From Candidatus Omnitrophota bacterium (GTDB taxonomy: Bacteria > Omnitrophota > Gorgyraeia > Tantalellales > Tantalellaceae): a stretch of DNA of 64,000 bases. The stretch is from contig JBARQV010000010.1 in NCBI GenBank assembly GCA_049643885.1, positions 758 through 64,757 on the forward strand. The letters run 5' to 3'. Under the pieces are notes generated by a model, which did no database searches, had not been told where the DNA came from, and saw only the letters and a list, made by a program, of their open reading frames with translations. Below, one piece after another: positions 1 to 64,000 of this stretch; position 1 is the first letter of the stretch; the number at the start of each line of letters is the position of its first letter. The translations under genes were made by a program, and so were the position numbers.

Positions 1-2
1 GC

Positions 3-98
3 GAGCAGGAAGTAAGGCATGCCGGAAAATGCCGCCTGGAAGGGAAAGAGTACATAGTCCAGGACGGCGACATCCTCTTCATCAAATTCAACGTATAA
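3..98 (+). CDS. ychF: Ribosome-binding ATPase YchF, C-terminal fragment (gene begins upstream of window)
   Basis: Frame-3 translation ...[19 protein letters not shown] matches the conserved YchF C-terminal (TGS-domain) end. Stop TAA at 96-98. Not in ORF track because it lacks a start in the window. Confidence 0.6.
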
Positions 99-143
99 TC
101 GCCCATCGTCGCTTGCATTATTTATTGCCTGGTCCATTCCTGC

Positions 144-180
144 CAGGGACGTCCGCTTTTCCCAGCGAGAAAATCGGACT
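144..180. repeat. 37-nt hairpin motif copy 1 (cagggacgtccgNttNNcccagcgagRaaatcggact)
   Basis: 33/37 identity to 62316-62352 in the same orientation. Internal inverted repeat gtccgNtt/aaNcggac around the loop cccagcgag. Lies 46 nt after the ychF stop. Confidence 0.5.
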
Positions 181-521
181 CTAAAATTTCCTCGCTCTCG
201 CCGGAAGTCAAGACACAGGCGAACCGTGCCCCCTCGGAAATTTAAAGCCCTGTACGGAACAGATCAGGCAATAAAACTCTCGATTCGCTTGTCTCATTTC
301 ATAAGTTGCATGGTTAAATGTTTGTTCTGTTTTCCCCGAGTAGATGTTTAACCTGTCAGGGTTACGGAAAGGTCCGGGGGTGTGTTCAGTGCGAGTTTCC
401 AAAAAAAAGTGATTTTAGGTCGCTTTTTTTGGACTGTCTGAGCACGGAATACACCCCCGGGCCTTTTCAGCATTCAGATAGATCAAACATCTAATGAACG
501 TTTAATAGGAACGGATAGGCA

Positions 522-558
522 ATAAAAAAGCCACCAGATAAGTCTGATGGGTTTTTTA
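522..558. terminator. Bidirectional intrinsic terminator between convergent ychF and tRNA-Glu
   Basis: Hairpin ccaccagataagtctgatgg (531-550) is preceded by an A-run (524-529) and followed by a T-run (552-557), so it can terminate on either strand. Confidence 0.4.
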
Positions 559-565
559 ATAAAGC

Positions 566-643
<78 letters not shown>

Positions 644-649
644 ACCGTA

Positions 650-669
650 TTTTGGTGCGCGAGGCGAGA
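650..669. repeat. 20-nt direct-repeat copy of the tRNA-Leu(GAG) 3' end
   Basis: ttttggtgcgcgaggcgaga is identical to 841-860 (last 17 nt of tRNA-Leu plus 3 nt of flank). No complete tRNA fold is present here. Confidence 0.7.
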
Positions 670-843
670 AAACCAGCTCCGAATCAAATGAGGAGCGCAG
701 GATCCTCGGCTCGAGCGGATGTTTATTGGGTAAAAAGACCAAGGGAATGTATTTCCTTGGGGGTTTTGCCCAATAAGCATAAAAAGATCAACAGATCTTT
801 TTACAAAAATTTATCTCAAATAGCAAGCGCCGCTATAAATTTT

Positions 844-930
844 TGGTGCGCGAGGCGAGATTTGAACTCGCACAGGATCGCTCCCGCCAGCCCCTCAAGC
901 TGGTGCGTCTGCCAGTTCCGCCACTCGCGC
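844..930 (-). tRNA. tRNA-Leu (anticodon GAG)
   Basis: 87-nt class II tRNA on the reverse strand. Acceptor gcgcgag/ctcgcgc, anticodon loop ttGAGgg, long variable arm, T-arm gcgag-ttcaaat-ctcgc, CCA end. Confidence 0.85.
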
Positions 931-991
931 GGGGTACTTCCAGTAAAAAGAGATTGTAATTCTCTTTTTACAAAAAATCTAGTAGATTTTT

Positions 992-1008
992 TGGCTGGGA
1001 TGCCTGGA
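992..1008. repeat. 17-nt copy of the tRNA-Gln 3' end
   Basis: tggctgggatgcctgga is identical to 3994-4010 (reverse strand of the tRNA-Gln 3' end including CCA). No tRNA fold. Confidence 0.65.
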
Positions 1009-1095
1009 TTATCAGCCATGCTTTCCCAAGTCCTTTATTTAACGCTAATTATACCATTTTTTTTAATATTTGGACAGTTTTGCCAGAATACATAC

Positions 1096-1623
1096 TTATT
1101 GGTCACCCGGGACAGCTGAGAGCATTAACATCGTCCAGCCACTGAATATCAGGTTTATCCCTACAAGCAGGCCGAGCATCCATGCCACGCTGCCGGGGTA
1201 CCCGGAGAAAATAATAGCGGCCAGTATAAGGGCCGCGATACCGCTGGCAAGCATCCAGCCCCAGTTCGACATCGGCCGGAGTTGTACTGCGACGGCGATC
1301 TTTATTACTCCTTCGAACATAAAGAGAATGGCTAAGAGCAGTGTCAGCGTAAGCACGCCCTCGAGCGGATACCGTAGGAACATGATACCGATCGCGAGGT
1401 AAAGTATCCCGATGAGAAGTCTCAGGATACATTTGCCGGAATTTAACGCGCGGAACGAATGGACGATCGTAACAATGCCGCTTAGTACAAGGATCCACCC
1501 GAAGAGAACCTCAACAGCGACAGAGGCAACTAACGGCACTGCTACAGCCGCCGCACCGAGAAGGATCAATATGATCCCCGCGACCAGGAACCATCCTTTA
1601 GTTTCTTGTATGATATCTGACAT
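1096..1623 (-). CDS. HdeD-family (DUF308) acid-resistance-type membrane protein
   Basis: About 175 aa with repeated hydrophobic segments with small-residue (G/A) motifs, 5-6 predicted TM helices. AGGAG RBS 8 nt upstream of the ATG for MSDIIQETKGW, so the ORF-track start at 1659 is probably an overcall. Confidence 0.55.
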   Translation of the reverse strand: MSDIIQETKGWFLVAGIILILLGAAAVAVPLVASVAVEVLFGWILVLSGIVTIVHSFRALNSGKCILRLLIGILYLAIGIMFLRYPLEGVLTLTLLLAILFMFEGVIKIAVAVQLRPMSNWGWMLASGIAALILAAIIFSGYPGSVAWMLGLLVGINLIFSGWTMLMLSAVPGDQ

Positions 1624-2075
1624 ATTAACATTTCTCCTTTTTGAATTATTGTACTGCAATATGGCGGATTATTAAAAGAAAAGACTCAACCCCTTATTGC
1701 ATAAAATTCAAATGTGGCTAACTTATGAAACCTGCCCTGGATCCTCTTTGGCCTGCATGTTTTCTTTATTCAGTTTACGCTGTTTTTTTTCTTCTTTTTT
1801 CTTTTTCTTTGCCAGTTCTTTCTGATGCTTTTGATATGAATAATTATCTCTTGCCAACATACCCTCCTTTTGTCTTGGGGGCCATCCCGCATGGGGGCAC
1901 CCTATAATTTGGATTATACTACTAGGGAATATACTGTCCGGGAAAAACAAAATGCTCTCTGTCAAGCAGGGGGCATTTAAATAAAGATCCTGAGGGGCCT
2001 ACGACAAAATTGGCTCCCCGTATTGGACAACTCTTGTGGACTGCTCGGAGTGAGAGACTAACAAAATCTCTTCTT

Positions 2076-2243
2076 TTAACGACCGCTGTCCTTACGCCTT
2101 GCGAAGCACTCCTTGCAGTATACTGGACGGTCCCCGCTGGGCTTGAAAGGAACTTCGCATTCTTTCTTACATTCTGAACAAGTCACTTTGTGCATCTCCC
2201 GCGGCCGCTTGTCAAATCCACCACCACCTCGCTGATATCCCAT
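2076..2243 (-). CDS. Small zinc-ribbon protein (CxxC-x17-CxxC), 55 aa
   Basis: Not in ORF track (under 60 aa). Reverse-strand ORF MGYQRGGGGFDKRPREMHKVTCSECKKECEVPFKPSGDRPVYCKECFARRKDSGR with AGGAGA RBS 5 nt upstream. Two CxxC pairs 17 residues apart, as in a widespread small zinc-ribbon family. Confidence 0.55.
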   Translation of the reverse strand: MGYQRGGGGFDKRPREMHKVTCSECKKECEVPFKPSGDRPVYCKECFARRKDSGR

Positions 2244-2324
2244 CTTGTCTCCTTTTTGTTTTTATTAACAATAATTATACACTAAAAAAGCCCCTTGCAA
2301 CTTATTTGCTAGGATTTAAAGCCA

Positions 2325-2344
2325 TGGCTGGGATGCCTGGACTC
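2325..2344. repeat. 20-nt copy of the tRNA-Gln 3' end
   Basis: tggctgggatgcctggactc is identical to 3994-4013. Flanking sequence diverges, so it is not a tRNA. Confidence 0.7.
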
Positions 2345-2373
2345 TCCCAGATTTAAGTTCAATTTTACCATTT

Positions 2374-2419
2374 CACCACCAAAATCACCACCAAAAACAC
2401 CACCAAAAACACCAAAAAC
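2374..2419. repeat. Short tandem repeat (CACCACCAAAAA-like, about 4 units)
   Basis: caccaccaaaatcaccaccaaaaacaccaccaaaaacaccaaaaac lies immediately 3' of the radical SAM gene. Confidence 0.6.
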
Positions 2420-2425
2420 TACTAT

Positions 2426-3877
2426 TTATTTGTTCTTTATGAATATACGTTTCAGGGAATCGCCGAGTCGGTTTTTTTTCAATTCTCGGGCGATTATATT
2501 TTTAAACAAACGAGGGCTCACTCCTAAAAATGAAATGACTTCACTAAACCCAAAAAATCTTATTACCAGAACTTTTTTCAACATTTTCAAAAGACCAAAT
2601 GGTGTATAAAAAGAAAATTTTATCTTTCTGCCTATTTTTTTTAAGGTAGCGTGGCTATAATTATCCGAATAAAGTTCGCCCCTCTCGGTAACATGGTAAC
2701 CGGGTGTTTCTTCCGCTATTTTTTTAAGAGGCGAGAATTTCTCTATTCTTAACTTCTGAAAAGTAATGGAGTCAAGGCTTATCTCCTTTGCGAATTTCGA
2801 TATATACAACATTTCTTCCTCGGTCTCGCCTATGTTGCCATAAATAAAGTAGCCATGGTAGTAGATGGGGTATTTTTTTAGCACAGCAAAGCATTTTCTT
2901 ATGGTGTCTGAGTCGAAACCCTTGTTAAGCTCAGCCAGTATACGATTGTGCGGAGATTCTATACCTATCAAGAGTATCTTGAATCCCGCCCGAACCATCT
3001 TGCTTAGAAGCTTAGGATGTTTGGCTATTTCGATACGGGTCTGTGCTATAAAACGTTTTTTTATTTTGCGTGCTATTATTAAATCGCAAATCTCTTCTGC
3101 CCTTTTTGCATTTGTGAAAAAGTTATCATCGCTAAAAAGTACGGTATTGGCGGTTATTTGTTCTATCTCTTCGATAACAGATTCAACGCTACGTGCCGCA
3201 TAGTATCTCTTTTGACCCAGCGGATTCAAGCTGAATGTGCAAAACTTGCACTCGTAAGGACATCCTCTCGCGCTCAAAACTGTATCAAACGTTAAATTTG
3301 TCACGTTGAGACCGTTTAATATTAAGCGATGTTTGTTCCGCCTTAAATTGCGATCGGGTGTTGCTATGTCGTTTACTTCCTGCAAAGATCTATTTTCATT
3401 ATGAATCACCTTGCTGTTTGCTCTATAAGAAATACCTAAAATATTTTCGAGCGGCAGCCCTTTTAGTATCTCTTTTGTCGTCTCTTCTCCCTCGCCTCTT
3501 ACAATAATGTCTATTTTTGGACAGGCCCGAAAGAGCTCCTCGCCCTGCTCTGTCGCCTTATATCCGCCTACGACTAAAGGCATATTATCCGGCATGCGGT
3601 TTAGCAGGTCACAGATTTCTTTGAATTGGCGATCCCACCCAATGCTAACGAATATAATATCTATTTCCCTGCGTATAAAATCCAGCAGCTTATCGGGATC
3701 GCAAAAATCTTTTTCAGACCTCAGGTCAAGAAGGGTTATTTTATCCACAAGACCCTTGGCGCTTGTCGCTACATACTCAAGGCCTGTAGGCGGGAAAAGC
3801 CCCCTCATGCTTGTTGTGTTTTTTTCGATATACGGATTTAGAAATAAGGCGTGTTTATGTTTCATCTTTAATAACAT
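2426..3877 (-). CDS. B12-binding domain radical SAM protein
   Basis: N-terminal cobalamin-binding-like domain, then a CxxxCxxC radical SAM motif (GCPYECKFCTF). The first few residues (MLLKMKHKH) may be an N-terminal overcall. Confidence 0.75.
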   Translation of the reverse strand: MLLKMKHKHALFLNPYIEKNTTSMRGLFPPTGLEYVATSAKGLVDKITLLDLRSEKDFCDPDKLLDFIRREIDIIFVSIGWDRQFKEICDLLNRMPDNMPLVVGGYKATEQGEELFRACPKIDIIVRGEGEETTKEILKGLPLENILGISYRANSKVIHNENRSLQEVNDIATPDRNLRRNKHRLILNGLNVTNLTFDTVLSARGCPYECKFCTFSLNPLGQKRYYAARSVESVIEEIEQITANTVLFSDDNFFTNAKRAEEICDLIIARKIKKRFIAQTRIEIAKHPKLLSKMVRAGFKILLIGIESPHNRILAELNKGFDSDTIRKCFAVLKKYPIYYHGYFIYGNIGETEEEMLYISKFAKEISLDSITFQKLRIEKFSPLKKIAEETPGYHVTERGELYSDNYSHATLKKIGRKIKFSFYTPFGLLKMLKKVLVIRFFGFSEVISFLGVSPRLFKNIIARELKKNRLGDSLKRIFIKNK

Positions 3878-3993
3878 TTAGGGTTCTGACTTCAAAACTG
3901 ATCCATTGTATTCTTAAAAGTTGCTCTTTGCAAGCTAGCTTATCCTTGCAATCCGAAGGACACCCAGGCAAGAAGGATGGGATTAAACAAGAC

Positions 3994-4067
3994 TGGCTGG
4001 GATGCCTGGACTCGAACCAGGAACAAATGTTCCAGAGACATTCGTGTTACCATTACACCACATCCCA
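3994..4067 (-). tRNA. tRNA-Gln (anticodon CUG)
   Basis: 74-nt reverse-strand tRNA tgggatg...catcccagcca. U1-A72 acceptor typical of tRNA-Gln, anticodon loop ctCTGga, T-arm cctgg-ttcgagt-ccagg. Immediately upstream of glnS. Confidence 0.85.
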
Positions 4068-4092
4068 GCGCTATATTGTGGACAATATTATA

Positions 4093-5769
4093 TTATTTAT
4101 CCTTCTTGCTTTCAATCTTTTTCCAAGTATCGCGTAAAGTCACCGTGCGGTTAAAAACCGGTTTTTTGTCAGAGGAGTCGGCCGGGTCGACAAAGAAATA
4201 ACCCTGCCTTTCGAACTGGTACCTGCTTCCCGACGAGGCGTCTTTCAGGCTCGGCTCGAGCTTACAGGATTTTAAAACTTCCAGCGAATTCGGGTTCAGA
4301 TTGGACCTATAATCCTTGCCTTCTTCCACTTCCTCGGGATCCCGTTTTGTAAATAGATACTCATACAGGCGAACCTCTGCCTCTGTCGCATGCTTGGCTG
4401 ATACCCAATGCAACGTGCCTTTAACCTTACGTCCGTCCGGGGCATCCCCTCCCCGTGTTTCAGGATCGTGCGTGCAATGAAGTTCCAGTATCTCTCCATT
4501 TGCATCCTTGATAACCTCATCGCATTTAATGAAATACGCATACCGCAAGCGAACTTCTTTTCCCGGGGCCAGACGGAAGAATTTCTTCGGCGGGTCTTCC
4601 CTGAAATCATCGCGCTCGATGTAGAGTTCGCGTGAAAACGGAACTTTTCTGGTCCCCATGTCCGGGGCTTCCGGATTATTGATCGCGTCCAGCTCTTCTT
4701 CGTCTTCCGGATAGTTAGTGATCACTACTTTTAAGGGACGTAAAACCGCCATTGCGCGGAGGGCTGTCTTATTTAATTCTTCGCGGATACTGTTCTCAAG
4801 CTGGACAACATCTACGATGCTATTCATCCTCGCTACCCCGATCTTCTCACAAAAATCCCTGATCGATCCGGGCGTATACCCCCGTCTTCTTAGGCCCGAT
4901 ATTGTAGGCATCCGGGGGTCATCCCAACCGTTCACATGCCCGCCTTCTACAAGCTCCAAAAGTTTTCTTTTGCTCAAAATAGTATTACTAAGATTGAGGC
5001 GCGCAAACTCCATCTGCTGGGGATGGTAAGCCCCTAGCTCATCCAGGAACCAGTCATATAACTGGCGGTGAGTCTCGAATTCTAAAGTGCAAATGGAGTG
5101 GGTGATCTTTTCTATCGAATCTTCGAGACCGTGGGCCCAATCATACATGGGGTATATGCACCACTTGCCGCCTGTGCGATGATGTTCGGCGTGCAATATG
5201 CGGTACATAACAGGATCACGCATTAAAAGATTCGGGTGTGTCATGTCGATCTTCGCGCGTAATGTTTTCGAGCCGTCAGGAAACTCCCCTTTCTGCATGC
5301 GTTCGAACAGGTCCAGATTCTCTTCGGCAGACCGGTCCCTGTAGGGGCTGTTTTCCCCCGGCTCGGTAATGGTGCCTCGGTATTCCCTGACCTCTTCAAG
5401 CGTCTGATCACAGACGAATGCTTTCCCTTTCTTGATGAGCAGGACCGCGTATTCGTACATCTCGTCAAAATAGTCAGAAGCGTAAAACAGTCTGTCCTGC
5501 CAGTCCGCGCCCAGCCACTTGACATCCTCGATAATAGAGTCGACGTATTCCTGTTCTTCTTTGCAGGGGTTGGTATCGTCGAACCTAAGATTGAATTTGC
5601 CGTTATAGTCCCTGGCTATGCCGTGATTAAGGCATATCGCCTTGGCATGGCCCACGTGCAGGTACCCGTTGGGCTCGGGAGGAAAACGGGTATGGACCCT
5701 GCCTTCGTTCTTCCCCGCCGTCAGGTCCGCGTCAATTATGTCCCTTATGAAATTCGAAGTCTTCCTCAT
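4093..5769 (-). CDS. glnS: Glutaminyl-tRNA synthetase
   Basis: [11 protein letters not shown]...[23 protein letters not shown]...FDDTNP gives very strong class I GlnRS N-terminal identity. 558 aa. Confidence 0.93.
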
Positions 5770-5851
5770 ATGTTACTCTCGAAAAATAAAAGTGATTAAT
5801 GATCGCTGCTGAATGAGCGGTTCTGTACGGGACGTTCCCGGCAAGAACAGC

Positions 5852-7135
5852 TCATCCGGCAGCCCTCTTCATTCTTTCCAGCACTTTTTCTTTTCCCAAA
5901 ACTTCCATCATCTCGAACAAGCCCGCGCCTTGCGATTTTCCGCTTATGGCTACGCGGGTCGGATGGATTATCTGGGCGGCTTTCAGGTTTCTTTCCTCGG
6001 CGATCTCACGGCAAATGCTCTCGATTTTCTCATGTGAGAAGTCATCAAGCGCCTCGAGCCTGCCGGCGAATATCCCGACGTTCTCCTTGTTGCCCTGAGC
6101 GCTGAGATGCTTATTTTTCGCTTTTTCATCTACCACGAAATCGTCCTTGAAAAAATAATCTGTAAGCTCCGAAAATTCGTTCAAGGTCTTCATCCTGACC
6201 TTGTAAAGCCCGATGACCTTTAAGATATGATCATCCTGTATCCCTGACATGTCTAGCCCGGCGGAAACAAGCCGGTCCTTGATAAGCGGGAGTAGCTTGT
6301 CGGTATTGGATGCCATTATATGCTCGCCATTCAGCCACCGGAGTTTCTGAATGTCGAACATCGCCTGAACATCCTTCAGATCTTCCAGTTTGAATATCTT
6401 TACCGCTTCTCCCAATGAGATCACTTCCCGGTCTTCTCCCGGAGACCATCCCAGGAGCAAAAGATAATTGGCCAGGGCCTCCGGCAGAAATCCTTCATCC
6501 TTGTATTCCTCTACGGAGACTCCCCCATGCCTTTTTGAAAGTTTCGCCCCGTCAGTTCCCATCATGAGCGGTATGTGCGCGAACCGCGGCGGTTCGAGCC
6601 CCATGGCTTCGTAGAAAAGTATCTGTTTGGGTGTATTGGAGATATGGTCATCTCCCCTGATTATGTGGGTGATGTTGAGATAAGCGTCATCGACCACGCA
6701 ACAGAAATTATAAGCGGGGGAACCGTCCGACTTGATCATCACTTGGTCTTTTATCTCATCGGTATTGAAAGTTATCCTGCCGTGGATAATGTCATCGACC
6801 TCGATCGTCCTGCCCTTCTCTACCTTGAATATGATCGCGTCGCCTTCGCGGTAAGCCTTACCTCCCCCGAGGATCTTTTCCGCTTTCTCGCGGTAGACAT
6901 CGAATCTTTTGCTCTGGTATATAGGTTCTTCGTCCCAATCGAGCCCCATCCATTTCAAGTCTTCAAGGATCTCTTTAAGATACTTTTCGTCTGACCTCTC
7001 GCGGTCCGTATCCTCTATCCTCAGCAGGAATTTTCCTCCGGTGCGCCGGGCGTAAAGCCAGTTAAAAAGCGCCGTCCTGGCGCTTCCCAGGTGAAGGTAA
7101 CCCGTGGGGCTCGGGGCAAAACGGACGATCACCAT
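5852..7135 (-). CDS. gltX: Glutamyl-tRNA synthetase
   Basis: PSPTGYLHLGSARTALFNWL HIGH-type motif and KLSKRHG KMSKS motif, with a C-terminal anticodon-binding region. 427 aa. Confidence 0.88.
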   Translation of the reverse strand: MVIVRFAPSPTGYLHLGSARTALFNWLYARRTGGKFLLRIEDTDRERSDEKYLKEILEDLKWMGLDWDEEPIYQSKRFDVYREKAEKILGGGKAYREGDAIIFKVEKGRTIEVDDIIHGRITFNTDEIKDQVMIKSDGSPAYNFCCVVDDAYLNITHIIRGDDHISNTPKQILFYEAMGLEPPRFAHIPLMMGTDGAKLSKRHGGVSVEEYKDEGFLPEALANYLLLLGWSPGEDREVISLGEAVKIFKLEDLKDVQAMFDIQKLRWLNGEHIMASNTDKLLPLIKDRLVSAGLDMSGIQDDHILKVIGLYKVRMKTLNEFSELTDYFFKDDFVVDEKAKNKHLSAQGNKENVGIFAGRLEALDDFSHEKIESICREIAEERNLKAAQIIHPTRVAISGKSQGAGLFEMMEVLGKEKVLERMKRAAG

Positions 7136-7692
7136 CAGGCGCTACCTTTCTTTCCCAGCTCTATCCCTCTTTCCAGGGCTTTTATATTTATCGACACGAG
7201 TTTCTTTTGTCCCATGGCCAGTTTCTCAAAGATGCCGGACAAGAGTTCCTTATCGAACAATGTCTTTCCCGCGAGATATGTTCCCATGGCGATCATGTTG
7301 GCGACTTTCACGTTCCCGAGCTTTATAGCCTCATCGGTAAAAGGGACCTTGACCACTTTAATGTCTTTTCTGTTGACTTCACGGTTCACCATGGAAGAAT
7401 TCAATATAAGGGTCCCGTTCTTTTTGATACTTTTTTCAAATTTATCCAAGGAAAGTTCGTTCATGATAAATCCCGTATCCGCCAAAAAAATGATCGGGTT
7501 GGCTATCATCTCAGAACTGACCCTGACCATGCAATGCGCCGTTCCTCCGCGCACTTCGGCACCATACGAAGGCATCCAGGTCACATGGTACCCCTTATCC
7601 ATGCCGGCGTTGGCAATGACCTTGCCGAGAATCATTATCCCTTGTCCGCCGAACCCTGCACAAATTATATCTTCACTTATTTTCTTATCCAC
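7135..7692 (-). CDS. 2-oxoacid:ferredoxin oxidoreductase, gamma subunit
   Basis: GFGGQGIMILGKVIANAGM signature of the POR/KOR gamma family. Last gene of the delta-alpha-beta-gamma operon. Confidence 0.85.
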   Translation of the reverse strand: MDKKISEDIICAGFGGQGIMILGKVIANAGMDKGYHVTWMPSYGAEVRGGTAHCMVRVSSEMIANPIIFLADTGFIMNELSLDKFEKSIKKNGTLILNSSMVNREVNRKDIKVVKVPFTDEAIKLGNVKVANMIAMGTYLAGKTLFDKELLSGIFEKLAMGQKKLVSINIKALERGIELGKKGSA

Positions 7693-8422
7693 TGTCCTTT
7701 ATCACTCCCAACGGGTATTCTTTTATAACTTCCTCCCCTATGCGTTCCATGGCCTTGAGCGGGGTCATCCCCCAGTAAGTAGGGCAGGGGGAGAGGACTT
7801 CGACCATGGAAAACCCTTTTCCATCAAGCTGGGTCTGGAAAGACTTTTTAATAGCTCTTTTAGTATTCAATATTTCCTTGACTGAATGAACAGAGACCCT
7901 TTCCAGATATCTCGCGCCGGGAAGAACCGCCATCATCTCCGTGATCTTCATGGGAAACCCTTCTTCTATGGCCCTGCGAGTAAATGGCGTCGTTGCTGTT
8001 TTTTGTCCCAGAAGCGTGGTCGGGGCCATCTGCCCACCTGTCATTCCGTAGACACCGTTGTTTACGAAAATAACCGAGATATTTTCACCTCGGTTACCGG
8101 CATGAATGATCTCAGCCGTCCCTATCGCCGCCAGGTCCCCATCCCCCTGGTAGGTGAAGACCAGCTTGTCGGGCAAGACGCGTTTTATGCCGGTAGCTAC
8201 CGCGGGAGTGCGTCCGTGGGCGGCCTCCGTGACATCGAAATCCCAGTAATCATATGCCAGGACCGCGCACCCTACCGGAGCAACAGCGATAGTTTTTTCA
8301 CGGACCCCGAGTTCGTCAATAACCTCGCAGACAAGACGGTGTATGAGGCCGTGCCCGCAACCGGGGCAATAATGTGTGGCCGCGTCTTTCATCGATTCCG
8401 GTTTTATAAACTGTTTACCCAT
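7685..8422 (-). CDS. 2-oxoacid:ferredoxin oxidoreductase, beta subunit (TPP-binding)
   Basis: CPGCGHG motif and GDG...NN TPP-binding motif (YQGDGDLAAIG...NNGVYGMTGGQ). Confidence 0.88.
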   Translation of the reverse strand: MGKQFIKPESMKDAATHYCPGCGHGLIHRLVCEVIDELGVREKTIAVAPVGCAVLAYDYWDFDVTEAAHGRTPAVATGIKRVLPDKLVFTYQGDGDLAAIGTAEIIHAGNRGENISVIFVNNGVYGMTGGQMAPTTLLGQKTATTPFTRRAIEEGFPMKITEMMAVLPGARYLERVSVHSVKEILNTKRAIKKSFQTQLDGKGFSMVEVLSPCPTYWGMTPLKAMERIGEEVIKEYPLGVIKDSG

Positions 8423-9447
8423 TTTATTATCTCATCTTCTTCAGGGATCCCTCCGCCGGTCCTCCCGTAAAAGGAAACCCTGCTATCGTCCTGTACGGCA
8501 AGCCGGACGTCTTCAACCATCTGCCCGGCGCTCATCTCGGTGACTAGAAACTCGCATCCCCTATTTGCGAATTTTTTTATCTCATTATACGGAAAAGGCC
8601 ATAAAGTAATAGGCCGCACCAATCCCGCCTTTTTCCCGTTTTCTCTAAGCCGATCGACAGAGGAACGGGCTATCCGGCTCGCTGTCCCGTAAGCGACGAT
8701 GATGTTCTCCGCGTCGTCCGTATTATATGTTTCAACTGCAACCTCTTCTTTCTCGATCACACGATATTTGTCCTGTAACTTCTGGTTGAGTTTCTCCAAC
8801 GCTCCTTCTCCCAGCAAAAGGCTTTTTATGCTCTGCGGTTCTCTCCCTTCAGCCCCGGTCAATGCCCAAGGCTTTTCTATCACTCCCGGGGCTTTGATAT
8901 CATCATCAAATTCCAAAGGTTCCATCATCTGGCCCAGCATGCCGTCAGCCAGGACCATTACCGGCATCCGGTACTTATCCGCTAAAGCGAATGCCCGGTA
9001 CGTAAAATCGAACATCTCCTGCACGGTGGCCGGGGCCAAAACTATCATTCGGTAATCCCCGTGCCCGCCTCCTTTCGTAGCCTGGAAATAGTCGGACTGG
9101 GAAGGCGCGATATTTCCGAGCCCGGGGCCTCCTCTCATGACATTGACGATCACGGCAGGCAGTTCACAGCCCGCCAGGTAAGAAATGCCTTCCTGCTTTA
9201 GGCTGACGCCTGGACTGGAAGAAGTGGTGAAAGCGCGTTTACCGGCGACTGAAGCGCCGAATACCATGTTAATGGCGGAAACTTCGCTTTCTGACTGGAT
9301 AAAGATGCCGTTTTCTTCGCCCATCCTGCGGGACATGTACGCGGTCAGTTCGTTCTGGGGAGTGATCGGGTATCCAGCATAAAACCTGCACCCGGCGCGT
9401 ATGGCGCCCTCCCCGCAAGCTTCATTCCCTGTCGACAAATACTTCAT
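8404..9447 (-). CDS. 2-oxoacid:ferredoxin oxidoreductase, alpha subunit
   Basis: GNEACGEGAIRAGCRFYAGYPITPQNEL POR/KOR alpha N-terminal signature. Confidence 0.88.
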   Translation of the reverse strand: MKYLSTGNEACGEGAIRAGCRFYAGYPITPQNELTAYMSRRMGEENGIFIQSESEVSAINMVFGASVAGKRAFTTSSSPGVSLKQEGISYLAGCELPAVIVNVMRGGPGLGNIAPSQSDYFQATKGGGHGDYRMIVLAPATVQEMFDFTYRAFALADKYRMPVMVLADGMLGQMMEPLEFDDDIKAPGVIEKPWALTGAEGREPQSIKSLLLGEGALEKLNQKLQDKYRVIEKEEVAVETYNTDDAENIIVAYGTASRIARSSVDRLRENGKKAGLVRPITLWPFPYNEIKKFANRGCEFLVTEMSAGQMVEDVRLAVQDDSRVSFYGRTGGGIPEEDEIIKWVNSL

Positions 9448-9508
9448 TGTTTCTCCTCTACAGGCTTACGCCTGTAGTATCCATTCCCCCACACGGAAGT
9501 GTGGGGTC

Positions 9509-9736
9509 TTATTTTTCCTCGATTATCTCGATGGCACAATCCGGACATATTATCGCGCATAGTCCGCAATGAGTGCACTTTTCCGGATCTTTCAAATTTA
9601 CATACCGGCAGCCTTTCTTGTTGACCTCTTTCGTCAGTTCAAGCACGTGCTGGGGACATACATTAACGCATAAGATACATCCCTTGCATCTTTCCTTATC
9701 TATTTTAAGTTTCATGGTATTCGTCTTCGCTTTCAT
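9509..9736 (-). CDS. 2-oxoacid:ferredoxin oxidoreductase, delta subunit (2x[4Fe-4S] ferredoxin)
   Basis: Two CxxCxxCxxxCP motifs (CKGCILCVNVCP and CTHCGLCAIICP). GGAAAGG RBS before ATG 9736. Confidence 0.8.
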   Translation of the reverse strand: MKAKTNTMKLKIDKERCKGCILCVNVCPQHVLELTKEVNKKGCRYVNLKDPEKCTHCGLCAIICPDCAIEIIEEK

Positions 9737-9744
9737 AGCCTTTC

Positions 9745-11619
9745 CTACAGTATTTCGTTTTCGATGGTCACGGCGACCTCATCCGGGGTAAGATGATACT
9801 TCCTCAAAAGTTCTTCCCTTGTTCCGTGCTCTATGAATTCATCCGGAAGGCCGAGGCATCTTATCTCCACATTGTTGATCTTTTCTCGTTCCATGAACTC
9901 CAGCACCGCCGTCCCGAACCCTCCGCTGACTATGCCCTCTTCGATAGTAATTATCTTTTTCACTTTTCGGAAAACATCTTCCAGCATCTGCCCGTCCAGG
10001 GGTTTGATGAACCGGGCATTGATGACCGAAGCCTCGATCCCTTTCCGGGATAAGAGTTCCCCCACTTCCAACGCGGTGTTTACCATACTCCCGACTGCCA
10101 GAATGGCCAGGTCCTTGCCGCTTCTTAAAGCTTCAGCCTTTCCGATCTCAAGCGGAGCACAGGAAGCAAGGCTAACAAGCTGCCGCGCGCTCCCCCGTGG
10201 GTATCTTATCGAAACCGGCTTATCCCATTCTATAGCTTTTTCAAGCATAATTTCAAGCTCTGGACCGTCTTTAGGAGCCATCACTACAAACCCGGGCAGA
10301 CTCCTCATATAAGCAATGTCGAAATTTCCATGATGAGTGGGCCCATCTTCGCCCACCAGCCCGGCCCGGTCCAAACAAAAGACGACCGGCAGACGCTGCA
10401 GGGCGACATCGTGCACAAGCTGATCATAGGACCTCTGCAGAAAAGTGGAATAGATCGCCACTACCGGTTTAAGGCCTCCTTTTGCCATGCCGGCAGCAAA
10501 AGTCACCGCGTGGGCTTCCGTGATCCCTACATCGTAAAAGCGTTCGGGATACTTCTTGGCAAAACTCTGTAACCCTGTTCCATCCGACATCGCAGCAGTG
10601 ACCGTGACTAACCTTTTATCCCTACGTCCGAGTTCGACTATCTTTTTTGAAAAATGCTGTGTAAATGTTTCTGCAGCTTTATCCTCCTTTATGGTCTTTC
10701 CCGTCGGGATATCAAAAGAACTTACCCCGTGAAAACTGGTCGGGTCTTCTTCCGCGAATCTGTAACCTTTTCCTTTTTTGGTGATCACGTGGATGAACAC
10801 AGGTTCCTTTAGATCCAACGTATTTCGGAATATGGAGATCAGGTCGTCGATATTGTGCCCGTCAATCGGACCAAAATACCGGAATCCCAGTTCCTCGAAC
10901 AGGATCCCCGGTACGATAAGGTTCTTTAAACTTTCCAGAAATTTTTTCACACTCTTGTAAGCCCCAGAGCCGAGTTTGGGGATATTTTTTATGACTCTTT
11001 CCCCTTCTTCCCTGACCCTGTTATAAAGAGGATTGGAGATGACTTTGTTTAAATACCTGTTCAGCGCCCCGACCGGTTTTGAAATAGATTGTTCGTTGTC
11101 GTTCAGTATGATGGCTATCTTCGTCCTCATATGTCCGGCATGGTTCATCCCCTCGAAAGCCAGTCCTGTGGCCAGCGAAGCATCGCCTATCACGGCCGCT
11201 ACCTTGTAGTTTCCTTTCTTAAGGTCGCGAGCTGAAGCCAGGCCGAGAGCTGAAGAAATGGAGGTCGCACTATGCCCGCAGGTGAACGGATCATGCTCAC
11301 TCTCTACCGCGCTGGGGAATCCGCTCAGCCCTCCCATCTGCCTTAAGGTGTCAAATCTATCGTTCCTCCCGGTAAGCAGTTTATGAGCATAGCTCTGATG
11401 TCCGACATCCCAGACGATCTTGTCTTTGGGGCTGTCCAGGCAATAATGGAGGGCTATCGCCAGTTCCACCGTGCCCAGGCTGGCGGCAAGGTGCCCCCCT
11501 GAATGCGAGGTGGTATTGACGATCTTGTCTCTTATTTCCGCGGCCAGCTTTTTTAACTGGTTGCTGCCCAATTTTTTAAGATCCTGCGGTGATGAGATCT
11601 TATCCAAAAGTTCATACAT
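9745..11619 (-). CDS. dxs: 1-deoxy-D-xylulose-5-phosphate synthase
   Basis: 624 aa with HSGGHLAASLGTVELAIALHY and GDGA(S)xTGLAFEGMNHAG TPP motifs, full-length Dxs architecture. Confidence 0.93.
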   Translation of the reverse strand: MYELLDKISSPQDLKKLGSNQLKKLAAEIRDKIVNTTSHSGGHLAASLGTVELAIALHYCLDSPKDKIVWDVGHQSYAHKLLTGRNDRFDTLRQMGGLSGFPSAVESEHDPFTCGHSATSISSALGLASARDLKKGNYKVAAVIGDASLATGLAFEGMNHAGHMRTKIAIILNDNEQSISKPVGALNRYLNKVISNPLYNRVREEGERVIKNIPKLGSGAYKSVKKFLESLKNLIVPGILFEELGFRYFGPIDGHNIDDLISIFRNTLDLKEPVFIHVITKKGKGYRFAEEDPTSFHGVSSFDIPTGKTIKEDKAAETFTQHFSKKIVELGRRDKRLVTVTAAMSDGTGLQSFAKKYPERFYDVGITEAHAVTFAAGMAKGGLKPVVAIYSTFLQRSYDQLVHDVALQRLPVVFCLDRAGLVGEDGPTHHGNFDIAYMRSLPGFVVMAPKDGPELEIMLEKAIEWDKPVSIRYPRGSARQLVSLASCAPLEIGKAEALRSGKDLAILAVGSMVNTALEVGELLSRKGIEASVINARFIKPLDGQMLEDVFRKVKKIITIEEGIVSGGFGTAVLEFMEREKINNVEIRCLGLPDEFIEHGTREELLRKYHLTPDEVAVTIENEIL

Positions 11620-11631
11620 CGCTCTTACCTG

Positions 11632-11874
11632 TTATTCCTCTGTTTTTGCCTTCTTTTCCTGGAAAGCTTTTTTCTTGAATTTGCCTTTTTCGTCCCTGGA
11701 AAGCAGCTCGATCTTTTCCTTGGCCTTGCTTAGTTTTTCCTGGCAGATCCGGACCAGCTTTACGCCTTCTTCATACTTTTTAAGAGAATCCTCCAGCGAA
11801 AGGTCGCCGGCTTCAAGATCTTCAACTGTTTTCTCCAGCTTTTCAAGCGCCTTCTCGAAACTTATATCTTTCAT
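11632..11874 (-). CDS. xseB: Exodeoxyribonuclease VII small subunit
   Basis: 80 aa coiled-coil protein FEKALEKLEKTVEDLEAGDLSLEDSLKKYEEGVKLVRICQEKL, immediately downstream of xseA. Confidence 0.85.
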   Translation of the reverse strand: MKDISFEKALEKLEKTVEDLEAGDLSLEDSLKKYEEGVKLVRICQEKLSKAKEKIELLSRDEKGKFKKKAFQEKKAKTEE

Positions 11875-13127
11875 CCTTTTCCTCCCGCTCTTTCTTTCTC
11901 GATGCGCTTCACCGTGCTAAAAACCTCTCCCCGGGCAAGCCTGGTCCGCAGTGCGTCTCCGGCTTTCAGTCCAGCCGCGGTCTTTACGGTTTTTTCACCC
12001 TTAAAAGTAATACTGTAGCCCCGTTCTAAAACGGCAAGGGGACTCAACATCTCGAGCTTTCCCGCAGTGCCGGCAAATTCCTTGCTCTTGATCTCCACGC
12101 AGTGAGCGATGTTCGCCTGGACCGATTTGGCCAGGTCGTCTAGCTGCTGCTGGAGTTGTAGAAAAACGTTCATCGGGGCCCTGAGTACATAGCTCTCTTT
12201 AAGCCTCTTAAGATCCTTCTCCAGGATGTCTATCCTGGATCTTACTGCCGTCTTCATGCGAAGCGCGTAATCCATTATCCGGCCAGCAAGTTCTTCTTTT
12301 ACCGGTATCACCAGTTCCGCAGCGGCCGAAGGTGTTGGAGCCCTGAAATCCGCTGTAAAATCGGAGATCGTATAATCGACCTCGTGCCCCACTGCGCTTA
12401 TTACAGGTATCTCCGAAGCGAATATCGCCCGGGTGACTTTTTCCTCGTTGAACGGCCAGAGGTCTTCCAGACTGCCTCCTCCACGTCCCACGATAAGGAC
12501 ATCTATCGGATGTTCTTCGCTACCTGTCTCGGCAAGATAAGAATTATATTCATTAAATTCCTCTATAGCCTTGGCTATTTCGTGTTTGGCCTCTTCTCCC
12601 TGGACCTTGACCGGGCATATGGTTATTTCGACATTTGTGAAACGGCGCTTGGCCACCTTCAGGATATCCCTTATGGCCGCGCCCGTTGGGGACGTCACTA
12701 CCCCTATATGCACCGGCAGGTACGGCAGCGGTTTTTTATGCTCCGGGGCGAAAAGCCCTTCTTTGCGCAGTTTCTCTTTAAGTTGTTCGAAGGCAAGCTG
12801 CAGAGCGCCCTTGCCCTTGGGCTCCATCTTGCTCACGTAAAACTGGTATTGTCCGCGCTTGTCGTATACGCTTATCCGGCCGTAGCACAAGACATGCAAT
12901 CCGTCTTCCACGTCGAAAGCAAGGCGGGAACTGCTGTTCTTGAACATGACGCAGTTTATAAGACTGTTCTCGTCCTTGAGGCTGAAATACGCATGTCCCG
13001 AAGTATAAACCTTAAAATTTGATATCTCCCCTTCGACCCAAATTTCGGGGAAAGCATCTTCCAGCAAAAACCGGATATCTCTGGTAAGCTCGCTGACCGT
13101 GTAAATATGAGTTTCAGTTTTCTCCAT
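11871..13127 (-). CDS. xseA: Exodeoxyribonuclease VII large subunit
   Basis: OB-fold N-terminus (VSELTRDIRFLLEDAFPEIWVEGEISNFKVY) and catalytic domain. Start taken at ATG 13127 (MEKTETH) with AGGAAA RBS, because the ORF-track start at 13145 is a GTG. Confidence 0.88.
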   Translation of the reverse strand: MEKTETHIYTVSELTRDIRFLLEDAFPEIWVEGEISNFKVYTSGHAYFSLKDENSLINCVMFKNSSSRLAFDVEDGLHVLCYGRISVYDKRGQYQFYVSKMEPKGKGALQLAFEQLKEKLRKEGLFAPEHKKPLPYLPVHIGVVTSPTGAAIRDILKVAKRRFTNVEITICPVKVQGEEAKHEIAKAIEEFNEYNSYLAETGSEEHPIDVLIVGRGGGSLEDLWPFNEEKVTRAIFASEIPVISAVGHEVDYTISDFTADFRAPTPSAAAELVIPVKEELAGRIMDYALRMKTAVRSRIDILEKDLKRLKESYVLRAPMNVFLQLQQQLDDLAKSVQANIAHCVEIKSKEFAGTAGKLEMLSPLAVLERGYSITFKGEKTVKTAAGLKAGDALRTRLARGEVFSTVKRIEKERAGGKG

Positions 13128-13128
13128 G

Positions 13129-13905
13129 TTACTTTTCCTGAACACGTTTTATGCTTACAGCTTTCCCTGTTGAATCTTCGACTTCAACTATCACGCCGTG
13201 CATTTCCACGCCCCCGTCGGCCATCTCAAAACGAGTGGGCATTTGGCTCACAAAACGCAGTATGATCTGTTCTTTTTTTCTACCGATCACCGAATCATAC
13301 GGCCCTGTCATCCCGCAATCGGTGATGTACGCCGTTCCTTTAGGCAGGATCTTCTCGTCCGCTGTCTGAATATGAGTATGGGTCCCCAGGACCGCACTGG
13401 CCAGCCCGTCAAGATACCATCCCATCGAAACTTTCTCGCTGGTCGCTTCCGCGTGCATGTCGACGATTACTATCGGCGTTTCCTTACGCACTTTGTCTAT
13501 CTCTTTCTTGACGCGGACAAAAGGGCAGTCCACCGCTTCCATGAAGACTCGCCCCAGAAGGTTGATAACACCGACCTTCTTGCCGCCGCCGGCATTCACG
13601 ACGGTCGCCCCTCTGCCGATCGTCCCTTCCGGATAATTGGCAGGCCTTATGAGCCTGCTGCTGGTCTCGAGATAATCGTATATTTCTTTTCTTTTCCAGA
13701 TATGGTCGCCAGCGGTAAGAACATTGATCCCGTTCCGGAAAAGCTCGTCCGCGATCTGGGGTGTGACACCGCTGCCCCCGGCAGCGTTCTCGGCGTTGGC
13801 GATCACGAAATCGATCTTTTTTTCTTCCCTGTAGTCAGGCAGTCTGTCCTCGACGATCCGGCGTCCCGGTTTCCCGACAATATCACCCAGAAATAATATT
13901 CTCAT
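13129..13905 (-). CDS. ymdB: YmdB-family metallophosphoesterase (2',3'-cyclic-nucleotide phosphodiesterase)
   Basis: MRILFLGDIVGKPGR...GDH...GTHTH metallophosphatase motifs. Directly downstream of rny as in Bacillus. The ORF-track start at 13953 reads into a hairpin repeat, so start is taken at ATG 13905. Confidence 0.85.
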   Translation of the reverse strand: MRILFLGDIVGKPGRRIVEDRLPDYREEKKIDFVIANAENAAGGSGVTPQIADELFRNGINVLTAGDHIWKRKEIYDYLETSSRLIRPANYPEGTIGRGATVVNAGGGKKVGVINLLGRVFMEAVDCPFVRVKKEIDKVRKETPIVIVDMHAEATSEKVSMGWYLDGLASAVLGTHTHIQTADEKILPKGTAYITDCGMTGPYDSVIGRKKEQIILRFVSQMPTRFEMADGGVEMHGVIVEVEDSTGKAVSIKRVQEK

Positions 13906-13920
13906 GAATTTCCCTTTTCT

Positions 13921-14000
13921 GTCATCCCGGGGGAGACCCGGGATGACATACAAATATTACTTGATCCCGGACATTCGCCTTCGGCGAATTCCGGGATGAC
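13921..14000. repeat. GTCATCCCGG hairpin-repeat cluster (two units) in the rny-ymdB intergenic region
   Basis: gtcatcccggg-ggaga-cccgggatgac and gatcccggacattcgccttcggcgaattccgggatgac. The second unit is near-identical to 32033-32070. Confidence 0.75.
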
Positions 14001-14050
14001 GTTCGGTCATGCAACTTACGCCGCTTCCCTCCGTAAGTTGCGTCCTCACG

Positions 14051-15625
14051 TCACTTCGCGTACTCTATTGACCTGGTCTCGCGAATAACAACGACCTTGA
14101 TCTGGCCCGGGTACTGCATGCTGCTCTCGATCTTCTTTTTTATTTCCTGGGCCATCATCGCCGCTTTGGCATCGTCTATCTTTTCCGGCTGGACGATGAT
14201 GCGTATTTCCCGGCCGGCCTGGATAGCGAAGGTCTTTTCTACTCCTTCGAATTCATTGGCGATGCCCTCAAGGTTTTCCAACCTCTTGATATATGACTCA
14301 AGGGTCTCCCTTCTGGCCCCGGGGCGCCCGGCGCTAATGGCATCCGCTGCCTGCAACAGGACCGCCAGAAGAGTTTTGGGTTCGATGTCGCCGTGGTGGG
14401 CTTCAATAGCATGAGCTACTATTTCAGGTTCCCCGTACTTCCTTGCCAGGTCTGCCCCGATCTTGGTATGTGTTCCTTCTACTTCATGTGAAACGGCTTT
14501 CCCAATATCATGCAAAGCGCCGATGCGCTTGGCCAGGTTGACATCGAGCCGGAGCTCCCCAGCCATGGTCGCCATAAGGTAAGCTGTCTCTTTTGAATGC
14601 TGTAGAACGTTCTGCCCATAGCTGGTGCGGAACTTGAGCCTCCCCAGGAGTTTCACGATCTCCGAATGCACACCATGGATACCGAGAACCAGAAGTATGT
14701 TCTCGCCTTCCTGTTTCACGGTCGCTTCCATTTCCTTTTTTACCTTTTCCACGACTTCTTCAATGCGGCCAGGGTGTATCCGTCCGTCCTCCAGAAGCCT
14801 TTCCAGGGACATTCTCGCGATCTCCCGGCGAAACCTGTCGAACCCCGAAATGATGACCGCCTCGGGTGTATCGTCAATGATGATATCCACTCCGGTTGCC
14901 ATCTCCAGGGCTCGGATGTTCCTTCCTTCCCGGCCTATGATCCTCCCTTTCATCTCTTCCGAGGGCAGGTTTACCACGCTGACCGTGGTATCGACAGTGT
15001 GGTCGACAGCACACTTTTGTATTGCCAAGCCGACTATCTTCCTGGCCTCCCTATCGGCCTTTTCCCTGGTCTCTTCCTGGATCCTCTTGACGGTCATTGC
15101 CGCCTCGCTCTTGGCTTCGTTTTCCATCTTCTGGATGAGCATTTTTTTGGCCTGCTCCTTGCTCATGCCGGAAATCTCCTGGAGCCTGGTCTTCTCTTCC
15201 TGGTACAACTTTTCTAACTCTTCTTTTTTCCGATGGATCTCATCGTTTTTTTGTTTTACATGGCTTTCTGTTTTTCTAAGGTCCTTCTCTTTCTGATCTA
15301 TCAGTTCGACCTTGCGGTCAAGGTTTTCCTCCCTCTGGAGAAGGCGCTTTTCCATTGCCGAAAGTTCCTTCCTTCTCTCTCTCGTCTCCTCCTCGAATTC
15401 GGCCCTCATCTTAAGCAGAAAATCCTTGGCTTCAAGGGCAGATTCCCTTTTCCTGCGCTCGGCTTCGACTTTGGACTTAGTGATGATGTTTTTGGCCTTA
15501 TCTTCGGCGTGCTTTACTTTCATCTTGGCCGTGTACTTCCTCAATACATAGCCAAGAATAAAGAAAAAAGCACTGCCAAGAAGAGCAAAACCTATATAAC
15601 TAACAGTCACGTTACCTGTGTTCAT
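14051..15625 (-). CDS. rny: Ribonuclease Y
   Basis: N-terminal TM helix, long coiled-coil, KH domain (GRIIGREGRNIRALE) and HD domain (HSKETAYL...HDIGK). CCTCC RBS before ATG 15625 (MNTGNVT); the ORF-track start at 15724 is an overcall. Confidence 0.92.
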   Translation of the reverse strand: MNTGNVTVSYIGFALLGSAFFFILGYVLRKYTAKMKVKHAEDKAKNIITKSKVEAERRKRESALEAKDFLLKMRAEFEEETRERRKELSAMEKRLLQREENLDRKVELIDQKEKDLRKTESHVKQKNDEIHRKKEELEKLYQEEKTRLQEISGMSKEQAKKMLIQKMENEAKSEAAMTVKRIQEETREKADREARKIVGLAIQKCAVDHTVDTTVSVVNLPSEEMKGRIIGREGRNIRALEMATGVDIIIDDTPEAVIISGFDRFRREIARMSLERLLEDGRIHPGRIEEVVEKVKKEMEATVKQEGENILLVLGIHGVHSEIVKLLGRLKFRTSYGQNVLQHSKETAYLMATMAGELRLDVNLAKRIGALHDIGKAVSHEVEGTHTKIGADLARKYGEPEIVAHAIEAHHGDIEPKTLLAVLLQAADAISAGRPGARRETLESYIKRLENLEGIANEFEGVEKTFAIQAGREIRIIVQPEKIDDAKAAMMAQEIKKKIESSMQYPGQIKVVVIRETRSIEYAK

Positions 15626-15683
15626 AATATCCTCCTTATGAATGATTGATGCAAATAAGACGTAGTTGTTAGGTTTGCGGGAG

Positions 15684-16259
15684 TCAGGCCGAGATGACCC
15701 GGTGAACAGGCCGGTCGTGAGCATCGACAGGAAGCGCGTCTACGATCTGAAAGCTGAATGCTAGACCTATCGTTTTTGAAGAAGACAGTTCTTCGTTCGC
15801 GAGGAATCTGTCAAAATATCCTTTTCCTCTTCCCAGTCTCATATTTTGCCTATCAAACGCTATTCCAGGGACCACGATGAGATCTATCTCCTTCAGCGAC
15901 ACTGCCTTGGCAGGGCCATTCTCCGGTTCATGTATCCCGAAGGGCCCTTCCACCAGCTCATCTATCGAAGTAAGCTCAGATGCAATTATCGACTGGCTTA
16001 CGGTATTTATGCACGGCACAGCGAGTTTTTTGCCTCTCTCCAGCATTTTTCTAATGAAATAATGGGTGTCGACCTCCGTCGGAAGCGACACATAAGCCAT
16101 CACAACCCGGCTTTCTTTAAACTCCAGGCTGGAAAGAAGCTCATCCTGCACCTTGCGGCTCCTATCCTTCCTTAAAGAAGGATCCTGTTCCCGCAATTGC
16201 CTGATTAACTCCTTTCTGATTTCTTCTTTTGACCGTATAATATTCAATTTTAAGCTCAT
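15684..16259 (-). CDS. 5-formyltetrahydrofolate cyclo-ligase
   Basis: 191 aa with MAYVSLPTEVDT...VPGIAFDRQNMRLGRGKGYFDRFL MTHFS family motifs. Confidence 0.8.
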   Translation of the reverse strand: MSLKLNIIRSKEEIRKELIRQLREQDPSLRKDRSRKVQDELLSSLEFKESRVVMAYVSLPTEVDTHYFIRKMLERGKKLAVPCINTVSQSIIASELTSIDELVEGPFGIHEPENGPAKAVSLKEIDLIVVPGIAFDRQNMRLGRGKGYFDRFLANEELSSSKTIGLAFSFQIVDALPVDAHDRPVHRVISA

Positions 16260-16311
16260 ATATTATACAATATTCTCCTATATATGCCTAATTTTTTATT
16301 TTTTGGTCCTT

Positions 16312-16530
16312 TTATACCGTTTCTACCCGCTCTATTTCGGGTATTTCCTGTTTCAGGGCCTGTTCCACGACGTTTTTTAGCGTCATCTGGCTCATTGGAC
16401 ATCCGGCGCAAGCCCCTCGCAGGGCTACCTTCACAACATTGCCCTCTACCGAGACAAGTTCTATATCTCCCCCGTCCCGCTGCAGGAGCGGACGGATCTT
16501 ATCTATAGCATCACGTACTCTTTCTTCCAT
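16312..16530 (-). CDS. NifU-like (Nfu) Fe-S cluster scaffold domain protein
   Basis: MEERVRDAIDKIRPLLQRDGGDIELVSVEGNVVKVALRGACAGCPMSQMTL with the CxxC of the NifU C-terminal domain. AAGGGG RBS before ATG 16530. Confidence 0.8.
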   Translation of the reverse strand: MEERVRDAIDKIRPLLQRDGGDIELVSVEGNVVKVALRGACAGCPMSQMTLKNVVEQALKQEIPEIERVETV

Positions 16531-16603
16531 GATTTCCCCTTTCGTTATATTGTTATGCAAGAAGGGACGATATAATACGATACATTGACAAAAAAGTCAA
16601 TGA

Positions 16604-16996
16604 TCATGGTTGTTTCTTTGTAACGCGGGGCGATAACCCGGGATTCTTCCTTATATACAGACCCACCCCGGCATAGGTGATAATGGTAGCGGCCAAAGCC
16701 CCGGCAAAACTTGCGACCGGGGCACCTGAAAGGGCATAAAGCGCAAAAATGGTCCCGGTAAAAACTGCTAAAGGGATGCCGTATAAAAGGGTATACAGCT
16801 TGAGCATCATCGAACTTTCCATTGCTATCTCAACGGGGTCTCCTACACTGAGCCCCTGCGCCTTTTCCCCGCTTACGCTTATCCTCCTGGGCCGGCCGGC
16901 TCCGCAAATGCCGCATTTGTGGCACTCCTCGTGGGGCTTTACTTCTATCACTATGGTACCGCTTCTGGCCTCGACCACTTTCCCCCGTTCTTTCAT
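16604..16996 (-). CDS. RseC/MucC-family protein (SoxR-reducing system / sigma-E regulator type)
   Basis: N-terminal cysteine cluster (CHKCGICGAG) followed by two TM helices, the RseC-like architecture. Confidence 0.55.
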   Translation of the reverse strand: MKERGKVVEARSGTIVIEVKPHEECHKCGICGAGRPRRISVSGEKAQGLSVGDPVEIAMESSMMLKLYTLLYGIPLAVFTGTIFALYALSGAPVASFAGALAATIITYAGVGLYIRKNPGLSPRVTKKQP

Positions 16997-18000
16997 ATCC
17001 TCATCTCCTTGATCTTCTCTTTAGGCAAGGGCGGTACTGCCAGTGTGCTCTTGTCCTTATCCTCGACCCAGTATTCAACCGGGACTTTTTCTTCGCCCTT
17101 GAATTTTGAATGGCTCACAACAAGGGAAGCGGCGGTCTTTACATGGTTTTCGCTCTTTTTGCCCCGGAGTAGGGCATAAGGCCCGGGCTTATCCTTGAGA
17201 CGCAGGATCATGTCCCTGTTCTCTTTAAGGCCGGCGATACCGTTATTGTCCTTTTCGTCCCTCCCTACCACGACCTTGGTCTCCCGGTCCATGCGGAAAT
17301 GCCTTCCGTATTTCAAAAGGTCGATATTCTTAATAGCAAGGCTATCGGTATCTATAAGATCTTTCACCTTTTTGGCGAATATCGGGTCCGCCAAAAGACA
17401 TCCCCCTGCGGGGGGAAAGAATTTCTTTATCCCGTACTTCCTGGCCAGTTCGAACTGTCTTTTTCTTGACCGTCCTTCTATGTCCAGAAGTCTCTCCCTG
17501 TCCACGACGCCTTCTTTTTCGGGGATAGTCTCGTCCAGGAGCTTGGCTGAAAGCGGCCGGAGCAGATACCCGTCAAGAGATGAGCTTTTCCTGATGATGT
17601 TAAGGGCGTCCCTCCTCTGGGACATCGGACGCTCGCCAAGCACTTCCCCGGTAACGACAAAATCGGCACCCTCTTCTTTCATCACCTCCCAGGCCTTCCG
17701 CAACATGAATATCTTACAGTCGATACACGGGTTCATGTTGGAACCATACCCGTGTTTAGGCGATTTCAGGATATTAAGGAATTCTTTTGATATATCTACG
17801 ATCTTTACCGGGATACCTGCTTCGTTCGAAGCGATGTGGACATTATGGGAAAAATCACGCACACTGGTGGAAGCAACGGACATGACGAAGGCCACGCCCT
17901 GCACTTCTATCCCCTGCTCCTGGACCAATTTGGCAGCCAGCAGGCTGTCCAGCCCTCCTGAAATAAGAGCTACCGCTTTCCTTTTAACTTTTCCAGCCAT
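16993..18000 (-). CDS. ThiI-like PP-loop ATPase (adenine nucleotide alpha-hydrolase superfamily, probable tRNA thiolation enzyme) without a THUMP domain
   Basis: SGGLDS PP-loop at residues 14-19, CIDCK motif and a TGEVLGERPMSQ...LLRPL segment resembling the ThiI catalytic domain. Confidence 0.55.
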   Translation of the reverse strand: MAGKVKRKAVALISGGLDSLLAAKLVQEQGIEVQGVAFVMSVASTSVRDFSHNVHIASNEAGIPVKIVDISKEFLNILKSPKHGYGSNMNPCIDCKIFMLRKAWEVMKEEGADFVVTGEVLGERPMSQRRDALNIIRKSSSLDGYLLRPLSAKLLDETIPEKEGVVDRERLLDIEGRSRKRQFELARKYGIKKFFPPAGGCLLADPIFAKKVKDLIDTDSLAIKNIDLLKYGRHFRMDRETKVVVGRDEKDNNGIAGLKENRDMILRLKDKPGPYALLRGKKSENHVKTAASLVVSHSKFKGEEKVPVEYWVEDKDKSTLAVPPLPKEKIKEMRI

Positions 18001-19277
18001 TCCTTTATTTTCTTTTCGTACCCCATCTCTGTAGGCATGTAATAAGTCTTCTTTCTCCGCATATAATCCTGTTTGACGAAGTGATCTTCGAAAGAATGGG
18101 CATATTTATAATCCTGGCCGTGTCCGAGTTTTTCGGCCCCGGGATAATTGGCGTCCTTAAGATCATCCGGCACTTCCTGCGTCCTCTGGGTCTCAATATC
18201 TTTTATGGCCTTGTGGATCGCCATGTACGAGGCGTTGCTTTTCGGCGCGCAGGCAACGTAAATAGTGGCCTGCGCCAGTGGTATCTTCGCTTCCGGTAAA
18301 CCGACAAAATCAGCTACCTGCATGGCCGCGTTCGCCACCACCAGGGCCTGTGGATCGGCGTTGCCTACATCTTCTGCGGCACATATCACCAGCCGCCTGG
18401 CAATGAACCTCGGGTCTTCTCCCGCCACGACCATCTTAGCCAGCCAGTAAATCGCAGCGTCCGGATCGGATCCCCTCATGCTTTTGATGTACGCGCTTGC
18501 CGCATCGTAATGGGCGTCACCGTCGCGGTCGTAAACAATCGCTTTTTTCTGTATGGACTCTTCCGCCTCCTTCAGGCCGATCTTAACCACCCCTTTCTTA
18601 TCCGCGGTACTGGTAAGAAAGGCGATCTCCAGAGCGCCTAAAGCTTTCCTGGCATCACCGTCGGATATGGCGGCCAGGTGATCAAGAGCCTCCTTGTCCA
18701 CGTTGATATCCTTTCCCTTCAGACCCCGCTCCTTGTCTTCAAGCGCTTTCTGTAAAATGGCAAGAACATCTTTCTTTTCAAGGGCTTTGAATTCAAATAT
18801 CTGACTCCTTGAAAGCAAGGCGGAATTCACCGTAAAGAAAGGGTTTTCCGTGGTCGTGCCCATAAGTATCACATTCCCTTCCTCCACATCCGGCATAAGC
18901 ACGTCCTGCTGCGCCTTGTTAAACCTGTGGATCTCGTCCAGCAAAAGTATGGTTTTCTGCCCGTTAAGGGCCCTCTGCTTCTTCGCGGCGTCTATTATCC
19001 GGCGAATCTCTTTTACGTTGCTGGAAACCGCGTTCTGTCTTACGAACCGGGCCCCGGTCTTGTTTGAAATGATCATTGCCAAGGCGGTCTTCCCCGTACC
19101 CGGAGGCCCGTAAAATATTACCGAGCTAATGCGGTCAGCCTCTATCGCGCGCCGCAGGAGCTTGCCCTCGCCGACGATGTGTTCCTGCCCGTAGAAGTCC
19201 TCAAGCCGATGGGGACACATCCTCACCGGTAACGGCCCCGCCTTATCCTTCTTATTTTCCCTTTCAAAAAGGTCCAT
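17970..19277 (-). CDS. rarA: Replication-associated recombination protein A (AAA+ ATPase)
   Basis: GPPGTGKTALAMII Walker A, LLLDEIHRFNKAQQD Walker B/sensor, MgsA/RarA C-terminal domain. Confidence 0.9.
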   Translation of the reverse strand: MDLFERENKKDKAGPLPVRMCPHRLEDFYGQEHIVGEGKLLRRAIEADRISSVIFYGPPGTGKTALAMIISNKTGARFVRQNAVSSNVKEIRRIIDAAKKQRALNGQKTILLLDEIHRFNKAQQDVLMPDVEEGNVILMGTTTENPFFTVNSALLSRSQIFEFKALEKKDVLAILQKALEDKERGLKGKDINVDKEALDHLAAISDGDARKALGALEIAFLTSTADKKGVVKIGLKEAEESIQKKAIVYDRDGDAHYDAASAYIKSMRGSDPDAAIYWLAKMVVAGEDPRFIARRLVICAAEDVGNADPQALVVANAAMQVADFVGLPEAKIPLAQATIYVACAPKSNASYMAIHKAIKDIETQRTQEVPDDLKDANYPGAEKLGHGQDYKYAHSFEDHFVKQDYMRRKKTYYMPTEMGYEKKIKEWLEKLKGKR

Positions 19278-19304
19278 TATCCACTATCCATTATCCGCCA
19301 TTAG

Positions 19305-19493
19305 AAAATAAAAGGCCGGTGGTTAGCCGGCCTTAAATGCCCCGTCGGGCCGTAAACAATTGGAGAATTGTGACCTGGTCTTCCCAGGTGGGTGCCCTCC
19401 TGACAATCCCGAAGGAATGCCAGAGTTAAGCTCCCGATTTAGTGGTGTTGGTCCAATTCTCATTCGCTGTGCACGCACCCGACAGGAAACTCT
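19305..19493 (-). ncRNA. Candidate structured sRNA (about 190 nt, 6S-RNA-like architecture; identity unconfirmed)
   Basis: Reverse-strand sigma70-like promoter (TTGAAG at 19524-19529, 18-nt spacer, TATAAT at 19500-19505) immediately after the pheT stop. Terminal helix ccugucggg/cccgacggg, internal 12-bp helix gagaauuggacc/ggucacaauucuc separated by a 16/13-nt internal loop. Ends in an intrinsic terminator ggccggcuaaccaccggcc followed by UUUUAUUUU. Confidence 0.4.
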
Positions 19494-19548
19494 GTATTTA
19501 TTATAGCACTTTAGAAAGTTCTACTTCAATTAAATTTGTGTTAATTTT

Positions 19549-21588
19549 TTAACGGAAAGAGACGCCGAGTTTTCTGGAAAGGGCTTCTTTGATCCCTGAA
19601 TGGGCTTGTTCCACTTCATCTTCCTTCAAGGTGCGGGTATCGAGACCGTATTCTATGCTGAAAGTAAGGCTCTTTTTGTCCGGGGGGACCTGCTTCCCCT
19701 CGTATACATCGACAAGTTTTACCCGGCGTATGATATCCTTGCCTTCCCGGACGATCACCCCGGATATCTCGCCCGCGGTCAGGGGCTTGTCGCAAAGAAT
19801 AGAAATGTCTCTTGAAGAGGCGGGAAAACGCGTTATGGGTCTATATACATCTTCGAGAACGGCCTTTTCATAAAAACCAGCCAGCTCTATCTGACATACA
19901 TAAACTTTCTGGTCTATGCCGTATTTTTTAAGGATGTCGTGCCCGACCTGCCCCAGTAAGCCGGATGGTCTTTTTCCCCCTGCTATTTTCATCGACGCGC
20001 ACAGGTCAAAACCTTCTACTACTTCCGGCGCGAATTCAGGCTCAAGCCCGGTTCCCCGAAAAAGCGCTTCAGCCTTACCTTTGAGGTCGTAAAAATCGCT
20101 GCCCCTTTCTCCCTCTTTCCATCCTTCCCTGGCAAGGCCGGTTATCCCCATACATAGCGCGGGTTCCTCGCGGAATTCCTTGCCGGCGCGCGCATAGATC
20201 TTACCTATTTCGTAAAGCCGGAGGTCCTTATTCTTGCGGTTAAGGTTATATGAAACCATCCTGAGCATTCCGTCCAGGAGCTGCGGGCTCAATATCTTCT
20301 GTTCTTCAGAAAGAGGATTACTTAATTGAACTGTCTTCTCCTTTGTGATCGAAGAGAAAATATCCGCGGCCGGTTCGCTTATGAGGCTGTAAGTCATTAT
20401 TTCGCTTAATCCCAGCGACGGGAGGATCCCCCTTATCCGTTCTTCAACGAGCCTGGCCTTGCCCTTTCTCTCTGTCTGGGCAAGGAGTTTTGTTGTCGTC
20501 TCCGGTATATTATCGTAGCCGTATATCCTTGCTGCTTCTTCGACAAGGTCGATCTCGCGCGTCAGATCTTCCCGGAAACTCGGGACTTTGACCGCCAGCA
20601 CCTGTGCTGCTTCTTTGTCGATGATCATGCCCAGTCTTGAGAATATGCGCTTTACTTCATCTTCCCTCAGCTTTATGCCCAGAAGCCGGCCGGCTTTTTC
20701 AACATCGAACTTTATCACTCTTCCTTCCGCCGGGAGCTTTCCGCAATCATAAAACTCGCAGATCTTCCCGCCGGTCTCTTTCTTTATGATAAGACTCGCC
20801 CGGTCAGAGGCTCCGGCTATCATCCCTTTGTCCACTCCCCGCTCGAAACGGTAGCTGGATTCGCTGCCTAAGCCTAGCTTTCTCGCTGTCTGCCTTACCG
20901 AGATCGGATCGAAGTAGGCGCTTTCAAGAAGAATATTCTTAGTCGCGCCGCTCACCTCGGTATTTACTCCTCCCATTATGCCGGCTATTGCTACCGGCCG
21001 CTCGCTGTCAGCGATGACCAGCATGCCGGGCTCTAGCTTTCTTTCGATACCGTCGATAGTAACTATTTTTTCGCCCTTGACCGCTTCGCGGACTATGATC
21101 TTTCCACCCTTCAGTTTGTCCAGGTCAAAAGCGTGCAAAGGCTGGCCGAGTTCCATCAGGCAGTAATTCGTGATATCCACCACGTTGTTTACCATCCTGA
21201 GCCCCACCGAGGAGAGCCTTTCCTTTATACATTCATCCGACTCGGCAACTTTCACTCCGGTTATGACTCTTGCGGTGTACCGCGGACAAAGTTTGGGTGC
21301 TTTTATCACGCATTCGACCTTCGACCCTTTTTCGCGTTTATTCTCAGGGATCGCAAGCTCCGGCAGGCAAAGATCCTTATCGAAGACCGTCGACACCTCC
21401 CGGGCCAGGCCGATAATGGAGAGACAATCCGGTCGGTTGGACGTGATCTCAAGGTCCATGACCCTGTCGCTCCCGACCTCTGGCATCACTTCCACTTCGG
21501 AACCGGACATAGTAAGGGCGTGAGCGACTTCTTCGGGAGTCGCTTTCACATCAACATATTCTTTCAACCATTTATAACTTAACTTCAT
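19549..21588 (-). CDS. pheT: Phenylalanyl-tRNA synthetase beta subunit
   Basis: 679 aa with B3/4 and B5 domains and a C-terminal anticodon-binding-like domain. Directly downstream of pheS. Confidence 0.9.
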   Translation of the reverse strand: MKLSYKWLKEYVDVKATPEEVAHALTMSGSEVEVMPEVGSDRVMDLEITSNRPDCLSIIGLAREVSTVFDKDLCLPELAIPENKREKGSKVECVIKAPKLCPRYTARVITGVKVAESDECIKERLSSVGLRMVNNVVDITNYCLMELGQPLHAFDLDKLKGGKIIVREAVKGEKIVTIDGIERKLEPGMLVIADSERPVAIAGIMGGVNTEVSGATKNILLESAYFDPISVRQTARKLGLGSESSYRFERGVDKGMIAGASDRASLIIKKETGGKICEFYDCGKLPAEGRVIKFDVEKAGRLLGIKLREDEVKRIFSRLGMIIDKEAAQVLAVKVPSFREDLTREIDLVEEAARIYGYDNIPETTTKLLAQTERKGKARLVEERIRGILPSLGLSEIMTYSLISEPAADIFSSITKEKTVQLSNPLSEEQKILSPQLLDGMLRMVSYNLNRKNKDLRLYEIGKIYARAGKEFREEPALCMGITGLAREGWKEGERGSDFYDLKGKAEALFRGTGLEPEFAPEVVEGFDLCASMKIAGGKRPSGLLGQVGHDILKKYGIDQKVYVCQIELAGFYEKAVLEDVYRPITRFPASSRDISILCDKPLTAGEISGVIVREGKDIIRRVKLVDVYEGKQVPPDKKSLTFSIEYGLDTRTLKEDEVEQAHSGIKEALSRKLGVSFR

Positions 21589-21591
21589 CTC

Positions 21592-22620
21592 TTACTTAAA
21601 CTGCTCCAGAAACCTCATGTCATTCTCGTAAAATAAGCGGATATCCTCGATGCCGTAAAGAAGCATGGCTACTCTCTCCACTCCCATCCCGAAAGCGTAC
21701 CCGGTGTACTCCTCGGGGTCATATTTTACCGCTTCGAAAACTTTTGGATCGACCATTCCCGCACCCAGGATCTCAAGCCAGCCGTTCCCTTTGCACACGC
21801 GGCACCCCTTACCCCCGCAGATTATGCAGGATATGTCGACCTCGGCGCTCGGTTCGGTGAAAGGAAAGAAATGCGGGCGGAAACGCATCTTTATGTTTTT
21901 TCCGAACATGCTCCTGCAAAAAAGCGAAAGCACCCCCTTGAGATCGGAAAACCTGACCCCCTTGTCGACCATGAGGCCTTCTACCTGGTGGAACATAAAA
22001 GAATGGGAAGCGTCTACGGCATCGGGGCGGTACACCCTGCCCGGCATAATGGCCTGTATAGGAGGTTTTTGCACCTGCATCACGTGTATCTGAACATTCG
22101 ACGTGTGGCTGCGCAAAAGATACGGGCTTTCTATGTAAAAAGTGTCGAACGCATCGCGCGAAGGATGGTCAAGAGGTATATTCAGTGCTTCGAAATTATA
22201 AAATTCTGTCTCGATCTCCGGCCCCTCCTCTATGCAGAACCCGAGTGAGACAAAAATCTCGTTTATCCTGTGCATGGTCTTGGTTATGGGATGAGTGGTC
22301 CCTGTCCCTATATATACTCCCGGAAGGGTGACGTCAAGTTCGCGGGTCTTCTCCTTGATATTCTCTTCTTCCAGTTTTATTTTCGCCTCTTCTATCTTTT
22401 CGCTGAACTTGTTCTTAAGGCTATTGGCCCTCTTACCGACCTCTTTCTTTTGCTCGGCCGAAAGCCCGGAAACAGCCCTGAGGATACCGGTAAGCTCTCC
22501 TTTCCTGCCGAGATATTTCACTCTTATGTTTTCTGCCTGCTGGGCGTCTTTACAGGAGGAAAGTTCCCCGGTAAATTCTTTTTCTATCGTCGCGAGTTTT
22601 TTCAAAACATCCATGGTCAT
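21592..22620 (-). CDS. pheS: Phenylalanyl-tRNA synthetase alpha subunit
   Basis: Class II motifs (HPSRDAFDTFY, FRPHFFPFTEPSAEVD, GAGMVDP...GFAFGMGVERVAML). Confidence 0.93.
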   Translation of the reverse strand: MTMDVLKKLATIEKEFTGELSSCKDAQQAENIRVKYLGRKGELTGILRAVSGLSAEQKKEVGKRANSLKNKFSEKIEEAKIKLEEENIKEKTRELDVTLPGVYIGTGTTHPITKTMHRINEIFVSLGFCIEEGPEIETEFYNFEALNIPLDHPSRDAFDTFYIESPYLLRSHTSNVQIHVMQVQKPPIQAIMPGRVYRPDAVDASHSFMFHQVEGLMVDKGVRFSDLKGVLSLFCRSMFGKNIKMRFRPHFFPFTEPSAEVDISCIICGGKGCRVCKGNGWLEILGAGMVDPKVFEAVKYDPEEYTGYAFGMGVERVAMLLYGIEDIRLFYENDMRFLEQFK

Positions 22621-23309
22621 TTCTTTTTCTTCAGCGCCTCTATCTTTTCATTCGCCCCGAATACCACAAGAATGTCGTCTTTCGTTATAACGTCATCGGC
22701 CTGGGGGGTTATCTCTATCTTTTCTGTTTCGCAGGGTTCTCCGTTTTTCGTAGTCCGGACTTTTTTCTTTACCGCGATCACATTCACTCCATACTCGGCC
22801 CTTACCTTGAGCTCCCGCAGGCTTTTGCCGATAAACTCCTCCGGCGGCTTTATCTCAATGATGCTGGAGATGTCAGATACGTCTATGTGCTCCATGACCT
22901 TATCCGAAGAGCTTATGAGCGTGTTCGCTATCCTGGCCCCCATCTCCATTTCCGGCAAAACTACCCTGGTAGCCCCTATTTTTTCTAGCACTTTTTTGTG
23001 CGCCTGGTTCACTGCCTTGCATACTACAGTAGGTATCCCCAAGTCCTTCAAAAGAAGCGTTATAAGTACGCTGGCCTCCACGTCTGTGCCGATAGCGCAA
23101 ACGGCGACTTCAATATCCTGAAGACCGGCCGCTTTCACTGCTTTTTCGTCCGTAGCATCCAGGCAAATCGCTTTTGTCACGTTATCCATGATGTCGTGAA
23201 CAAGTTCTTCGTTCTTGTCTATGGCGATCACCTGCTGTCCTTTTTCTCCCAGGGTCCTGGCCACGCTCGATCCAAACCGTCCTAACCCTATGATCGCGAA
23301 ACGCCTCAT
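22617..23309 (-). CDS. trkA: Trk/Ktr potassium uptake system NAD-binding subunit
   Basis: Rossmann GLGRFG motif (FAIIGLGRFGSSVARTL) plus RCK_C domain. Start taken at ATG 23309 (MRRFAII) with GGAGG RBS; the ORF-track start at 23315 is a TTG. Confidence 0.85.
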   Translation of the reverse strand: MRRFAIIGLGRFGSSVARTLGEKGQQVIAIDKNEELVHDIMDNVTKAICLDATDEKAVKAAGLQDIEVAVCAIGTDVEASVLITLLLKDLGIPTVVCKAVNQAHKKVLEKIGATRVVLPEMEMGARIANTLISSSDKVMEHIDVSDISSIIEIKPPEEFIGKSLRELKVRAEYGVNVIAVKKKVRTTKNGEPCETEKIEITPQADDVITKDDILVVFGANEKIEALKKKK

Positions 23310-23324
23310 ACCCAACCTCCTTTT

Positions 23325-24668
23325 TTATCCGACCATCACTTCTTCTTCAGGTAAAATATAGCCTTCTTTTCTCTCCCTAAAAGCCAGGGCGAGAGCCAAT
23401 GTCAAAGGTCCGATTCTGCCGACGAACATCGTCGCGGTTATGCACAACTTGCTGATACCGCTCAGCTCGCCGGTTATACCGGTAGAAAGCCCTACTGTCC
23501 CGAAAGCGGAAACCACCTCGAACAGGATCTTAATAAAAGATCGGTCCCCGGTCTGTCCTGCCTGAAAAAACGAAACCAATACGGCAAAGACGAACACCCA
23601 TGAAAGAGCCAGAAAAAATACTACCAGCGATCCCCTGATTACCTGCCGGGACATGGAACGGTCAAAATAATGGATTCTTTTTCTGCCTTTCATCATGTTC
23701 CACACTGACGCCACAATAACCCCGAACGTACAGGTCTTGATGCCCCCTCCGGTAGAACCTGGAGAAGCTCCTATGAACATCAAAAATATCAGCACCAAAA
23801 GAGACGGCACCGTAAGGTTCCCTATCGGCAGCGTGTTAAATCCGGCGGTTCTGGCCGTAACAGATTGAAACGCGCCGCCTATAAAACGCTGCGGACAGGT
23901 CAAGCCGCTCATGATATTATCCTTTTCGAAAAAGACCAGCGCCAGCATCCCCAAAACTATCAGTGCGGCGGAAATGCTGATCGCCATTTTGGACTGGAGA
24001 CTCAACCTTCTTTCCGCGCCCTTCCTGAAAAAAAATCCGATTACATCGACTATTACCACGAAACCGATGCCGCCGGTGAATATAAGCGCGATCATTATCG
24101 CGTTGATGTATGGGTCTGTCTCGAACCGGGTGAAGCTGGTGCTGAATAAAGCGAAGCCCGCGTTACAGAAGGCTGAGACGGAATGAAAAAGCGCTTTTTG
24201 TATCGTCTCGACTACAGGCCAGTCCGTGGTCAGTTTCCATCGTAAAAAGAGAAACGTCGCTCCGGCGATCTCGGCAGCCACTGTAATGCCCAGTATGTAC
24301 CCGATCAGTTTCTTTAAACCTATGATGTTGCGCCCGTCGAGAGTGTTGCGGATCACGTCCGAGGAGCCAAGGCCTATCTTCCTGCCGAGCATTACCGCGA
24401 AAAGGGTCGAAAAGGTCATGATGCCGAGTCCTCCCATCTGAAAAAGAAGGAATATTACCCACCTTCCGAAACCCGAAAAATATGTGCCGGTATCTTGCAC
24501 GACAAGGCCCGTCACGCAAGTCGCGCTGGTCGCGGTGAAAAGACTGTCCACAAGAGATAAGCTCCCTTCTCCCCTTACGGCTAGTGGGAGTGAAAGCGCG
24601 ATCGTTCCAAGACATATCGCGCACAAGTAACTGAAGATCACCATCTGTGGAGGGGTAATCCTTCTCAT
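23325..24668 (-). CDS. trkH: Trk/Ktr potassium transporter membrane subunit
   Basis: 447-aa polytopic membrane protein with repeated selectivity-filter-like GLGxxT/GFxT motifs of TrkH/KtrB. Confidence 0.85.
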   Translation of the reverse strand: MRRITPPQMVIFSYLCAICLGTIALSLPLAVRGEGSLSLVDSLFTATSATCVTGLVVQDTGTYFSGFGRWVIFLLFQMGGLGIMTFSTLFAVMLGRKIGLGSSDVIRNTLDGRNIIGLKKLIGYILGITVAAEIAGATFLFLRWKLTTDWPVVETIQKALFHSVSAFCNAGFALFSTSFTRFETDPYINAIMIALIFTGGIGFVVIVDVIGFFFRKGAERRLSLQSKMAISISAALIVLGMLALVFFEKDNIMSGLTCPQRFIGGAFQSVTARTAGFNTLPIGNLTVPSLLVLIFLMFIGASPGSTGGGIKTCTFGVIVASVWNMMKGRKRIHYFDRSMSRQVIRGSLVVFFLALSWVFVFAVLVSFFQAGQTGDRSFIKILFEVVSAFGTVGLSTGITGELSGISKLCITATMFVGRIGPLTLALALAFRERKEGYILPEEEVMVG

Positions 24669-24676
24669 AGGCTTAT

Positions 24677-25024
24677 TTATTTTTTCACCGTTTCGACAAG
24701 TTTCTTGAAACCGCGGCTGTCGGCCAGGGCGAGCTCAGCCAGGATTTTCCTGTTCAGCCCTATTTTTTCTTTTTTCAGCCCGGAAATGAACTTGCTGTAG
24801 GAGATATCTTCTTCCTTGCAGGCCGCGGAGATGCGGGATATCCAGAGGGCGCGGAAGTCTCTTTTCTTGAGCTTCCTGCCGATGTAGCTGGATACCATCG
24901 CTCTTCTGGCCGCATCCTTAGCGGTTCTTAACAATTTAGACCTCGCGCCGCGTTGTCCTTTCACTGCTTTAAGGACTTTTTTTCTTCTTCTCCGGGAACT
25001 TGGTGCATATTTTACCTTCGTCAT
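24677..25024 (-). CDS. rplT: 50S ribosomal protein L20
   Basis: 115-aa basic protein KYAPSSRRRRKKVLKAVKGQRGARSKLLRTAKDAARRAMVSSYIGRK. Confidence 0.93.
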   Translation of the reverse strand: MTKVKYAPSSRRRRKKVLKAVKGQRGARSKLLRTAKDAARRAMVSSYIGRKLKKRDFRALWISRISAACKEEDISYSKFISGLKKEKIGLNRKILAELALADSRGFKKLVETVKK

Positions 25025-25042
25025 TTCTTCTCCTTCTATTCT

Positions 25043-25240
25043 TTATCCGTATGGAAGCAATTTTCTCACTTTCTTTTCCATGGTCTTGTCCACAATTCCG
25101 GACTTTTTAAGCGCACGTTTGCGCTTTCTGGTCTTCTTGGTCAGGATGTGCCTGCGGCCTGCTCTAGACTTTTTTATCTTTCCGGTCTTGGTAAGTTTAA
25201 ACCGTTTTTTTACACCTTTTTTCGTTTTTTGTTTAGGCAT
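25043..25240 (-). CDS. rpmI: 50S ribosomal protein L35
   Basis: 65-aa lysine/arginine-rich protein [36 protein letters not shown]. Confidence 0.9.
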
Positions 25241-25267
25241 TTTCCTCTATTCCCCCTTCTCCAGATC

Positions 25268-25813
25268 TTAAGTTTTCGGATTTATGGTCATCATTATGGT
25301 CTTGCCCATCATTTTGGGCGGTGAATCCATCTCGCCCAAGGCGGACACATCGTTAGCGATCCTGTTCATAATGCCCATCCCCAGCTCTTTGTGCGCCATC
25401 TCCCGTCCTCTTAGACGCAGTGATACCCGGACCTTGTCTTTCCTTTCCAGGAATTCTTTTATGTGGTTAAGTTTTACCTGGTAATCGTGTTCTTCTATGC
25501 GGGCTTTGAACCTTACCTCCTTGACCTGGACCATATGCTGTTTTTTCTTGGCTGTTTTCCTCTTTTTCTCCTGTTCGTATTTATACCTGCTGTAATCCAT
25601 TATACGGCAAACCGGCGGATCTGTGTTCGGTGCGACCTCCACCAGGTCCAGCCCGCTTTCCGTAGCCCGGGTAATGGCCTCGCGAATGTTTACTACCCCC
25701 ATCTGGTTGCCTTCTTCGTCTATCAACCGGACGTTGGGAACGCGTATACGCTGGTTGACCCGCACGTAATCCTGCTGCTTCCTTGCCTTGTAATTGAACC
25801 TTGATTTTGCCAA
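25268..25813 (-). CDS. infC: Translation initiation factor IF-3
   Basis: 181 aa with VRLIDEEGNQMGVVNIREAITRA and KEVRFKARIEEHDYQVK motifs. The ORF-track start at 25813 is a TTG, and an in-frame ATT preceded by AGGAGG lies at 25821, consistent with the classic atypical IF3 start. Confidence 0.88.
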   Translation of the reverse strand: MAKSRFNYKARKQQDYVRVNQRIRVPNVRLIDEEGNQMGVVNIREAITRATESGLDLVEVAPNTDPPVCRIMDYSRYKYEQEKKRKTAKKKQHMVQVKEVRFKARIEEHDYQVKLNHIKEFLERKDKVRVSLRLRGREMAHKELGMGIMNRIANDVSALGEMDSPPKMMGKTIMMTINPKT

Positions 25814-25837
25814 ATTAATCGTCCACCTCCTGTTGGA

Positions 25838-27571
25838 TTATACCTTATTTTCCACTTCTCTTTGCAGTTCTCCGGCGAACTCGTCCCACCCAAGGACCCC
25901 TTTAGCGCCGGTCTTCCGATTCCTGAAAGAAAGTTCCTTCTTTTCGGCTTCTCTGCCGCCAAGGATCACCATATACGGTATCTTCTCCAATTCGGCATTT
26001 CTTATCTTTTTCTGCATCTTTTCATCTCTTACATCGATCTCGACACGAAATCCTTTACTGCACAGGAACTCCTTGAGGTCTTTACCGTATTCGACCTGTG
26101 CTTCGGCAATAGGGATGATCATGGCCTGAACTGGCGCCAGCCATAGCGGAAAATCGCCCCCATAATGCTCGACCAGCGCCCCGATGAACCGTTCCAGACT
26201 GCCCAGGATCACCCTGTGCAGGACGACCGGACGCCGCTCTTTCCCCTGTTTGTCCGTATATTTCAGATCAAACCTTTCGGGTAGGGCGAAATCGCACTGG
26301 ATCGTGGCGCACTGCCATTCACGGCTCAGGGCATCTTTGAGTTTTATATCTATCTTCGGCCCGTAAAATGCCCCTTCTCCTTCATTGATCTCGTATTCAA
26401 GGCCTTTTTTATTAAGAGCGTTCTTCAAAGCTTCAGTGGCCAGTTCCCAGTCTTGTTCCGTCCCTATGAATTTTTCCGGGCGGGTGCTCAGCTCCACTTC
26501 ATATTCTTCAAAGCCGAAATCTTTGAGAGCTTCTGCTACGAAATCGATGACATTGACAACTTCGTCCTCTACCTGCTCCTGCAGGCAAAAGATGTGGGCA
26601 TCATCCTGCGTAAATCCTCTGACCCGCAGGAGCCCGTGAAGAACGCCCGACTTTTCATGCCTGTATACTGTCCCCAACTCGAAGTATCTTAACGGAAAAT
26701 CCCTGTAGCTCCTGGTCGTAGAGGCATATACCAGGATGTGTCCGGGGCAGTTCATCGGCTTGACCGCGAATTCCTGGCCTTCGCTTTTAAAAACATACAT
26801 ATGTTCTTTGTAATAATCGTAGTGGCCCGATCTTATCCAAATATCGCTTTTAAGGATGTGGGGGCTTGAAATAAGCTTATAACCTTTCTGGAGATGTTTC
26901 TCCGTTATGTACTCAACTACTTTCTGCCTCAACATCGCCCCCTTAGGGTGATACAGAACAAGGCCTGCCCCCATCGCATCGCTGAAACTGAACAGGTCCA
27001 GCTCTTTCCCCAACTTGCGATGGTCTCTTTTTTTCGCTTCCTCCCGCAGGTTTAAAAATTTTTCCAGCGATTTTTTGTCGCCGAACGCGGTGCCGTATAT
27101 CCTCTGGAGCATGGGATTCGTCTCGATGCCTCTCCAGTAAGCGCCTGCGACCGAAAGAAGTTTAAAGGCACCTATTTCACCCGTGCTTGAAGCGTGGGGG
27201 CCCTTACAGAGATCGGCGAAATTTCCGTGTTCAAAAACCGTGATCTCTTCTTCCTGCTCCAAACCTTTCAATAGTTCCAACTTGTACGTCTCCCCTTTTT
27301 CCCTGAAAAGCTTCTCCGCTTCTTTCTTAGATAACTTTTTTTCCTTGAAGGGGATATTTTCTTTTATGATCTTAGCCATCTCCTTCTCGATCCTGGGAAG
27401 GTCTTCCGGGGTGAACGTCTCTTCGCAGTCAAAATCATAATAGAAGCCGTCTTCTATAGCCGGGCCTATTCCCAGTTTCGCCCCGGGAAAGAGCTTCTTC
27501 ACGGCATCCGCCATCACATGCGAGGCGCTGTGCCTTATTTTCTGTAATTTTTCATCCGTTTTCTTGGCCAT
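25838..27571 (-). CDS. thrS: Threonyl-tRNA synthetase (short form lacking N-terminal TGS domain)
   Basis: 577 aa with HSASHVMADAVKKLFPGAKLGIGP editing-domain start, class II core and C-terminal anticodon-binding domain. Confidence 0.9.
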   Translation of the reverse strand: MAKKTDEKLQKIRHSASHVMADAVKKLFPGAKLGIGPAIEDGFYYDFDCEETFTPEDLPRIEKEMAKIIKENIPFKEKKLSKKEAEKLFREKGETYKLELLKGLEQEEEITVFEHGNFADLCKGPHASSTGEIGAFKLLSVAGAYWRGIETNPMLQRIYGTAFGDKKSLEKFLNLREEAKKRDHRKLGKELDLFSFSDAMGAGLVLYHPKGAMLRQKVVEYITEKHLQKGYKLISSPHILKSDIWIRSGHYDYYKEHMYVFKSEGQEFAVKPMNCPGHILVYASTTRSYRDFPLRYFELGTVYRHEKSGVLHGLLRVRGFTQDDAHIFCLQEQVEDEVVNVIDFVAEALKDFGFEEYEVELSTRPEKFIGTEQDWELATEALKNALNKKGLEYEINEGEGAFYGPKIDIKLKDALSREWQCATIQCDFALPERFDLKYTDKQGKERRPVVLHRVILGSLERFIGALVEHYGGDFPLWLAPVQAMIIPIAEAQVEYGKDLKEFLCSKGFRVEIDVRDEKMQKKIRNAELEKIPYMVILGGREAEKKELSFRNRKTGAKGVLGWDEFAGELQREVENKV

Positions 27572-27604
27572 ATTATCTATGCCCTATCAATGCGGGCAAA
27601 AAAG

Positions 27605-27681
27605 TGGTGGGCGATACTGGGATCGAACCAGTGACCTCCACGATGTCAACGTGGCGCTCTAACCAGCTGAGCTAACCGCCC
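27605..27681 (-). tRNA. tRNA-Val (anticodon GAC)
   Basis: 77-nt reverse-strand tRNA gggcggttagctcagctggttagagcgccacgttGACatcgtgg... with CCA end. Confidence 0.85.
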
Positions 27682-27768
27682 ACTTTTTTGTCCTTCGTCG
27701 GTCGTATATCAAAGAGTAACCTTAAATACATTCCCCTGGATGTCATCCAAGGGCTCGAATTTGTTTAG

Positions 27769-27856
27769 TGGTGGGCGAGGAGGGACTTGAACCCTCACAG
27801 CTTATTCAGCCGAAGGATTTTAAGTCCTTTGCGTCTGCCAGTTCCGCCACTCGCCC
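27769..27856 (-). tRNA. tRNA-Leu (anticodon UAA)
   Basis: 88-nt class II tRNA with anticodon loop ctTAAaa, long variable arm and CCA end. Confidence 0.85.
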
Positions 27857-27926
27857 ATTTTATCCAATAATACCCATCCTCTTCCTATAAGGGAAGGGGC
27901 ACAGCCCCGATTTATCGGGGCGTTAG

Positions 27927-28000
27927 TGGAGGCGCGGACCGGATTCGCACCGGTGTACGCGGTTTTGCAGACCGCTGCCTATCTTCTCGGCCACCGCGCC
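27927..28000 (-). tRNA. tRNA-Cys (anticodon GCA)
   Basis: 74-nt tRNA with acceptor ggcgcgg/ccgcgcc, anticodon loop ctGCAaa and CCA end. Confidence 0.8.
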
Positions 28001-28107
28001 TTCATAGAAAAACCATATTCCCGCGCCCAATTGCTTTACCCTGCGGTAGTGATGTAAATTATCATACTCGCAAAAAAATGTCAAATAGCTTTAGTCATAA
28101 AGGGTTA

Positions 28108-28557
28108 CTACCGCTCTTCTTCCCCCTGCCAGGCCACTGTCCCGTTCAGGTACAGCACGTTCTTGCCCCCTCCGGCATGATTCATGGCTTTGTCCCATAC
28201 CAGTTTCTCGTGAGAAGGGCCTTTTACCGTCAAGCCGGCGGCATAAATATAATCCGGCACCACCAGGGTCCCCGTTTCCCTGGTGGAAGGGCAATCTACC
28301 AGCCTTTTGTCCGACAGGTATCCTTCGTCGTACAGGGACTTAAGGGATCGGGGGAATTTTCCCCCGTGTTCCCTGGCGTAGATGTATAAAGCCAGTCCCA
28401 ATGCGCGCAGGTTGTTCGTACATGTAATAGCGTCTCTCCTGTAAAGCAAGTGCCTGAGAAAAGGAAAAGACAAAAATATCATGGCTCCCACTATCGCAAA
28501 AACGATTATGAGCTCCCCTATGGTAAATCCCTTATGTCCTTTTGCCATTTTCCTCAT
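28108..28557 (-). CDS. Prepilin-type N-terminal cleavage/methylation domain protein with DUF1559 (H-X9-DG) C-terminal motif
   Basis: MRKMAKGHKGFTIGELIIVFAIVGAMI is a type IV pilin-like leader plus hydrophobic helix. C-terminal HAGGGKNVLYLNGTV resembles the DUF1559 motif abundant in PVC bacteria. Its ATG overlaps the coaB stop (TGATG). Confidence 0.75.
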   Translation of the reverse strand: MRKMAKGHKGFTIGELIIVFAIVGAMIFLSFPFLRHLLYRRDAITCTNNLRALGLALYIYAREHGGKFPRSLKSLYDEGYLSDKRLVDCPSTRETGTLVVPDYIYAAGLTVKGPSHEKLVWDKAMNHAGGGKNVLYLNGTVAWQGEEER

Positions 28558-29207
28558 CAGAAAAGTTTCTCGGCTTCCTTGACTATTATCTCCGCACACT
28601 GTTCTTTTGAGACCCCCTTCAGCTCCCTGGTGTTGTTGTTTTTATCGATCAGAACAAAATCTTTCTTGCCCGGTCCAAAGGGATCCATTTCCGCAGTTTT
28701 GACGTTTACTATTATCAGATCCAGTTTCTTTGTTTGTAATTTTGTTTTCGCTTTTTCAAGCCACTCATCTCCGGTTTCCAGGGCGAACCCGATCTTGACC
28801 AGGTTGTCTTTTTCTCCGATCTCCTCAAGAATGTCCGGATTCTTGACCAGCTCCAGAGTCATTTCTTCCCGCTTCTTTATCTTTTGTTTCTTCTTTTCTC
28901 TGGGCCTGAAATCGCAGACAGCTGCGGCCATGATCAAACACCTGCAGCTTTCTATTTGCTCGAACACGCGGTCTCTCATCTCGCAAGCCGTGTCCACTTT
29001 TACAATGTCCACCCCTTCGGGAAAAGAGAGGCTGGTGGGACCGGTGATCAGACATACCTCGTAGCCTTTTTCCTTAGCTTTCCCGGCTATTTCATAGCCC
29101 ATTAATCCAGTTGAATGGTTAGAGATGAACCTCACGGGATCCAGCGGTTCGATTGTCGGGCCCGCCGTAATTAGTATACGGGTGGGAGAAGTGCGGTCCT
29201 TATTCAC
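28557..29207 (-). CDS. coaB: Phosphopantothenate--cysteine ligase (CoaB domain, separate ORF)
   Basis: ILITAGPTIEPLDPVRFISNHSTGLMGYEIA matches the CoaB half of Dfp. Starts at GTG 29207, overlapping the coaC stop by 2 nt in a different frame. Confidence 0.8.
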   Translation of the reverse strand: MNKDRTSPTRILITAGPTIEPLDPVRFISNHSTGLMGYEIAGKAKEKGYEVCLITGPTSLSFPEGVDIVKVDTACEMRDRVFEQIESCRCLIMAAAVCDFRPREKKKQKIKKREEMTLELVKNPDILEEIGEKDNLVKIGFALETGDEWLEKAKTKLQTKKLDLIIVNVKTAEMDPFGPGKKDFVLIDKNNNTRELKGVSKEQCAEIIVKEAEKLF

Positions 29208-29740
29208 TCCAGACAGCTTTCCACTTTTGTGATGATCGTATCCAGGGGAGCCAGGTGGCCTATTCCTTCGCGGCCACAGGCCAAGTGGCCGACAACGGGA
29301 TCGACGAAATGATACCCCTTTTTACGCAAATAAGAGATCTTGTCCTGGACCACCGGGTTATTATACATTTTATCGTTCATCGCCGGCGCCAGAACGACCG
29401 GGCAGTCGGAAGCAAATACCGAGCAAGTAAGAATGTCATCGCAGACTCCTGAGGCGATTTTGCCGATAATATCAGCTGTCGCGGGAGCGATCAGTATCAG
29501 GTCCGCCTCGTCTGCCAGTGAAATGTGCACCGGGTCGCGCCGTTCGGGCGGAGGGAACATCTTTGTAGCCACTTCTTTGCCGGTAAGGATCTCCAGGGTA
29601 AGTGGAGTAACGAACCACTTGGCGTCTTTGGACATGACGCACCGGACGGAATATCCTTTCTTCCTGAAAAGACCGATCAGGTCACACGCCTTGTAGCTGG
29701 CTATGCTCCCGGTTACCCCCAGGAGTATATTCTTTCCCAT
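29204..29740 (-). CDS. coaC: Phosphopantothenoylcysteine decarboxylase (CoaC flavoprotein domain, separate ORF)
   Basis: ILLGVTGSIASYKACDLIGLFRKKGYSV...APAMNDKMY flavoprotein motifs of the CoaC half of Dfp. Confidence 0.8.
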   Translation of the reverse strand: MGKNILLGVTGSIASYKACDLIGLFRKKGYSVRCVMSKDAKWFVTPLTLEILTGKEVATKMFPPPERRDPVHISLADEADLILIAPATADIIGKIASGVCDDILTCSVFASDCPVVLAPAMNDKMYNNPVVQDKISYLRKKGYHFVDPVVGHLACGREGIGHLAPLDTIITKVESCLE

Positions 29741-29944
29741 TTATTTCCTCTTCGGAATTCTAAGTTTTACTTTACCCTCGGCGATCTCTTGTATCGCGAT
29801 ACTCGTCATCTTTGCGTCCGGGTCGGCACTCACAAGTTTTTTCATCCCACTGTTAAGTTCCATGGCTCTTATCGCAGCAAGATTGCAGAGCTTATAAATA
29901 CTTCCGACTTTTTTCATCAATTCGTCACGCCCTACTTGCCTCAT
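29741..29944 (-). CDS. rpoZ: DNA-directed RNA polymerase subunit omega
   Basis: 67 aa with LMKKVGSIYKLCNLAAIRAMEL, comparable to the RpoZ core. Conserved gmk-rpoZ-coaBC neighbourhood. Confidence 0.75.
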   Translation of the reverse strand: MRQVGRDELMKKVGSIYKLCNLAAIRAMELNSGMKKLVSADPDAKMTSIAIQEIAEGKVKLRIPKRK

Positions 29945-29968
29945 TTACACGCTCCTGTTCCTGCGGTC

Positions 29969-30556
29969 TTATTTCTTTTCCCTGTTCTTTCTTTCGGTCT
30001 CAATAATGGACTGTAATTCTTTCACTGCCTTATCCAGGTCCTCGTTGACGATCAAGTAGTCGTATTCCTCTGCAGCTGCCATTTCGCGCCCGGATTCCTT
30101 CAATCGCACCGACATCTCGCTTTCCATGTCGGTATTCCTTTTTTTCAGCCTTGCGGCTAATTCATCTTTGGAGGGGGGCATGATAAAGATGCTTACGCTC
30201 CCCGGGTATTTTTCTCTTACCTGCCTGGCGCCCTTTACGTCAATGCTCAGGATTATATCCTCTTTTGCGCCAAGGGCTTCCTTAAGCTGCTCCTCCGAAG
30301 ACCCATACAGGTTGCCGAAAACTTCCTCCCACTCGAGGAAATCCCCAGTTTCGATCTTTTTCTTAAACTCTTCGTTCGAGATGAATATGTAATCTTTCTC
30401 GCCTGTTTCGCCTTGCCGCCGCGGCCGAGTCGTGTACGAGACCAGGCAACGCAAGCCGGATGTCTGCTCTAAAAGACGGTTTACGATCGTGGTCTTACCG
30501 CTGCCGCTAGGCGCTGAGATGATTATGATCAGATTTTGTTTTTTTCCCTGGCTCAC
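29969..30556 (-). CDS. gmk: Guanylate kinase
   Basis: ISAPSGSGKTT P-loop, YTTRPRRQGE and LEWEEVFGNLYGSS motifs. Confidence 0.92.
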   Translation of the reverse strand: MSQGKKQNLIIIISAPSGSGKTTIVNRLLEQTSGLRCLVSYTTRPRRQGETGEKDYIFISNEEFKKKIETGDFLEWEEVFGNLYGSSEEQLKEALGAKEDIILSIDVKGARQVREKYPGSVSIFIMPPSKDELAARLKKRNTDMESEMSVRLKESGREMAAAEEYDYLIVNEDLDKAVKELQSIIETERKNREKK

Positions 30557-31437
30557 TCTACGTTCTTGACCTGTTCCCTCAATTTTTCGATCTCACTCTT
30601 GATCTCGATCACTGCCCTGGATATCCTGAAATCGCCTGATTTCGCGCCAATGGTATTAGCTTCCCGGTGCATCTCCTGGGCAATGAAATCCAATTTTTTC
30701 CCAGTATCTTTCTTTGCCGTCCTCATGGTCTTCCTGTAGGTGTCCGCGTGGTTGTCCAGGCGGGTTATTTCTTCCGATATATCGTAATTTCTGGCGTACA
30801 GCGCGGCTTCTTCTTCTAGCCTGTCCCTGTCGACCTTCCCCTGGTTTGATATTTTTTTTATGGCCCGGGTGATCTTGCTTTTGTACCCGGCAACGTTCTG
30901 CTTTTCGTATTTTTTGACCGCTTCCAGGCCTTTATTGATATTTCCCAGGCGCGCGGTAAAATCCTTAGCAAGCCGCGCCCCCTCGGATTTCCGGTATGCC
31001 ACCAGGCTGTCCAGGGCCTTGTCCGCGGCTTTCTTGATATGGGGCCATACCTGGCCCGCCCTTTTACTGGTATCGCTTTCTATCACTCCCAGAAAACCGA
31101 CGACATCCTGGATCTTGAGCTCTCCGGCGATGCCCAGCTTCTTTTGTGCTTTTTTGATCTTATTGATATATTCCAGGGCAACGATCTCGTTCAGAAATAT
31201 TTTATGAAGAGGTTCCTGGCTATCGCTGCTCTCGCGGGTCACCTTGATGAACACTTTTCCTCTGTATAGTTTTCCGTCGAAAATATGTTTCAGCTTTTCT
31301 TCAAGGAGAAAAAATCCGTTGAAAGGAGAGCAGGTAACGCTCAGGCTTTTGTGATTTAAGGTCTTTATTTCGACTATTATTGTCCCGTAGGGAGTTTTTT
31401 CGGAGGCCTTCCCGAATCCGGTCATTGATTTTAACAT
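30553..31437 (-). CDS. yicC: YicC-family stress-induced protein
   Basis: MLKSMTGFGKA N-terminus and an EMHREANTIG motif near the C-terminus characteristic of YicC/YloC. Start taken at ATG 31437; the ORF-track start at 31521 reads through the ndk 3' region. Confidence 0.8.
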   Translation of the reverse strand: MLKSMTGFGKASEKTPYGTIIVEIKTLNHKSLSVTCSPFNGFFLLEEKLKHIFDGKLYRGKVFIKVTRESSDSQEPLHKIFLNEIVALEYINKIKKAQKKLGIAGELKIQDVVGFLGVIESDTSKRAGQVWPHIKKAADKALDSLVAYRKSEGARLAKDFTARLGNINKGLEAVKKYEKQNVAGYKSKITRAIKKISNQGKVDRDRLEEEAALYARNYDISEEITRLDNHADTYRKTMRTAKKDTGKKLDFIAQEMHREANTIGAKSGDFRISRAVIEIKSEIEKLREQVKNVE

Positions 31438-31441
31438 TGAA

Positions 31442-31939
31442 TTACGCCCACTTTCGTTTTTGTATCGTTGTTTCCTCCACCGTAACGGGATAAACGTCAA
31501 CGATGATCTCATCCGGCTCAAACCAGAGTTTTATTTCGTTTTCCGCGTCTTCAGTGTTAGCGGAAGCGTGTATCACGTTCTCGTAGACCCCCTTGGTGGT
31601 GATCCTCCCGTATGCGCCTCTTATGCTCACCGCGTCCGCTTCTTCGGGATTGGTTTCCCCGCAGATCTCCCGGACCTTCCCGATAGCGTCTTCCCCCCAG
31701 TAGATCAGAGCCATGACTTTCTTTTTGTGGTACTCGCCCATGATATAGCTGATAAGCTCCCCAAAGAAAGGTTTATCTTTCAGGTGGCTGTAATGTTTTA
31801 TGGCGAGCTCCCGGGAGACCCTTACGATCTTCGATCCCACAATATCGAGCTTGGTTTCGGACAAGCGGGTCAAGATATTCCCGGTCAATGATTTTTTCAG
31901 GCCGTCGGGCTTGATCAGCACCAGAGTCTGTTCTATCAT
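31442..31939 (-). CDS. ndk: Nucleoside diphosphate kinase
   Basis: EQTLVLIKPDGL...NVIHASAN motifs, 165 aa. Confidence 0.92.
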   Translation of the reverse strand: MIEQTLVLIKPDGLKKSLTGNILTRLSETKLDIVGSKIVRVSRELAIKHYSHLKDKPFFGELISYIMGEYHKKKVMALIYWGEDAIGKVREICGETNPEEADAVSIRGAYGRITTKGVYENVIHASANTEDAENEIKLWFEPDEIIVDVYPVTVEETTIQKRKWA

Positions 31940-32032
31940 CTCTTTTCGCCCCTATGTTATTAATAAAATTTACTCTCTGCGGTGTGAATATTGTAACAAC
32001 TGCCGATTAAAAAAGCAATATGCTTATTATTT

Positions 32033-32135
32033 GGTCCCGGATATTCGCCTTCGGCGAATTCCGGGATGACATTCTTTTATTCCCGGGCTCGTCCGGGATG
32101 ACATATTTTTATTGTTTTCTCGTCCGGGATGACAT
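32033..32135. repeat. GTCATCCCGG hairpin-repeat cluster (3-4 units) in the ndk-rsmI intergenic region
   Basis: ggtcccggatattcgccttcggcgaattccgggatgac is near-identical to 13963-14000. It is followed by tcccgggctcgtccgggatgacatatttttatt and a second cgtccgggatgacatatttt unit. Confidence 0.75.
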
Positions 32136-32139
32136 ATTT

Positions 32140-32805
32140 TCAAAAAATGACGATAAATTCACCGCGCGGTTTATTTTTGGCGAAGTGTTCAAGGTGCTGG
32201 CCTGCTGTTCCCCTTCTTATTTCCTCAAATTTCTTGGTTATCTCCCGGGCCAGCACGATCTCCCTGCCCGGAGCGATCTCGGCAAAATCACTAAGGAATT
32301 TCTCTATACGGTGCGGTGATTCGTAAACGATCACCGTCCTGTCTTCCTCCTTCAGTTTCTCCAGCTGCTTGCGCCTTTTCGCGCTTTTGCTCGACAAAAA
32401 GCCTTCAAAGACAAATTTGCTTGTCGGCTTGCCGGAAAGGACCAACGCCGCAACGAATGCCGTGGGCCCCGGGACAGCAGTTAAAGATATATCGTTTTTG
32501 ATGCACCCGGCTATCAGTATATATCCCGGATCAGAAATGCCGGGAGTGCCGGAATCCGAGATCAAGGCCACGTTTGCCCCTTCTCGCAACTTTTTCAATA
32601 TCTGGGGCGTCTTTTGTTCCGCGTTGTACGAGTAAAAACTGGTCAGGGCGGCATCGATCCCGTACTTGCCGAGCAGGACTTTCGCCTTGCGCGTGTCTTC
32701 CGCGGCGATGAGATCGGCTTCTTTCAATATTCTTATCGCCCGCAAGGTGATATCTTCAAGATTTCCGATCGGCGTGCTTACTATATAAAGTGTACCTGGA
32801 GCCAT
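32140..32805 (-). CDS. rsmI: 16S rRNA (cytidine1402-2'-O)-methyltransferase
   Basis: LYIVSTPIGNLEDITLRAIRILKEADLIAAEDTR tetrapyrrole-methylase-fold signature of RsmI. Confidence 0.85.
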   Translation of the reverse strand: MAPGTLYIVSTPIGNLEDITLRAIRILKEADLIAAEDTRKAKVLLGKYGIDAALTSFYSYNAEQKTPQILKKLREGANVALISDSGTPGISDPGYILIAGCIKNDISLTAVPGPTAFVAALVLSGKPTSKFVFEGFLSSKSAKRRKQLEKLKEEDRTVIVYESPHRIEKFLSDFAEIAPGREIVLAREITKKFEEIRRGTAGQHLEHFAKNKPRGEFIVIF

Positions 32806-32848
32806 GTTTGTGGATTATTTGTGGTCTGTTTATTGTGTATTGTGCTTT

Positions 32849-34705
32849 TTACTCTACCGTTACTGATTTTGCAAGATTTCTCGGCTGGTCGATGTCATAT
32901 CCGAAATCCGCCGCGACATAATAAGCCAGAAGCTGCAAGGGAATGACCACAAGGAGCGGCGAAAAGACCTCCGGCAGCCGGGGGATCTCGATAATGTGGT
33001 TGACATTGCTTTCCCGCACTTTTTCATCGCCCTCTGAAACAATAGCGATGATTATTCCGCTCCGCGCCTTTATCTCCTGGACATTGGAAAGCATTTTCTC
33101 GTAAGTGTCGGATTGTGTGGCTATGCACACGACCCAAGGGTTCTCGTCGATCAGAGCGATCGGTCCATGCTTCATCTCCCCGGCGGGGTAGCCTTCCGCG
33201 CTGATGTAAGAGATCTCTTTCAGTTTTAATGCTCCTTCCAGGGCGTTGGGGTAGTTTATGTTCCTGGCCAGGTAGAGAAAACAGCTTTTATTGCTGCGTG
33301 CCAGGTAATATTCATGGAAATCCTCGGCATGTTTTGATATCTGGTTCCTTTTGGAGTGGTACTGTTTCAGGAGTTTGTCCATCAGGGCCGGCGTCTTTTT
33401 GAGTTCCCTGAGGAACCATTTGCGGTCCAGGGGAAACGTTCTCTTCAGGGCGGCAAGGTAAAACGTAAAAAGGTACAATACGGCCAACTGCGCCGTATAT
33501 GCCTTTGTCGAAGCTACGGCTATTTCCGGACCGGCGTGCGTGTAGATAACCCCGTCGGCTTCCCTGGCTATGGAGCTGGCCAGGACATTGCAGATAGCCA
33601 AGACCTTGGCCTGCCGCTCGCGGGCTTGTCGCAAAGCGGCCAGGGTATCGGCCGTCTCGCCGGACTGTGATATTACAATAACCAGGGTGTCTTTGCCGAC
33701 AAGAGGATCACGGTAACGGAATTCACTCGAGGTGTCGACCCATACCGGAACGCGTGCATACTTTTCTATCAGGTACTTGCCAATCATCCCCGCGTGGTAC
33801 GCCGTTCCGCAGGCCACGATAACGACCCTTTTGATGCTCTTCAGCTTTGTCTTGTTGATGGCAAGCTCTTCAAAGACAACTTCATCCCCTTTTATCCTCT
33901 CCTTGAAGATCCCCCTGAGGACTTCCGGCTGCTCGAAGATCTCTTTCAGCATAAAATGTTTATATCCCATTTTCTCGGCCTGGGAAATGTCCCATTTCAC
34001 CAGGACCGGTTTTCTCCTGACCTTCCTGCCCCTGGAATCGCTTATTGAATAATCTTTCTCGGAGATATCCGCTATTTCTCCGTTTTCCAGGAAGATCACT
34101 TTTTTGGTATGCTCGAGAACGGCAGGGACATCGCTGGCCAGAAAATTTTCCCCTTCGCCCAGACCCACGATCAGGGGGCTGTCCTTCCTGGCTCCTATTA
34201 TCCTTCCCGGTTCTCCTTTATGAACGACGGCGATCGCGTAAGACCCCTTTAACTTCTTCGCTGCCCTCTTGACTGCGTCAAACAGATCGCCCCTGTAAAA
34301 CTCGGCGATCAAGTGGGCTATTACTTCGGTATCGGTCTCCGACCGAAAGACATACCCCGCTTCCCGGAGTTCTCTTTTGATCTCCTGATAATTTTCAATG
34401 ATCCCGTTATGGACTACCGCGATCTGTTCCCGCGGATCGATATGAGGGTGTGCGTTCACGTCGTTGGGGGCTCCATGAGTAGCCCACCTTGTGTGTCCTA
34501 TGCCGGATGTCCCTTTTACGGGATGGTCATTGAGATCATCCGCGAGCACGGAAAGTTTGCCCTGCTTCTTTCTGATATGGATGCTGTCTCCCTTCAAGAC
34601 CGCGATACCCGCAGAATCATACCCGCGGTACTCAAGGCGGGAGAGTCCCTTGAGCAGGATGCCTGTGGCCTCTTTTTTCCCAGTGTATCCTATTATCCCG
34701 CACAT
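32849..34705 (-). CDS. glmS: Glutamine--fructose-6-phosphate aminotransferase
   Basis: MCGIIGY N-terminal nucleophile amidase, two SIS domains and the C-terminal VTVE end. 618 aa. Confidence 0.93.
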   Translation of the reverse strand: MCGIIGYTGKKEATGILLKGLSRLEYRGYDSAGIAVLKGDSIHIRKKQGKLSVLADDLNDHPVKGTSGIGHTRWATHGAPNDVNAHPHIDPREQIAVVHNGIIENYQEIKRELREAGYVFRSETDTEVIAHLIAEFYRGDLFDAVKRAAKKLKGSYAIAVVHKGEPGRIIGARKDSPLIVGLGEGENFLASDVPAVLEHTKKVIFLENGEIADISEKDYSISDSRGRKVRRKPVLVKWDISQAEKMGYKHFMLKEIFEQPEVLRGIFKERIKGDEVVFEELAINKTKLKSIKRVVIVACGTAYHAGMIGKYLIEKYARVPVWVDTSSEFRYRDPLVGKDTLVIVISQSGETADTLAALRQARERQAKVLAICNVLASSIAREADGVIYTHAGPEIAVASTKAYTAQLAVLYLFTFYLAALKRTFPLDRKWFLRELKKTPALMDKLLKQYHSKRNQISKHAEDFHEYYLARSNKSCFLYLARNINYPNALEGALKLKEISYISAEGYPAGEMKHGPIALIDENPWVVCIATQSDTYEKMLSNVQEIKARSGIIIAIVSEGDEKVRESNVNHIIEIPRLPEVFSPLLVVIPLQLLAYYVAADFGYDIDQPRNLAKSVTVE

Positions 34706-34707
34706 CT

Positions 34708-35238
34708 TTATTCTTCCTTGTGCATCCGGTTAAGAAGGTTTATGATATCGGTCCTGGTGCTGCGACCGACCAGAGAAGCCAGGTAGAAAAGGACGGAGAA
34801 CTGCCAGCACTCCTCCGGCCCTATTATGAGCGCGGTCGATACGTTTTCTTCTCTTTCCAGTTGTCTCTTATGCTTTTCCACGCCCTTTGCCAAACTCGTT
34901 TCTTCCAGATCCAAACACTCGACGCTGTTGTTGTATTTAAGGGACGGGAATCTTATCCCCCTCATCAGAAAAAGCATTTGGACGCTGTCGCCTCCTATCT
35001 CCATATCCTCGCGGAAATCGAATCCCTCGAACTGCGGCATATCCTCGGGCAGCACGATCAAAGGTTTTTCAACGATCACTTTCCCCTTGCGGGCTACGGT
35101 GTGCCCCTCGTTTACGCTGGACTCGGCGAGAAATATGTAAGGCACTGCCGTGGACACGAAAGTGGAAAGCCCCTTGACCCGCCCCCTTACAACTTCTGTT
35201 TTTTCCTGGGCTTTGTCCCAGAACTGTTCAATATCCAT
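34708..35238 (-). CDS. Hypothetical protein (176 aa, no recognised family)
   Basis: Clean ORF abutting the glmS start (3-nt gap), soluble with an acidic composition. I cannot assign a family from sequence alone. Confidence 0.45.
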   Translation of the reverse strand: MDIEQFWDKAQEKTEVVRGRVKGLSTFVSTAVPYIFLAESSVNEGHTVARKGKVIVEKPLIVLPEDMPQFEGFDFREDMEIGGDSVQMLFLMRGIRFPSLKYNNSVECLDLEETSLAKGVEKHKRQLEREENVSTALIIGPEECWQFSVLFYLASLVGRSTRTDIINLLNRMHKEE

Positions 35239-35310
35239 TTTCTCCTTCTAAGAACATTTAGCGGGTAGCATATACTATCCGACACACGCTACCCGCTACC
35301 CGTTAAATAA

Positions 35311-35388
35311 TGGCGTCCCCACGGGGATTCGAACCCCGGTCGTCAGAATGAAAATCTGATGTCCTAGGCCAGACTAGACGATGGGGAC
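35311..35388 (-). tRNA. tRNA-Glu (anticodon UUC)
   Basis: 78-nt reverse-strand tRNA, near-identical in body to the tRNA-Glu(CUC) at 566-643. Anticodon loop ttTTCat, CCA end. Confidence 0.85.
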
Positions 35389-35442
35389 CAAGTCTGTTTA
35401 TTGTACAAAATCGTCTTTTGCTTTTCAATATCTTTTTGAAAT

Positions 35443-37887
35443 TTATTCTTCTTCGCCTTCTTCTGCCTTGGCGACCACGCTGGCCACTGAAGTAAGGCTG
35501 TCCGAAGGTTTCAGGTTAATGATCTTTACCCCTTGAGTAGATCTGCCTATAGTATTTATCCCTTTCACCGCGACCCTGACAACCATGCCCTGTTTGGAGA
35601 TAAGCATGATCTCGCCTTCATCCTTTACGGACATGACGCCGATCACGGGCCCGTTCTTGTTGACCACTTTCAAATTGATTACCCCGCTCCCGCCCCGGGA
35701 TTGCATGCGGTACTCGCTGAATTGGGTCCTCTTGCCGTACCCTCGCTCGGTAGCGGTAAGAAGGGTCGCGTCGGGGGAGGTCTTCACCATCCCTACCACG
35801 GAGTCTTTCTTTTTTAGGCTTATGCCTTTGACTCCCTGGGCGCTGCGTCCCATGGACCTGATGTTGGTTTCCTTGAACCGTATAGCCTTCCCGCTTGCCG
35901 TGGCCAGGCAGATCTCATCATTGCCGTCGGAAAGAAGCGCGCCTTCAAGATGGTCCCCTTTGCCCAGCGTTATGGCGATGATGCCGCCCCTCCGGGGATT
36001 GCTGAAAGCGTTAAGCGGCGTCTTTTTTATTTTCCCCTGGGTGGTGGCCATCACCACAAAACGCCCTTCCGCAAATTCGCGCACCGGCACTACAGCGGTG
36101 ATCTTCTCGCCCTCAGCGACCCCTATAAGATTTATTATCGGCCGGCCTTTTGTCCTCTTCCCGGCCTGCGGGATCTCGTGGACCTTGAGCCAGTACAGCT
36201 TTCCTGCATTGGTGAAGATCAGCATGTAGTCATGGGTGGACGCGACGAAAAGGTGCTCTATGAAGTCTTCCTCTTTCGTCTCGGCCCCGGTAACGCCTTT
36301 GCCGCCACGGCGCTGCTTTTTGTAAGCGCTGACCGGAAACCTTTTAATATACCCGGCGTGGCTGACAGTTATCACCATGTCTTCCTCCGCTATCAGGTCT
36401 TCGATGTCTATCTCTTCCGCAGCCTTGGTGATCTCTGTCCTGCGCGGGTCATTGAATTTCTCTTTAAGTTCCAGGGATTCTGTTTTGATGATTTCCGTCA
36501 CTTTCTTTTCGCTGGCCAAAATCCCCTTCAGCGCTTCTATGACTTTGAGCAGTTCCAGGTATTCTTTCTGGATCTTCTCCGTCTCAAGGCTGGTCAGTTG
36601 CTGCAGCCTCATCGCCAGTATGGCCAGGGTCTGGGCTTCGGAAAGTTTGAATTTTTTCATGAGGGCGATCTTCGCCGCTTCGGGGTCTTTAGAATTTTTG
36701 ATGACTTTTATGACTTCATCCAGGTTCTTGATGGCGATCTTTAAGCCCTCGAGTATATGGGCCCTTTCTTCGGCCCGCGCCAGATCATGCCTGGTCCTTT
36801 TGATGATGATATCTTTGCGGTGTTTTATAAAATGTTCCAGCGCTTCTTTCAGGCTGAGTACTCTGGGCTGGCCGCCGACCAGCGCCAGCATGATCACGCC
36901 GAACGTTTCCTTCATCTGAGTACGCTTGTACAGCTGGTTCATGAGGATCTCTGTGTTATAGCCCCGGCGGACGTCTATCACGATACGCATGCCGTCCCTG
37001 TCGGACTCATCCCTGATATCCACTACACCTTCCACTTTCTTGTTTCTGACGAGGTCGGCGATGGAAGTTATCAGCTTGGTCTTGTTAACCTGGTAAGGGA
37101 TCTCCGTGACCACTACGCTCTCCCTGCCCTGTCTTTTTTGTTCCACATGCGCCTTGGCGTGGAGGATCAGGCTGCCCCGCCCGGTCTTGTACGCTTTAAG
37201 TATCGGCTCTTTGCCGCAGATAAGCGCCCCCGTCGGGAAATCCGGCCCTTTTACGATCTTCGCCAGGTCCTCGACCTCGCAAGCAGGGTTGTCGATCAAA
37301 TAACAGACGGCATCTACGACTTCGCCCAGGTTATGCGGAGGAATGTTCGTCGCCATGCCTACGGCTATACCGCTTGACCCATTCAAAAGAAGGTTGGGAA
37401 GAACGGAGGGTAAAACTTTCGGTTCTTGCAGGCTTCCGTCAAAATTCGGCGCGAACTGGACTGTGCCTTTGTCGATGTCCTGCATCATCGCATCGGATAT
37501 TCTATGCATTCTTGCTTCTGTATACCGCATGGCCGCCGCCGGATCGCCGTCAACCGATCCAAAGTTCCCTTGCCCGTTGATAAGCGGGTATCTTAAAGAA
37601 AAATCCTGGACCATGCGGACCAGGGAGTCGTAGACAGCCGCGTCCCCATGAGGGTGATATTTACCTAGGACTTCCCCGACTATCCTGGCGCTTTTTTTGT
37701 AAGGCTTGTTATACGTCAAACCCATGTCCTTCATCGCGTAAAGAATACGGCGATGAACGGGTTTCAGGCCGTCCCTTACATCCGGGAGCGCGCGCCCGAC
37801 AATTACGCTCATAGCGTAATTGATATAGGAATCTTTCATCTCCTCTTCTATGTAGACCGGGATGATCTTTTCATTTCTCGTATACAT
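35443..37887 (-). CDS. gyrA: DNA gyrase subunit A
   Basis: 814 aa with N-terminal [31 protein letters not shown] motifs, active-site Tyr region ([11 protein letters not shown]) and C-terminal beta-pinwheel repeats. Confidence 0.95.
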
Positions 37888-37900
37888 TGTCTCTCCTTAA

Positions 37901-40444
<2,544 letters not shown>

Positions 40445-40451
40445 CTATTTT

Positions 40452-40790
40452 TTACTCTTCACTTAAAGAACCGATCCTGAATCTTATGTCCTTGGCTTTT
40501 TTCCGCCCGGTATAGTGGGCGTTGAATTTTTCCAGGATCTTTTTCCTCTCTAAAGTAAGTTTATACAACCATGAAGAATTTTCAACTATTACAATAAGGG
40601 TCCCGTTTCTGTAATTACCCAGGCGCATGCGGATCCTCAGGTCCCCGCTGACCGCAGCTTCCCAGGCAGTCATGACCGCGCCGGCCCTTCGCACTTTCCC
40701 GTCCTTCCACTTACGCAGAAGGTCGCCTACGATCCCCTCAAGGTGCTTAGTTTCTCTTCTTTTTCCGCCGGCAGCGTTCATCAAAGTCAC
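40452..40790 (-). CDS. DUF721-domain protein (DciA-like), in the dnaN-gyrB neighbourhood
   Basis: 112-aa basic protein located between dnaN and gyrB, where DUF721/DciA genes typically occur. The WLYKLTLERKKILEKFNAHYTG hydrophobic-core pattern is consistent with this family. Confidence 0.5.
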   Translation of the reverse strand: MTLMNAAGGKRRETKHLEGIVGDLLRKWKDGKVRRAGAVMTAWEAAVSGDLRIRMRLGNYRNGTLIVIVENSSWLYKLTLERKKILEKFNAHYTGRKKAKDIRFRIGSLSEE

Positions 40791-41890
40791 GCGGTTAACT
40801 GCATGGGCAAGACCACATACACATATTCTTCGTTCTTGCGTATCACTCCGGGCTTGTTCGCTTCGTTCACTTCAAAAACAATCTCTTCATCGCTCATATT
40901 TTTAAGAACATCTATCAGGTATTTTGGGTTGAACCCTATCGCCAGATCTTCTTGTCCGGAATAATCCACGTCTATCTGCTCCTTGGCCTCCCCGAGATAC
41001 GGCGTGTTTTTCGAAATGGTCATTTTTTTCTTCTGGATATCAAGCTTGACGGCGAGGGAATCCTGATCGGTAAAGATGCTGGCTCTTTTTGTGGCCGACA
41101 GAAGCTCTTCCCTTGAAACTTTGACTTTTTTTGGAGATTCTTCGGGGATGACTTTCCTGTAATTCGGAAATTCTCCCTCTATCAACCGGGAAATAATAAA
41201 AAACTCAGGGAAAGAGAACAATATCTGGGTGTCGCTGAATTGTATTTTTACTTCTCCCTCATCTCCCAGTAGTCTTTTGACCTCCTGGACGGTCTTAGCC
41301 GGAACAATAACTTCCCGGTCGACCAATGTTTTCTTTGGGAGTATTTTTCTCATCATCGCCATCCTTTTGCCGTCGGTCGCCACAACACAGAGTTTATCCC
41401 CTTTGACCTCGATAAGCATCCCATTAAGAACGTACCTGGTGTCTTCCTTACTGATGGCGAAATCGGTCATGACAAGTATCTCTTTAAGTAAGCTCTGCGG
41501 AATAGTTATAGAGTCCCTGTCTTTAAAAAGCGGTAGTTGGGGGAATTCCTCCTTGGGAAGCCCGAGGATCTTGAAGTGTGCTTTTCCGTTTTTGATGTTT
41601 ATAGCGTTGTTTTTCTTCATCGACAGGGTTACGTCGCTTCCCTCCGGAAGTGCTCGGACAATATCAAAGAACTTTTTTGCTGGTACCGTTATTGCGCCTT
41701 CCCGGGAAGCGCTTACTGGAAGTGTGGAGCATATCCCAATATCGAGATCCGTTGCGGTTAATTTAAGCCTCCCCTTCTCTACCTCAAGAAGTACGTTCGC
41801 TAGGATCGGTAAGCTACTTTTTTGCGTAACTGCATTCTGGACTATCTGCATACCGTTCGCAAGATCGGTTTTCTGAATTGTCAACTCCAT
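40787..41890 (-). CDS. dnaN: DNA polymerase III beta subunit (sliding clamp)
   Basis: 367 aa with a three-domain clamp and N-terminus MELTIQKTDLANGMQIVQNAV...LPILANVLLE. Confidence 0.92.
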   Translation of the reverse strand: MELTIQKTDLANGMQIVQNAVTQKSSLPILANVLLEVEKGRLKLTATDLDIGICSTLPVSASREGAITVPAKKFFDIVRALPEGSDVTLSMKKNNAINIKNGKAHFKILGLPKEEFPQLPLFKDRDSITIPQSLLKEILVMTDFAISKEDTRYVLNGMLIEVKGDKLCVVATDGKRMAMMRKILPKKTLVDREVIVPAKTVQEVKRLLGDEGEVKIQFSDTQILFSFPEFFIISRLIEGEFPNYRKVIPEESPKKVKVSREELLSATKRASIFTDQDSLAVKLDIQKKKMTISKNTPYLGEAKEQIDVDYSGQEDLAIGFNPKYLIDVLKNMSDEEIVFEVNEANKPGVIRKNEEYVYVVLPMQLTA

Positions 41891-42112
41891 CTCGTCCTCC
41901 TAGAATACTTTAATCTAGTTTTAAAAAAATAGCAGTAAACGTAGTATATAGGTATCTGTGGATATGTTCATAACCCCCAAAACCCATGTAGCTAAAGAAA
42001 AAACAACAATCCCCTCTTGTTGATAACCACCACAAAAAATGTGGAGAACCTGTTTACTTATCCACAAGTTATCCACAAGGGGGGATAACAAAGAACAGCT
42101 CGGGGCAACTTT
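41891..42112. promoter_or_regulatory. Candidate oriC segment (dnaA-dnaN intergenic DnaA-box cluster)
   Basis: Two perfect tandem TTATCCACA boxes (42058-42066 and 42069-42077). Near-boxes TGTGGATAT (41957-41965) and TGTGGAGAA (42040-42048). AT-rich tracts. Window-wide gene strand switch centred on dnaA. Confidence 0.6.
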
Positions 42113-43534
42113 TTATTTTTTTATTTGCCCCATGAGTTTATGTATCAGGGAACGTACATTTTCTTCTCCGGCGACTTCTCTGCCGATCTTTTCACAAGCA
42201 TGAAGAACAGTGGTGTGGTCCCTGCCGCCGAAAAACCCCCCGATATCGGGCAAAGAATTCCCCGTAAGCTCCCGGGACAGGTACATAGCCATCTGTCTGG
42301 GATAAGCGACGGCGCGAGTCCTTTTTTTCGCTTTCATGTCCGACACTTTCATGCCGAAATACTCGGCGACGACCCGTTGGATATGATCTATACTGACCTT
42401 TTTGTCTTCCTCTTCTTTTATCATACCTTTTAATACTTCCTTTGCAAGATCGACGGAAAGATCTTTCCCGGTAAGCTTCGCGTAGGCCACGACCCGGATA
42501 AGGGCTCCTTCCATTTCGCGTATGTTGGTCTTTACCTTGTCCGCAAGGAAGAACAACACTTCTTGTGGGACGTGAACAGATTCGTTCTCTGACTTTTTGC
42601 CCAGAATGGCGATCCTGGTCTCGAAGTCAGGCGATTGGATATCAGCGATCAATCCCCAGGCAAAACGCGAGACAAGGCGCTCTTCGAGAGAGGGTATGCC
42701 CTGCGGAGACCTGTCGCCGGACATCACGATCTGCTTATGGGAGTCATGGAGCCTGTTAAATGTGTGGAAGAATTCCTCTTGGGTGGCTTCCTTGCCGGCG
42801 ATAAACTGTATGTCGTCCACAAGAAGGATATCGACGCTCCTATACATTTCCCGGAATTTAGCCGTGGTCCTGGTTCGTATGGCGTTTATCAGCTGATTGG
42901 TGAATTCTTCACTGGAGATATAAAGGACGCGAGCCCTGGGGTGGCGCTTTATTATGTCATGCCCCATGGCCTGCATAAGGTGGGTCTTGCCCAGGCCCAC
43001 ACCGCCGTAAAGGAATAGCGGGTTGTAGACGCGCGAGAGCTTTTCACAGATCGCCAGTGAAGCGGCGTGAGCGAAACGGTTGCTCGGCCCCACCACAAAA
43101 TTTTCGAACGTATACCTGGGATTAAGCCCTATCTCCTGGTATTTACTCTCAGGGAGCTGTCTCCCGCCCCCGAGGACAGACTGTATCCAGCCGAGAGGTT
43201 TTTCTTTGTTTTCAGCCGGGTGGGGGGCTTCTTTAGGCTCTTTCACCTTAACATGGCCGGGGATATCCGTGCTTTCCGCGCTCTTTTCCGGCGCGCTTTC
43301 GACGATCTCGAATCTGATCTCCATGCTTTTCCCGGCGATCTGCTGGACAGCGGCTTTTATCAGGCTGAAGTATTTTTCTTTTATCCAGTTTTCGAAAAAC
43401 TTGTTGGGGACACCCAGGGAAATGGCGCCATCTTCAACGGTTAGCTGTCTGATGGGCACAAACCAGGCAGTGAAGACCTGGTCATTGACTTCAGATTCGA
43501 GATTGGTCAGGGCTTTCCCCCATATATTTTCCAT
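42113..43534 (-). CDS. dnaA: Chromosomal replication initiator protein DnaA
   Basis: 473 aa with AAA+ Walker A GGVGLGKTHL, Walker B LLVDDIQF and C-terminal DNA-binding helix-turn-helix. Confidence 0.95.
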   Translation of the reverse strand: MENIWGKALTNLESEVNDQVFTAWFVPIRQLTVEDGAISLGVPNKFFENWIKEKYFSLIKAAVQQIAGKSMEIRFEIVESAPEKSAESTDIPGHVKVKEPKEAPHPAENKEKPLGWIQSVLGGGRQLPESKYQEIGLNPRYTFENFVVGPSNRFAHAASLAICEKLSRVYNPLFLYGGVGLGKTHLMQAMGHDIIKRHPRARVLYISSEEFTNQLINAIRTRTTAKFREMYRSVDILLVDDIQFIAGKEATQEEFFHTFNRLHDSHKQIVMSGDRSPQGIPSLEERLVSRFAWGLIADIQSPDFETRIAILGKKSENESVHVPQEVLFFLADKVKTNIREMEGALIRVVAYAKLTGKDLSVDLAKEVLKGMIKEEEDKKVSIDHIQRVVAEYFGMKVSDMKAKKRTRAVAYPRQMAMYLSRELTGNSLPDIGGFFGGRDHTTVLHACEKIGREVAGEENVRSLIHKLMGQIKK

Positions 43535-43616
43535 GATTTAACCCCAGTTAAAGTTGTTCAATTATATTAACAGATTTTGAAGAGTTTTCAAGAAGAAAAA
43601 ACAAGTTATTAACAAA

Positions 43617-43625
43617 TTATCCACA
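43617..43625. promoter_or_regulatory. DnaA box (TTATCCACA) upstream of dnaA
   Basis: Perfect consensus 9-mer in the dnaA-rpmH divergent intergenic region, probably for dnaA autoregulation or the second oriC arm. Confidence 0.5.
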
Positions 43626-43820
43626 GGAAAGAGAGGCTTGTTTCCTCGCCATTTTCAAACGCGGAAATAATTATATCTGTTCGAGCACCCCAATGCAAGC
43701 ATTTTTTGAATTAGAACGTGACGCATGTTCCATAAGCCACGGCGCGGACCCACTCGGCAAACTTAGCAGCGCTAGCGCTCGCCGAGCTCGGGAGTCATCG
43801 GGATTCGAGCCAACTAGTTC

Positions 43821-43848
43821 TTGACTTAGTAATAAGGTATGTTATAAT
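43821..43848 (+). promoter_or_regulatory. Sigma70-type promoter for rpmH-rnpA-yidD-yidC
   Basis: TTGACT (43821-43826), 16-nt spacer, TATAAT (43843-43848), about 40 nt upstream of the rpmH RBS. Confidence 0.5.
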
Positions 43849-43890
43849 CTTTAAGCTTGTCAGGGCATTTTTAGGGAAAAGGAGTCTTTA

Positions 43891-44028
43891 GTGAAAAAAA
43901 CATTAAGGCCAAAATCCAATTTAAAGAGGAAGAGAAAACACGGATTCCGCAAGAGGAGCAGCTCTCGAACGGGAAAAGCGGTGCTAAGTAGAAGGCGTAA
44001 AAGAGGAAGAAAAAGGCTGTCCGCGTGA
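43891..44028 (+). CDS. rpmH: 50S ribosomal protein L34
   Basis: Not in ORF track (45 aa). GTG start with [52 protein letters not shown] has the L34 signature, and the TGA stop overlaps the rnpA start. Confidence 0.85.
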
Positions 44029-44375
44029 TAGTTGACCGCATACGAAAGACAAAAGATTTTCAGGACGTCTTTAGAAACGGAAGAAAAATTCAAGGGAAGA
44101 TATTCTCTCTTTATGTGGTGCGCGATGCGGAGGGGAGCCCTACGACAGCCGGGATAACGGTAGCCAAGAAGCATGTCGCCAAAGCCGTGAAAAGGAACTA
44201 TATAAGGCGTGTGGTGAATGCATCCTTCCGGGAAAACGCGCCAGCGCTACGCAGCGGATGTAAGGTGGTAGTGAAGATGACGCGGGGCGTCGACGACATC
44301 GGGAAAAGGCGTTTGTCGCGAGAGCTGCGAAAAGACCTTGACGGCTTGTTCGCAAAGGCCGGGATTGTAAGATGA
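44025..44375 (+). CDS. rnpA: Ribonuclease P protein component
   Basis: 116-aa basic protein downstream of rpm[17 protein letters not shown]...[14 protein letters not shown] resembles the RnpA RNR-like motif. Confidence 0.85.
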
Positions 44376-44605
44376 AAAAGACCCTTCTCTTATTGCTAAA
44401 AGGATACAAAAAATTTATAAGCCCTTACCTTGTAAGGAGTTGCAGGTTTCATCCTACCTGCTCAGAATACGCGATAGAAGCCGTAGAACGGTTTGGGGTA
44501 ATGAAGGGCACCGCCCTGGCGTTGTGGAGATTGCTTAGATGTAACCCGTTGTCCAGGGGCGGGTACGATCCGGCAGTCCGGCAACAAAACAAAGGAATGA
44601 TATAA
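44372..44605 (+). CDS. yidD: Membrane protein insertion efficiency factor YidD
   Basis: 77 aa with YKKFISPYLVRSCRFHPTCSEYAIEAVERFG, the conserved YidD motif. Confidence 0.9.
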   Translation: MKKTLLLLLKGYKKFISPYLVRSCRFHPTCSEYAIEAVERFGVMKGTALALWRLLRCNPLSRGGYDPAVRQQNKGMI

Positions 44606-44607
44606 TC

Positions 44608-46212
44608 GTGGAAAAGAGACTCATATTCGCCGTAGTTCTATCTATTTTGATCCTTCTTGTTTTTCAAAGGATCCATAAGCCCGCGCCAACCGTGCCTGCT
44701 CAGCCCATGGGTCAAATTTCACCGGAGATGCAGGTAACAAGGCAAGAGCCCGCGCAAAAGCCTGTACAAGAGACCGCCCTTACCCAGAAGAAAACACCAA
44801 TAGAGGAAAAAGAGACGATTGTTCAGACCGAAAAGCAGACGATACTTTTTACCGATATCGGCGGAGGCATCAAGCAGATCAACTTGAACGAATACAAAAA
44901 GGATGAAGAAGAATTCCCCCTGTTAATGGCGCAACCCGGGGAAGGAATGTTTGCGATAAAAAGCCCGCTGATCCCAGGCCTGGAAAAACGCAAATATGAG
45001 ACAATACAGGGAGATGATTATCTTGAATTCCGTTTTGTTGAGAAAGGGCTGATAGAGATAACCAAACGGTTTAATTACCATAACACAAAGTCCTATATGG
45101 ACTTATCGATAAAAATAAAAAATCTGTCACCGAAAAATATCAGCTTTTCTTATGAAGTCAGAGGGCCGTTAGGGCTTGTAAGGGCTGATAAGCTAATGGG
45201 CAGGAGCTTTCTGGAATCGGCCACTATGATAGATGGAAAAGTAATGAGAAAAAAAGCTATCAAAGGGACACAGGAAAATGCGGGGAGTATTTCATGGACA
45301 GCGTTGAAGAATAGATATTTTGCAGTGATTCTTAAACCCTTCACCGCACCAAGGTCGGTGGTTCTGTCTGGAACGCCCGACAAAGGAATCGAAGCAGACT
45401 TCAAAAGCCAAAATTACTTGATACGCCCAGGCGAGACCATCGAAGATGATTATTTGCTTTACGCGGGCGTACAAGACATAAACAAGCTTAAAGTCCTGGG
45501 GCATGATTTGGAAGCAATCGTTAATTACGGGGTATTCGGGGGTGTGAGTAAAACGCTTTTATCGGTCTTGAGGTTTTTTCACAAAGGAACAAAAAGCTGG
45601 GGACTGGCCATTATCTTGCTTACCCTGTTGGTCAATGTCATCCTGTTTCCCCTCACAAGAAAAAGCGTCACCTCGATGCACCAGATGAAGAAAATTCAAC
45701 CACATATGCAGAAATTAAAAGATCTCCATAAGGACAACCCGCAAAAGCTAAATAAAGAGATGATGGAGTTATACAAACAATACAACGTAAACCCTCTTAG
45801 CGGGTGTCTTCCTTTATTGCTGCAAATGCCTGTATTTATTGCTCTTTATCAAGGTCTTATCTGCTCGGTCGAGCTGAAGGGCGCATCATTTTTATGGATA
45901 AAAGATCTTGCCAGGCCGGATGCGGTCAGCCTCCCCTTTTCTTTACCTGTGATAGGAGCATCAGTGAATATTTTGCCACTTCTTATGGTGGCAATGATGG
46001 CGATTCAGCAAAAAATTTCCCAAGGGGCCACCGCTGCGGCCATGACCGGCGACCAGGCCAGCCAGCAGAAAATGATGATGGTAATCTTCCCGGTGATGTT
46101 TGGATTTTTGTTTTACAATATGCCGGCGGGCTTGGTGCTTTACTGGGTGACCAATACTATCTTGATGACAGCCGAGCAAAAGATCATGGGCAACATGCTG
46201 GACAAGGACTAA
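44608..46212 (+). CDS. yidC: Membrane protein insertase YidC
   Basis: 534 aa with N-terminal TM, periplasmic domain and conserved C-terminal five-TM core (GCLPLLLQMPVFIALY...). Confidence 0.92.
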   Translation: MEKRLIFAVVLSILILLVFQRIHKPAPTVPAQPMGQISPEMQVTRQEPAQKPVQETALTQKKTPIEEKETIVQTEKQTILFTDIGGGIKQINLNEYKKDEEEFPLLMAQPGEGMFAIKSPLIPGLEKRKYETIQGDDYLEFRFVEKGLIEITKRFNYHNTKSYMDLSIKIKNLSPKNISFSYEVRGPLGLVRADKLMGRSFLESATMIDGKVMRKKAIKGTQENAGSISWTALKNRYFAVILKPFTAPRSVVLSGTPDKGIEADFKSQNYLIRPGETIEDDYLLYAGVQDINKLKVLGHDLEAIVNYGVFGGVSKTLLSVLRFFHKGTKSWGLAIILLTLLVNVILFPLTRKSVTSMHQMKKIQPHMQKLKDLHKDNPQKLNKEMMELYKQYNVNPLSGCLPLLLQMPVFIALYQGLICSVELKGASFLWIKDLARPDAVSLPFSLPVIGASVNILPLLMVAMMAIQQKISQGATAAAMTGDQASQQKMMMVIFPVMFGFLFYNMPAGLVLYWVTNTILMTAEQKIMGNMLDKD

Positions 46213-46221
46213 ATTGGAATA

Positions 46222-46416
46222 ATGAACGATAAGCTCACCACCATAGAGGTCGAAGACATAACGATCGAAGATGCCATTCGGAAGGCCCTAAAGATCCTTA
46301 ACGCACAGAAAAATGATGTCGCCATTGAGGTGCTAAAGGAAGAACACAAAGGGCTTTTTGGAATGAAAGGCGCAGACAACGCGAAGATCCGAGCAACACT
46401 CAAGCGCCCCCACTAA
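46222..46416 (+). CDS. jag: Jag/KhpB N-terminal-domain protein, apparently truncated (64 aa; KH and R3H domains absent)
   Basis: Jag_N-like sequence (EDAIRKALKILNAQKNDVAIEVLKEEHKGLFGMKG) in the expected position after yidC. The ORF stops 12 nt before the repeat array that occupies the place of the rest of the gene. Confidence 0.55.
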   Translation: MNDKLTTIEVEDITIEDAIRKALKILNAQKNDVAIEVLKEEHKGLFGMKGADNAKIRATLKRPH

Positions 46417-46428
46417 TCCTTACGTTGA

Positions 46429-46444
46429 GTTTCCACGTGGAAAC
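46429..46444. promoter_or_regulatory. parS-like 16-bp perfect palindrome GTTTCCACGTGGAAAC (copy 1)
   Basis: Perfect inverted repeat. Differs from canonical parS (TGTTTCACGTGAAACA) by a symmetric extra C/G in each half-site. Lies 12 nt after the jag stop. Confidence 0.45.
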
Positions 46445-46578
46445 CGACACCACTATGAAGTTCTCCTGCAGCGGTTCCGCGGTGCAACTTGTTTACGATG
46501 TGCAGCGAAACCGACACTACTATGAAGTTCTCCTACAGCGGGTCCGCGGCGAAACTAGTTTACGTTTCGTAGCGAAAT
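46445..46578. repeat. Tandem direct repeat, 2 x 67 bp
   Basis: Units 46445-46511 and 46512-46578 are about 85% identical (cgacaccactatgaagttctcctgcagcggttccgcggtgcaac...). Unit length is not a multiple of 3. Confidence 0.8.
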
Positions 46579-46587
46579 ATTTCCAGA

Positions 46588-46847
46588 GAATCAGAAGAAC
46601 AGAATATCAGGGGGCAGAAAATCAGGACACCAGGGCATCGGGGTCGATTGTCTCTGGTACCCAGATTCCCAGATCTCCTGCCTCCCGATATCCCGATACA
46701 CTGATACCCGTGCCTGGGAATCAGAAGAACAGAATCTCAGGAAACAGAGGAGCAGCATACCAGCGCATCAGACTCGATGCCCCCGGGTACCCAGCTTTTC
46801 CGGTAGCCTGCCACCTGATTTCCCGGTACCCTGATATTCTTTTTTCT
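46588..46847. repeat. Tandem ~130-bp repeats C1 and C2 (purine-rich half followed by pyrimidine-rich half)
   Basis: Both units start with gaatcagaagaacagaat(a/c)tcagg. Each has ATCAGG-type motifs in the first half and CCCGAT/CCTGAT-type motifs in the second half, so each unit is an imperfect long inverted repeat. Confidence 0.75.
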
Positions 46848-46854
46848 CAATTTC

Positions 46855-46882
46855 TTGACTTTTTCAAAAAATATGGTATAGT
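46855..46882 (+). promoter_or_regulatory. Sigma70-type promoter inside the repeat array, reading toward parA
   Basis: TTGACT (46855-46860), 16-nt spacer, TATAGT (46877-46882). The predicted TSS lies about 7 nt before the second parS-like palindrome. Confidence 0.5.
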
Positions 46883-46895
46883 TGCTCACAAATGG

Positions 46896-46911
46896 GTTTC
46901 CACGTGGAAAT
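46896..46911. promoter_or_regulatory. parS-like palindrome GTTTCCACGTGGAAAt (copy 2)
   Basis: 15/16 match to copy 1, positioned as an operator at or just downstream of the predicted TSS of the promoter at 46855-46882. Confidence 0.45.
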
Positions 46912-46918
46912 GTTTTGG

Positions 46919-47040
46919 GAATCAGAACAGCAGGACATCAGGAGGCAGAGAATCAGGATATTAGGATTTCAGGCGCGATAATCCCCGATGCCCCGTTTTC
47001 CCGATACCCTGGCCCCTAATATCCCAATACCCTGATAACC
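46919..47040. repeat. Third ~125-bp repeat unit (C3), degenerate copy of C1/C2
   Basis: Begins gaatcagaacagcaggacatcagg and has the same purine-half/pyrimidine-half organisation. Ends about 37 nt before the parA start. Confidence 0.65.
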
Positions 47041-47077
47041 ATCCGCGTATTAGCAAATTTAACCACATTATCGACTT

Positions 47078-47920
47078 ATGAAAAAAATAGCGATCTGTAA
47101 CCAAAAAGGCGGCGTTGCAAAAACCACGACGGCCATTAATCTTGCCGCATACATTGCCTTAAAAGGCAAACGTACCCTGTTGGTTGATGCGGACCCCCAG
47201 GCAAATGCCACCAGCGGCCTTGGCATCAATAAAAACGAAATCAAATACAGTATATATGATGTACTGCATGAGCAAATCAGCCTGGACCAGGCGATAAAAG
47301 AAACAGCGATCGAAAATCTTTTTCTGGTTCCGTCTAACATAAATCTCACCGGCGCCGAAGTAGAACTGGTAAACGTTATGGGCCGTGAATACCGCTTGAA
47401 AAAAGCCGTGAGCGAGTTGAAGAAAGAATTTGATTTCATGCTCATAGACTGTCCGCCGTCACTGGGGCTGTTGACTATAAACGGCCTTACAGCAGTAAAT
47501 TCGGTCATCATACCGATACAATGTGAATATTATGCACTGGAAGGATTGGGGCAGTTGATGAACACGCTGAATCTTGTCAGAGAAAATTTAAATAATAACC
47601 TCGAAGTTGAAGGCGTGCTCATGACAATGGCTGATTACCGGACGAATTTGACCAAAGAAGTGATCAACGAAGTGAAAAATCACTTTGGCAACAAGGTGTA
47701 TAAGTCCATCATCCCAAGGGCAATTAAGCTAACAGAAGCCCCGGGGTTTGGAAAGCCAATAGCACTTTATGACAAGAACTCACCAGGAGCCGTTAAATAC
47801 GATGCATTAGCGCACGAAGTGTTGAAGATACCTTTTGTTTCTAAAAATATTTCACAAGTATCGGAAAATGATGAAGTTATAAATTATACGGAGGGGGATT
47901 ATGGAAAAGAGACTGGGTAA
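47078..47920 (+). CDS. parA: Chromosome partitioning ATPase ParA/Soj
   Basis: Deviant Walker A KGGVAKTTTAINLAA, ParA family, with a 280-aa C-terminal extension. Confidence 0.92.
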   Translation: MKKIAICNQKGGVAKTTTAINLAAYIALKGKRTLLVDADPQANATSGLGINKNEIKYSIYDVLHEQISLDQAIKETAIENLFLVPSNINLTGAEVELVNVMGREYRLKKAVSELKKEFDFMLIDCPPSLGLLTINGLTAVNSVIIPIQCEYYALEGLGQLMNTLNLVRENLNNNLEVEGVLMTMADYRTNLTKEVINEVKNHFGNKVYKSIIPRAIKLTEAPGFGKPIALYDKNSPGAVKYDALAHEVLKIPFVSKNISQVSENDEVINYTEGDYGKETG

Positions 47921-48728
47921 GGGGTTAGATGCGCTTATACCTGGCGACATGAGTAAGTCCAAGGAAAAGGTAGCATATTTGAAGCTGGCAGAGATCATCC
48001 CGAACCAGTTTCAGCCTCGCAAAAGTTTTTCAAAGAATAAGATGGAAGAGCTTTTGAATTCTGTTCGGGAAAAAGGAGTGATCCAGCCGGTCTTGGTCCG
48101 GCCGGCGGAAGAAGGGTATGAACTTATTGCGGGAGAGCGCAGATGGAGAGCAGCTCAGGAGCTGAACCTGGACGAAATACCGGCGATAATTAAAAGTGAT
48201 GTAAGCGACGTGAACAGCCTGGAGATCTCGCTCATTGAAAATATACAGCGGGATGATCTGAATCCGATCGATGAGGCGAACGCGTATAAAGAACTGACGG
48301 ATAAGTTTATGTATACGCTTGAAAAGATCGGACAGATGGTAGGGAAAGACAAGACGACTATCTCGAACAGCTTGAGAATCCTGTCTCTTTCTCGGGAAAT
48401 ACAGGGGCTTTTGGAATCTGGGCAGATATCGGTCGGGCACGCGAAAGCCCTTTTATCGTTCGCCAGTGAATACCGGCAGAAAAAGATCGCGGACAAGATC
48501 GTGAAAAAAGGCTTGTCTGTCCGGCAGGTCGAAATGCTGACAGGAGGCGCCGGCAAACAGAAAAAACAAAAGAAAAAAGATCCGGACGTGGTGAGGGTCG
48601 AAGAAGAGCTGCAACACAGGCTCGGGACCAAGGTCAATATCCTCCAGGGCAAAAAGAGGGGGAGGATCGAGATCCAGTATTTTTCCAATGAGGACCTGCA
48701 GAGGATATTGAATCTGTTGCTCCGCTGA
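47901..48728 (+). CDS. parB: Chromosome partitioning protein ParB/Spo0J
   Basis: RGLGKGLDALI-type N-terminus (KRLGKGLDALIPG), ParB box GERRWRAA, HTH and C-terminal dimerisation domain. Confidence 0.92.
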   Translation: MEKRLGKGLDALIPGDMSKSKEKVAYLKLAEIIPNQFQPRKSFSKNKMEELLNSVREKGVIQPVLVRPAEEGYELIAGERRWRAAQELNLDEIPAIIKSDVSDVNSLEISLIENIQRDDLNPIDEANAYKELTDKFMYTLEKIGQMVGKDKTTISNSLRILSLSREIQGLLESGQISVGHAKALLSFASEYRQKKIADKIVKKGLSVRQVEMLTGGAGKQKKQKKKDPDVVRVEEELQHRLGTKVNILQGKKRGRIEIQYFSNEDLQRILNLLLR

Positions 48729-48904
48729 GAGCCTAATTTTGCTTGACAAAACGCGCCGGAAATAGTATCATTGCTAAAGACTTATGACCTTTTAAACTGG
48801 TCCGGAGAGACCGGAAAAGGAGAAAAGATGAAAAGGGAACTATATAAGGAAGCCTGCTTGTCATATGACAGGGAGGTTTTTTTTATGTCCAGGGAAGGTA
48901 TAAG
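48729..48904 (+). promoter_or_regulatory. pyr operon promoter and PyrR-type transcription attenuation leader
   Basis: TTGACA (48743-48748), 17-nt spacer, TATCAT (48766-48771). Hairpin ctggTCCGGAGAGACCgg (48797-48814) resembles the PyrR-binding loop (UCCAGAGAGGCU consensus). A downstream hairpin around catatg followed by a T8 run sits just before the pyrR RBS. Confidence 0.5.
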
Positions 48905-49456
48905 ATGAATTTTAAAGTCAAATCAAGCATTCTTGACGGCGAAGGGATAAAAAGGACGCTTTTGAGGATCTCTCACGAGATACTGGAGAAGAACCGGGGG
49001 GCCAAAGACCTGGCCGTTGTAGGCATAAAGTACAGGGGGGCGTATCTGGCGGAAAGGATAGCGCGGAACCTGAAAGAAATAGAGGGCAAGGAAGTGCCGG
49101 TGGGAGCAATGGATATCACGCTGTACCGGGATGACCTCACCGAGATATCGGAGCAGCCCGTTGTCCACGCGACGGAGATAGACTTTGACATAACCGGCAA
49201 GAAGATCATTCTCGTCGATGATGTCCTTTTTACCGGGCGGACCGTAAGGTGCGCGCTGGATGAATTGATAGATTTCGGCCGGCCTGCCACTATCCAGCTG
49301 GCGGTTCTTATCGACAGAGGCCACAGGGAACTGCCCATAAGGCCGGATTACGTCGGCAAGAACGTTCCTACGTCAAGGGCCGAGTCCGTGGAAGTGAGAT
49401 TAAAGGAAGCCGACGGGGTCGAAGAGGTAGTTGTGCTTGAAGAAAAACAGGGATGA
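48905..49456 (+). CDS. pyrR: Bifunctional pyrimidine operon regulator / uracil phosphoribosyltransferase PyrR
   Basis: 183 aa with PRPP-binding motif [12 protein letters not shown] and the PyrR N-terminal region. Confidence 0.9.
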
Positions 49457-50402
49457 GACGGTGAAACAGAACAAAAAAAGGTGGACCAAAAAACACTTGT
49501 TGGGGATCGAAGACCTGGCCCCGGATGAAATAATATTGATCCTGGACCAGGCCGTCAATTTCAAAGAGGTCATAGCAAGGCCTATACCGAAAGTGCCGGC
49601 TTTAAGGGGCAAGACAATAGTCAACCTTTTCTGCGAACCCTCCACCCGCACAAGAGTTTCTTTTGAGCTTGCCGCGAAAAGGTTAAGCGCGGACACCCTT
49701 AACATAGCCGCTTCGTCCTCGAGTTTTCTAAAAGGAGAGACGCTGAAAGATACGGCCAGGAACATCGAGGCCATGAAAATAGATATGCTTATCATGCGCC
49801 ACTCGTGCGCGGGATCCCCCCATTTTCTGGCACGTCAGATAGACGCGTCGGTTATAAACGCGGGAGACGGAGCGCATGAACATCCTACCCAGGCGCTTCT
49901 TGATGCTTTCACCATGAGGGAAAAGCTCGGGAAGATAAAAGGGTTAAATGTAAGCATTATCGGGGATATAGCGCACTCGCGAGTGGCCCGGAGCAATATC
50001 TGGACGCTGACCAAACTTGGCGCGAAAGTGACAGTATGCGGGCCCAAGACCATGATGCCAGCGGAAGCCGAAAAACTGGGAGTCCGGGTGACATATGATG
50101 TCAGAGAAGCAGTAAAAGACGCGGACGTACTTAACGTTCTCAGAATACAACTTGAAAGGCAGAAAAGGCCGATCTTCCCCAGTATAAGGGAATATATAAC
50201 ATGTTTTGGAATCAATGGCAGTCTTTTGAAAAAATACGCCAAAAAGGATGTCCTGATCATGCACCCGGGACCTATAAATCGCGGCGTGGAGCTGACGCAG
50301 GATGTAGCAGACGGGAAGTACTCCGTGATCCTTGACCAGGTTACCAATGGTGTAGCCGTTAGAATGGCGGTGCTCTTTTTGATAAGCCACGTTAAGGCTT
50401 AA
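49431..50402 (+). CDS. pyrB: Aspartate carbamoyltransferase catalytic subunit
   Basis: STRTR carbamoyl-phosphate-binding motif ([18 protein letters not shown]) and HPGP motif. Start uncertain: ATG 49431 overlaps pyrR and an alternative GTG lies at 49461. Confidence 0.9.
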
Positions 50403-50485
50403 GTGGAGTAAATGTCTTGATAAATGTAAATAATGAGGCTATGAACCCATATTATTATGATATACAAGCAAAAGTGGAGTAAAAT

Positions 50486-51772
50486 ATGCAAATCTTGATA
50501 AAAAATGGTAGAATAATCGACCCTTCCTCTGACCTGGACAAGAAAGGAGATATCCTTATTGACAAAGGGAAGATCAATAGGATAGGCGGGACAATAAATG
50601 CCAATGCAGATACAGTCATCGAAGCAAAAGGTAAAATAATAGCCCCGGGGCTGGTTGATATGCACGCGCATCTCCGTGAACCCGGAGGGGAGGACAGAGA
50701 GACTATTGAAACAGGATTAATGGCGGCTGTCAAGGGCGGCTTCACGACAGTTTGTGCAATGCCTAACACAGATCCGCCTTGCGACGGCCAGACACAGGTT
50801 AAATTTCTCCTGGAAAGAGCCGGACAGGTCAAATTGGCAAACCTTTTGCCTATCGGGACGATCACACGAAAGAGGGAAGGAAAAGAGCTGGCCGAAATGG
50901 CTGAGTTGAAGGAGGCAGGATGCCCGGGGGTTTCAGATGACGGCGCGTCAGTTGAGGATACTGCATTGATGAGAAGGGCTCTGGAATATGCTTCGATGGT
51001 CGATCTCCTCGTAATATCCCACTGTGAAGATAAGGCCCTTGCTGAGGACGGAGTAATGAATGAAGGGTACTGGTCTACAGTGCTGGGGCTTGCTCCGGCA
51101 CCGGCGGAGGCCGAGAGCCTGATAGTCGAAAGAGATATAAGGCTGGCAGAACTGGCGGGAGCCCGGCTTCACATCGCGCATGTAAGCGTCGCGGAAAGCG
51201 TGGAAGCCGTCCGCCAAGCGAAGAAGAGGGGAGTAAGGGTTACGGCAGAAGTCACGCCGCATCACCTGGCGCTGAAGGACGAGGACCTGAAGACGTATGA
51301 CACGAACATGAAGGTCAATCCGCCCTTACGGTCGGGGGAAGACGTGAAAGCGCTGAAGCAGGGCCTGAAAGACGGGACCATCGACGTCATAGCTACCGAT
51401 CATGCTCCTCATCTGGTCAATGAAAAAGAGAAAGAATTTGATTACGCGCCATTCGGAATGATCGGCCTGGAAACGGCCCTTTCCTTATGTTTTATGACTC
51501 TTGTCAAAGAAGGATACCTGGACTGGAATGGGCTTATCCAAAAAATGGCACTGAATCCGGCAAGGATCCTCAAGCATGACAGGGGCACTTTGCAGGAGGG
51601 AGCCCCGGCCGATATAGTCATAATCGATCCCGAAAAGAAGTGGGTCTATAAGAAAGAAGAAATACTTTCCCGCTCTGCGAACTCGCCGTTTATCGGCAAA
51701 GAAATGGAATCTGGCGTAACGGAAGTTCTTGTGAACGGACGTGTAGTCGTGCGGGACGGGAAGATAGTTTAA
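50486..51772 (+). CDS. pyrC: Dihydroorotase
   Basis: 428 aa with metal-binding DMHAHLREPG and amidohydrolase-fold motifs. Confidence 0.9.
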   Translation: MQILIKNGRIIDPSSDLDKKGDILIDKGKINRIGGTINANADTVIEAKGKIIAPGLVDMHAHLREPGGEDRETIETGLMAAVKGGFTTVCAMPNTDPPCDGQTQVKFLLERAGQVKLANLLPIGTITRKREGKELAEMAELKEAGCPGVSDDGASVEDTALMRRALEYASMVDLLVISHCEDKALAEDGVMNEGYWSTVLGLAPAPAEAESLIVERDIRLAELAGARLHIAHVSVAESVEAVRQAKKRGVRVTAEVTPHHLALKDEDLKTYDTNMKVNPPLRSGEDVKALKQGLKDGTIDVIATDHAPHLVNEKEKEFDYAPFGMIGLETALSLCFMTLVKEGYLDWNGLIQKMALNPARILKHDRGTLQEGAPADIVIIDPEKKWVYKKEEILSRSANSPFIGKEMESGVTEVLVNGRVVVRDGKIV

Positions 51773-51783
51773 GGGCAAGAGCC

Positions 51784-52245
51784 TTGGAAACCATCAGGTT
51801 TATCGCTTTACAGGAACTCGGAAAGCTGGCTAAATGGCTGAGGATCTTGGGGTATGACTGCGGCTATTATGATAAGAATGATATAGCCGATCTCGTTATC
51901 CAAGCTATAAGGGAAGGCCGGGTGATACTGGCCAGGAGCGCCGCGTATAAAAAATACAAAGGCATACGGGTGCTCGTTGTAACAAGCGATCATGTCGAAG
52001 AGCAGGTAGAGCAGGTGATAAGGGAACTGGGCCTGCCCTTGGATGAAGAGAAGCTCTTTCAAAGATGCGTTGAATGTAACTATCCGCTCGAAGATGTACC
52101 AAAAGAAGAGACAACAGGCAAAGTGCCGGAATATGTTTTCCGGACGCAGGAAGTTTTCAAGAGATGCCCCAGTTGCGGAAAGATATTCTGGAAGGGGACT
52201 CACTGGGATATGGTCGGCAAATGGCTCGAAAAAAGAAAATTCTGA
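51784..52245 (+). CDS. Mut7-C RNase-domain protein (DUF82, PIN-like nuclease with C-terminal zinc ribbon)
   Basis: 153 aa with PIN-like N-terminal region and C-terminal CxxC...CxxCGKIFWKGTHW zinc-ribbon characteristic of Mut7-C. Embedded between pyrC and pyrK, overlapping pyrK by about 25 nt. Confidence 0.65.
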   Translation: METIRFIALQELGKLAKWLRILGYDCGYYDKNDIADLVIQAIREGRVILARSAAYKKYKGIRVLVVTSDHVEEQVEQVIRELGLPLDEEKLFQRCVECNYPLEDVPKEETTGKVPEYVFRTQEVFKRCPSCGKIFWKGTHWDMVGKWLEKRKF

Positions 52246-53036
52246 AAGCGAAGATACTCTCTAACCGAAAAATAGCTCCGGATCATTATGTTATGGAGCT
52301 TGATGTCCCGTGGCTGGGAGCGAATTCATCTCCTGGACAATTCGTGGCCGTAAGAGTCCGGGGCGAAGGTACGGACCCTCTTCTCAGGATCCCGCTGGGG
52401 GTGCACGCCATACGGAAGAAAGGGATCAAACTTTTATACAAGGTCGTGGGGCCGGCGACCAGGATACTCAGCTCCAGGCCAAAAGGGGATGTGCTTGATG
52501 TCCTTGGACCTCTCGGCAATGGGTTTGATCTAGCTCCTGTTTTAAGGAAAAAGGAGTCAAGGGCGGTGCTTGTTGCCGGAGGCCACGGTGTCGCGCCGCT
52601 TTATGCCCTGGCCGAAGAACTGGCCGGAAAGGCAGGGCCCATCAACGTATTTATCGGGGCTTGTGAGGCAAAACATGTGGTCTGCGCAAAAGAATTCAGG
52701 AAGCTGAAAGCGAAGGTCAAGACGGCGTCGGAAAAAGGCAAATGCGGATGCAAGGGCTTTGTCACCGATCCGCTCAAGGAATACCTCGAACGAAATAAGC
52801 GATTCGCCGGGCGCACAACGATCTATGCATGCGGGCCCAAACCGATGCTGGCGGCCGTGACTCAGGAAGCCGCAAAACACGGGATCCCGGCACAGGTCTC
52901 TTTGGACGCATACATGGCGTGCGGTATAGGGGCATGTTTGGGATGCGCCGTAGAGACCGTGAATGGGTACAAGCTGGTCTGTAAGGATGGCCCGGTTTTC
53001 GACGCCCGTGAGATCAAGTGGGAAAATATATGCTAG
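52221..53036 (+). CDS. pyrK: Dihydroorotate dehydrogenase electron-transfer subunit
   Basis: FAD/NAD-binding ferredoxin-reductase fold and C-terminal 2Fe-2S cysteine cluster (CGIGACLGCAV). Start taken at ATG 52221 (MARKKKILKAKIL); the ORF-track start at 52164 lies inside the Mut7-C gene. Confidence 0.85.
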   Translation: MARKKKILKAKILSNRKIAPDHYVMELDVPWLGANSSPGQFVAVRVRGEGTDPLLRIPLGVHAIRKKGIKLLYKVVGPATRILSSRPKGDVLDVLGPLGNGFDLAPVLRKKESRAVLVAGGHGVAPLYALAEELAGKAGPINVFIGACEAKHVVCAKEFRKLKAKVKTASEKGKCGCKGFVTDPLKEYLERNKRFAGRTTIYACGPKPMLAAVTQEAAKHGIPAQVSLDAYMACGIGACLGCAVETVNGYKLVCKDGPVFDAREIKWENIC

Positions 53037-53956
53037 ACCTTAAGATACAGATAGGAAAAGTGACGTTTAAGAACCCGGTATGGGTGGCTTCAGGAACGTT
53101 CGGTTACGGAGAGGATTACGCGGATTTTCTGGACCTGAGCGAAGTCGGGGCCATAGTTACTAAAACCGTGACACTTCAGCCGCGGGACGGGAATCCCCCG
53201 CCGCGGATCGTTGAGACATCTTCCGGCTTGCTTAATTCCATCGGCCTGGAGAACAAAGGCCTTGAACATTTCAAGAAAGAACATTATCCCTTTCTCAAGA
53301 AACTCGGCACCCGCATAATGGTCAGTGTTGCCGGGATCACGGAACAGGAGTTCCTGGATTGTTCTGAAAAACTGATGGACGGGTGTTCTCCGGATGCTGT
53401 CGAACTTAACCTTTCCTGCCCCAATGTGGCACATAAGGAAGCCAGCTGCTGGCTGTTTTCACAGGACGCCAAAGCGACGGAAAGGATAGTCTCAGGGGTA
53501 AAAAAGAAAATAAAATGCACCCTTGTGGTAAAACTTACGCCCAATGTTACGGACATCACGGAGATCGCCAGGGCCGCCGAAGCAGGGGGAGCGGATGCGG
53601 TTTCCCTGGTCAACACTTATGCCGGGATGGCCGTGGACGCCCAGACGATGGAACCGTCCCTGGGTAACGTGATAGGCGGCTTGAGCGGTCCGGCCATAAA
53701 GCCCTTGGCGCTCAAGGCCGTGTGGGAAGTTTACGGAAGTATAAGGATCCCGGTGATCGGGATCGGCGGCATCATGACCGGTACCGATGTAGCCGAGTTC
53801 ATGCTTTGCGGAGCACGGGCAGTCCAGGTCGGCACGGCAAATTTTGTAACCCCTGATGCATACGCGAAGATCCTTCAAGAATTCAAAGAATACCTGAAGG
53901 AGAAAAAGATCAGCAAGGCTGGAGACTTAGTCGGGAAGATAAAGGTAAAGAGGTAA
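53030..53956 (+). CDS. pyrD: Dihydroorotate dehydrogenase 1B catalytic subunit
   Basis: MLDLKIQIGKVTFKNPVWVASGTFGYG and the NLSCPN / GGI active-site motifs. Start taken at ATG 53030 (7-nt overlap with pyrK). Confidence 0.9.
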   Translation: MLDLKIQIGKVTFKNPVWVASGTFGYGEDYADFLDLSEVGAIVTKTVTLQPRDGNPPPRIVETSSGLLNSIGLENKGLEHFKKEHYPFLKKLGTRIMVSVAGITEQEFLDCSEKLMDGCSPDAVELNLSCPNVAHKEASCWLFSQDAKATERIVSGVKKKIKCTLVVKLTPNVTDITEIARAAEAGGADAVSLVNTYAGMAVDAQTMEPSLGNVIGGLSGPAIKPLALKAVWEVYGSIRIPVIGIGGIMTGTDVAEFMLCGARAVQVGTANFVTPDAYAKILQEFKEYLKEKKISKAGDLVGKIKVKR

Positions 53957-53957
53957 A

Positions 53958-54671
53958 ATGGAAGCTAAAGACAGATTGATTGTAGCGCTTGATGTGGATT
54001 CTACGCCTGAGGCGGAAAAACTTATAGAGGTCCTTTCGCCGGAAGCGGACATTTTCAAAGTCGGGATAGCACCGTTCACCGGTTACGGGGAAAAAATCTT
54101 GGGGAAACTGAGAGAGAAAGGGAAAAAAGTATTTCTTGATCTCAAATTTCATGATATCCCGAATACGGTCAGGAATGCCGCGCGGATTGCTGCAAAGCAC
54201 GGTGTTTTCATGATGAATTTTCACTGTCTGGGAGGAAAAAGCATGCTGGAAGCGGCCCGGAAGGGCGCGGAAGAAGGGAGCGCTTCTTCAGGCCACGAAA
54301 AACCTCTCCTTCTGGGGGTCACTATCCTGACCAGCATGACCGAGGCCGACTTGCAGGCCCTGGGGATGGCGGGAGGAATAGAAGAGAAGGTAATGGAACT
54401 GGCCGCCCTGGCCAAGAATTGCGGCCTGAACGGTGTAGTGGCTTCTGCAAAAGAGACCCGGCTTATAAAGAGTAGCCTGGGAAAAGGGTTTCTTGTCGTG
54501 ACGCCGGGGGTGCGGCCGACATGGGCAGCGGCGGGAGACCAGAAGAGGGTCCTTACCCCCAAACAGGCTGTGGCCGAGGGGGCGGACTATATCGTGGTCG
54601 GCCGGCCTATCATCCATGCCGATGATCCGGCGGAAGCAGCGAGAAAAATAGTTGAGGAGATAGGATCATGA
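53958..54671 (+). CDS. pyrF: Orotidine 5'-phosphate decarboxylase
   Basis: LIVALDV...DLKFHDIPNT...VVGRPI motifs, 237 aa. Confidence 0.9.
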   Translation: MEAKDRLIVALDVDSTPEAEKLIEVLSPEADIFKVGIAPFTGYGEKILGKLREKGKKVFLDLKFHDIPNTVRNAARIAAKHGVFMMNFHCLGGKSMLEAARKGAEEGSASSGHEKPLLLGVTILTSMTEADLQALGMAGGIEEKVMELAALAKNCGLNGVVASAKETRLIKSSLGKGFLVVTPGVRPTWAAAGDQKRVLTPKQAVAEGADYIVVGRPIIHADDPAEAARKIVEEIGS

Positions 54672-55243
54672 ATGAAAGAGAGATCATGGAGATTTTCACC
54701 AAGATGAGAGCATACCAGACAGGGCATTTCAAGCTTTCCAGCGGCCTTCATTCCGGAGCTTATCTGCAGTGCGCTCTGGTCTTACAGTCTCCTGTCCTTG
54801 CCGCAAGGCTGTGCGGGGTCCTGGCGGAGAAGTTCCGGGCGGACGGGCCGGACCTGATAATAGGGCCGGCAATGGGAGGAATAACCATGGCCTACGAGAT
54901 GGCGCGCGCACTGAACGCCAGGGCTATTTTCGCTGAAAGAGATAAAGAGGGGAAAATGTGTCTTCGCCGGGGGTTTATTGTCTCCCCGAAGAACAGGGTG
55001 CTGATCGCTGAAGATGTCCTTACCACCGGAGGTTCGGTCAAGGAAGTAATAAAACTTCTCGCGGAAGACAGTATAACTCCGTTAGGTGTAGCATGCCTGG
55101 TCGACAGGAGTTCTGAAAGGATAGATTTTGGTGGTATAAAACACGAAAGCCTGATAAAATTGGATATTCCGGTTTTTAGAGAAGATGAGTGCCCCCTTTG
55201 TCAGGAAGGAATGTCCATTACCAAGCCGGGATCCAGGAAATAG
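54668..55243 (+). CDS. pyrE: Orotate phosphoribosyltransferase
   Basis: PRPP-binding motif VLIAEDVLTTGGS, 191 aa. Confidence 0.9.
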   Translation: MNEREIMEIFTKMRAYQTGHFKLSSGLHSGAYLQCALVLQSPVLAARLCGVLAEKFRADGPDLIIGPAMGGITMAYEMARALNARAIFAERDKEGKMCLRRGFIVSPKNRVLIAEDVLTTGGSVKEVIKLLAEDSITPLGVACLVDRSSERIDFGGIKHESLIKLDIPVFREDECPLCQEGMSITKPGSRK

Positions 55244-55260
55244 GAGCAAAGGAGACGATC

Positions 55261-55878
55261 ATGGAAATGGAACTCAAGACGATTATAGAAAAGATCAAGC
55301 AAGAAGGCGTGGGAGAAGCGGAAAAGAAAGCGGCCCATATAATCGAAACGGCGCAAGCCGGCGCCAAGAGAGTGCTCGACCAGGCTCGGGAGGAAAGGGC
55401 TGCGATAATAAAGAAAGCGGAACAAGAGGCCGCCAAGCTCCGGGATAACGGGGAGAAAGCTCTTAGCCAGGCCTCTAGGGATGTCCTGCTGAGCTTGCGG
55501 GAACAGATCATTGAGCTTTTTGACAAGGTAGTAAAGCGCGAGGTAGCAGCCCAACTGACCCCCGACGTCCTCAAAGAGATGATCCTCAAACTGGTAGAAA
55601 AATTCGAAAAAGAAGAAAAGCTCGACCTGGAAATACTGTTAAGTAAAAAAGAAAAGAAGGACCTGGAAGAGGCTGTCTTCAGCGCCCTGAAGGGAGAGAT
55701 GAAAAAGGGAGTGACCATAAAGATTTCTCCCGTGATCGAACACGGGTTTTTCATCGGGGAGAAAGACAAGGGCTCCTATTACGACTTCACCGACGAAGCC
55801 ATCGCTGAAGCTTTCATGGCGTATCTAAATCCCAAGATAGTGGATATCCTGGCCGCAGAAAAGAAGGATGAAAAATAA
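55261..55878 (+). CDS. atpE: V-type ATP synthase subunit E
   Basis: About 205-aa coiled-coil protein (IEKIKQEGVGEAEKKAAHIIETAQ...) heading an A-B-D-I-K V-ATPase gene cluster. AAGGAGA RBS before ATG 55261. Confidence 0.8.
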   Translation: MEMELKTIIEKIKQEGVGEAEKKAAHIIETAQAGAKRVLDQAREERAAIIKKAEQEAAKLRDNGEKALSQASRDVLLSLREQIIELFDKVVKREVAAQLTPDVLKEMILKLVEKFEKEEKLDLEILLSKKEKKDLEEAVFSALKGEMKKGVTIKISPVIEHGFFIGEKDKGSYYDFTDEAIAEAFMAYLNPKIVDILAAEKKDEK

Positions 55879-56371
55879 GTATTTTTACCTGGTAGCTTCA
55901 TTGCCTTATCTCCGCCTTACAAAGGAGATGTCCTTTTCCGTGGAAGATTTTATTCACGAATGCGAAAAGTGGCTGACCCCGCCCGATATGAAAGCGTTGC
56001 TTTCCGCGGACATCCATGATCCGGAACGCGCGGGGGAAGATTTTGAGTTGTTGAGGGGATGGAAAGAGTTCGACAGCCGCTTAAAAAAAGAGCTTGCCGG
56101 CATCAGAGAAGCGAGCAGAAAAGGCGAAAGCTATAAGACGCCGGACGTGCTTCAAGAGACGATGGCGCGCGAAAATCCGTTATTGATGGAAGAAAGCCTC
56201 GAAAAAACAAGGTGGGATTTTCTTGAAGAGAGGGCGTTCAGGTATAATTTTGACCTGAACCGGCTGGTCCTGTATTTTCTGAAGCTCCAGATACTGGAAA
56301 GGATGTCCAGGTTCAATAAAGACGCCGGAGAAAGCTTTTTCCATAGCCTATGCGAGGTAAGGTATGAATGA
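55868..56371 (+). CDS. Hypothetical protein of V-ATPase operon (DUF2764-like; occupies the position of subunits C/F)
   Basis: 167-aa ORF between atpE and atpA. The gene order E-hypothetical-A-B-D-I-K matches Bacteroidetes/Chlamydiae-type V-ATPase operons where a DUF2764 protein sits here. Family assignment is from memory, not a search. Confidence 0.5.
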   Translation: MKNKYFYLVASLPYLRLTKEMSFSVEDFIHECEKWLTPPDMKALLSADIHDPERAGEDFELLRGWKEFDSRLKKELAGIREASRKGESYKTPDVLQETMARENPLLMEESLEKTRWDFLEERAFRYNFDLNRLVLYFLKLQILERMSRFNKDAGESFFHSLCEVRYE

Positions 56372-58091
56372 ACGTTACGGAAAGATCGTTGCCATAAACG
56401 GCAACATGATCACCGCGGAGTTTGAAGGCGACGTCATCCAGAACGAGGTCGGGTATGTGTTAAGCCTGGGAAAAAGGCTTAAATCCGAGGTTATCAGGAT
56501 AGCCGGCAATAACGCCTTCATGCAGGTCTTCGAATATACCAAGGGGATAAAAGTAGGGGATAAAGTAGAGTTTTCCGGGAAACTTCTCTCGGTCCAGTTG
56601 GGGCCCGGGCTTCTCGCCCAGATATATGACGGCTTGCAGAACCCATTGCCGGAGCTTGCCGAGGAGTACGGGTTTTTTCTTCCGGTAGGCGTTGAACTCA
56701 GCGCGCTTTCTTTTGAGAAAGAATGGGAGTTCACCCCGGTGGTCAAAAAGGGGGACAAGGTGTCCGGGGGCTATATCCTCGGGACAGTGCCCGAAGGCCT
56801 CTTCACGCATAAGATAATGGTCCCTTTTGGGCTCAGGGATGAATATGAGGTCATGGAGGCCGCTCCGCCCGGGAAATATACGATCGATAAAAAGATCGCC
56901 AGCCTGAAAGACCCTAAAGGTAAAACAATAGATGTTTCCATGACGTTTGAGTGGCCGGTCAAGATACCGATAGAAGCCTTTGATGAGAAATTCCCTCCGG
57001 TCGAGCCTCTAGTGACAAGGGTCAGGATAATCGATACGATGTTCCCCGTAGCCAAAGGAGGGACATATTGCATTCCCGGCCCCTTTGGCTCAGGGAAAAC
57101 AGTTCTCCAGCAGATCACCAGCCGCCACGCGGAAGTGGATGTAGTCATAATCGCGGCCTGCGGGGAAAGGGCCGGTGAAGTGGTAGAGACCCTGCGGGAA
57201 TTCCCCAAACTGGTAGACCCGAGGACCGGGAAGGCTCTTATAGAAAGGACGGTCATCATATGCAACACATCGTCGATGCCGGTCGCCGCCAGGGAGGCTT
57301 CAGTTTACACGGCGGCGACGCTGGGAGAGTATTACAGGCAAATGGGGCTCAATGTGCTGCTCCTGGCCGATTCTACTTCCCGGTGGGCCCAGGCCATGAG
57401 AGAGATATCAGGCAGGCTCGAAGAGATACCGGGAGAGGAAGCATATCCCGCTTATCTTGAATCGAGGATCGCCAGTTTTTATGAGAGGTCAGGGAGGGTC
57501 CGGCTGTTCGATGGGGAGATCGGCAGCCTGACCATAGGCGGATCTGTAAGCCCGGCAGGGGGAAGCTTTGAAGAGCCGGTCACACAAAGCACACTTAAGG
57601 TTGTAGGTGCTTTTCATGGCCTGTCCCAGGCAAGGGCCGAGGCCAGAAAATTTCCTTCCGTATCTCCGCTGGACAGCTGGAGCAAGTACAAGAGTTTTAT
57701 CGACGAAGACCAGGTCATGACAGCCAGACAGGTCTTATTTAAAGGAGATGAAGTCAGTCAGATGATGAAAGTCGTGGGGGAGGAAGGCACTTCCCTGGAA
57801 GACTTTATAGTCTATCTCAAGGGAGAGTTTTTGGACGATGTATATCTGCGGCAAAACGGTTTTGACAAAGTCGATGCCGCGACTACGGCTGAAAGGCAGA
57901 AGTATGTCTTCAGCAAAGTAATAGGAGTTTTAAGAAAAGACTTCACTTTCGCGGATAAAGCGCAGGCAAGATCCTTTTTCTACGACCTGAGGCACCGGTT
58001 CATCGACTGGAACTATAAAGAGTGGGGTATGGACGAGTTCCGGCAGCAGGAAAAAGAGATCGACGAAGCGCTGAAAGGCGAGGAAGAATGA
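56364..58091 (+). CDS. atpA: V-type ATP synthase catalytic subunit A
   Basis: 575 aa with Walker [10 protein letters not shown] and the non-homologous insert region typical of A subunits. Confidence 0.93.
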
Positions 58092-59380
58092 GGAAAGTCT
58101 GCACCAGGATATTAAGCATAGCGGGAAATGTCGTTACGGTAAGGGCCGAAGGCATAGCTTATGAAGAGCTGGCGGAGATCACGATTCCGGCGGGAAAGTC
58201 TCTAGCGCAGGTCATACGCCTTGAAGGCGAAACTGTTTACCTGCAGGTGTTTGCCGGAGCCAGGGGTATATCCACCGGCAATGAGGTCAGGTTTCTCGGT
58301 CATCCTATGAACGTGGGTTTTTCCGAGAACATGCTGGGGCGTATATTCAACGGGAGCGGCCAACCAAGAGACAAAGGGCCCGCTATTACCGAGCATGTTA
58401 TCGAGGTGGCTGGCCCGGCGGTCAACCCTGCGAAAAGGATCATTCCCAAAAACATGGTGCGCACCAATATTCCCATGATAGATGTCTTTAACTCCCTGGT
58501 CGAATCCCAGAAACTTCCCATATTCTCTGTTTCAGGAGAACCATATAATGAAGTCCTGGCCAGGATAGCTCTTCAGGCTGAAGTAGACATGATCATTCTG
58601 GGCGGCATAGGCCTGAAATATGACCAGTACATGTATTTCAAGAATACGCTCGAAGAAGGGGGAGCCTTGAGCCGGAGTATTTTCTTCGTCCATACCGCCG
58701 CCGACCCTATAGTTGAGGGGCTTATGGTGCCGGACCTTTCCTTGGCAGTGGCGGAAAAATTTGCCCTCCAGGGGAAACGCGTCCTGGTGCTTCTCACAGA
58801 TATGACCAATTTTGCCGATGCCCTGAAAGAGATCGCGATAACCATGGAACAGGTTCCCTCAAACCGGGGTTACCCGGGAGACCTATACAGCCAGCTGGCG
58901 GCCAGGTATGAGAAAGCGGTAGATTTCGAAGGGGCGGGTTCTATAACCATCCTGGCAGTGACTACTATGCCTGGTGACGACGTCACTCATCCTGTCCCCG
59001 ACAATACGGGGTACATAACTGAAGGGCAGTTTTATCTGCGCAACGGCAGGATCGAGCCTTTCGGGTCGCTGAGCAGGTTGAAGCAGCAGGTCAACAAGGA
59101 CACGAGAAAAGATCACCGTGCCATCATGGACGGCATGATACAGCTTTACGCCCAGTTCAAGGAGACCGAGGAGAAGAAATCCATGGGGTTCAGGATGAGC
59201 GACTGGGACAGGAAGCTCCTTAAATACGGGGATCTTTTCGAAAGCCAGATGATGAACCTTAAAGTGAACATTCCTCTGGAAGAAGCCCTGGATAAAGGAT
59301 GGAAGATGCTTGGCGAGTGCTTCCACCCGGAAGAGACTAGTTTCCGCACCGATCTTTTAAAGGAATTCTGGCCCAAATAG
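58088..59380 (+). CDS. atpB: V-type ATP synthase subunit B
   Basis: About 430 aa of the regulatory B-subunit family. ATG 58088 overlaps the atpA stop (ATGA). Confidence 0.92.
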
Positions 59381-59390
59381 TGATTATTTA

Positions 59391-59437
59391 ATGATCCCGG
59401 ATCGAGCCTTTCAGGCTCGTCCGGGATGACACCAAGT
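59391..59437. repeat. GTCATCCCGG-family hairpin repeat inside the V-ATPase operon (atpB-atpD intergenic)
   Basis: gatcccggatcgagcctttcaggctcgtccgggatgac has a 12-13-bp stem (cccggatcgagcc/ggctcgtccggg) and the shared CCGGGATGAC end. Confidence 0.7.
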
Positions 59438-59439
59438 GT

Positions 59440-60054
59440 ATGGCGAAAATTAAACTTACCAAGACCGAATTTAAAAAACAGAGGGATGCACTTAAGAGGT
59501 ATGTCCACTTCCTCCCGACGTTGCTTTTGAAAAAACAGCAGCTGCAGCTCGAGGTACAGAAGATACACCGGGCGGTGGAAGAGGTAATAAGGGAAAAAGA
59601 GTATTTCAGGGCTGTCGTCTATAAATGGGTCGATGTCTTTGCCGAAAAAACCGGCATAGAAAAACTGATAAAGATAAAAGAGATCATAACTACGACTGGC
59701 AATATCGCCGGGGTGGACATACCGGTATTTGAAAAAGTCGATTTTGAGGAAAAAGAATATGACCTGGCCAAAACTCCCTTGTGGGTAGATTATGGTATCG
59801 AAGTCCTGAAGAAGATGATGGTCTTCAACGCGAAGATCAGGATTTTCAAGAAACAGGATGAGTTGATCCGGGAAGAGCTGCGGATCACCACCCAGAGAGT
59901 CAATCTTTTCGAGAAAGTAAAGATCCCGGAAGCCCGGGAAAATATAAGAAGGATACAGGTCTACCTGGGGGATATGCAGACCGCGGCCGTAGTGACGGGT
60001 AAGATCGCTAAAGACAAGATAGAGAAAAAGCAGGCCAAACAGGTGGCGGCATGA
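59440..60054 (+). CDS. atpD: V-type ATP synthase subunit D
   Basis: 204-aa coiled-coil protein with TKTEFKKQRDALKRY...LLKKQQLQLEV D-subunit pattern. Confidence 0.88.
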   Translation: MAKIKLTKTEFKKQRDALKRYVHFLPTLLLKKQQLQLEVQKIHRAVEEVIREKEYFRAVVYKWVDVFAEKTGIEKLIKIKEIITTTGNIAGVDIPVFEKVDFEEKEYDLAKTPLWVDYGIEVLKKMMVFNAKIRIFKKQDELIREELRITTQRVNLFEKVKIPEARENIRRIQVYLGDMQTAAVVTGKIAKDKIEKKQAKQVAA

Positions 60055-61844
60055 TCGTAAAGATGAAAAAACTTACTCTCCTGGTTTCGGAAAGAGAAAG
60101 AGAAAAATTTCTTTCCGGTCTCCGCCGTGTCGGCGTCCTGCACATCAAGCACGTCAAGCCCCCGGAATCGCATGAGATCAAGTTCATCGAAGACAGGATG
60201 GCCAACATCGACAAGATGATCTCCATACTTACTCCTTACAGAGGGAAGGGGGCAGGGGCCCAGATGGTCTGTGATGAAAAAAGGATCATCGATGATACCG
60301 TCCGGATCACAGAGATCTATGAAGATAAATTGGACGCATTACGCAACATGCATGACCTGGAAGGGCAGCTCTTGTGGTTCGATATATGGGGAGAGTTCGA
60401 CCCGGACGATCTTGCCGAGCTCAGGGAAAAAGGAGTAAACCTGAGGTTGCACCGCCTGAGTAAGGATGAATTTCGCAAGTTGCGGCGGAGCAAGGAAGAG
60501 AAGTACAAAGTCATAAAAAGAGAAAAAGGGTACGTGTACATCGCTGCGCTCTTTCTGGCCCCCGACAAGAAGCTCTCTTTCGAGGAAGTCACTCCTCCGC
60601 CGAGGGGTCCCGAAGCCATCCATAAGATGATGGAAAGGCTGAACGCGAGGATCGATAAAGTGGACCAGGCCCTGGCGGAAGAAGCGCGGGTCCTGGAATC
60701 GATGAAGATCTGCCGGGAAACATTCGTGAAAGAACACGAGTTTTTAACCGTGAAGTTCGGTATGCAGGAAGAGGAAGAATTTTCCTACATGCGGGGTTTT
60801 TGCCCTGCTGACGCATTGCCGGAGGTGATCTCCCTGTCTAAAACACACGGGGCGGGGTATTTGATAGAAGACGCGGATGTCCCGGAAGAGACACCCACCC
60901 TCATAAGGAATCCTAAATGGATAAGGGTCATAAAACCGGTTTTCCAGTTCATGAATACGGTTCCGGGATACAATGAATTCGATATAAGTTTTGTGTTTCT
61001 TTTGTTTTTCAGCCTGTTTTTCGCTATGCTAGTGGGCGATGCCGGTTATGGTCTGCTCTTTATCCTGATCACTTTTTTGGCCAGGATTAAATGGAAAAAG
61101 GCGCCGAGAGAACCGTTTTTCCTCATGTATATATTGGGCGGTACGACGGCCGTGTGGGGAGCCATAACCGGGACCTGGTTCGGCTCGGATACAATAGCTA
61201 CGATGCCGGGTTTCAGGGATCTGATTATCGGCAGGATCGATAGCTTTTCGGCGGAAAACCAGAATTTTATCATCTATCTTTGCTTTTTAATAGGAACGGT
61301 TCATCTTACTATTGCCCATTTGATGAAAGCTTTCAAGTGGATAAATTCGGTAAAAGCCCTGGCCGACGTAGGGTGGGTCATGATCGTGTGGGGGATGTTT
61401 TTCGCCGCGGGCACACTGGTCATAGGCAGAGATTTTCCGCCCGCAGGCGGATGGCTTCTGGTCGGGGGGATGGCCTTGGTTCTTGTGTTTTCTAATGCGC
61501 AGAAGAACATGCTCAAGGGTATACTTTCCACGCTGGTTCATTTGCCGCTTAGCGTTATAGGCTCGTTTTCGGACGTAGTATCTTACCTGAGGCTTTTTGC
61601 CGTTGGATACGCCACCTTGGTCCTGGCCAGCACTTTCAACCATATGGCTTTTGCCGGCGGCATCAACAATGTCTTTGCAGGACTAGGTGCGGCTTTTGTC
61701 CTGTTCCTGGGGCACGCGCTTAATGTTCTTCTGGCCATGATGGCGGTCATAGTTCATGGGATACGGCTTAATATGCTTGAGTTTTCCGGACATTTGGGGA
61801 TGCAGTGGTCCGGAGAAAAATACGAACCATTTTGCGAAAGATAA
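60051..61844 (+). CDS. atpI: V-type ATP synthase subunit I (a-subunit)
   Basis: 597 aa with a cytoplasmic N-terminal half and C-terminal multi-TM domain containing the conserved essential Arg region (LRLFAVGYAT...). Confidence 0.9.
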   Translation: MIVKMKKLTLLVSEREREKFLSGLRRVGVLHIKHVKPPESHEIKFIEDRMANIDKMISILTPYRGKGAGAQMVCDEKRIIDDTVRITEIYEDKLDALRNMHDLEGQLLWFDIWGEFDPDDLAELREKGVNLRLHRLSKDEFRKLRRSKEEKYKVIKREKGYVYIAALFLAPDKKLSFEEVTPPPRGPEAIHKMMERLNARIDKVDQALAEEARVLESMKICRETFVKEHEFLTVKFGMQEEEEFSYMRGFCPADALPEVISLSKTHGAGYLIEDADVPEETPTLIRNPKWIRVIKPVFQFMNTVPGYNEFDISFVFLLFFSLFFAMLVGDAGYGLLFILITFLARIKWKKAPREPFFLMYILGGTTAVWGAITGTWFGSDTIATMPGFRDLIIGRIDSFSAENQNFIIYLCFLIGTVHLTIAHLMKAFKWINSVKALADVGWVMIVWGMFFAAGTLVIGRDFPPAGGWLLVGGMALVLVFSNAQKNMLKGILSTLVHLPLSVIGSFSDVVSYLRLFAVGYATLVLASTFNHMAFAGGINNVFAGLGAAFVLFLGHALNVLLAMMAVIVHGIRLNMLEFSGHLGMQWSGEKYEPFCER

Positions 61845-61857
61845 AGAGGAGGTAATT

Positions 61858-62295
61858 ATGGTATCGGGTTTAGGTGATATGGGTCTGTCGCTGGCCTTTG
61901 CGGCTATAGGTTCGGCGCTGGGGACCGGAGTTGCGGGTATGGCGGCGATAGGCGCGTGGAAAAGGGCATTCATGCAGAACAAAGTAGCGCCCTTTATACT
62001 TGTGGCTTTCGTGGGAGCGCCTTTGTCACAGACTATTTACGGGATGATATTGAGGAACGCTATACAGAGCGCCAATATCGACCCTCAGGCATATCCATAT
62101 CAGATGGCCCTGGGTTTGGCGGCCGGGCTTGCCATAGGCGCTTCGGCCTGGATGCAGGGTAAAGCCGGCGCGAGTGCGGCGGATGCGATAGCCGAGACAG
62201 GGAAGGGGTTCGGTAATTACATCATGGTCATCGGGGTCATTGAGACCGTGGCTCTCTTTGTCATGGTCTTTGCGATGACAGCACTGCCCAGATAA
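61858..62295 (+). CDS. atpK: V-type ATP synthase subunit K (proteolipid c-ring)
   Basis: 145-aa glycine/alanine-rich four-TM proteolipid. AAGAGGAGG RBS before ATG 61858; the ORF-track start at 61756 overlaps atpI. Confidence 0.88.
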   Translation: MVSGLGDMGLSLAFAAIGSALGTGVAGMAAIGAWKRAFMQNKVAPFILVAFVGAPLSQTIYGMILRNAIQSANIDPQAYPYQMALGLAAGLAIGASAWMQGKAGASAADAIAETGKGFGNYIMVIGVIETVALFVMVFAMTALPR

Positions 62296-62315
62296 GAATA
62301 TCCCGATTGGTTTCG

Positions 62316-62352
62316 CAGGGACGTCCGATTCCCCCAGCGAGGAAATCGGACT
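62316..62352. repeat. 37-nt hairpin motif copy 2
   Basis: cagggacgtccgattcccccagcgaggaaatcggact with a perfect 8-bp stem gtccgatt/aatcggac. 33/37 identical to 144-180. Lies 21 nt after the atpK stop. Confidence 0.5.
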
Positions 62353-62450
62353 ATGTCATCCCGGGCGAGGCCGTAGGCCGAGACCCGGGATCAAGTAATA
62401 TTATTATGTGGTCCCCTCTTCCGCGGGGATGACATATTTTTATTCCCGAC
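62353..62450. repeat. GTCATCCCGG hairpin-repeat cluster downstream of atpK
   Basis: gtcatcccgggcgaggccgtaggccgagacccgggat, then tcccctcttccgcggggatgacatatttttattcccg. Shares the GGGATGACATATTTTTATT end with 32088-32111. Confidence 0.7.
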
Positions 62451-62465
62451 CGACGAACGACGAGT

Positions 62466-62494
62466 TTGACAGGGCGAAGACCGTAATATATAAT
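62466..62494 (+). promoter_or_regulatory. Consensus sigma70 promoter for tRNA-Val(UAC)
   Basis: TTGACA (62466-62471), 17-nt spacer, TATAAT (62489-62494). The tRNA begins 16 nt downstream. Confidence 0.6.
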
Positions 62495-62509
62495 ACATTT
62501 TCGCAAAAC

Positions 62510-62587
62510 GGGCGCGTAGCTCAGCTGGTTTAGAGCGCTACCCTTACAAGGTAGATGTCACAGGTTCGAACCCTGTCGCGCCCACCA
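62510..62587 (+). tRNA. tRNA-Val (anticodon UAC)
   Basis: 78-nt tRNA with acceptor gggcgcg/cgcgccc, anticodon loop ctTACaa, T-arm acagg-ttcgaac-cctgt and CCA end. Confidence 0.85.
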
Positions 62588-62899
62588 CTATTGAAATTCG
62601 GGCCTTCGGCTGACATCTATCGGAATGATGTCACCTTCGGCCCCTCGCCCTGCGGGCTCGGGCTCAAACCGCCGAATTTCTTTAAGGGGGAACCGGCTTG
62701 GTTCCCCCTTAATATTCCCTCTCCTTCATATGAATTTATTCTTATTTTTGTTATGTTTGGACGAGTCTCAGGCAGCTTTCACGCCCTTCAAAAGTTATTA
62801 AAATACCTAAAATTTGGAAATGGGCCCCTTGGATTTTATGGTTTTTGCGGGAAAATGACAATAGCTTAGCTATGATTAACATATGGAGGCATGGCAACT

Positions 62900-62936
62900 G
62901 TTCGAGCCCCGTCCGCCCCGCCATTCTGCTTTACCC
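62900..62936. repeat. Left arm of 37-bp inverted repeat: inverted copy of the tRNA-Asp 3' end plus 13 nt of flank
   Basis: gttcgagccccgtccgccccgccattctgctttaccc is the reverse complement of 63273-63309 with one mismatch. Confidence 0.75.
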
Positions 62937-62940
62937 TATT

Positions 62941-63183
62941 CTAGATAAGCCTTTTCTTCAAAAAAGCAAACCCTGAACCTTGCTTCAAGTATTCTTCAAA
63001 ACTTTTAGCTTTCTTCTTATCCTTAAATGTAATAAAAGTTTGCAACTCCCAAGGCCCATATTTACTAGAGTAGTGTGACTTGAAATCGTTATGTTCTTTT
63101 AGGCGGTTTTCGAGATTCTCAGTAAAACCTATATAACATCGTTCTGGATACTTTTTACTGATGAGAATATACACGATAAACAT
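62941..63183 (-). CDS. GIY-YIG nuclease family protein (small stand-alone, about 80 aa)
   Basis: MFIVYILISKKYPERCYIGFTENLENRLKEHN carries the GIY-YIG signature (VYIL...YIGFT...R..EH.N). Confidence 0.8.
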   Translation of the reverse strand: MFIVYILISKKYPERCYIGFTENLENRLKEHNDFKSHYSSKYGPWELQTFITFKDKKKAKSFEEYLKQGSGFAFLKKRLI

Positions 63184-63272
63184 GCGGTAATTATAGCACG
63201 AGTTTTGCTTTTTTGAAGAATCGAAACTTGTAGGAATTCCCGCGAAACCCTACCACTCGTTTACGAGTAGAA

Positions 63273-63309
63273 GGGTGAAGCAGAATGGCGGGGCGGACGG
63301 GGCTCGAAC
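63273..63309. repeat. Right arm of 37-bp inverted repeat (tRNA-Asp 3' end plus downstream flank)
   Basis: Overlaps tRNA-Asp positions 63286-63309 and 13 nt beyond its 3' end. Confidence 0.75.
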
Positions 63310-63363
63310 CCGCGACCTTCGGATCGACAGTCCGACGTTCTAAACCAACTGAACTACCGCCCC
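63286..63363 (-). tRNA. tRNA-Asp (anticodon GUC)
   Basis: 78-nt reverse-strand tRNA ggggcggtagttcagttggtttagaacgtcggactGTCgatccga... with CCA end. Confidence 0.85.
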
Positions 63364-63490
63364 ATTAAGAAGTGTATTACTTTATAGCATAGAACATTAT
63401 TAACGTCAACTGCTTTCCAATCGACGATTAATCCTTCTCGTACCGGATAATATAAGTTATAATTGTATAACTAGTGAAAGGTGGATGCGG

Positions 63491-64000
63491 ATGGATGATA
63501 TCTCCAAGAGACACATAAGTCATGCAGGTCCTGCAGAGAAACTTTACTGGATAGGAGGGGCTTTCATTCTCGGCTCTCTTACGGGCCTTTTGGTGTGGTT
63601 CCTGGAACACAAGACGGGAACGAACCTCACCCCTTATTTGGATCTCTATGTTGCGCCGTTCGGCGTCGTCCTGGAGAAGATGCTCCACGCGATCGTCATC
63701 CCTCTTGTATTCTTTACACTCCTGGCCGGGGCTTCGAACCTGGATATAAGAAGGTTCGGCAGGGTCGGGGGTAAGGTCATCATATGGTATCTGGCGACAT
63801 CTGTCCTGGCGGCTATTCTGGGGACGGCCCTGGCAGTTTACCTGAACCCGGGGCAGGGGCTTTCACTGAAACATGTTCACCATGTGATCCCCGTAGAACT
63901 TATGATGCACGGGTTTCCGCAAAAAATAACGTTCGAATCTATTATTTTGAACTTTTTCCAGAATCCCTTTAGGGCATTGAGCGAAGGAAATTTTTTGCCG
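63491..64000 (+). CDS. Dicarboxylate/amino acid:cation symporter (DAACS/GltP family), N-terminal part (gene runs off window end)
   Basis: Not in ORF track (no stop in window). ATG 63491 with AAAGGTGGA RBS. Translation ...LHAIVIPLVFFTLLAGASNLDIRRFGRVGGKVIIWYLATSVLAAILGTALAVYLNPGQG matches the conserved DAACS TM2-TM3 region. Confidence 0.7.
   Translation, partial: MDDISKRHISHAGPAEKLYWIGGAFILGSLTGLLVWFLEHKTGTNLTPYLDLYVAPFGVVLEKMLHAIVIPLVFFTLLAGASNLDIRRFGRVGGKVIIWYLATSVLAAILGTALAVYLNPGQGLSLKHVHHVIPVELMMHGFPQKITFESIILNFFQNPFRALSEGNFLP

Follow-up and report, generated by a model that had tools for sequence, protein, structure and literature searches.

The locus lies behind the glnS-tRNA-Gln pair in a 64-kb stretch of Omnitrophota DNA, which is referred to as the window. 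The features of the locus are listed in Table 1. Two blocks, cassette A and cassette B, follow tRNA-Gln, and a small gene-less unit follows tRNA-Leu. Both tRNA genes were left intact (ARAGORN, Rfam), and the insertion point was exactly at the tRNA-Gln end. The glnS-tRNA-Gln pair was kept in all relatives examined, with glnS, gltX, and POR genes upstream of the tRNA. The gene content of the two tRNA-Gln intervals agreed with the earlier note, which was made from the sequence alone.

Table 1. Features of the tRNA-Glu/tRNA-Leu/tRNA-Gln locus (positions in the window).
Feature	Position	Strand	Remarks
Terminator-like hairpin	531-550		Just beyond tRNA-Glu(CTC)
tRNA-Glu(CTC)	566-643	minus	ARAGORN and Rfam; distal neighbour of the array
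tRNA-Leu 3'-end copy, 17 nt + AAA	650-669	minus	6 nt upstream of tRNA-Glu
Gene-less unit behind tRNA-Leu, 171 nt (191 bp with core copy)	670-840	minus	
Type 3 arm	about 670-735	minus	End of tRNA-Leu unit
tRNA-Leu(GAG), intact	844-930	minus	ARAGORN and Rfam
Core copy 3, 17 nt of tRNA-Gln 3' end	992-1008	minus	Closes cassette B
Cassette B, 1316 nt	1009-2324	minus	Three genes and type 2 arm; Pfam and NCBIfam
Type 2 arm	1009-1088	minus	CTGKCMAAA twice, TGGTATAAT box, then TAAAGGACTTGGGAAAGCATGGCTGATAA beside core
DUF308/HdeD-like protein	1096-1623	minus	
Lysine-rich ORF, 45 aa	1723-1860	minus	
zf_Tbcl_2/TIGR04272 protein, 55 aa	2076-2243	minus	
Core copy 2, 20 nt	2325-2344	minus	Putative displaced original tRNA-Gln 3' end
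Cassette A, 1649 nt	2345-3993	minus	Radical SAM unit and type 1 arm; putative newest insertion
Type 1 arm	2345-2424	minus	12-nt GGTGGTGAnnnn tandem repeats (2374-2414, + strand), then TTGAACTTAAA, then T-arm-like CTGG..CCAG
B12-binding radical SAM gene, 483 aa	2426-3877	minus	Pfam PF02310 and PF04055; sole gene of 2345-3993
Promoter-like site of radical SAM gene	3905-3933		Promoter scan
tRNA-Gln(CTG), intact	3994-4067	minus	ARAGORN; Rfam tRNA 65.6 bits
Core copy 1, last 20 nt of tRNA-Gln(CTG)	3994-4013	minus	Putative acceptor site for insertions

The direct repeats of the tRNA 3' ends, reported earlier as 20 and 17 nt of tRNA-Gln and 17 + 3 nt of tRNA-Leu, were confirmed. TGGCTGGGATGCCTGGA occurred exactly three times in 64 kb (992-1008, 2325-2341, and 3994-4010) in a single orientation. 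The expected number of matches was 0.00 with dinucleotide shuffles, even when two mismatches were allowed. The match to the tRNA-Gln end ran to 20 nt at the 2325 copy, and the spacing between the core repeats across cassette A was 1669 nt. TTTTGGTGCGCGAGGCGAGA, the last 17 nt of tRNA-Leu(GAG) plus AAA, was present at 841-860 and repeated at 650-669, with an expected count of 0.02. Each core copy spans the CCA, the discriminator base, the 3' strands of the acceptor stem and T-stem, and 1-4 nt of the T-loop. The crossover point is not placeable because the sequence left of each core is unlike the tRNA T-loop.

An empty site for cassette A was found in the relatives L092 and L094. In these genomes the intact tRNA-Gln runs directly into the DNA found here after the 2325 copy; window positions 2344..1742 aligned to 11788..12415 of L092, starting from the last 20 nt of its tRNA-Gln, and the downstream flanks matched base for base. 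The sequence comparison proves the radical SAM block (2345-3993) to be an insertion because L092 and L094 join tRNA-Gln straight to this DNA, and the att-type footprint proposed for the block was borne out by this precise site. Past core copy 2 lie the native flank and the zf promoter, and this flank aligned to the DNA after tRNA-Gln in both relatives. The radical SAM gene had a GC content of 0.39 and a GC3 of 0.42, against 0.50 and 0.59 in neighbouring genes. The composition of cassette A is foreign, as found by the GC and codon comparison that the earlier note had proposed. The protein scored under every NCBIfam equivalog cut-off. The radical SAM unit was homologous to its copies at other places from 2 nt past the tRNA end onward, so no room is left for a decayed or lost integrase on that side. 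Window positions 3991..2425 were 88.7% identical to L098 without gaps. Other Omnitrophota carry copies of the gene at unrelated loci, with 74-82% identity at third codon positions; the DEAD helicase genes adjoining two of these copies had 34% third-position identity.

Cassette B occupies the same place in L092 and L094, and is absent from this place in L086, L088, L091, L096, and L174. Its distribution on the GltX+GlnS tree was patchy. Nucleotide identity to L092 and L094 was 86-87%, against 68-74% in the flanking genes, and the lysine-rich ORF had 79% amino-acid identity in relatives. The GC content of the zf and DUF308 genes (0.52) was host-like. Cassette B was horizontally exchanged in recent times rather than vertically inherited from ancient times, because its third codon positions were 81-86% identical to L092, against 42-44% in glnS, gltX, and dxs. 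The earlier note would have taken syntenic conservation of the enclosed genes across distant relatives as a sign of ancient origin. Cassette B is syntenic in some relatives, but its synonymous-site identity shows recent exchange. The suggestion of horizontally acquired cargo held for both blocks: synonymous-site identity for the zinc-ribbon block, and the empty site and composition for the radical SAM block.

Every distal core copy was preceded by a conserved arm of about 80 bases, and three arm types were found. The type 1 arm was homologous to arms in L163, L177, L148, and L191, and was not homologous to the DNA past the radical SAM gene in L098, L101, and L339. The copy number of its GGTGGTGAnnnn repeat varied among assemblies. 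The type 2 arm was homologous to arms in L174/L202 and L225 and to the internal arm of L177; only its first ~27 nt remain in L092 and L094. With the core excluded, the score of the window arm was reached by 0 of 2000 shuffles in each comparison, both for type 1 (against L163, L177, and L148) and for type 2 (against L174, L225, and the internal arm of L177). The type 3 arm of the tRNA-Leu unit contained a 36-nt block sharing 28/36 positions with an arm on a tRNA-Gln core in L091, and again 0/2000 shuffles reached the score. The tRNA-Leu unit showed AT-rich hairpins and a strong hairpin at about 719-782, and no family-supported ORF was found in 670-840. The tRNA-Leu repeat is exact and of insertional type, as claimed earlier, but it bounds no islet, only this gene-less 171-nt unit. 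Gene-less units of 166-171 nt were found at two different tRNAs.

The arms recurred in other Omnitrophota contigs beside unrelated cargo or none, including ParD/PemK, Fic, AAA ATPases, and glycosylation genes. The metagenome scan gave about 8 informative loci among the matches listed. At the same site, L091 carried a 23S_rRNA_IVP gene and a hypothetical gene closed by a 16/17 core. In L174/L202, genes for a methyltransferase, GtrA, and PMT_2 ended in a type 2 arm with its core. L148 carried a gene-less type 3 unit followed by ParD/PemK with a type 1 arm and core. L177 and L225 had a common downstream flank and different terminal arm types, and the cargo of L177 was on the opposite strand. The radical SAM gene was found elsewhere without the type 1 arm, and DUF308 occurred alone at another locus with 93% nucleotide identity. 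From these comparisons, cassettes do not travel as fixed units, and their cargo and arm may therefore have been joined in separate steps. The conserved arms and their recurrence with different cargo are new here.

The absence of an integrase from the interval, stated earlier, was borne out: no recombinase domain was found within 650-4067 (Pfam, NCBIfam). The wider integrase search that the earlier note had proposed for the rest of the genome was run within the 64-kb window. No recombinase was found among ten Pfam-scanned ORFs elsewhere in the window, most of which were unrecognisable from their first residues; the other ORFs were classed as housekeeping on the basis of their first residues or the precomputed Pfam domains of a same-species contig. 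The search covered the 64-kb window and, in relatives, pieces of about 20 kb. No recombinase was found in any bounded block, in any partly assembled block up to the end of its contig, or in seven relatives in the stretch of about 10 kb around glnS. The loci read and IMG/VR yielded no relative that combines these arms with an integrase, and neither an excised circle nor an empty-site read was detected. A 31-mer common to co-occurring relatives accounts for the contig breaks at the tRNA.

The probable explanation is that cassettes without an integrase were inserted in tandem by site-specific recombination, with a recombinase provided in trans. The DNA behind glnS-tRNA-Gln would be an insertion hotspot in this Omnitrophota lineage, where small cassettes enter at the tRNA-Gln 3' end by site-specific recombination. 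Each insertion would restore the tRNA and displace the previous 3' end outward, which would give the order tRNA-Gln, cassette A (newest), core, cassette B (older), core. All recombination-site DNA of a cassette would lie at its distal end, as an arm of about 80 nt followed by 17-20 nt copied from the tRNA 3' end. The arms carry short tandem repeats that resemble protein-binding sites, and these may be bound by the putative enzyme. The enzyme is presumably a tyrosine-type integrase, and its gene would lie at another place in the genome or on a visiting element. The gene-less type 3 unit would have been inserted likewise at tRNA-Leu. The earlier proposal of att-type scars stacked in tandem at tRNA 3' ends was supported by the exact repeats and by the empty site for cassette A.

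The description of these blocks as fossil and decayed was not supported. By that account, the blocks are leftovers of integrase-bearing islands or prophages after internal deletions, and the arms are functionless, decaying attR remnants. Repeats with an empty site are the classical footprint, and eroded arms or cores were seen in L092/L094 and at the internal L177 site. Integrated elements are documented to decay into remnants that lack an integrase but retain attL/attR (PMC5704250), and degenerate remnants are known in tRNA islands (10.1101/2020.12.28.424599). However, no integrase fragment was found in about 8 bounded or partly bounded islets, and a deletion would need to end exactly 2 nt past the core at the radical SAM unit. 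The cores are perfect, the arms can be aligned between genomes with saturated synonymous sites and recur with other cargo, and similarly small gene-less units occur at two different tRNAs. Decay was judged rather unlikely.

Homologous (Campbell-type) or homology-facilitated recombination, in which foreign circular or linear DNA with a chance tRNA-Gln-like stretch recombines with the almost invariant tRNA-Gln gene and needs no dedicated recombinase, was considered improbable. The last 30 nt of tRNA-Gln, identical in nearly all relatives read, could serve as a common anchor, and single genes (radical SAM, DUF308) were swapped between co-occurring species with sharp boundaries at ORF edges. However, identity at the junctions was only 17-20 nt, which is short for RecA-dependent exchange. 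This mechanism also leaves unexplained why arms of three conserved families, with tandem repeats, adjoin the cores, and why the same arm is joined to a tRNA-Leu core.

It is very unlikely that the fragments and arms are functional tRNA-like RNA elements kept by selection, for example as acceptor/T-arm minihelices that direct cassette transcripts to processing by RNase P or the CCA enzyme, or as independently promoted small RNAs. An imperfect inverted core copy lies within type 2 and type 3 arms, so that the arm is predicted to pair with the 3' strand of the tRNA, and a TGGTATAAT-like box faces the core in 4/4 type 2 arm copies (read by eye). Folding energies were no better than shuffles (z -1.6 to +1.1), ARAGORN and Rfam detected no tRNA-like gene at the fragments even at E<=1, and recombination predicts just what was seen: exact identity to the adjacent tRNA, an empty site, and a stacked order. 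Least credible was decay of duplicate tRNA genes from an old tRNA-Gln or tRNA-Leu tandem array: the arms show patchy likeness to the tRNA body (e.g., GGTGGTGAAATGGTAAAAT against the D-arm region), but similarity falls sharply after 17-20 perfect nt, the relatives read have one tRNA-Gln at the locus wherever the contig passes the tRNA, arm families are common to Gln and Leu cores, covariance models do not see the arms as tRNA (only three real tRNAs in 1-4200 at E<=1), and the L092/L094 empty site largely refutes it.

Trans-acting insertion of cassettes was compared with known systems. Tandem stacking with new elements displacing older ones outward, and elements that keep attL/attR without an integrase, are both documented (10.1101/2020.12.28.424599; PMC5704250). 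A tRNA-integrated island is recognised by an intact tRNA, a distal direct repeat, and an empty site, all of which were found here for cassette A. Such an island is expected to have its own integrase, whereas none was present in 650-4067, in the homologous islets, or in about 10 kb around glnS. In CIMEs (cis-mobilizable elements) and tandem accretion at tRNA genes, as with the ICESt1-related elements of Streptococcus (PMC5704250), attL/attR also consist of a target gene's 3' end (tRNA or other), integrase and transfer genes are likewise absent, and newer insertions are stacked beside the intact target. CIMEs are defined as decayed ICEs/IMEs, usually beside an integrase-bearing partner, whereas neither a partner nor a decay product was seen here. 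Unlike CIMEs, the units here have single genes or none (0.17-3.1 kb), all recognisable site DNA is at one end, and three arm families accompany unrelated cargo. The tycheposons and tRNA-flanked islands of Prochlorococcus (10.1101/2020.12.28.424599) share several traits with this locus: the hotspots adjoin tRNA genes in uncultivated or streamlined bacteria with small genomes, partial tRNA copies lie between successive integrations, and the cargo is adaptive or defensive. By definition, a tycheposon has a tyrosine or large serine recombinase of its own and replication genes, but none was found in any unit here.

Integron cassettes are also single-gene-sized units stacked at one fixed acceptor, with the recombination site at the 3' end, the recombinase outside the cassette, and toxin-antitoxin cargo. 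However, the acceptor here is a tRNA gene with glnS, gltX, and POR upstream, and there is no IntI beside it. The integron attC has a GTTRRRY core; the arms here are without that core, and their single-strand folds were no better than shuffles. Integron cassettes are mostly promoterless and in one orientation, whereas promoter-like sites were found on the radical SAM and zf genes and cargo was on either strand. IMEX elements, which use host XerCD at dif, are integrase-less, tandem, and bounded by host-site repeats, with the recombinase encoded elsewhere; their target is dif, whereas here it is the tRNA 3' end.

A broader and rather unlikely view is that Omnitrophota have a dedicated cassette-capture platform, integron-like but differently built. 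The tRNA-Gln 3' end would be the fixed acceptor, and cassettes of one, few, or no genes would carry an arm of about 80 nt (three classes) at only one end, fused to a mimic of the tRNA 3' end. They would be inserted, shuffled, and excised by a recombinase whose gene lies elsewhere, and the arm-plus-core module might move alone and retarget to the equivalent position of another tRNA, here tRNA-Leu.

Omnitrophota are abundant, uncultivated bacteria with small cells. Gene exchange in this phylum has been described as unusually high in a 2026 preprint (10.64898/2026.05.20.726742). The glnS-tRNA-Gln locus provides a concrete, repeatable address where single genes arrive, and the three arm families with the tRNA core are signatures with which any genome or read set can be screened. 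If no recombinase is found, the locus is still a clean, well-dated case of tandem tRNA insertion. Should a recombinase acting in trans be found, the locus would represent a compact cassette system docking at a tRNA gene, which could help explain gene flow in streamlined genomes and serve as a site-specific integration tool.

In the window, taken from a Candidatus Omnitrophota MAG (contigs of the same species include GCA_049644745.1), all listed features of the locus lie on the minus strand, and the table gives them in the direction of transcription. Exact repeats of tRNA 3′ ends had been described in the earlier note. They were borne out in all details, with none expected by chance. Each copy (core) consists of CCA, the discriminator base, the 3′ acceptor strand, the 3′ T-stem strand, and 1–4 nt of the T-loop. 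The interval 2345–3993 (cassette A) holds the radical SAM unit, and 1009–2324 (cassette B) holds the zinc-ribbon (zf), lysine-rich, and DUF308 genes. Each cassette ends in a conserved arm before its distal core. Loci from related genomes and metagenomes carry L-numbers.

Features of the tRNA-Gln locus in order of transcription, followed by the three arm families (read in tRNA sense)
Feature	Content or motif	Position	Strand
gltX		5852–7135	minus
glnS		4093–5769	minus
tRNA-Gln(CTG)		3994–4067	minus
B12-binding radical SAM gene		2426–3877	minus
tRNA-Gln 3′-end copy	20 nt	2325–2344	minus
zf_Tbcl_2 protein	55 aa	2076–2243	minus
Lysine-rich ORF	45 aa	1723–1860	minus
DUF308/HdeD-like protein		1096–1623	minus
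tRNA-Gln 3′-end copy	17 nt	992–1008	minus
tRNA-Leu(GAG)		844–930	minus
Gene-less stretch	171 nt	670–840	minus
tRNA-Leu 3′-end copy	last 17 nt + AAA	650–669	minus
tRNA-Glu(CTC)		566–643	minus
Terminator-like hairpin		531–550	minus
Type 1 arm	2–4 tandem GGTGGTGAnnnn, then TTGAACTTAAA	window 2345–2424, L163, L177, L148, L191	
Type 2 arm	CTGTCCAAA x2, TATAAT-like box, then TAAAGGACTTGGGAAAGCnTrGCTGATAA	window 1009–1088, L174/L202, L225, L177 internal (core lost)	
Type 3 arm	GGATCCYGCGCYCC, loop, GGRGCTGGTTT	window 670–735 before tRNA-Leu core; L091, L148 before tRNA-Gln cores	

Relatives for the empty-site test were reached via the protein database (GlnS identity 81–84%). A GlnS scan of genome contigs gave only relatives of ≤74% identity, from many phyla and without synteny, and was useless for this test. 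The upstream order 5-FTHF ligase, RNase Y, ymdB, xseAB, dxs, POR, gltX, glnS, and tRNA-Gln is common to the relatives, which diverge directly after tRNA-Gln. In L092, L093, L094, and L095, tRNA-Gln is followed directly by zf, a small ORF, and DUF308, without the radical SAM gene. Window 2344..1742 aligned to L092 11788..12415 with 87% identity, the alignment starting with the last 20 nt of the L092 tRNA-Gln. The DNA past the window copy at 2325 matched the DNA after tRNA-Gln in L092 and L094 base for base, zf promoter included. Therefore, 2345–3993 and one repeat copy (1669 bp) were inserted at the tRNA end, and 2325–2344 is the original tRNA-Gln end, displaced. Cassette A is proven to be an insertion.

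The composition of cassette A is foreign, with GC 0.39 and GC3 0.42 vs. 0.50 and ~0.59 in the neighbouring genes. Its radical SAM gene is a member of a large Omnitrophota family (88–70% identity) found at unrelated loci lacking tRNA. Third-codon-position identity was 74–82% among the copies of the window, L098 (8001–9440), L101 (1458–2897), and L339 (5209–6660), and GC was ~0.38–0.40 in these different Omnitrophota hosts and loci. The DEAD helicase genes adjoining two of the copies had a third-position identity of only 34%, and the radical SAM gene therefore spreads horizontally. Judging from these codon positions, it spreads on its own. The B12-binding radical SAM protein fell below all equivalog cut-offs of NCBIfam. 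Homology to L098 is ungapped over window 3991..2425, beginning 2 nt past the tRNA end and ending at the stop codon; it does not take in the terminal 80 nt (2345–2424) of the insert. A fixed mobile unit was rejected for cassette A, since radical SAM homologues at L098–L102 and L339 stand without the type 1 arm and without tRNA. At L098 7739–7801, immediately ahead of the radical SAM unit, there is a weak match (E 0.007) to the type 2 arm, covering its first two thirds. The L098 locus is rich in small unrelated genes (RRM, HTH/Gp49, PIN, two ORF6N, and methyltransferase) and may be another cassette-like array without tRNA.

Cassette B occupies the same place in L092 and L094. The synteny that would have marked the segment as ancient was thus present, although only superficially, as identity and phylogeny point to exchange. 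Cassette B, intergenic DNA included, was 86–87% identical between the window and L092, vs. 68–74% in the flanking 12 kb. Third-position identity was 85% for zf, 86% for the lysine-rich ORF, and 81% for DUF308, vs. 44%, 42%, and 42% for the housekeeping genes glnS, gltX, and dxs. In the GltX+GlnS tree, the window grouped with L086 and L088, which have no cassette B at the site, and not with L092 and L094. It follows that cassette B came in by a separate acquisition or was exchanged recently. It is older than cassette A, but has been exchanged too. Of the arm closing cassette B, only the first ~27 nt are left in L092 and L094, followed by a terminator; the core is gone. DUF308 alone (window 1108–1642) matched L343 8984–9516 with 93% nucleotide and 91% third-position identity. 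This homology runs from the ribosome-binding site almost to the stop codon, with sharp boundaries at the ORF edges. The L343 locus is unrelated, and its host is a co-occurring Omnitrophota species of the same sample series. Since DUF308 occurs there alone, the cargo is not a fixed unit, and this reading of cassette B was rejected.

Metagenomes were scanned with the core without the following T-loop, giving at least 120 matches. Most of these were chance occurrences within long ORFs, from unrelated organisms of high GC, that code for a GWDAW-like peptide. Among the matches listed, seven were relevant (L148, L163, L174, L177, L191, L202, and L225), being low-GC, intergenic, and Omnitrophota-like. 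The ~80 nt before the distal cores fell into three families, with GGTGGTGA and CTGTCCAAA as repeats within the arms. With cores excluded, 0 of 2000 shuffles reached the observed score in all window comparisons but that of the window tRNA-Leu arm with L148, in which 120 of 2000 did. A CTGG...CCAG T-arm-like dyad adjoining the core is kept in all three types. Scans of IMG/VR with the core and both arm motifs gave chance matches only, in coding sequence where checked; no match combined arm and core, and the type 2 motif had zero matches. The 12-nt tandem repeat of the type 1 arm (CACCACCAAAAn on the plus strand) lies at window 2374–2414 and at about 13366–13412 in L081, which has one copy more than the window and L084; assembly L082 ends within the repeat. 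In L091 (17300–18200), tandem units follow tRNA-Leu and tRNA-Glu. Units of ~150 nt start with GCGCGAGGCGAGGATCCTGCGG, in which 12 nt of the tRNA-Leu 3′ end, perfectly copied in inverted form, are fused to the type 3 motif, and end in a truncated Leu core; ~62-nt tandem repeats stand after tRNA-Glu. Both the units and the repeats are interrupted by N runs.

The cargo adjacent to the arms is unrelated: radical SAM; zf/DUF308; ParD/PemK; Fic-HTH; AAA_14/DUF4143 ATPases; methyltransferase/GtrA/PMT_2; and 23S_rRNA_IVP. Gene-less units of 166 nt (L148) and 171 nt (window) also occur. L174 and L202 keep gltX-glnS-tRNA-Gln, and their 3.1-kb block is therefore at the same address. L177 and L225 have a downstream flank in common with different arm types at its end, and L148 and L191 have a flank in common after different arms. 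Both pairs suggest reshuffling. The joining of cargo and arm may have taken more than one step. Insertion sequences also occupy this hotspot. L096 carries a Y1_Tnp (IS200/IS605-type) gene (11832–12494), 18 nt past tRNA-Gln. Two IS21 IstA/IstB-like ORFs, judged by eye, stand directly before the type 1 arm of L191 (351–2607). L091 has two 23S_rRNA_IVP (four-helix-bundle, bAvd-like) genes, one between POR subunit genes (7471–7863) and one directly after tRNA-Gln (11934–12278); this small family seems to land in unusual positions.

A third tRNA of the window with a 3′-end copy is tRNA-Asp(GTC) (63286–63363, minus), in the opposite, inverted geometry. Its last 24 nt and 14 nt of downstream flank recur inverted at 62900–62937 (38 nt, 97%; window 62900–63309). 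Between the repeat arms lie a GIY-YIG nuclease gene of 80 aa (62941–63183, minus; PF01541) and, nested within, a perfect 17-nt inverted repeat (62954–62970/63204–63220). Relatives carry tRNA-Glu and tRNA-Leu on the opposite strand in the order Glu-Leu, adjoining a 1093-aa gene and a glycosyltransferase, both absent from the window. A simple inversion did not reproduce the window's order and was rejected. The 460-nt gene-free stretch from ychF to tRNA-Glu (108–565) holds two long imperfect inverted repeats, 121–148/248–275 and 341–392/442–493 (52-nt arms, 75% complementary), and had no Rfam match at E ≤ 1. The genes dnaA, dnaN, gyrB, and gyrA, assigned by ORF sizes and first residues alone, and a DciA-like gene, assigned by Pfam, lie at 35443–43534, 31–40 kb from the tRNA-Gln hotspot, which is therefore near the likely replication origin.

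No recombinase domain was found in any arm-bounded block, near glnS in the relatives examined, or among the scanned window ORFs that were not obviously housekeeping. No excised circle junction was seen in contigs carrying the radical SAM protein, and no empty-site read was found. Logan contig ends at the tRNA were rejected as excision evidence: contigs begin or break off where 31 nt of the tRNA 3′ end have been covered, a k-mer common to co-occurring relatives, not a polymorphism. The earlier note had proposed decayed, fossil insertions of integrase type at tRNA 3′ ends, which was right in kind as to the insertion, whereas their fossil state is unproven. Simple decay of autonomous islands is rather unlikely, requiring deletions that end exactly at the core and leaving the absence of any remnant unaccounted for. 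RecA-type recombination through the shared tRNA leaves the arms unaccounted for and is improbable. Still less probable is a role for the fragments as tRNA-like RNA elements, which fold no better than shuffles and in which covariance models detect no tRNA-like gene. That they are decayed tRNA duplicates is scarcely credible, being contradicted by the empty site. As for the arms, hairpin or attC-like folding was rejected: predicted folds do pair arm with core, but z-scores are not significant; tRNA pseudogenes were ruled out by Rfam and ARAGORN.

Insertion at the tRNA 3′ end is repeated, precise, and oriented; the tRNA is regenerated, the cargo is exchanged horizontally, and the end-modules are conserved. 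The chemistry is most likely that of a tyrosine integrase whose site would lie in the T-arm/acceptor region. Arm-type binding sites usually take the form of short tandem repeats, and those of the arms here are putative sites of this kind. The recombinase would be supplied from elsewhere, because all units are without one, 2 nt separate the core from the start of the radical SAM unit, and gene-less units exist. Left of the core, the arm sequence departs from the T-loop, so that the crossover point cannot be located. The type 3 arm on a tRNA-Leu core suggests either that a related recombinase acts on another target or that targeting has shifted to the equivalent position in a second tRNA. In having no recombinase of their own, the units resemble CIMEs (PMC5704250) and elements borrowing a host recombinase. 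In tycheposon islands, the newest insertion adjoins the tRNA (10.1101/2020.12.28.424599), similar to the stacking order of this locus. As judged from the loci compared, the finding added here is that cassettes lacking an integrase recur at tRNA-Gln across Omnitrophota, with arms of three conserved families.

Follow-up and report, generated by a model that had tools for sequence, protein, structure and literature searches.

The window analysed here, a 64,000-nt stretch of DNA from an uncultivated Candidatus Omnitrophota bacterium, carries on its reverse strand a gene cluster (14051-22620) in the order pheS-pheT-ssrS-rarA-ThiI/MnmA-like-RseC-NifU-5-FCL-RNase Y, in which 5-FCL denotes 5-formyltetrahydrofolate cyclo-ligase. 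The region considered in this analysis is flanked upstream by pheT (19549-21588; TIGR00472, 640 bits) and downstream by rarA/mgsA (17970-19277), which encodes a RarA/MgsA-type AAA ATPase with an MgsA_C domain. Between these genes, on the same strand and with its 3' end 57 nt upstream of rarA, lies a 157-nt RNA core (19335-19491) that is recognized by the Rfam family model RF00013 and by a lineage covariance model (R1), and is supported by its MFE fold. With high confidence, 19491-19335 is ssrS, the 6S RNA gene of this bacterium, with a holoenzyme-sequestering role assigned by homology. 6S RNA is a widespread small bacterial RNA, which mimics an open promoter and keeps RNA polymerase in reserve. 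It has been reported from nearly all bacteria (PMC8414754). A small RNA between pheT and rarA on the minus strand had been proposed at this site in an earlier note made from the sequence alone, and the assignments of both flanking genes bear out this location.

The identity of the element is indicated by family models. When the whole window was scanned with Rfam at gathering thresholds, nine tRNAs and one further match were returned, the latter to RF00013 (6S/SsrS). Confined to the minus strand, this match covers all 187 model positions (1-187) with 68.0 bits, the gathering score being 46.4; its E-value is 2.7e-11 when the whole window is searched and 1.9e-13 when only the local region is. The 6S-like fold suggested in the earlier note for an sRNA of about 190 nt is thus borne out over the full model, and the search with cmscan and RF00013 proposed there is positive above the curated threshold, with other families far below theirs. 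In a local rescan at E <= 10, the runner-up Rfam family reached 21.7 bits against its gathering score of 51.4, and all non-6S matches at the site stayed at or below 21.7 bits against gathering scores of 37-90. No model for SRP RNA, RNase P RNA, riboswitches or leaders came near threshold at the site in this rescan, in agreement with the earlier remark that the segment lacks the SRP RNA motif and RNase P P4 signatures; likewise, neither Ms1 nor any other non-6S RNA gave a significant match there (Rfam, E up to 10). The lineage covariance model scores the element at 130.6 bits, which is its sole match in the window.

The predicted fold is that of a 6S RNA, with a rod-like shape comprising a closing stem, an internal helix, a central bubble and an apical arm. 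Nucleotides of the RNA are numbered such that nt p corresponds to window coordinate 19492 - p, and all elements lie on the reverse strand. The MFE of 19491-19335 is -65.7 kcal/mol (z -5.3), and 0/200 shuffled sequences fold as well. The closing stem is formed by a 5' strand at 19472-19487 (nt 5-15 and 17-20) and a 3' strand at 19340-19354 (nt 138-152), the latter bearing an invariant ACGGC motif, through the pairings 5-15/142-152 and 17-20/138-141; it includes the terminal helix CCUGUCGGG/CCCGACGGG that had been noticed previously (nt 6-14 and 143-151). The internal helix P2, or 'downstream duplex', pairs a 5' strand at 19450-19461 (nt 31-42), which is predicted to template the body of the product RNA, with a 3' strand at 19363-19375 (nt 117-129) in which A121 is bulged. 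This is the helix GAGAAUUGGACC/GGUCACAAUUCUC of the earlier note, recovered in the MFE fold. The 5' strand of the central bubble (19436-19449; nt 43-56, AACACCACUAAAUC) is unpaired in the MFE fold, and the 3' strand (19376-19389; nt 103-116) contains a preformed 3-bp hairpin (106-108/114-116) that can be extended to 6 bp via G117, G118 and U119. The apical arm (19390-19435; nt 57-102) is 46 nt long in the MFE fold, opens with three G-C pairs (G57-G59/C100-C102) and ends in a UUCG loop.

The Rfam alignment and the fold together place the true central bubble, of 14/14 nt, between P2 and the apical arm. The long hairpin with a central bubble that had been described from the sequence is therefore confirmed as a 6S rod, but its bubble was misassigned and the 46-nt apical arm was left undescribed. 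The asymmetric 16/13-nt internal loop to which that description referred separates the closing stem from P2 and has some of its nucleotides paired (17-20/138-141); it is ruled out as the 6S central bubble, which occupies nt 43-56 and 103-116. The apical arm is approximately 25-30 nt shorter than in the Rfam consensus, and some relatives possess a long form of 181-190 nt. A shortened 6S-1 RNA has been found to cycle in vitro, yet bound polymerase approximately 10-fold more weakly (PMC8876501).

The element was also compared with related genomes. With the RarA protein as query, 80 loci (L001-L080) were collected from species-representative genomes. The closest of these by RarA derives from Candidatus Makaraimicrobium thalassicum (77% identity; Candidatus Omnitrophota, PVC group), followed by loci from other Omnitrophota and then from Verrucomicrobiota and Planctomycetota MAGs. 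GCA_049642145.1 (JBAROO010000028.1) and three SRA-derived contigs (SRR29492073, SRR28062511 and SRR28062501) contain the pheT-rarA intergenic region in identical form. Among the first 20 loci, Rfam detected 6S at gathering score immediately ahead of rarA and in the same orientation in 11, and the lineage covariance model detected it in 17. This model was built from the Rfam 6S matches and the window sequence, and its closing stem, internal helix and apical stem were supplied by hand. In total, this model yields a full-length match in approximately 67 of the 80 loci, always just upstream of rarA, and the homologues are about 134 to 190 nt long and carry indels in the apical arm. In the other 13 loci, some of which have little sequence upstream of rarA, no 6S was detected near rarA by the lineage model or by Rfam at gathering threshold; the 6S genes of these genomes may be located elsewhere. 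The lineage model also matches the reverse complement of one homologue (L020:79-237, reverse strand; 31.3 bits), because the 6S rod is near-symmetric. No such reverse-strand match occurs in the window.

Compensatory base changes are found throughout the structure. In a plain MAFFT alignment of 12 sequences (A1), 15/31 predicted pairs are compensatory. RNAalifold recovered the closing and apical stems from the plain MAFFT alignment and missed the internal helix, because this helix is out of register there; the structure was therefore entered by hand and the sequences were realigned to the covariance model. In the resulting alignment of 69 sequences (A2), 85.6% of cells pair, compared with 38-52% after the 3' partners have been shifted by 1-3 columns, compensatory changes occur in 36/42 pairs, and 0/500 shuffles reach any of the observed measures. 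Given that A2 was fitted to the model and that its sequences are related, these values constitute strong support rather than a formal probability, and the covariation counts lean towards the model. Helices 1 and 2, which form the closing stem, are 85.9% and 98% paired with 11/16 compensatory pairs; helix 3 (P2) is 73% paired with all 12/12 pairs compensatory; and helices 4-7 of the apical arm are 88-98% paired with 13/14 pairs compensatory. The 6S fold is hence kept by compensatory changes across three PVC phyla, and the examination of helix conservation and covariation in relatives suggested in the earlier note has a positive outcome.

The central bubble shows the features expected of a product-RNA template. 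It is flanked by G-C pairs (A2 columns 73-75/238-240 and 49,52/259-260) in 48-67 of the 69 aligned sequences, and its modal length is 14 nt per side among 67 homologues. In the same 67 sequences, the 5' strand of the bubble lacks structure (mean MFE -0.02 kcal/mol, z 0.09), and the 3' strand folds better than shuffled sequences (mean z -2.4), with z < -2 in 33/67. The best-conserved sequence among the homologues is GAACCAACA, located at the junction of P2 and the bubble. The product-RNA start was assigned by means of the Rfam alignment and the start on E. coli 6S RNA, U44. The predicted start in the window is C45 (19447), with A46 on its 3' side; the corresponding column holds C or U in 58/67 homologues, and the next column holds A in 58/67. 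The product RNA is predicted to begin 5'-GUUGGUCC (or, as otherwise written, 5'-GUUGGUCCAAUUC... and 5'-GUUGGUCCAAUUCUC), with GG at positions 4/5, and its predicted lineage consensus is GUUGGUUC. This start, GUU.GGUC, presumably resembles that of the B. subtilis 6S-1 product RNA. Hallmarks of verified product RNAs are a purine start, an adjacent adenine and a GG dinucleotide at positions 4/5 or 5/6 (PMC8414754), and at the sequence level these features are also seen in the template and predicted product RNA of the window.

By homology with E. coli 6S RNA and B. subtilis 6S-1 RNA, the folded RNA would mimic an open promoter and fill the active-site cleft of the housekeeping RNA polymerase holoenzyme, and this sequestration would damp sigma70-dependent transcription as growth slows. 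Once nucleotides return, the polymerase would copy the 5' bubble strand and P2, starting opposite C45 (19447). The product RNA would remain paired to nt 31-45 and push off the 3' strand of P2, upon which G117-U119 could extend the 3'-bubble hairpin from 3 to 6 bp and the rearranged RNA would be let go. Constrained folds model this last step: blocking the first 6 template nucleotides leaves the folding energy practically unchanged (-65.6 versus -65.7 kcal/mol), and the hairpin grows from 3 to 6 bp by taking G117, G118 and U119 from P2.

Two modes of release have been described, through a 9-bp hairpin formed de novo in E. coli, and through a small preformed hairpin plus a collapse helix in B. 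subtilis 6S-1 (PMC8876501). The modelled hairpin extension fits these release models, and the mode predicted for the window appears to lie between them. In the constrained folds, the distal 5' bubble does not pair with the P2 3' strand into a collapse helix like that of B. subtilis. No single conserved register for the 3'-bubble hairpin was found across relatives, and a shuffle statistic was therefore used in place of pair counts. Two kinds of hairpin are observed within one phylum (A2 columns 241-265; window 19389-19368). The first is a preformed CCUGG/CCAGG-type stem, seen in the window and in its relatives L001 and L002; in the second, the 3' bubble base-pairs with the 3' strand of P2 (CUGAA.CC/GGUUCAG), as seen in L019, L046, L051, L042 and L027. 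The latter could form only after P2 opens, and the relatives that carry it look more like the E. coli type.

The RNA appears to be transcribed from a promoter of its own. The sigma70-like promoter previously described after the pheT stop (TTGAAG, an 18-nt spacer and TATAAT) is present at that place, with a -35 hexamer at 19524-19529 (10/12 matches for the promoter in a consensus scan with this spacer), and it also possesses an extended -10 element (TGcTATAAT; 19500-19508), in which TG occupies 19508-19507 and TATAAT 19505-19500. By itself, the promoter match in the window is not significant (1 site found versus 0.9 in shuffles). Among homologues, sites of at least 9/12 occur at the right distance in 17/66, compared with 4.0 +/- 1.8 in shuffles, 8/66 have TGnTATAAT no further than 26 nt from the 5' end of 6S, as against 0.09 expected, and TTGnnn recurs in relatives at the position of the -35 hexamer. 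Transcription is estimated from spacing to start at approximately 19493-19491. The -10 hexamer ends only 8 nt ahead of the Rfam 6S start, and almost no 5' trimming should therefore be needed.

At the other end of the gene, a consensus scan confirms the clean intrinsic terminator previously reported downstream of the promoter (19303-19334, reverse strand), which consists of an 8-bp stem with 6 G-C pairs, a 7-nt loop and then UUUUAUUUU. Its hairpin, AAGGCCGGCUAACCACCGGCCUU (19334-19312), stands directly behind the 6S core, and its U-tract runs to 19305. From promoter and terminator, a primary transcript of about 186-189 nt is predicted. A terminator after 6S is also present in the two closest relatives (L001 and L002), and in 19/64 homologous loci overall. 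No terminator was found between pheT and the 6S promoter (scan of 19549-19500), and pheST transcripts should therefore also enter the 6S gene. 6S RNA is thus likely supplied by two routes, namely its own promoter and read-through from pheST.

The gene neighbourhood combines features known from two other bacterial groups. In Firmicutes, rarA adjoins 6S (PMC8414754), and in Proteobacteria, ygfA adjoins 6S and is co-transcribed with it (PMC7641849, PMC4064990). The locus in the window carries both of these 6S partners: in addition to the adjacent rarA, a 5-FCL gene of the ygfA/fau family (15684-16259, reverse strand; PF01812, 155 bits) is located 1.7 kb beyond the end of rarA. Of the 80 PVC loci, 43 have 5-FCL downstream of rarA in the same orientation, often immediately, and the RNase Y gene (rny) comes next in 24; pheT is upstream of 6S in most Omnitrophota loci. 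No promoter of its own is recognizable for rarA by consensus scan; since rarA stands only 57 nt downstream of 6S without a visible promoter, we infer that it is probably expressed through read-through of the 6S terminator, as is the case for E. coli ssrS-ygfA. The order (pheST)-ssrS-rarA-...-5-FCL-rny could guide the finding of divergent PVC 6S genes that score below the Rfam threshold.

The distance between 6S and rarA is smaller still in some relatives. In at least nine of these (L019:2967-3018, L024, L042, L058, L026, L007, L054, L049 and L059), the closing stem GCGGGGAUUUU, often with additional U, ends 4-22 nt before the rarA ATG. Such a gap leaves no room for a promoter or terminator, and co-transcription is therefore the simple reading in these genomes. 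There, the closing stem with its U-run may act as a leaky terminator, with GGGGA doubling as a ribosome-binding site. Tentatively, ssrS, rarA and often 5-FCL might constitute one ancient transcription unit in the PVC group, in which 6S would be excised from the 5' end of the rarA message; in the genomes with 4-22-nt gaps, either this excision or the closing stem itself would define where the rarA mRNA begins and how accessible it is to ribosomes. If true, polymerase release from 6S at outgrowth would be coupled with the expression of a factor that rescues replication forks and with the remobilization of stored folate, and the Firmicute (rarA) and proteobacterial (ygfA) linkages could be suggested to stem from a single ancestral ssrS-rarA-ygfA locus.

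These arrangements raise the question of whether the element serves as a cis-acting 5' leader of rarA, that is, an attenuator or structured UTR, rather than as a trans-acting 6S RNA. It is always found upstream of rarA on the same strand, approaches the rarA ATG to within 4-22 nt in at least nine relatives, and is followed in the window by no visible separate rarA promoter. Nevertheless, such a leader is a very unlikely account of the element: the full-length match is to the 6S model, with cis-regulatory Rfam families all far below threshold, a dedicated terminator separates the RNA from rarA in the window and its closest relatives, and both the asymmetric bubble and the hallmarks of a product-RNA template are conserved among homologues. 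Moreover, E. coli 6S RNA is situated in the 5' part of the ssrS-ygfA mRNA yet acts in trans (PMC7641849), and the leader and 6S roles are therefore compatible.

Two further explanations were weighed. That the region is merely the pheST 3' UTR with its terminator, and its fold incidental, is extremely improbable in view of the compensatory structure in three phyla, including Verrucomicrobiota loci with another upstream gene, the Rfam 6S match and the positioned promoter enriched in relatives, even if pheST transcripts, with no terminator from the pheT stop (19549) on, must end at 19312-19305. The chance that the region instead encodes a small protein is negligible. The transcribed segment had been described as lacking an ORF, and this does not hold literally, as a 51-codon GTG ORF (19478-19323) is present in the mechanical listing; its pattern of evolution is indeed non-coding. 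The GTG start falls within a stable stem, no Shine-Dalgarno motif was noticed upstream on reading the sequence, the homologues vary between about 134 and 190 nt with apical-arm indels that are not multiples of three, and substitutions are pairwise-compensatory. The ORF was rejected as a gene because such compensatory base-pair and length changes are unlike those of coding sequence.

As a 6S RNA, the element can be compared with its characterized counterparts. It resembles E. coli 6S RNA in its full-length match to the family model, its rod with a G-C-flanked central bubble, its predicted GG at product-RNA positions 4/5 (PMC8414754), the same-strand protein gene that follows, probably by read-through as in ssrS-ygfA (PMC7641849), and the 5-formyl-THF cyclo-ligase gene in its cluster. 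In contrast, the core is 157 nt long instead of 184 nt, with a shortened apical arm; its 3'-bubble hairpin is partly preformed and reaches at most 6 bp, where E. coli forms 9 bp de novo; the gene ends in an intrinsic terminator, whereas the title of reference 95 in PMC7641849 reports Rho-dependent termination for E. coli; and the gene immediately downstream is rarA rather than ygfA.

Other likenesses are to Firmicute 6S RNAs. As in B. subtilis 6S-1 (bsrA), a small 3'-bubble hairpin already exists in the free RNA (PMC8876501), and as in both B. subtilis 6S-1 and Lactobacillales 6S, the gene is linked to rarA (PMC8414754); an own promoter and terminator are likewise shared with most Lactobacillales. 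However, rarA is upstream of 6S in Lactobacillales, and in B. subtilis it has the opposite orientation and is monocistronic (PMC8414754). In the window, 6S precedes rarA, and both are on one strand. Unlike B. subtilis 6S-1, the RNA has no obvious central-bubble collapse helix in constrained folds, and its GG dinucleotide is at product-RNA positions 4/5 rather than 5/6. Ms1 RNA of Actinobacteria is also a rod-like polymerase-binding RNA structurally related to 6S, but it binds the polymerase core and not the holoenzyme and is confined to Actinobacteria (PMC9130861).

The 6S gene in the window is ordinary, being a member of a long-known RNA family that is caught by the standard Rfam model, and its broad biological import is accordingly small; the use of the result lies in correct annotation for an uncultivated phylum. 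A literature search combining 6S RNA with Omnitrophota, Planctomycetes or Verrucomicrobia found no joint paper, with most subscription journals outside its scope. Only mildly new are the short-arm form of approximately 157 nt, the lineage consensus of the product RNA and the ssrS-rarA-(5-FCL) order across the PVC group.

Several other features of the window were noted. The region that separates the 6S terminator from rarA contains two copies of a 10-nt direct repeat, GGATAATGGA, at a distance of 14 nt (19296-19287 and 19282-19273, reverse strand), of which the second overlaps the rarA start codon; the 19273-19296 stretch also contains two short out-of-frame ATG mini-ORFs on this strand. The pheT product is 679 aa long, and its match to the bacterial PheT model begins only at position 158 of the 798-position profile. 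The gene starts 4 nt past the pheS stop, and the N-terminal domain is therefore genuinely absent rather than lost to a miscall; alignments with relatives span residues 1-679, and a length of 679 aa is also annotated on the NCBI contig. Overlapping the 3' end of rarA by 31 nt, a gene at 16993-18000 (reverse strand) encodes a PP-loop ATPase with a ThiI/MnmA-like N-terminus fused to an NFACT-R_2 RNA-binding domain, and is followed by RseC_MucC and NifU genes. According to the legend of Fig. 2 in PMC8414754, cysteine desulfurase and mnmA genes are found near Firmicute 6S-rarA loci, and the ThiI/MnmA-like gene is a possible parallel to this neighbourhood. The nine tRNA genes detected by Rfam are distributed over 569-930, 3997-4067, 27608-28000, 35314-35388, 62510-62584 and 63289-63363, with three grouped at 27608-28000 and a pair at 569-930.

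Follow-up and report, generated by a model that had tools for sequence, protein, structure and literature searches.

Organisation of the jagN-parA spacer

The stretch of DNA analysed here (the window, 64 kb from an uncultured Omnitrophota bacterium) contains the conserved gene block rnpA-yidD-yidC-jagN-parA-parB-pyrR, in which a 661-bp gap separates jagN from parA and lies directly upstream of the latter. The features of this spacer and its surroundings are listed in Table 1. All those noticed in an earlier sequence-only reading of the window are present, within a few bases of where it had placed them, and its origin-proximal location is borne out by a distance of about 4.4 kb between the array and the DnaA-box cluster at 41957-42077.

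Table 1 Features of the partition locus (window positions)
Feature	Position	Strand	Remarks
DnaA-box cluster, probable oriC, dnaA-dnaN spacer	41957..42077	.	TRF: 2 x TTATCCACAAG tandem
Jag_N-only ORF, 64 aa	46222..46416	+	Pfam Jag_N, E 2e-15
parS-variant palindrome 1, GTTTCCACGTGGAAAC	46429..46444	.	proposed ParB nucleation site
67-bp parS-flank module, copy 1	46440..46506	-	opens with the right arm of palindrome 1 (5 nt)
67-bp parS-flank module, copy 2	46507..46573	-	85% identical to copy 1; starts with GAAAC, half a palindrome
130-bp palindromic unit 1	46583..46712	.	~7 octamers, loop, ~7 inverted octamers
130-bp palindromic unit 2	46713..46842	.	head-to-tail with unit 1
parAB promoter, TTGACT-16-TATAGT, extended -10 TG	46855..46882	+	10/12 consensus positions
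parS-variant palindrome 2, GTTTCCACGTGGAAAT	46896..46911	.	13 nt downstream of the -10 box, within the predicted 5' UTR
130-bp palindromic unit 3	46914..47043	.	in the predicted parA 5' UTR; SNP 46976 C/T at the tip
parA, 280 aa	47078..47920	+	
parB, 275 aa	47901..48728	+	ParB_N, HTH_ParB and ParB_C domains; GERRWRAA motif
ParB DNA-contact segment, TLEKIGQMVGKDKTTISNSLRIL...GHAK	48318..48446	+	residue roles from PMC7383237

The jag gene had been described as truncated and the spacer as normally short, and neither description holds for the clade. ORFs of 63-100 aa with Jag_N alone precede parA in 9/9 species, at the same position and even where the spacer is only 122 bp long and free of repeats. 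Meanwhile, the spacer ranges from 122 to 661 bp within the clade and has repeatedly been filled with unrelated repeats. Judging by this gene order, the short jagN is the architecture of the clade, and the repeat array has truncated no gene.

The 661-bp sequence is identical in five other full-length contigs and differs by one SNP in two more. These seven contigs are NCBI MAGs and Logan assemblies from different runs, and the presence of the array in at least seven independent assemblies, with a single SNP among them, therefore argues against mis-assembly. Relatives carry no full-length jag at this position and the array is found in more than one assembly, so that it is real. It had also been proposed that the 179-aa ORF called here (46425-46964) is an artefact and the region non-coding, and both proposals stand. 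The ORF has no Pfam match and was called by no gene caller in any assembly. A six-frame translation of the 130-bp units found no match among 5.8 billion clusters, a search of low sensitivity for diverged DNA repeats. Moreover, the ORF cannot be conserved because relatives carry spacers of different sequence. Five contigs (L006, L009, L010, L092 and L095) do break within or beside the repeats, and the 179-aa frame stays open throughout the array, but against the agreement of the seven full-length contigs and the results above, an assembly artefact or a true gene has next to no probability.

The promoter that had been noted upstream of parA is the only such site within 46000-47300, and TTGACT-16/17-TAT[A/T]NT is found upstream of parA in 9/9 species. 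As had been suggested, it would read into the third unit, which lies in the predicted parA 5' UTR. The same promoter type was also found upstream of the rpmH side at window 43821, as well as in relatives.

A parS-like palindrome conserved in the clade

Only two matches to the palindrome occur in 64 kb at up to three mismatches (0.3 expected), 167-649 bp upstream of parA. Both had been assigned to the edges of the array; the first is indeed there, but the second lies between the promoter and unit 3. Their conservation among relatives was confirmed: 15 palindromes were found in 9/9 species, every one of them in the jagN-parA spacer, with exact copies in 7/8 relatives and a version with two mismatches in L098. 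Each spacer holds one or two, beside a TTGACT-16/17-TATAnT promoter. L093 and L096, too, have a second palindrome between promoter and parA, and the sister species L093 shows the bare core, with palindrome, promoter, palindrome and ATG in 122 bp. Across the 30 half-sites, the logo reads G (27/30), TTT, C (29/30), CAC, with TTT.CAC invariant and the flanks unconserved.

ParB-parS is the most widespread bacterial chromosome-segregation system. The best alignment of the palindrome to the parS consensus (TGTTNCACGTGNAACA) matches at 12/16 positions, the outer TG/CA being replaced by GT/AC (canonical 16-mer TGTTCCACGTGGAACA, variant GTTTCCACGTGGAAAC). Specifically, the central 12 bp (TTCCACGTGGAA) are identical to those of canonical parS (TGTT[T/C]CACGTG[A/G]AACA), whereas the outer dinucleotide, TG in canonical sites, is GT in 27/30 half-sites; base 5 of the half-site alternates between T and C here too, as seen in L103. 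The sequence-only reading had recognised no described element in the spacer, and this identity speaks against that view. The setting is also that of canonical ParB-parS, with one or two copies directly upstream of parAB, a few kb from DnaA boxes, and with the ParB_N (GERRWRAA), HTH_ParB and ParB_C domains in the clade protein. A further difference from canonical parS lies in the amplified repeats around the variant sites.

No canonical parS was found at up to two mismatches in 134 kb of clade DNA. The comparison panel consisted of loci from a ParB-alignment scan of genome contigs, the best match being 50% identical among the matches listed. Among these, the variant palindrome was found at up to one mismatch in 0/80 loci of other lineages, and canonical parS in 45/80, many of them just upstream of parA. 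Thus, the variant occupies the same place where other phyla keep canonical parS. The distance between palindrome and promoter varies from 12 to about 410 bp, and a loading site therefore fits better than a fixed operator. From position, similarity and the co-variation described below, we propose that the palindromes are ParB-binding sites. The suggestion that the array is a ParB loading platform is accordingly retained for the palindromes, on comparative evidence, and dropped for the array as a single element.

It is very improbable that the palindromes are operators of a transcription factor other than ParB, of the CACGTG 'E-box' type, with the true parS located elsewhere. Palindromes beside a promoter are typical of operators, and the variant departs from the parS consensus at 4/16 positions. 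However, the identical central 12 bp, the position shared with parS of other phyla, the 134 kb of clade DNA free of canonical parS, the variable spacing to the promoter and the altered base-reading residues of ParB in the same clade all speak against it, and no regulator gene is linked to the palindromes.

Co-variation of ParB and its proposed site

Across phyla, the parS sequence is considered nearly invariant, and R173 has been described as absolutely conserved in ParB (PMC7383237). R173 contacts parS; position 173 reads base 1 of the half-site, and Gln at this position selects adenine (PMC7383237). Residues were mapped with HMMER alignments to Thermus Spo0J and Myxococcus ParB. In the window protein, L140, K151 and K182 stand at the positions of Q/H, R and R/K in other ParBs, the Caulobacter equivalents being Q162 for L140 and R173 for K151. 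The combination L/K/K at the Q162/R173/R204 positions was found in 114/116 matched ParBs of the clade, and R at the R173 position in 59/59 matched ParBs of other lineages. Across nine clade species and 59 ParBs from elsewhere, the variant site is without exception accompanied by L140/K151, and the canonical one by Q(H)/R. The co-variation is weaker than these counts suggest because it amounts essentially to one evolutionary event, one clade against the rest. Even so, as far as sequence comparison can tell, the ParB-parS pair seems to have been re-specified by co-evolution (R173 to K151, Q162 to L140, outer TG to GT).

A clade ParB of intermediate type, with R at position 173, was found on a 1.7-kb contig (P0109). 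In addition, the R-type genomes L011 and L012 carry the hybrid sites TGTTCCACGTGGAAAG and TTTTCCACGTGGAACA. The P0007 contig lacks the jagN-parA spacer. Alternatively, the variant can be read with the GTTTC arms of canonical parS and an additional base pair in each half, an alignment on which K151 would not account for the change.

A natural re-specification within the ParB family is known from Noc and its site NBS in Firmicutes (PMC7383237). Noc carries Q173/K179/K184/R201 and binds TATTTCCCGGGAAATA (PMC7383237). The clade resembles this pair in that the proposed change of specificity involves position 173 of the protein and base 1 of the half-site in both. The case of Noc shows that position 173 is a specificity switch. 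Unlike Noc, the clade ParB has K151/S157/S162/G179, and its site keeps the central CACGTG and is not an NBS. Moreover, it is the sole ParB encoded by the parAB operon, and not a paralogue with a new role.

The clade accounts for at least 115 of the best 120 ParB clusters, which are 61-100% identical to the window ParB. Combining K at the R173 position with a corresponding change in the base read there, it offers a natural experiment in the joint drift of a centromere and its binding protein while function is kept. Predictors that search genomes for the canonical parS consensus will report 'no parS' for genomes of this clade.

We consider it probable that the spacer is a chromosome partition site and parAB control region that has been expanded by repeats. 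Two copies of the lineage-specific parS variant bracket a sigma-70-type promoter. As with canonical ParB, dimers would nucleate on the palindromes, form closed CTP clamps and spread. Palindrome 2 spans about +7 to +22 of the predicted transcript, and ParB bound to it may dampen parAB transcription. On this reading, the spacer holds a known system, parS/ParB, in altered form, plus orphan repeats.

Amplification of the 67-bp parS flank

The array had been taken for one organised element, and its parts turned out to differ in distribution: the palindromes and the promoter are conserved, the 67-mers are shared with two relatives and the 130-bp units were found in this species alone. The 67-bp tandem was confirmed; the interval 46445-46578 given earlier is the same repeat in another register. 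Homologues of the 67-mer are present as seven tandem 66-bp units in L096 and as one copy in L091, and the module is absent from 6/9 species. Copy 1 is 88-94% identical to the L096 units over 35-50 nt and is also homologous to L091 4725-4795, the orientation being opposite relative to parA; copy 2 is homologous to the L096 units. Each 66/67-bp unit ends in GGTTTC, and the last one runs into the palindrome. A search of metagenome contigs with the core GAACTTCNTAGNNGTGTNNGTTTC gave the L096 species again (L099) and two chance matches in coding DNA, with no new lineages.

From these relationships, the tandem is best described as an amplified parS-flanking module. The flank of about 66 bp would have been duplicated by unequal recombination or replication slippage, with its junction at GGTTTC, a short direct repeat derived from the palindrome arm. 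A puzzle remains in the 35-50 bp adjacent to parS, which are 88-94% identical between species even though the YidC, ParA and ParB proteins together are only 65% identical. This argues for a function of the module outside the account given above.

Two candidate functions of the module were rejected. As an sRNA, it folds no better than expected (z ~0 on both strands in three species). As coding sequence, the L096 units have one open frame, but no start codon lies in that frame in the first array, and the window copies have a period of 67 and run the opposite way relative to L096.

Structure and distribution of the 130-bp units

The three repeats of about 130 bp were confirmed, with 70-74% identity to unit 1. 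Their purine-rich and pyrimidine-rich halves were likewise confirmed (65-71% purine in the 5' halves, 32-35% in the 3' halves), as was the enrichment of ATCAGG, at 8.7 per kb within the units vs 0.33 per kb outside. Both arms show a sub-period of 8 nt (autocorrelation 0.53 at lag 8, z 9.9; 0.45 at lag 16, z 6.7), with the octamer consensus ATCAGGRN / TCCCGATA. The octamers were considered as DnaA boxes and rejected, the best matching at 6/9 positions.

Each unit had been described as a long imperfect hairpin, which holds convincingly for the minus-strand RNA only, the hairpins in DNA being weak. The minus-strand RNAs of units 1-3 fold at -58.3, -48.3 and -58.3 kcal/mol (z -4.0, -1.8 and -4.9), and 0/200 shuffles match the folds of units 1 and 3. 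The plus-strand RNAs fold at -40.4, -38.2 and -36.8 kcal/mol (z -1.5 to -2.4), and as single-stranded DNA neither strand convincingly beats shuffled sequence (z +0.7 to -1.7). The consensus stem contains 27 G-U cells vs 4 A-C cells, and 24/48 stem pairs do not vary, despite a divergence of 26-30% among the copies. Among the three copies, 88.9% of the cells are paired vs 87.1% in shuffled controls, and there are 4 compensatory pairs vs 2.4 (92/500 shuffles reach this number). A scan of 46200-47200 against Rfam gave no match at the gathering score; at E up to 10 it gave weak matches resembling microRNA precursors, as expected for long hairpins. The minus-strand folding bias is not what 'junk' would predict. 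One recurring octamer pair (ATCGGG opposite CCTGAT) could produce the G-U excess from very few events.

Checks for conserved unit boundaries among relatives and for the same repeats elsewhere in the genome had been suggested; no unit was found in any relative or elsewhere in the 64-kb window. Searches with nhmmer and a covariance model in 199 kb found none beyond the spacer, the covariance model returning the three copies only. A blastn search with the whole spacer against plasmids and phages gave nothing, and a pattern scan of viral contigs gave 55 matches, 51 of which share one identical 24-mer and none of which is unit-like by nhmmer.

Two of the units are placed between palindrome 1 and the promoter, and the third is in the parA 5' UTR. 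They would be locally amplified or inserted repeats without an essential role, unit 3 at most providing the parA leader with a hairpin (-37 kcal/mol). As the repeats show, the DNA between parS and the parAB promoter is a zone in which expansion is tolerated.

Other explanations of the repeats

ERIC, MITE and REP sequences are families of intergenic palindromic repeats, and the units may belong to a dispersed family of this kind, inserted twice (units 1 and 2; unit 3) and with more copies outside the window, which we regard as possible but doubtful. Like these families, the units are non-coding imperfect palindromes of about 125-130 bp in transcribed intergenic DNA, which vary among related species and leave the core signals intact. 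Their ends (GGGAATCAG...CTGATACCC) match at 8/9 positions as inverted repeats, they stand at two separate places relative to the L093-type core, and the copies differ from one another by 26-30% in an array that does not vary within the species. Moreover, the spacers of relatives hold other, unrelated sequence including short hairpins; one hairpin of the L091 spacer recurs 2.2 kb away in the same locus, and part of that spacer resembles, by eye, a repeat at window 144 and 62316. Unlike these families, the three known copies all lie in one 460-bp stretch of the 64-kb window, no target-site duplication or flanking direct repeat is seen, the arms consist of about seven degenerate octamers and the DNA hairpin is no better than shuffled sequence. 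Neither the 64 kb nor 135 kb of related loci yielded a copy beyond the spacer, the plasmid and phage collections gave no match and the viral contigs chance matches only, and the head-to-tail junction of units 1 and 2 is what tandem duplication would give. The folding results suggest another reading, in which the minus strand of the units yields functional RNAs complementary to the parA leader. Each RNA would form an almost perfect hairpin of some 50 bp with many G-U pairs and might serve, for instance, as a substrate of RNase III or regulate parAB in antisense. The stability of the minus-strand folds, the unremarkable plus-strand RNA and DNA strands, the G-U excess and the invariant pairs favour this reading. 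However, the minus strand has no promoter-like site of at least 9/12 (8/12 at best in a relaxed scan) and no terminator, no Rfam family matches, covariation is at the level of shuffled controls, no relative has a homologue and a single recurring octamer pair may account for the G-U excess; on balance, we think this unlikely.

Arrays of 7-8-bp repeats in direct and inverted orientation are known from MetJ boxes, TP228 parH and the omega heptads. The octamer arrays, and perhaps the 67-mers with their half-palindromes too, might by this precedent be protein-binding iterons forming an accessory centromere or regulatory array, which is decidedly improbable. The 8-nt periodicity is marked in both arms of all three units, the arrays are located inside a partition locus and the 66/67-bp module is far more conserved than expected of neutral DNA. 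Plasmid centromeres such as TP228 parH, the pSM19035 omega heptads and R1 parC have small ribbon-helix-helix or ParR proteins as partners, and their 7-11-bp repeats, direct and inverted, beside the parA promoter recall the arrangement seen here. In contrast to these, the arrays here are species-specific, and the locus has only jagN, parA and a parB of the HTH type, with no ribbon-helix-helix or ParR gene and no additional small DNA-binding gene in the rnpA-pyrR block. In addition, the octamer consensus is dissimilar to the ParB half-site, the 66-bp module is missing in most species of the clade and the units are absent from every relative, so they are not required by the partition system of the clade. 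A combined account, in which the ParB-parS pair is re-specified and the 66/67-bp module and 130-nt hairpins are also functional, as an iteron-like platform or as antisense RNAs controlling parAB, seems rather unlikely to us. A CsrA-type reading was also considered, in which the GGA motifs would be buried in the stem.

Conserved core of the jagN-parA spacer

The window belongs to a Candidatus Omnitrophota MAG, and its ParB was 100% identical to a protein assigned to that phylum at NCBI. The genes in the window were ordered dnaA (minus strand), rpmH, rnpA, yidD, yidC, a 64-aa Jag_N-only ORF (jagN), a 661-bp gap, parA, parB, pyrR and pyrB. Every array feature listed by the sequence-only reading was found, and the two palindromes were the only matches in the 64-kb window with up to three mismatches allowed. 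Mis-assembly, raised there as a possible source of the array, was excluded because the 661 bp were shared by seven further full-length contigs of independent origin (NCBI MAGs and Logan assemblies; identical in five, a single SNP in two). The 179-aa ORF had rightly been called an artefact, as it had no Pfam match, was never gene-called and was without a counterpart in relatives.

Coordinates of features in the window and related contigs (L-numbers)
Feature	Location	Strand	Details
Palindrome 1, GTTTCCACGTGGAAAC	46429-46444
Palindrome 2	46896-46911		one mismatch to palindrome 1
2x67-bp tandem	46440-46573		85% identity
Three ~130-bp units	starts 46583, 46713, 46914		70-74% identity to unit 1
parA promoter, TTGACT-16-TATAGT	46855-46882		extended -10
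Jag_N-only ORFs	window 46222-46416; L091 4506-4703; L093 4828-5025; L096 2381-2581; L097 2743-3045; L098 2461-2682; L102 2454-2657; L103 2773-2979; L160 2804-2995
Short parA leaders	L091 5168-5207; L097 3153-3192; L098 3146-3186; L102 3128-3168
Dispersed hairpin repeats	window 13917-14004, 32025-32140, 59385-59434, 62355-62415; also 144-180, 62316-62352
6S RNA, Rfam RF00013	window 19335-19491	-	68 bits; gathering score 46.4

Eight further species were found via ParB homologues (62-75% identical), all with the same gene block. A Jag_N-only gene of 63-100 aa lay between yidC and parA in all nine sampled species, without the KH and R3H domains that full-length Jag/KhpB carries besides Jag_N. Because all eight relatives have this ORF, the array did not truncate jag, which the sequence-only reading had called truncated; this Omnitrophota clade appears typically to encode Jag_N as a protein of its own.

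Comparison with the relatives divided the array into three layers. The spacer ranged from 122 to 661 bp across species, and the 122 bp of the sister species (L093) held the bare core, namely a palindrome, TTGACT-17-TATATT, a second palindrome and then the ATG. The parA promoter was found in every species sampled. The palindrome occurred in one or two copies per species (15 sites in the nine species), with the half-site logo G (27/30) T T T C (29/30) C A C and unconserved flanks. Beyond the palindromes, the only inter-species similarity in the spacer was a 66/67-bp module.

Several relatives had only 8-10 nt between the -10 box of the parA promoter and the ATG. In L091, L097, L098 and L102, parA had no Shine-Dalgarno sequence, and its mRNA would be nearly leaderless; the leader was ~35-190 nt in the window, L093, L096, L103 and L160. 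Additionally, the -35 region TTCTTGACTTTTTCAAAAAATA (46852-46873) was 77% identical to the start-codon region TTATCGACTTATGAAAAAAATA (47068-47089), and L093 showed the same pairing (TTGACTTTGTAG... and TTGACTTATGAAAAAAAT); the likeness could stem from an ancient duplication or, the DNA being AT-rich, from chance.

The palindromes as a probable parS variant

Aligned at its centre with the canonical parS, TGTT[T/C]CACGTG[A/G]AACA, the palindrome was equal to it save for the outer TG, replaced by GT, and the T/C alternative at the fifth base also occurred in the variant (L103). Alternatively, it may represent canonical arms with one extra base pair per half. The outgroup panel comprised 80 loci listed by a ParB profile search in other lineages; most came from other phyla, and five Omnitrophota genomes with an R-type ParB (R at position 173) were among them. 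Canonical parS (≤1 mismatch) was present in 45 of these 80 listed loci, in many directly upstream of parA, and the variant palindrome in none. Conversely, all nine clade species carried the variant in the 134 kb covered, and no canonical site was found there with up to two mismatches. A full-text literature search returned no paper giving the palindrome's sequence as a binding site.

The ParB protein co-varied with the palindrome type between the clade and other lineages, which phylogenetically amounts to one event. Based on HMMER alignments to Thermus Spo0J and Myxococcus ParB, L140, K151 and K182 of the window ParB (window 48318-48446) occupy the positions of Caulobacter Q162, R173 and R204. 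L/K/K was the combination in 114 of the 116 clade homologues matched, and all 59 matched ParBs from the listed other-lineage loci had R at 173 together with Q or H at 162. The window ParB otherwise looked orthodox, with the GERRWRAA motif and the ParB_N, HTH_ParB and ParB_C domains. Jalal et al. reported that R173, called invariant across ParB orthologues, contacts parS, that position 173 reads half-site base 1, and that Gln there selects adenine at this base (PMC7383237). Half-site base 1 is the base that differs in the clade palindrome. From the site comparison, the ParB co-variation and the reading of base 1 by position 173, we infer that the palindromes are probably the clade's parS.

The R-type Omnitrophota nearest to the clade carried hybrid palindromes, TGTTCCACGTGGAAAG (L011 818-833) and TTTTCCACGTGGAACA (L012 5091-5106), with one half canonical and the other (TTTCCAC) having T at position 1 as in the variant. 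Such sites hint at possible intermediate steps towards the altered specificity.

The 66/67-bp module

Each window 67-mer opened with the GAAAC of palindrome 1's right arm; read on the opposite strand, it showed homology to a 66-bp unit of L096/L099. In the latter, five tandem copies led directly into palindrome 1 and a further two into palindrome 2, all terminating in GGTTTC; in L091, a single copy lay left of palindrome 1 and a weaker inverted copy right of palindrome 2. The junction at GGTTTC suggests that the module multiplied when the palindrome arm slipped against, or recombined unequally with, a short direct repeat. The module was 88-94% identical between the window and L096 over 35-50 nt, whereas YidC, ParA and ParB together were only 65% identical and L096 falls outside the window/L093/L091 group; the module is therefore old and constrained, with one to seven copies in either orientation. 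It was lost from L093 and absent from five other species. No RNA-structure signal (either strand) and no consistent reading frame were detected in it, and it is the portion least well covered by the explanation proposed below.

The seven L096 units flank both palindromes (2611-3158; L099 6740-7304). A C-to-T variant in one of them creates an ATG in frame with parA, so the gene caller stretched parA to 311 aa (start 3085, not 3190). This is an annotation artefact, as is the same over-extension in L102 (310 aa).

The 130-bp units and alternative explanations

Each ~130-bp unit was a quasi-palindrome with arms of about seven degenerate octamers, ATCAGGRN on the left and TCCCGATA or CCTGATNN on the right. 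Relative to the L093 layout, the units occupied two separate places: units 1 and 2 separated parS-1 from the promoter, and unit 3 separated parS-2 from the parA start, lying within the predicted ~190-nt leader, where it folded at -36.8 kcal/mol. Despite the units, the core signals were all intact. The units occurred only in the window species among the nine, and on balance we regard them as non-essential local or inserted repeats.

A dispersed MITE-like family is an unlikely origin for these quasi-palindromes: nhmmer and covariance-model searches found no further copy in the rest of the 64-kb window or in 135 kb of related loci. Searches of plasmids and phages found none, viral contigs gave chance matches only, and a six-frame protein-space search with the units returned nothing. 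Minus-strand hairpin RNAs seem quite improbable. As RNA, the minus strand folded far better than the plus strand (as DNA, neither folded convincingly), and the consensus stem had 27 G-U cells versus 4 A-C cells, with few independent G-U events because these pairs mostly repeat one octamer pairing. The three copies showed no significant covariation, and no usable minus-strand promoter, terminator or Rfam match was predicted. The CAG recurring every 8 nt (lag-8 autocorrelation z 9.9) recalls an iteron-type accessory centromere, which we consider very doubtful for units confined to one species. That the palindromes serve as operators for some regulator besides ParB is highly improbable given the co-variation, even though palindromes beside a promoter are typical of operators.

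We consider it fairly probable that variant parS sites and tolerated repeats together account for the spacer. ParB with a K151/L140 recognition surface would nucleate at the two sites, spread as a CTP clamp and, with ParA, segregate the origin region. Occupancy of palindrome 2, directly downstream of the start site, would probably feed back on parAB transcription. The rest of the spacer, unconstrained in length, would be tolerated repeat expansion. The array is not a categorically new element, and much of the organisation attributed to it as one element was accretion. What appears novel here is that a large uncultured clade has a chromosomal ParB-parS pair whose specificity determinants are altered, and that orphan repeats accompany it. 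Losing the 'invariant' R173 together with a corresponding change in the site would be notable to ParB specialists and is directly testable.

Other repeats and origin features

Genomes of the window species and its relatives are rich in small repeats. At least two other short hairpin-forming intergenic families (TCCCGGA...TCCGGGATGAC and CAGGGACGTCCG...CCCAGCGAGRAAATCGGACT) were dispersed in the window, and inspection by eye showed similar sequences in this spacer of both L091 and L102, between jagN and parA. Repeats in the jagN-parA spacer fragment short-read assemblies: contig ends of L006, L009, L010, L092 and L095 (window and L091 species) fell in or beside it, with L092 opening exactly at the palindrome. 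Repeat content also varies in a second spacer of the par operon, even within a species-level cluster; two contigs encoding an identical ParB (P0006 in L094 and L095) had parB-pyrR spacers of ~505 bp and ~115 bp (L091 6835-7339 versus L095 1686-1800).

The dnaA-dnaN spacer, the probable oriC, contained a cluster of six DnaA boxes (41957-42077), two of them perfect copies of TTATCCACA in an 11-bp tandem. One further perfect box lay upstream of dnaA (43617-43625), and a DciA-family gene (PF05258) adjoined dnaN. The window also encoded a 6S RNA.

Follow-up and report, generated by a model that had tools for sequence, protein, structure and literature searches.

A gene for a small GIY-YIG nuclease lies between the arms of a long inverted repeat, one arm of which is formed by the 3′ end of a tRNA-Asp gene, and the question raised by this locus is what placed an inverted copy of a tRNA end there. 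An inverted-repeat search of the window (the whole stretch of 64 kb that was analysed) found two arms of 38 nt that are 97% complementary and separated by 334 nt (Table 1). The earlier note had described such a repeat with a single mismatch; it was recovered by the search, with 0 expected in shuffled sequence, although its arms measure 38 nt with 14 nt outside the tRNA and not 37 nt with 13 nt. The arm occurs in two copies only in the 64 kb when up to three mismatches are allowed (expected 0, 100 shuffles). The sole mismatch, T at 62932 versus G at 63277, falls in the 14-nt non-tRNA part, and the tRNA part is perfectly complementary (24/24). Nested inside these arms is an inner inverted repeat of 17 nt and 100% complementarity, absent from the earlier note. 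It is also present in two related loci, L008 (17 nt) and L126 (19 nt), and by BLAST its upstream arm matches many homologues in the part that codes for the C terminus.

All the loci compared here (numbered with the prefix L) come from metagenome-assembled genomes. The entire repeat-and-gene structure was seen again in GCA_049645405.1 (L001/L179), and in GCA_049644805.1 (L180), an independent assembly, the left arm likewise adjoins the 3′ portion of the GIY-YIG gene. The repeat arrangement is, therefore, not an assembly artefact. Elsewhere in the 64 kb there is no further CCATTCTGCTT-type site and no other GIY-YIG copy, and the other eight tRNA genes have ordinary flanks. The gene neighbourhood contains V-ATPase subunits, tRNA-Val, an SDF transporter, CorA and HisKA.

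Table 1. Features of the tRNA-Asp/GIY-YIG locus in window coordinates.
Feature	Position	Strand	Basis or remarks
AT-rich spacer, 205 nt	62695..62899		Without homologue in relatives; module B and direct tRNA-end copy absent
Left arm, A′.rc(T) on the gene sense strand	62900..62937	+	14 nt complementary to the cassette start, then the 24-nt 3′ end of tRNA-Asp in inverted form
Full-length GIY-YIG nuclease gene, 80 aa	62941..63183	-	Pfam PF01541, E = 6e-14; every family-invariant residue present
Inner inverted repeat, downstream arm	62954..62970		Within the ORF; codes FAFLKK
Predicted promoter of the GIY-YIG gene, TTCAAA-16 nt-TGcTATAAT	63190..63217	-	Promoter scan, 10/12 matches, extended -10
Inner inverted repeat, upstream arm	63204..63220		Inverted copy of C-terminal coding sequence; overlaps the -35 element
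Module A, left-end hairpin, TTCTGC-TTC-ACCCT..hairpin..AGGGT-TTC-GCGGGAA	63233..63285	-	81% identity of the + strand to L014 module B
Right arm, T.A5: last 24 nt of the tRNA (63286-63309, segment T) plus first 14 nt of the cassette leader (63272-63285, TTCTGCTTCACCCT)	63272..63309	-	Repeat search
tRNA-Asp(GTC), CCA encoded	63286..63363	-	ARAGORN; Rfam tRNA, 71.7 bits; 96% identity to tRNA-Asp of L186

Comparison with relatives showed that the region between the tRNA and the second arm has been acquired. In four loci (L186–L189) tRNA-Val(+)/tRNA-Asp(+) is followed directly by a terminator, with no cassette and no second arm; identity to the window is 93% in subunit K and 96% in tRNA-Asp. By contrast, the site is filled with the cassette in the window, L014 and L015. 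Since the syntenic tRNA-Val/tRNA-Asp pair of a close relative is empty and followed by an ordinary terminator, the window cassette is an insertion, and the comparison of tRNA-Asp loci proposed in the earlier note thus disclosed an insertion polymorphism that involves both the cassette and the second arm. Homology to the relative's tRNA-Val/tRNA-Asp spacer ends at 62694, and none to any relative was found for the AT-rich spacer or for the region right of the tRNA. With respect to the ancestral order tRNA-Val(+)/tRNA-Asp(+), the whole block of tRNA-Asp plus cassette reads as inverted.

Relatives have a tRNA-Asp(+) at the position of the window's left arm. A degenerate second tRNA-Asp was not detected there by ARAGORN or Rfam, and the 60 nt upstream contain no acceptor or D-arm sequence. 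The reading of the left arm as a remnant of an ancestral tRNA-Asp(+), of which the 5′ two-thirds would be missing, is not favoured, as one inversion of the whole tRNA-plus-cassette block suffices without any extra event. Rfam searches in E-value mode (E ≤ 0.1–1) of the window segment and 13 related loci returned tRNA and tmRNA alone, RAGATH-25 and STnc410 being at chance level.

The same cassette is found behind many tRNA genes. A tRNA or tmRNA gene is present ≤450 nt upstream of the GIY-YIG gene in 88 out of 119 non-redundant homologous loci, the background density being 0.038 tRNA/tmRNA genes per 450 bp, and it lies on the gene's own strand every time (no locus has one on the opposite strand). 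A total of 15 tRNA identities, plus tmRNA, precede the family genes, and the phyla represented are Omnitrophota and Patescibacteria, in both of which the family is common, as well as Elusimicrobia and Verrucomicrobia. A common leader, CCA followed by TTCTGCTTCGC..., is shared by loci at tRNA-Asp (L014), tRNA-Ser (L002 and L096) and tmRNA (L023); between L014 and L096 the leaders are 93% identical, the ORFs 79% and the tRNAs 63%. The A5 motif CCATTCTGCTT was present in 15/15 loci of the first set compared. The 14 nt of the window repeat that begin with TTCTGCTTC... had been taken for genuine tRNA-Asp flank; as they also stand behind tRNA-Ser, tRNA-Asp and tmRNA elsewhere and are absent from the empty site, they are the conserved terminus of the cassette and that premise was wrong. 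The suggestion of a miniature mobile unit targeting tRNA-Asp stood as far as the mobile unit is concerned, in view of the empty tRNA-Asp site, but its specificity for tRNA-Asp did not survive the range of tRNA identities.

Behind the cassette, L002–L007 and L097/L098 have variable restriction-modification and defence genes, and in several genomes the cassette lies between the tRNA and housekeeping genes, for example glmU, without an island. No published description of the cassette was found in the literature on GIY-YIG nucleases, UPF0213/COG2827 and the phyla concerned, and this widespread nuclease-cassette family is apparently undescribed so far. Patescibacteria have been noted as a source of horizontally transferred GIY-YIG genes (PMC12455944).

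Complete copies of the cassette follow a single order: tRNA end (T), A5, hairpin A and A3, GIY-YIG gene, A′ with rc(T), hairpin B, a direct copy of T and host flank. A GCGNAGC-rich unit of ∼50 nt forms both hairpins, in one orientation as A and in the opposite one as B. As A′ is the complement of A5, cassette copies carry an inverted repeat that spans the tRNA/cassette junction, which was found in 96 of 99 loci. The complement of a locus's own 9-mer is present downstream in 50/99 loci versus 7.4% for the 9-mers of other loci, with 38 sequence variants, and the predicted A5/A′ pairing covaries across these variants. Judged by sequence comparison, the 38-nt repeat of the window is such an A5/A′ pair with the gene between its arms. 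The same placement is seen in ∼12 loci, while most relatives have both arms next to each other on the upstream side of the gene. In the majority of loci ('type ii') the gene is outside the A...B pair.

The modules counted (89 B and 90 A) form a single family in opposite orientation and are concentrated beside the gene, where GCGNAGC is 13-fold enriched. Dispersed REP/MITE-like copies were sought by a strict pattern scan over the window and all locus flanks, which detected modules almost only ≤300 nt upstream of GIY-YIG genes. Mismatches in the stems, compared as GT versus AC to tell RNA from DNA structure (43 and 52 in B, 14 and 41 in A), are confounded by bulges and shared ancestry. The window's own module A is degenerate, both GCGNAGC motifs being mutated.

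Copies of the tRNA end are a further feature of the family. Beyond the cassette, direct copies of 9–23 nt were found in 19/95 loci versus 2/746 controls, with clean 16-nt direct repeats in each of L134, L136 and L140. This variable length, clear in ∼20% of loci, does not fit a fixed staggered cut. The inverted copy reaches 24 nt into the tRNA in the window, 0–7 nt in tRNA-adjacent relatives and 10–12 nt in a subfamily flanked by tRNA fragments. Loci L126, L008/L118 and L109, which share the promoter motif of the window, have inverted 10–12-nt tRNA-end copies beside A′ that match tRNA-Ser. In most loci the complementarity into the tRNA is just 2–3 nt (CA or CCA), a length often reached in the control with other tRNA ends too, and the evidence for templated copying consequently comes from ∼12 loci. 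A homing-type insertion that duplicated its target, another suggestion of the earlier note, was partly right, given the excess of direct copies and the recurrence of inverted copies beside A′ in one subfamily.

At the window locus, no direct tRNA-end copy was found within 250 nt. The window copy is probably one-ended and no longer mobile, with gene and promoter intact. Without module B and the direct repeat, and with GCGNAGC mutated, it holds little information on the active form.

The gene between the arms was verified as a GIY-YIG gene for a protein of 80 aa, as had been reported. Its product matches PF01541 over residues 2–70 (E = 6.4e-14; 52.4 bits, cut-off 22.6). A set of 21 homologues of 80–83 aa gave an alignment with 24 invariant columns; Y5, Y17-I-G19, R27, E30/H31/N32 and E63 vary little or not at all among 22 homologues. 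The catalytic roles of these motif residues are presumably those assigned by analogy with I-TevI, UvrC and Slx1. The AlphaFold model (pLDDT 90.8) has the topology E-E-H-H-E-H-H, an alpha/beta fold whose three-stranded sheet lies between helices, and Foldseek relates it best, with probability 1.00, to HIGLE (7wme) and Slx1 (6sei and 6seh), at a TM score of ∼0.7 and ∼30% identity. Profile match and predicted fold thus place the protein in the GIY-YIG nuclease superfamily. Further profile matches were to UPF0213 (1zg2) and SLX1. Its TIGR01453 score is far below the cut-off (16.7 versus 56.05 bits), and the RING/PHD-type zinc finger of the Slx1 C terminus is absent, the protein being a nuclease domain that ends at residue 80. 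It resembles the core of structure-specific nucleases of the Slx1/HIGLE type and is not an Slx1 orthologue. Only 6 nt separate the end of the predicted promoter from the ATG, a TATAAT-N6-8-ATG layout also seen in relatives, and the GIY-YIG mRNA is predicted to be leaderless or near-leaderless.

On balance, and with moderate confidence, we regard the locus as a copy of a mobile cassette that targets tRNA ends, composed of an 80-aa Slx1-like GIY-YIG gene and hairpin modules, in which the inverted target copy would have arisen via fold-back DNA synthesis. To the observed architecture, conservation, link to tRNA/tmRNA ends and filled-versus-empty polymorphism we would add a transposition chemistry that we infer. 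The nuclease would act on DNA structures of the modules (for instance hairpins or a junction cruciform) to move or maintain the cassette. Nucleases of the Slx1/HIGLE type act on branched or hairpin DNA, not on long specific sequences, and such an enzyme suits a cassette built of hairpins. Pairing of A′ with A5, followed by extension templated by the adjacent tRNA end, would produce the inverted tRNA-end copy, either at insertion or later via quasipalindrome template switching. In line with fold-back copying, the window mismatch is confined to the older A5/A′ part of the arms. A GIY-YIG hydrolase cannot by itself join DNA, and the joining step would have to come from the host's repair or replication when the cassette moves. 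A bolder version, which we consider doubtful, is that the family represents a novel class of autonomous mobile elements in prokaryotes, whose sole protein would be an 80-aa Slx1-like nuclease and whose ends would be GCGNAGC-rich hairpins; tRNA/tmRNA ends would be chosen by base pairing of A′ and the inverted copy with the junction, and this guide would be rewritten by fold-back synthesis at each insertion.

Several other explanations share part of this evidence. Covariation of the stems across 38 variants, a leader more conserved than the ORF and a strand fold far more stable than shuffles (z = −9.6, with DNA parameters) would all fit cis-regulation at the RNA level. The modules and the A5/A′ stem would then fold in the tRNA 3′ trailer or in the GIY-YIG transcript and control tRNA 3′ processing, termination or the stability and translation of the GIY-YIG mRNA, the functional entity being the 38-nt stem or a GIY-YIG 3′ UTR antisense to pre-tRNA-Asp. 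A short T-run at the end of module A, which may replace the tRNA's displaced terminator, also fits, as do L018 and L020 (gene between arms), where the ORF begins right after A3 and AGGAA is a possible ribosome-binding site, implying co-transcription with the tRNA. We nevertheless find this reading unlikely. The predicted strong promoter of the window gene is downstream of module A, leaving A5 outside that mRNA, and in many loci of Patescibacteria A and A′ are separated by a terminator made of a hairpin and a T-run. Because A and B are oppositely oriented, their stable GAA/GAA form falls on opposite strands, which suits symmetric DNA ends better, and both the direct tRNA-end repeats and the filled/empty polymorphism are features of DNA. 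Moreover, no Rfam match to the leader was obtained. There is just one tRNA-Asp gene in the 64-kb window, and a 38-bp duplex hiding its acceptor and T arm would be harmful. Less likely than RNA-level control, in our view, is a one-off inverted duplication that arose when the template was switched during replication of an immobile, decaying cassette, with the long repeat as a functionless scar beside an older 14-bp inverted repeat. It would account for a perfect tRNA part next to a mismatched older part, for the lack of module B and the direct repeat together with the mutated GCGNAGC motifs, and for the short reach into the tRNA in tRNA-adjacent relatives; it is at odds with the intact gene, promoter and invariant residues, and with inverted copies of 10–12 nt that recur at a different tRNA type in the promoter subfamily, which argues for a regular process. 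As regards the origin of the arm extension, this explanation overlaps with the fold-back cassette.

We rate lower still, as improbable, a miniature element with att flanks that tyrosine integrases move in trans, or an edge remnant of tRNA-integrated islands, in which the GIY-YIG gene would be cargo, the direct repeats attL/attR and the inverted copy of the window an accident. The 3′ ends of tRNA and tmRNA genes are the classic targets of integrases, the direct repeats of relatives and the variable defence genes behind some cassettes would be consistent with this, and a phage-type integrase lies ∼750 nt upstream of the L008 cassette. However, integrases are absent near the window copy and most loci, and the window has an inverted repeat in place of a nearby direct one; the cassettes next to glmU and other housekeeping genes are not part of islands, and the A/A′/B modules, the junction-spanning repeat and the recurrent inverted tRNA-end copies are left unexplained. 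The invertible segment that had originally been suggested, a DNA switch whose 38-bp arms would act as recombination sites to flip the 334-bp GIY-YIG segment, is very improbable. Promoter and gene are indeed flanked by near-perfect inverted arms, the tRNA would be intact whichever the orientation, and low-frequency RecA-dependent flipping is possible; but no invertase or tyrosine recombinase gene was found within ∼5 kb of the window copy, and a single orientation is seen in the window, GCA_049645405.1 and GCA_049644805.1, assemblies being a consensus only. In addition, most relatives have the gene outside the homologous arms, and, as the gene has its own promoter, flipping would have no obvious regulatory effect.

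The mobile cassette that we favour shares features with several known systems. Like the free-standing GIY-YIG homing genes of phages (T4 Seg family), it has a stand-alone nuclease gene located between genes and beside tRNA genes, is present or absent between close relatives and would probably be spread by DNA breakage and repair; SegB sits in a tRNA gene cluster (PMC13096335). Unlike the cassette protein, which is an 80-aa catalytic domain only, Seg and I-TevI-type proteins have 200+ aa with a C-terminal DNA-binding domain, and Seg genes show no conserved hairpin end-modules, junction-spanning inverted repeat or target duplications. Slx1, HIGLE and UPF0213 (YhbQ-like) proteins are the closest by sequence profile and predicted fold, with the catalytic core kept, but the C-terminal zinc finger and the Slx4 partner of Slx1 have no counterpart in the cassette. 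No link of UPF0213 to tRNA ends or flanking repeat modules was found in the searchable literature. A small gene between inversely oriented, short hairpin-forming repeats is also typical of REP/BIME with RAYT and of IS200/IS605, and an internal segment that is complementary to the flank at the site of insertion recalls the guide/cleavage-site pairing of IS608. RAYT and IS200/IS605 transposases, however, are HUH Y1 enzymes that cut and rejoin DNA, whereas the sole protein of the cassette is a GIY-YIG hydrolase, and, in contrast to those systems, its modules are confined to the cassette and not dispersed, and its target is a tRNA/tmRNA 3′ end rather than a tetranucleotide. Insertion at a 3′ end that preserves the gene is shared with tyrosine-integrase islands and casposons (PMC4046053), as are, in many relatives, direct tRNA-end repeats at the far boundary of tRNA-targeted integrative elements. 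Unlike islands and casposons, the cassette has no integrase or Cas1, measures ∼0.4–0.6 kb and possesses an extra inverted target copy and conserved hairpin end-modules. As regards a TIR transposon or MITE, relatives have A and B as inverted copies of one unit and, in 19/95 loci, direct repeats, yet of unfixed length; the window is devoid of module B and direct repeat, and no known transposase family is encoded.

Taken together, these results indicate that the window repeat belongs to a cassette that was inserted and is probably crippled; a second tRNA gene is not present, and a regulatory switch is very improbable. In bacterial genomes, few unexplained ORFs are as common as small stand-alone GIY-YIG genes, and one large family of them is now provided with an explicit, testable architecture: a fixed place behind tRNA/tmRNA genes, inverted hairpin end-modules, a junction repeat and direct as well as inverted target copies. 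In Omnitrophota and Patescibacteria the family also marks tRNA-proximal hot spots beside variable defence genes and breaks metagenome assemblies. If autonomously mobile, the cassettes would be among the smallest self-mobilizing DNA elements known and the first case in prokaryotes of an element that employs a GIY-YIG nuclease in such a manner, and mobility would also make their apparent base pairing with the target interesting for targeting tools.

An inverted-repeat search placed the GIY-YIG gene between two arms with one mismatch, as the earlier note had described; the arms measure 38 nt (37 in the note) and have 334 nt between them. The arms are the only copies in the 64 kb at up to three mismatches, where none would be expected by chance. 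The same structure, differing by a single SNP, is present in assembly GCA_049645405.1, and an independent contig of GCA_049644805.1 joins the left arm to the 3' part of the GIY gene, so the repeat is not an assembly artefact. Given the extent of tRNA-Asp(GTC), the right arm divides into tRNA end and 14 further nucleotides; the mismatch lies within these 14, and all 24 nt of the tRNA portion pair. Folded as single-stranded DNA, the region forms both this stem and that of a nested repeat (−87.7 kcal/mol, z = −9.6 versus shuffles). In the nested repeat, the upstream arm repeats C-terminal coding sequence (FAFLKK) in inverted form and shares bases with the −35 element of the GIY promoter. As the pair also occurs in the homologous loci L008 (17 nt) and L126 (19 nt), it characterizes a subfamily.

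Features of the cassette and its rearranged neighbourhood in the window
Feature	Position	Strand	Remarks
GIY-YIG ORF	62941-63183	minus	80 aa; Pfam E = 6e-14
Left arm	62900-62937		inverted-repeat search
Right arm	63272-63309		inverted-repeat search; last 24 nt of tRNA-Asp plus 14 nt beyond
tRNA-Asp(GTC)	63286-63363	minus	CCA encoded
Nested inverted repeat	62954-62970 / 63204-63220		17 nt, perfect
Homologues of 176-aa gene and glmS	within 33210-35388	minus	beside tRNA-Glu(TTC)
tRNA-Glu(TTC)	35311-35388		

All homologues of the protein are 80-83 aa long, so the gene is full length. Its protein-family profile matches are UPF0213 (1zg2) and SLX1, and the best alignments of the structure model (pLDDT 90.8) were to the branched-DNA nucleases HIGLE and Slx1. 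No DNA-binding domain was found in the 80-aa protein, and its score with the group I intron endonuclease model was far below cut-off.

Through the protein, 160 further loci were fetched, genomes and metagenomes contributing 80 each; they belong to Omnitrophota, Elusimicrobia, Verrucomicrobia and many Patescibacteria. Among the 119 non-redundant loci having sufficient upstream sequence, 88 have a same-strand tRNA or tmRNA gene no more than 450 nt upstream and none has one on the opposite strand, the background density being 0.038 per 450 bp. The upstream genes represent 15 tRNA identities plus tmRNA; most loci without one have tRNA-end-like fragments in its place.

The same leader directly follows tRNA-Asp (locus L014), tRNA-Ser (L002, L096) and tmRNA (L023), in the order CCA/TTCTGCTTCGC-hairpin-GCTTCGCAGGAATTG-GCGAAGCAGAATG-TCCCTGCGAAGC-hairpin-GCGAAGCAGGACA and then the gene; CCATTCTGCTT was found in 15/15 of the loci fetched up to that point. 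Between L014 and L096, identity is 93% in the leader, 79% in the ORF and 63% in the tRNA, and the non-coding leader is more conserved than the gene. Because this leader recurs behind different RNA genes, the 14 nt beyond tRNA-Asp are to be read as its conserved first bases (A5), not as the tRNA-Asp flank for which they had been taken. This is confirmed by the cassette-free relatives L186-L189, where tRNA-Asp is followed by neither TTCTGCTT, a GIY gene nor a second arm. These relatives are close to the window (V-ATPase subunit K 93% identical; tRNA-Asp 96%, with the last 25 nt identical), and their gene order is subunit K, tRNA-Val(+), tRNA-Asp(+) and directly an ordinary terminator (CCA/TAAAAAGCTGGCT...AGCTGGCTTTTTT). 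The comparison of tRNA-Asp loci that the earlier note had proposed thus yields a filled versus empty polymorphism, which identifies the cassette behind tRNA-Asp as an insertion.

Directly after the tRNA end lies a hairpin unit, module A (X-TTC-GC..hairpin..GC-TTC-X'); module B has the form Y-GAA-GC..hairpin..GC-GAA-Y'. The two are one ~50-nt unit in opposite orientations, and module A of the window, read on the plus strand, shares 81% identity with module B of L014. Modules A and B are separated by A', which complements A5 exactly. A pattern scan detected 89 B and 90 A modules clustered beside the GIY gene, where GCGNAGC is enriched 13-fold; this heptamer is an unusually stable DNA mini-hairpin (PMC13037366). 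Arrays and nested copies were seen in L025, L031, L098 and L109. Loci L025 (2290-2500), L022, L031, L037 and L098 (1-210) show tandem amplification of module A (four copies in L025) and nested arrays in which two module sets are split by a short tRNA-end fragment, TCTCCGCCA; such places coincide with stretches of N and with the ends of contigs, which indicates that they disrupt assembly.

In the tRNA/tmRNA-linked set, an exact inverted repeat at the tRNA/cassette junction, with a total length of 5-32 nt and no fewer than 5 nt of it in the trailer, occurs in 96/99 loci, extending into the tRNA in 84 of the 96. The first 9 nt exist in 38 variants, and a locus has its own 9-nt complement downstream in 50/99 cases versus 7.4% for variants from other loci: the junction repeat sequence covaries. 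In the majority of loci (type ii) A' is reached 50-90 nt further downstream, and the gene comes after B; in ~12 (type i: the window, L018-L020, L025, L104, L110, L115, L133, L134, L136, L140) the gene is enclosed by A and A'. The 38-nt repeat of the window is recognizable as the family A5/A' pair in type-i layout. With T the tRNA 3' end and A3 the segment after hairpin A, a complete type i reads T / A5-hairpin A-A3 - GIY - A' - partial inverted T - B / direct T (10-16 nt) / host flank. Examples of clean copies stand behind tRNA-Ser (L134, L136, L140) and tRNA-Arg (L104, L099). Beyond the gene, the tRNA end is repeated directly over 9 nt or more in 19/95 loci versus 2/746 controls. After the type-ii GIY stop, behind different tRNAs, a conserved (T)GCCA(G)TTTTTGAGTGAACCCTTCCGACGAGG with a hairpin, GTCCACACTAATTGTGGAC-GCGAACCCTAGAG, may be the right boundary of the unit (L014 2744-2810, L096 731-810, L033, L035, L101, L132, L158).

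The window copy has neither module B nor a direct repeat of the tRNA end, both GCGNAGC motifs of its module A are mutated, and 205 AT-rich nt left of its left arm have no homologue in relatives; it is probably one-ended and immobile, with the gene intact. Its inverted tRNA-end copy beside A' measures 24 nt versus 0-7 nt in tRNA-adjacent relatives. The closest analogues (L126, L008/L118, L109), which have the promoter motif TCTTCAAAAAAGCA...TGcTATAAT in common with it, carry inverted copies of 10-12 nt matching tRNA-Ser, not tRNA-Asp, and a long inverted target copy would therefore be a subfamily trait remade at each tRNA.

As L014 and L186 have tRNA-Asp on the plus strand, the whole tRNA-Asp and cassette block is inverted in the window, and the observed order corresponds exactly to what one inversion of the block from tRNA-Asp to A'.rc(T) would give, rc(T) being the inverted T copy. 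In L186 a 176-aa gene and glmS come after tRNA-Asp; their window homologues lie ~27 kb off, which indicates a large rearrangement of the neighbourhood whose breakpoints fall at tRNA genes. One copy of a dispersed palindromic repeat, GTCATCCCGGG...CCCGGGATGAC, occupies 62316-62448, with the V-ATPase K gene on one side and tRNA-Val on the other; related copies are at 144-180, 13920-14000 and 32025-32113. In other assemblies, same-strain contigs (L181-L185) stop inside the 62316-62448 copy, at 62335-62416. Genes just 3' of the cassette vary among otherwise identical loci (L002-L007, L097, L098, L008) and often concern restriction-modification or defence (N6/N4 and EcoRI-type methylases, NotI, DUF2971, Fic), so the tRNA-cassette edge adjoins a variable island.

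Fold-back synthesis is the best explanation of the inverted tRNA-end copy: A' would pair with A5 and its 3' end would be extended along the adjacent tRNA end, whether during insertion or afterwards, through template switching at a quasipalindrome. This origin is favoured because the copy is contiguous with the junction, varies in length and matches whichever tRNA adjoins, and because in the window the one mismatch falls in the older A5/A' part and spares the tRNA copy. A functionless one-off duplication would overlap with fold-back as the origin of the extension, but the extension recurs in the subfamily, which makes an isolated accident quite unlikely. The invertible segment suggested by the earlier note is not supported: no recombinase gene was found within about 5 kb, three assemblies show a single orientation and in most relatives the gene lies outside the two arms, so that an inversion switch is extremely improbable.

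The repeats could also act as RNA structure in the trailer or mRNA. However, the predicted GIY promoter (TTCAAA-16-TGcTATAAT) ends 6 nt before the ATG, its layout recurs in many relatives, and in Patescibacteria copies A and A' are separated by a terminator; an internal promoter and terminators argue against A5 and A' pairing within a single mRNA. The mirror symmetry of modules A and B and the repeats of the tRNA end, which are a DNA-level feature, likewise make a role in RNA unlikely. Mobilisation in trans by integrases is very unlikely, most loci being without an integrase.

No description of the cassette was found in the literature searched, and the leader has no Rfam model. The nearest precedents are the phage free-standing GIY-YIG homing endonucleases in tRNA clusters, REP/RAYT and IS200/IS605 hairpin elements, and tRNA-targeted integrative elements; the cassette lacks a defining feature of each. 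We rate it as a free-standing GIY-YIG mobile cassette; that it stands for a truly new class of mobile elements, guided and structure-dependent, is conceivable, if doubtful. The minimal nuclease would recognise hairpins, or a cruciform formed at the junction, by their DNA structure and not a long sequence, and movement would be completed by host repair or replication. What the sequence comparisons show is an inserted cassette whose place behind tRNA/tmRNA genes is fixed, together with inverted hairpin end-modules, a covarying junction-spanning repeat, and direct and inverted target copies.
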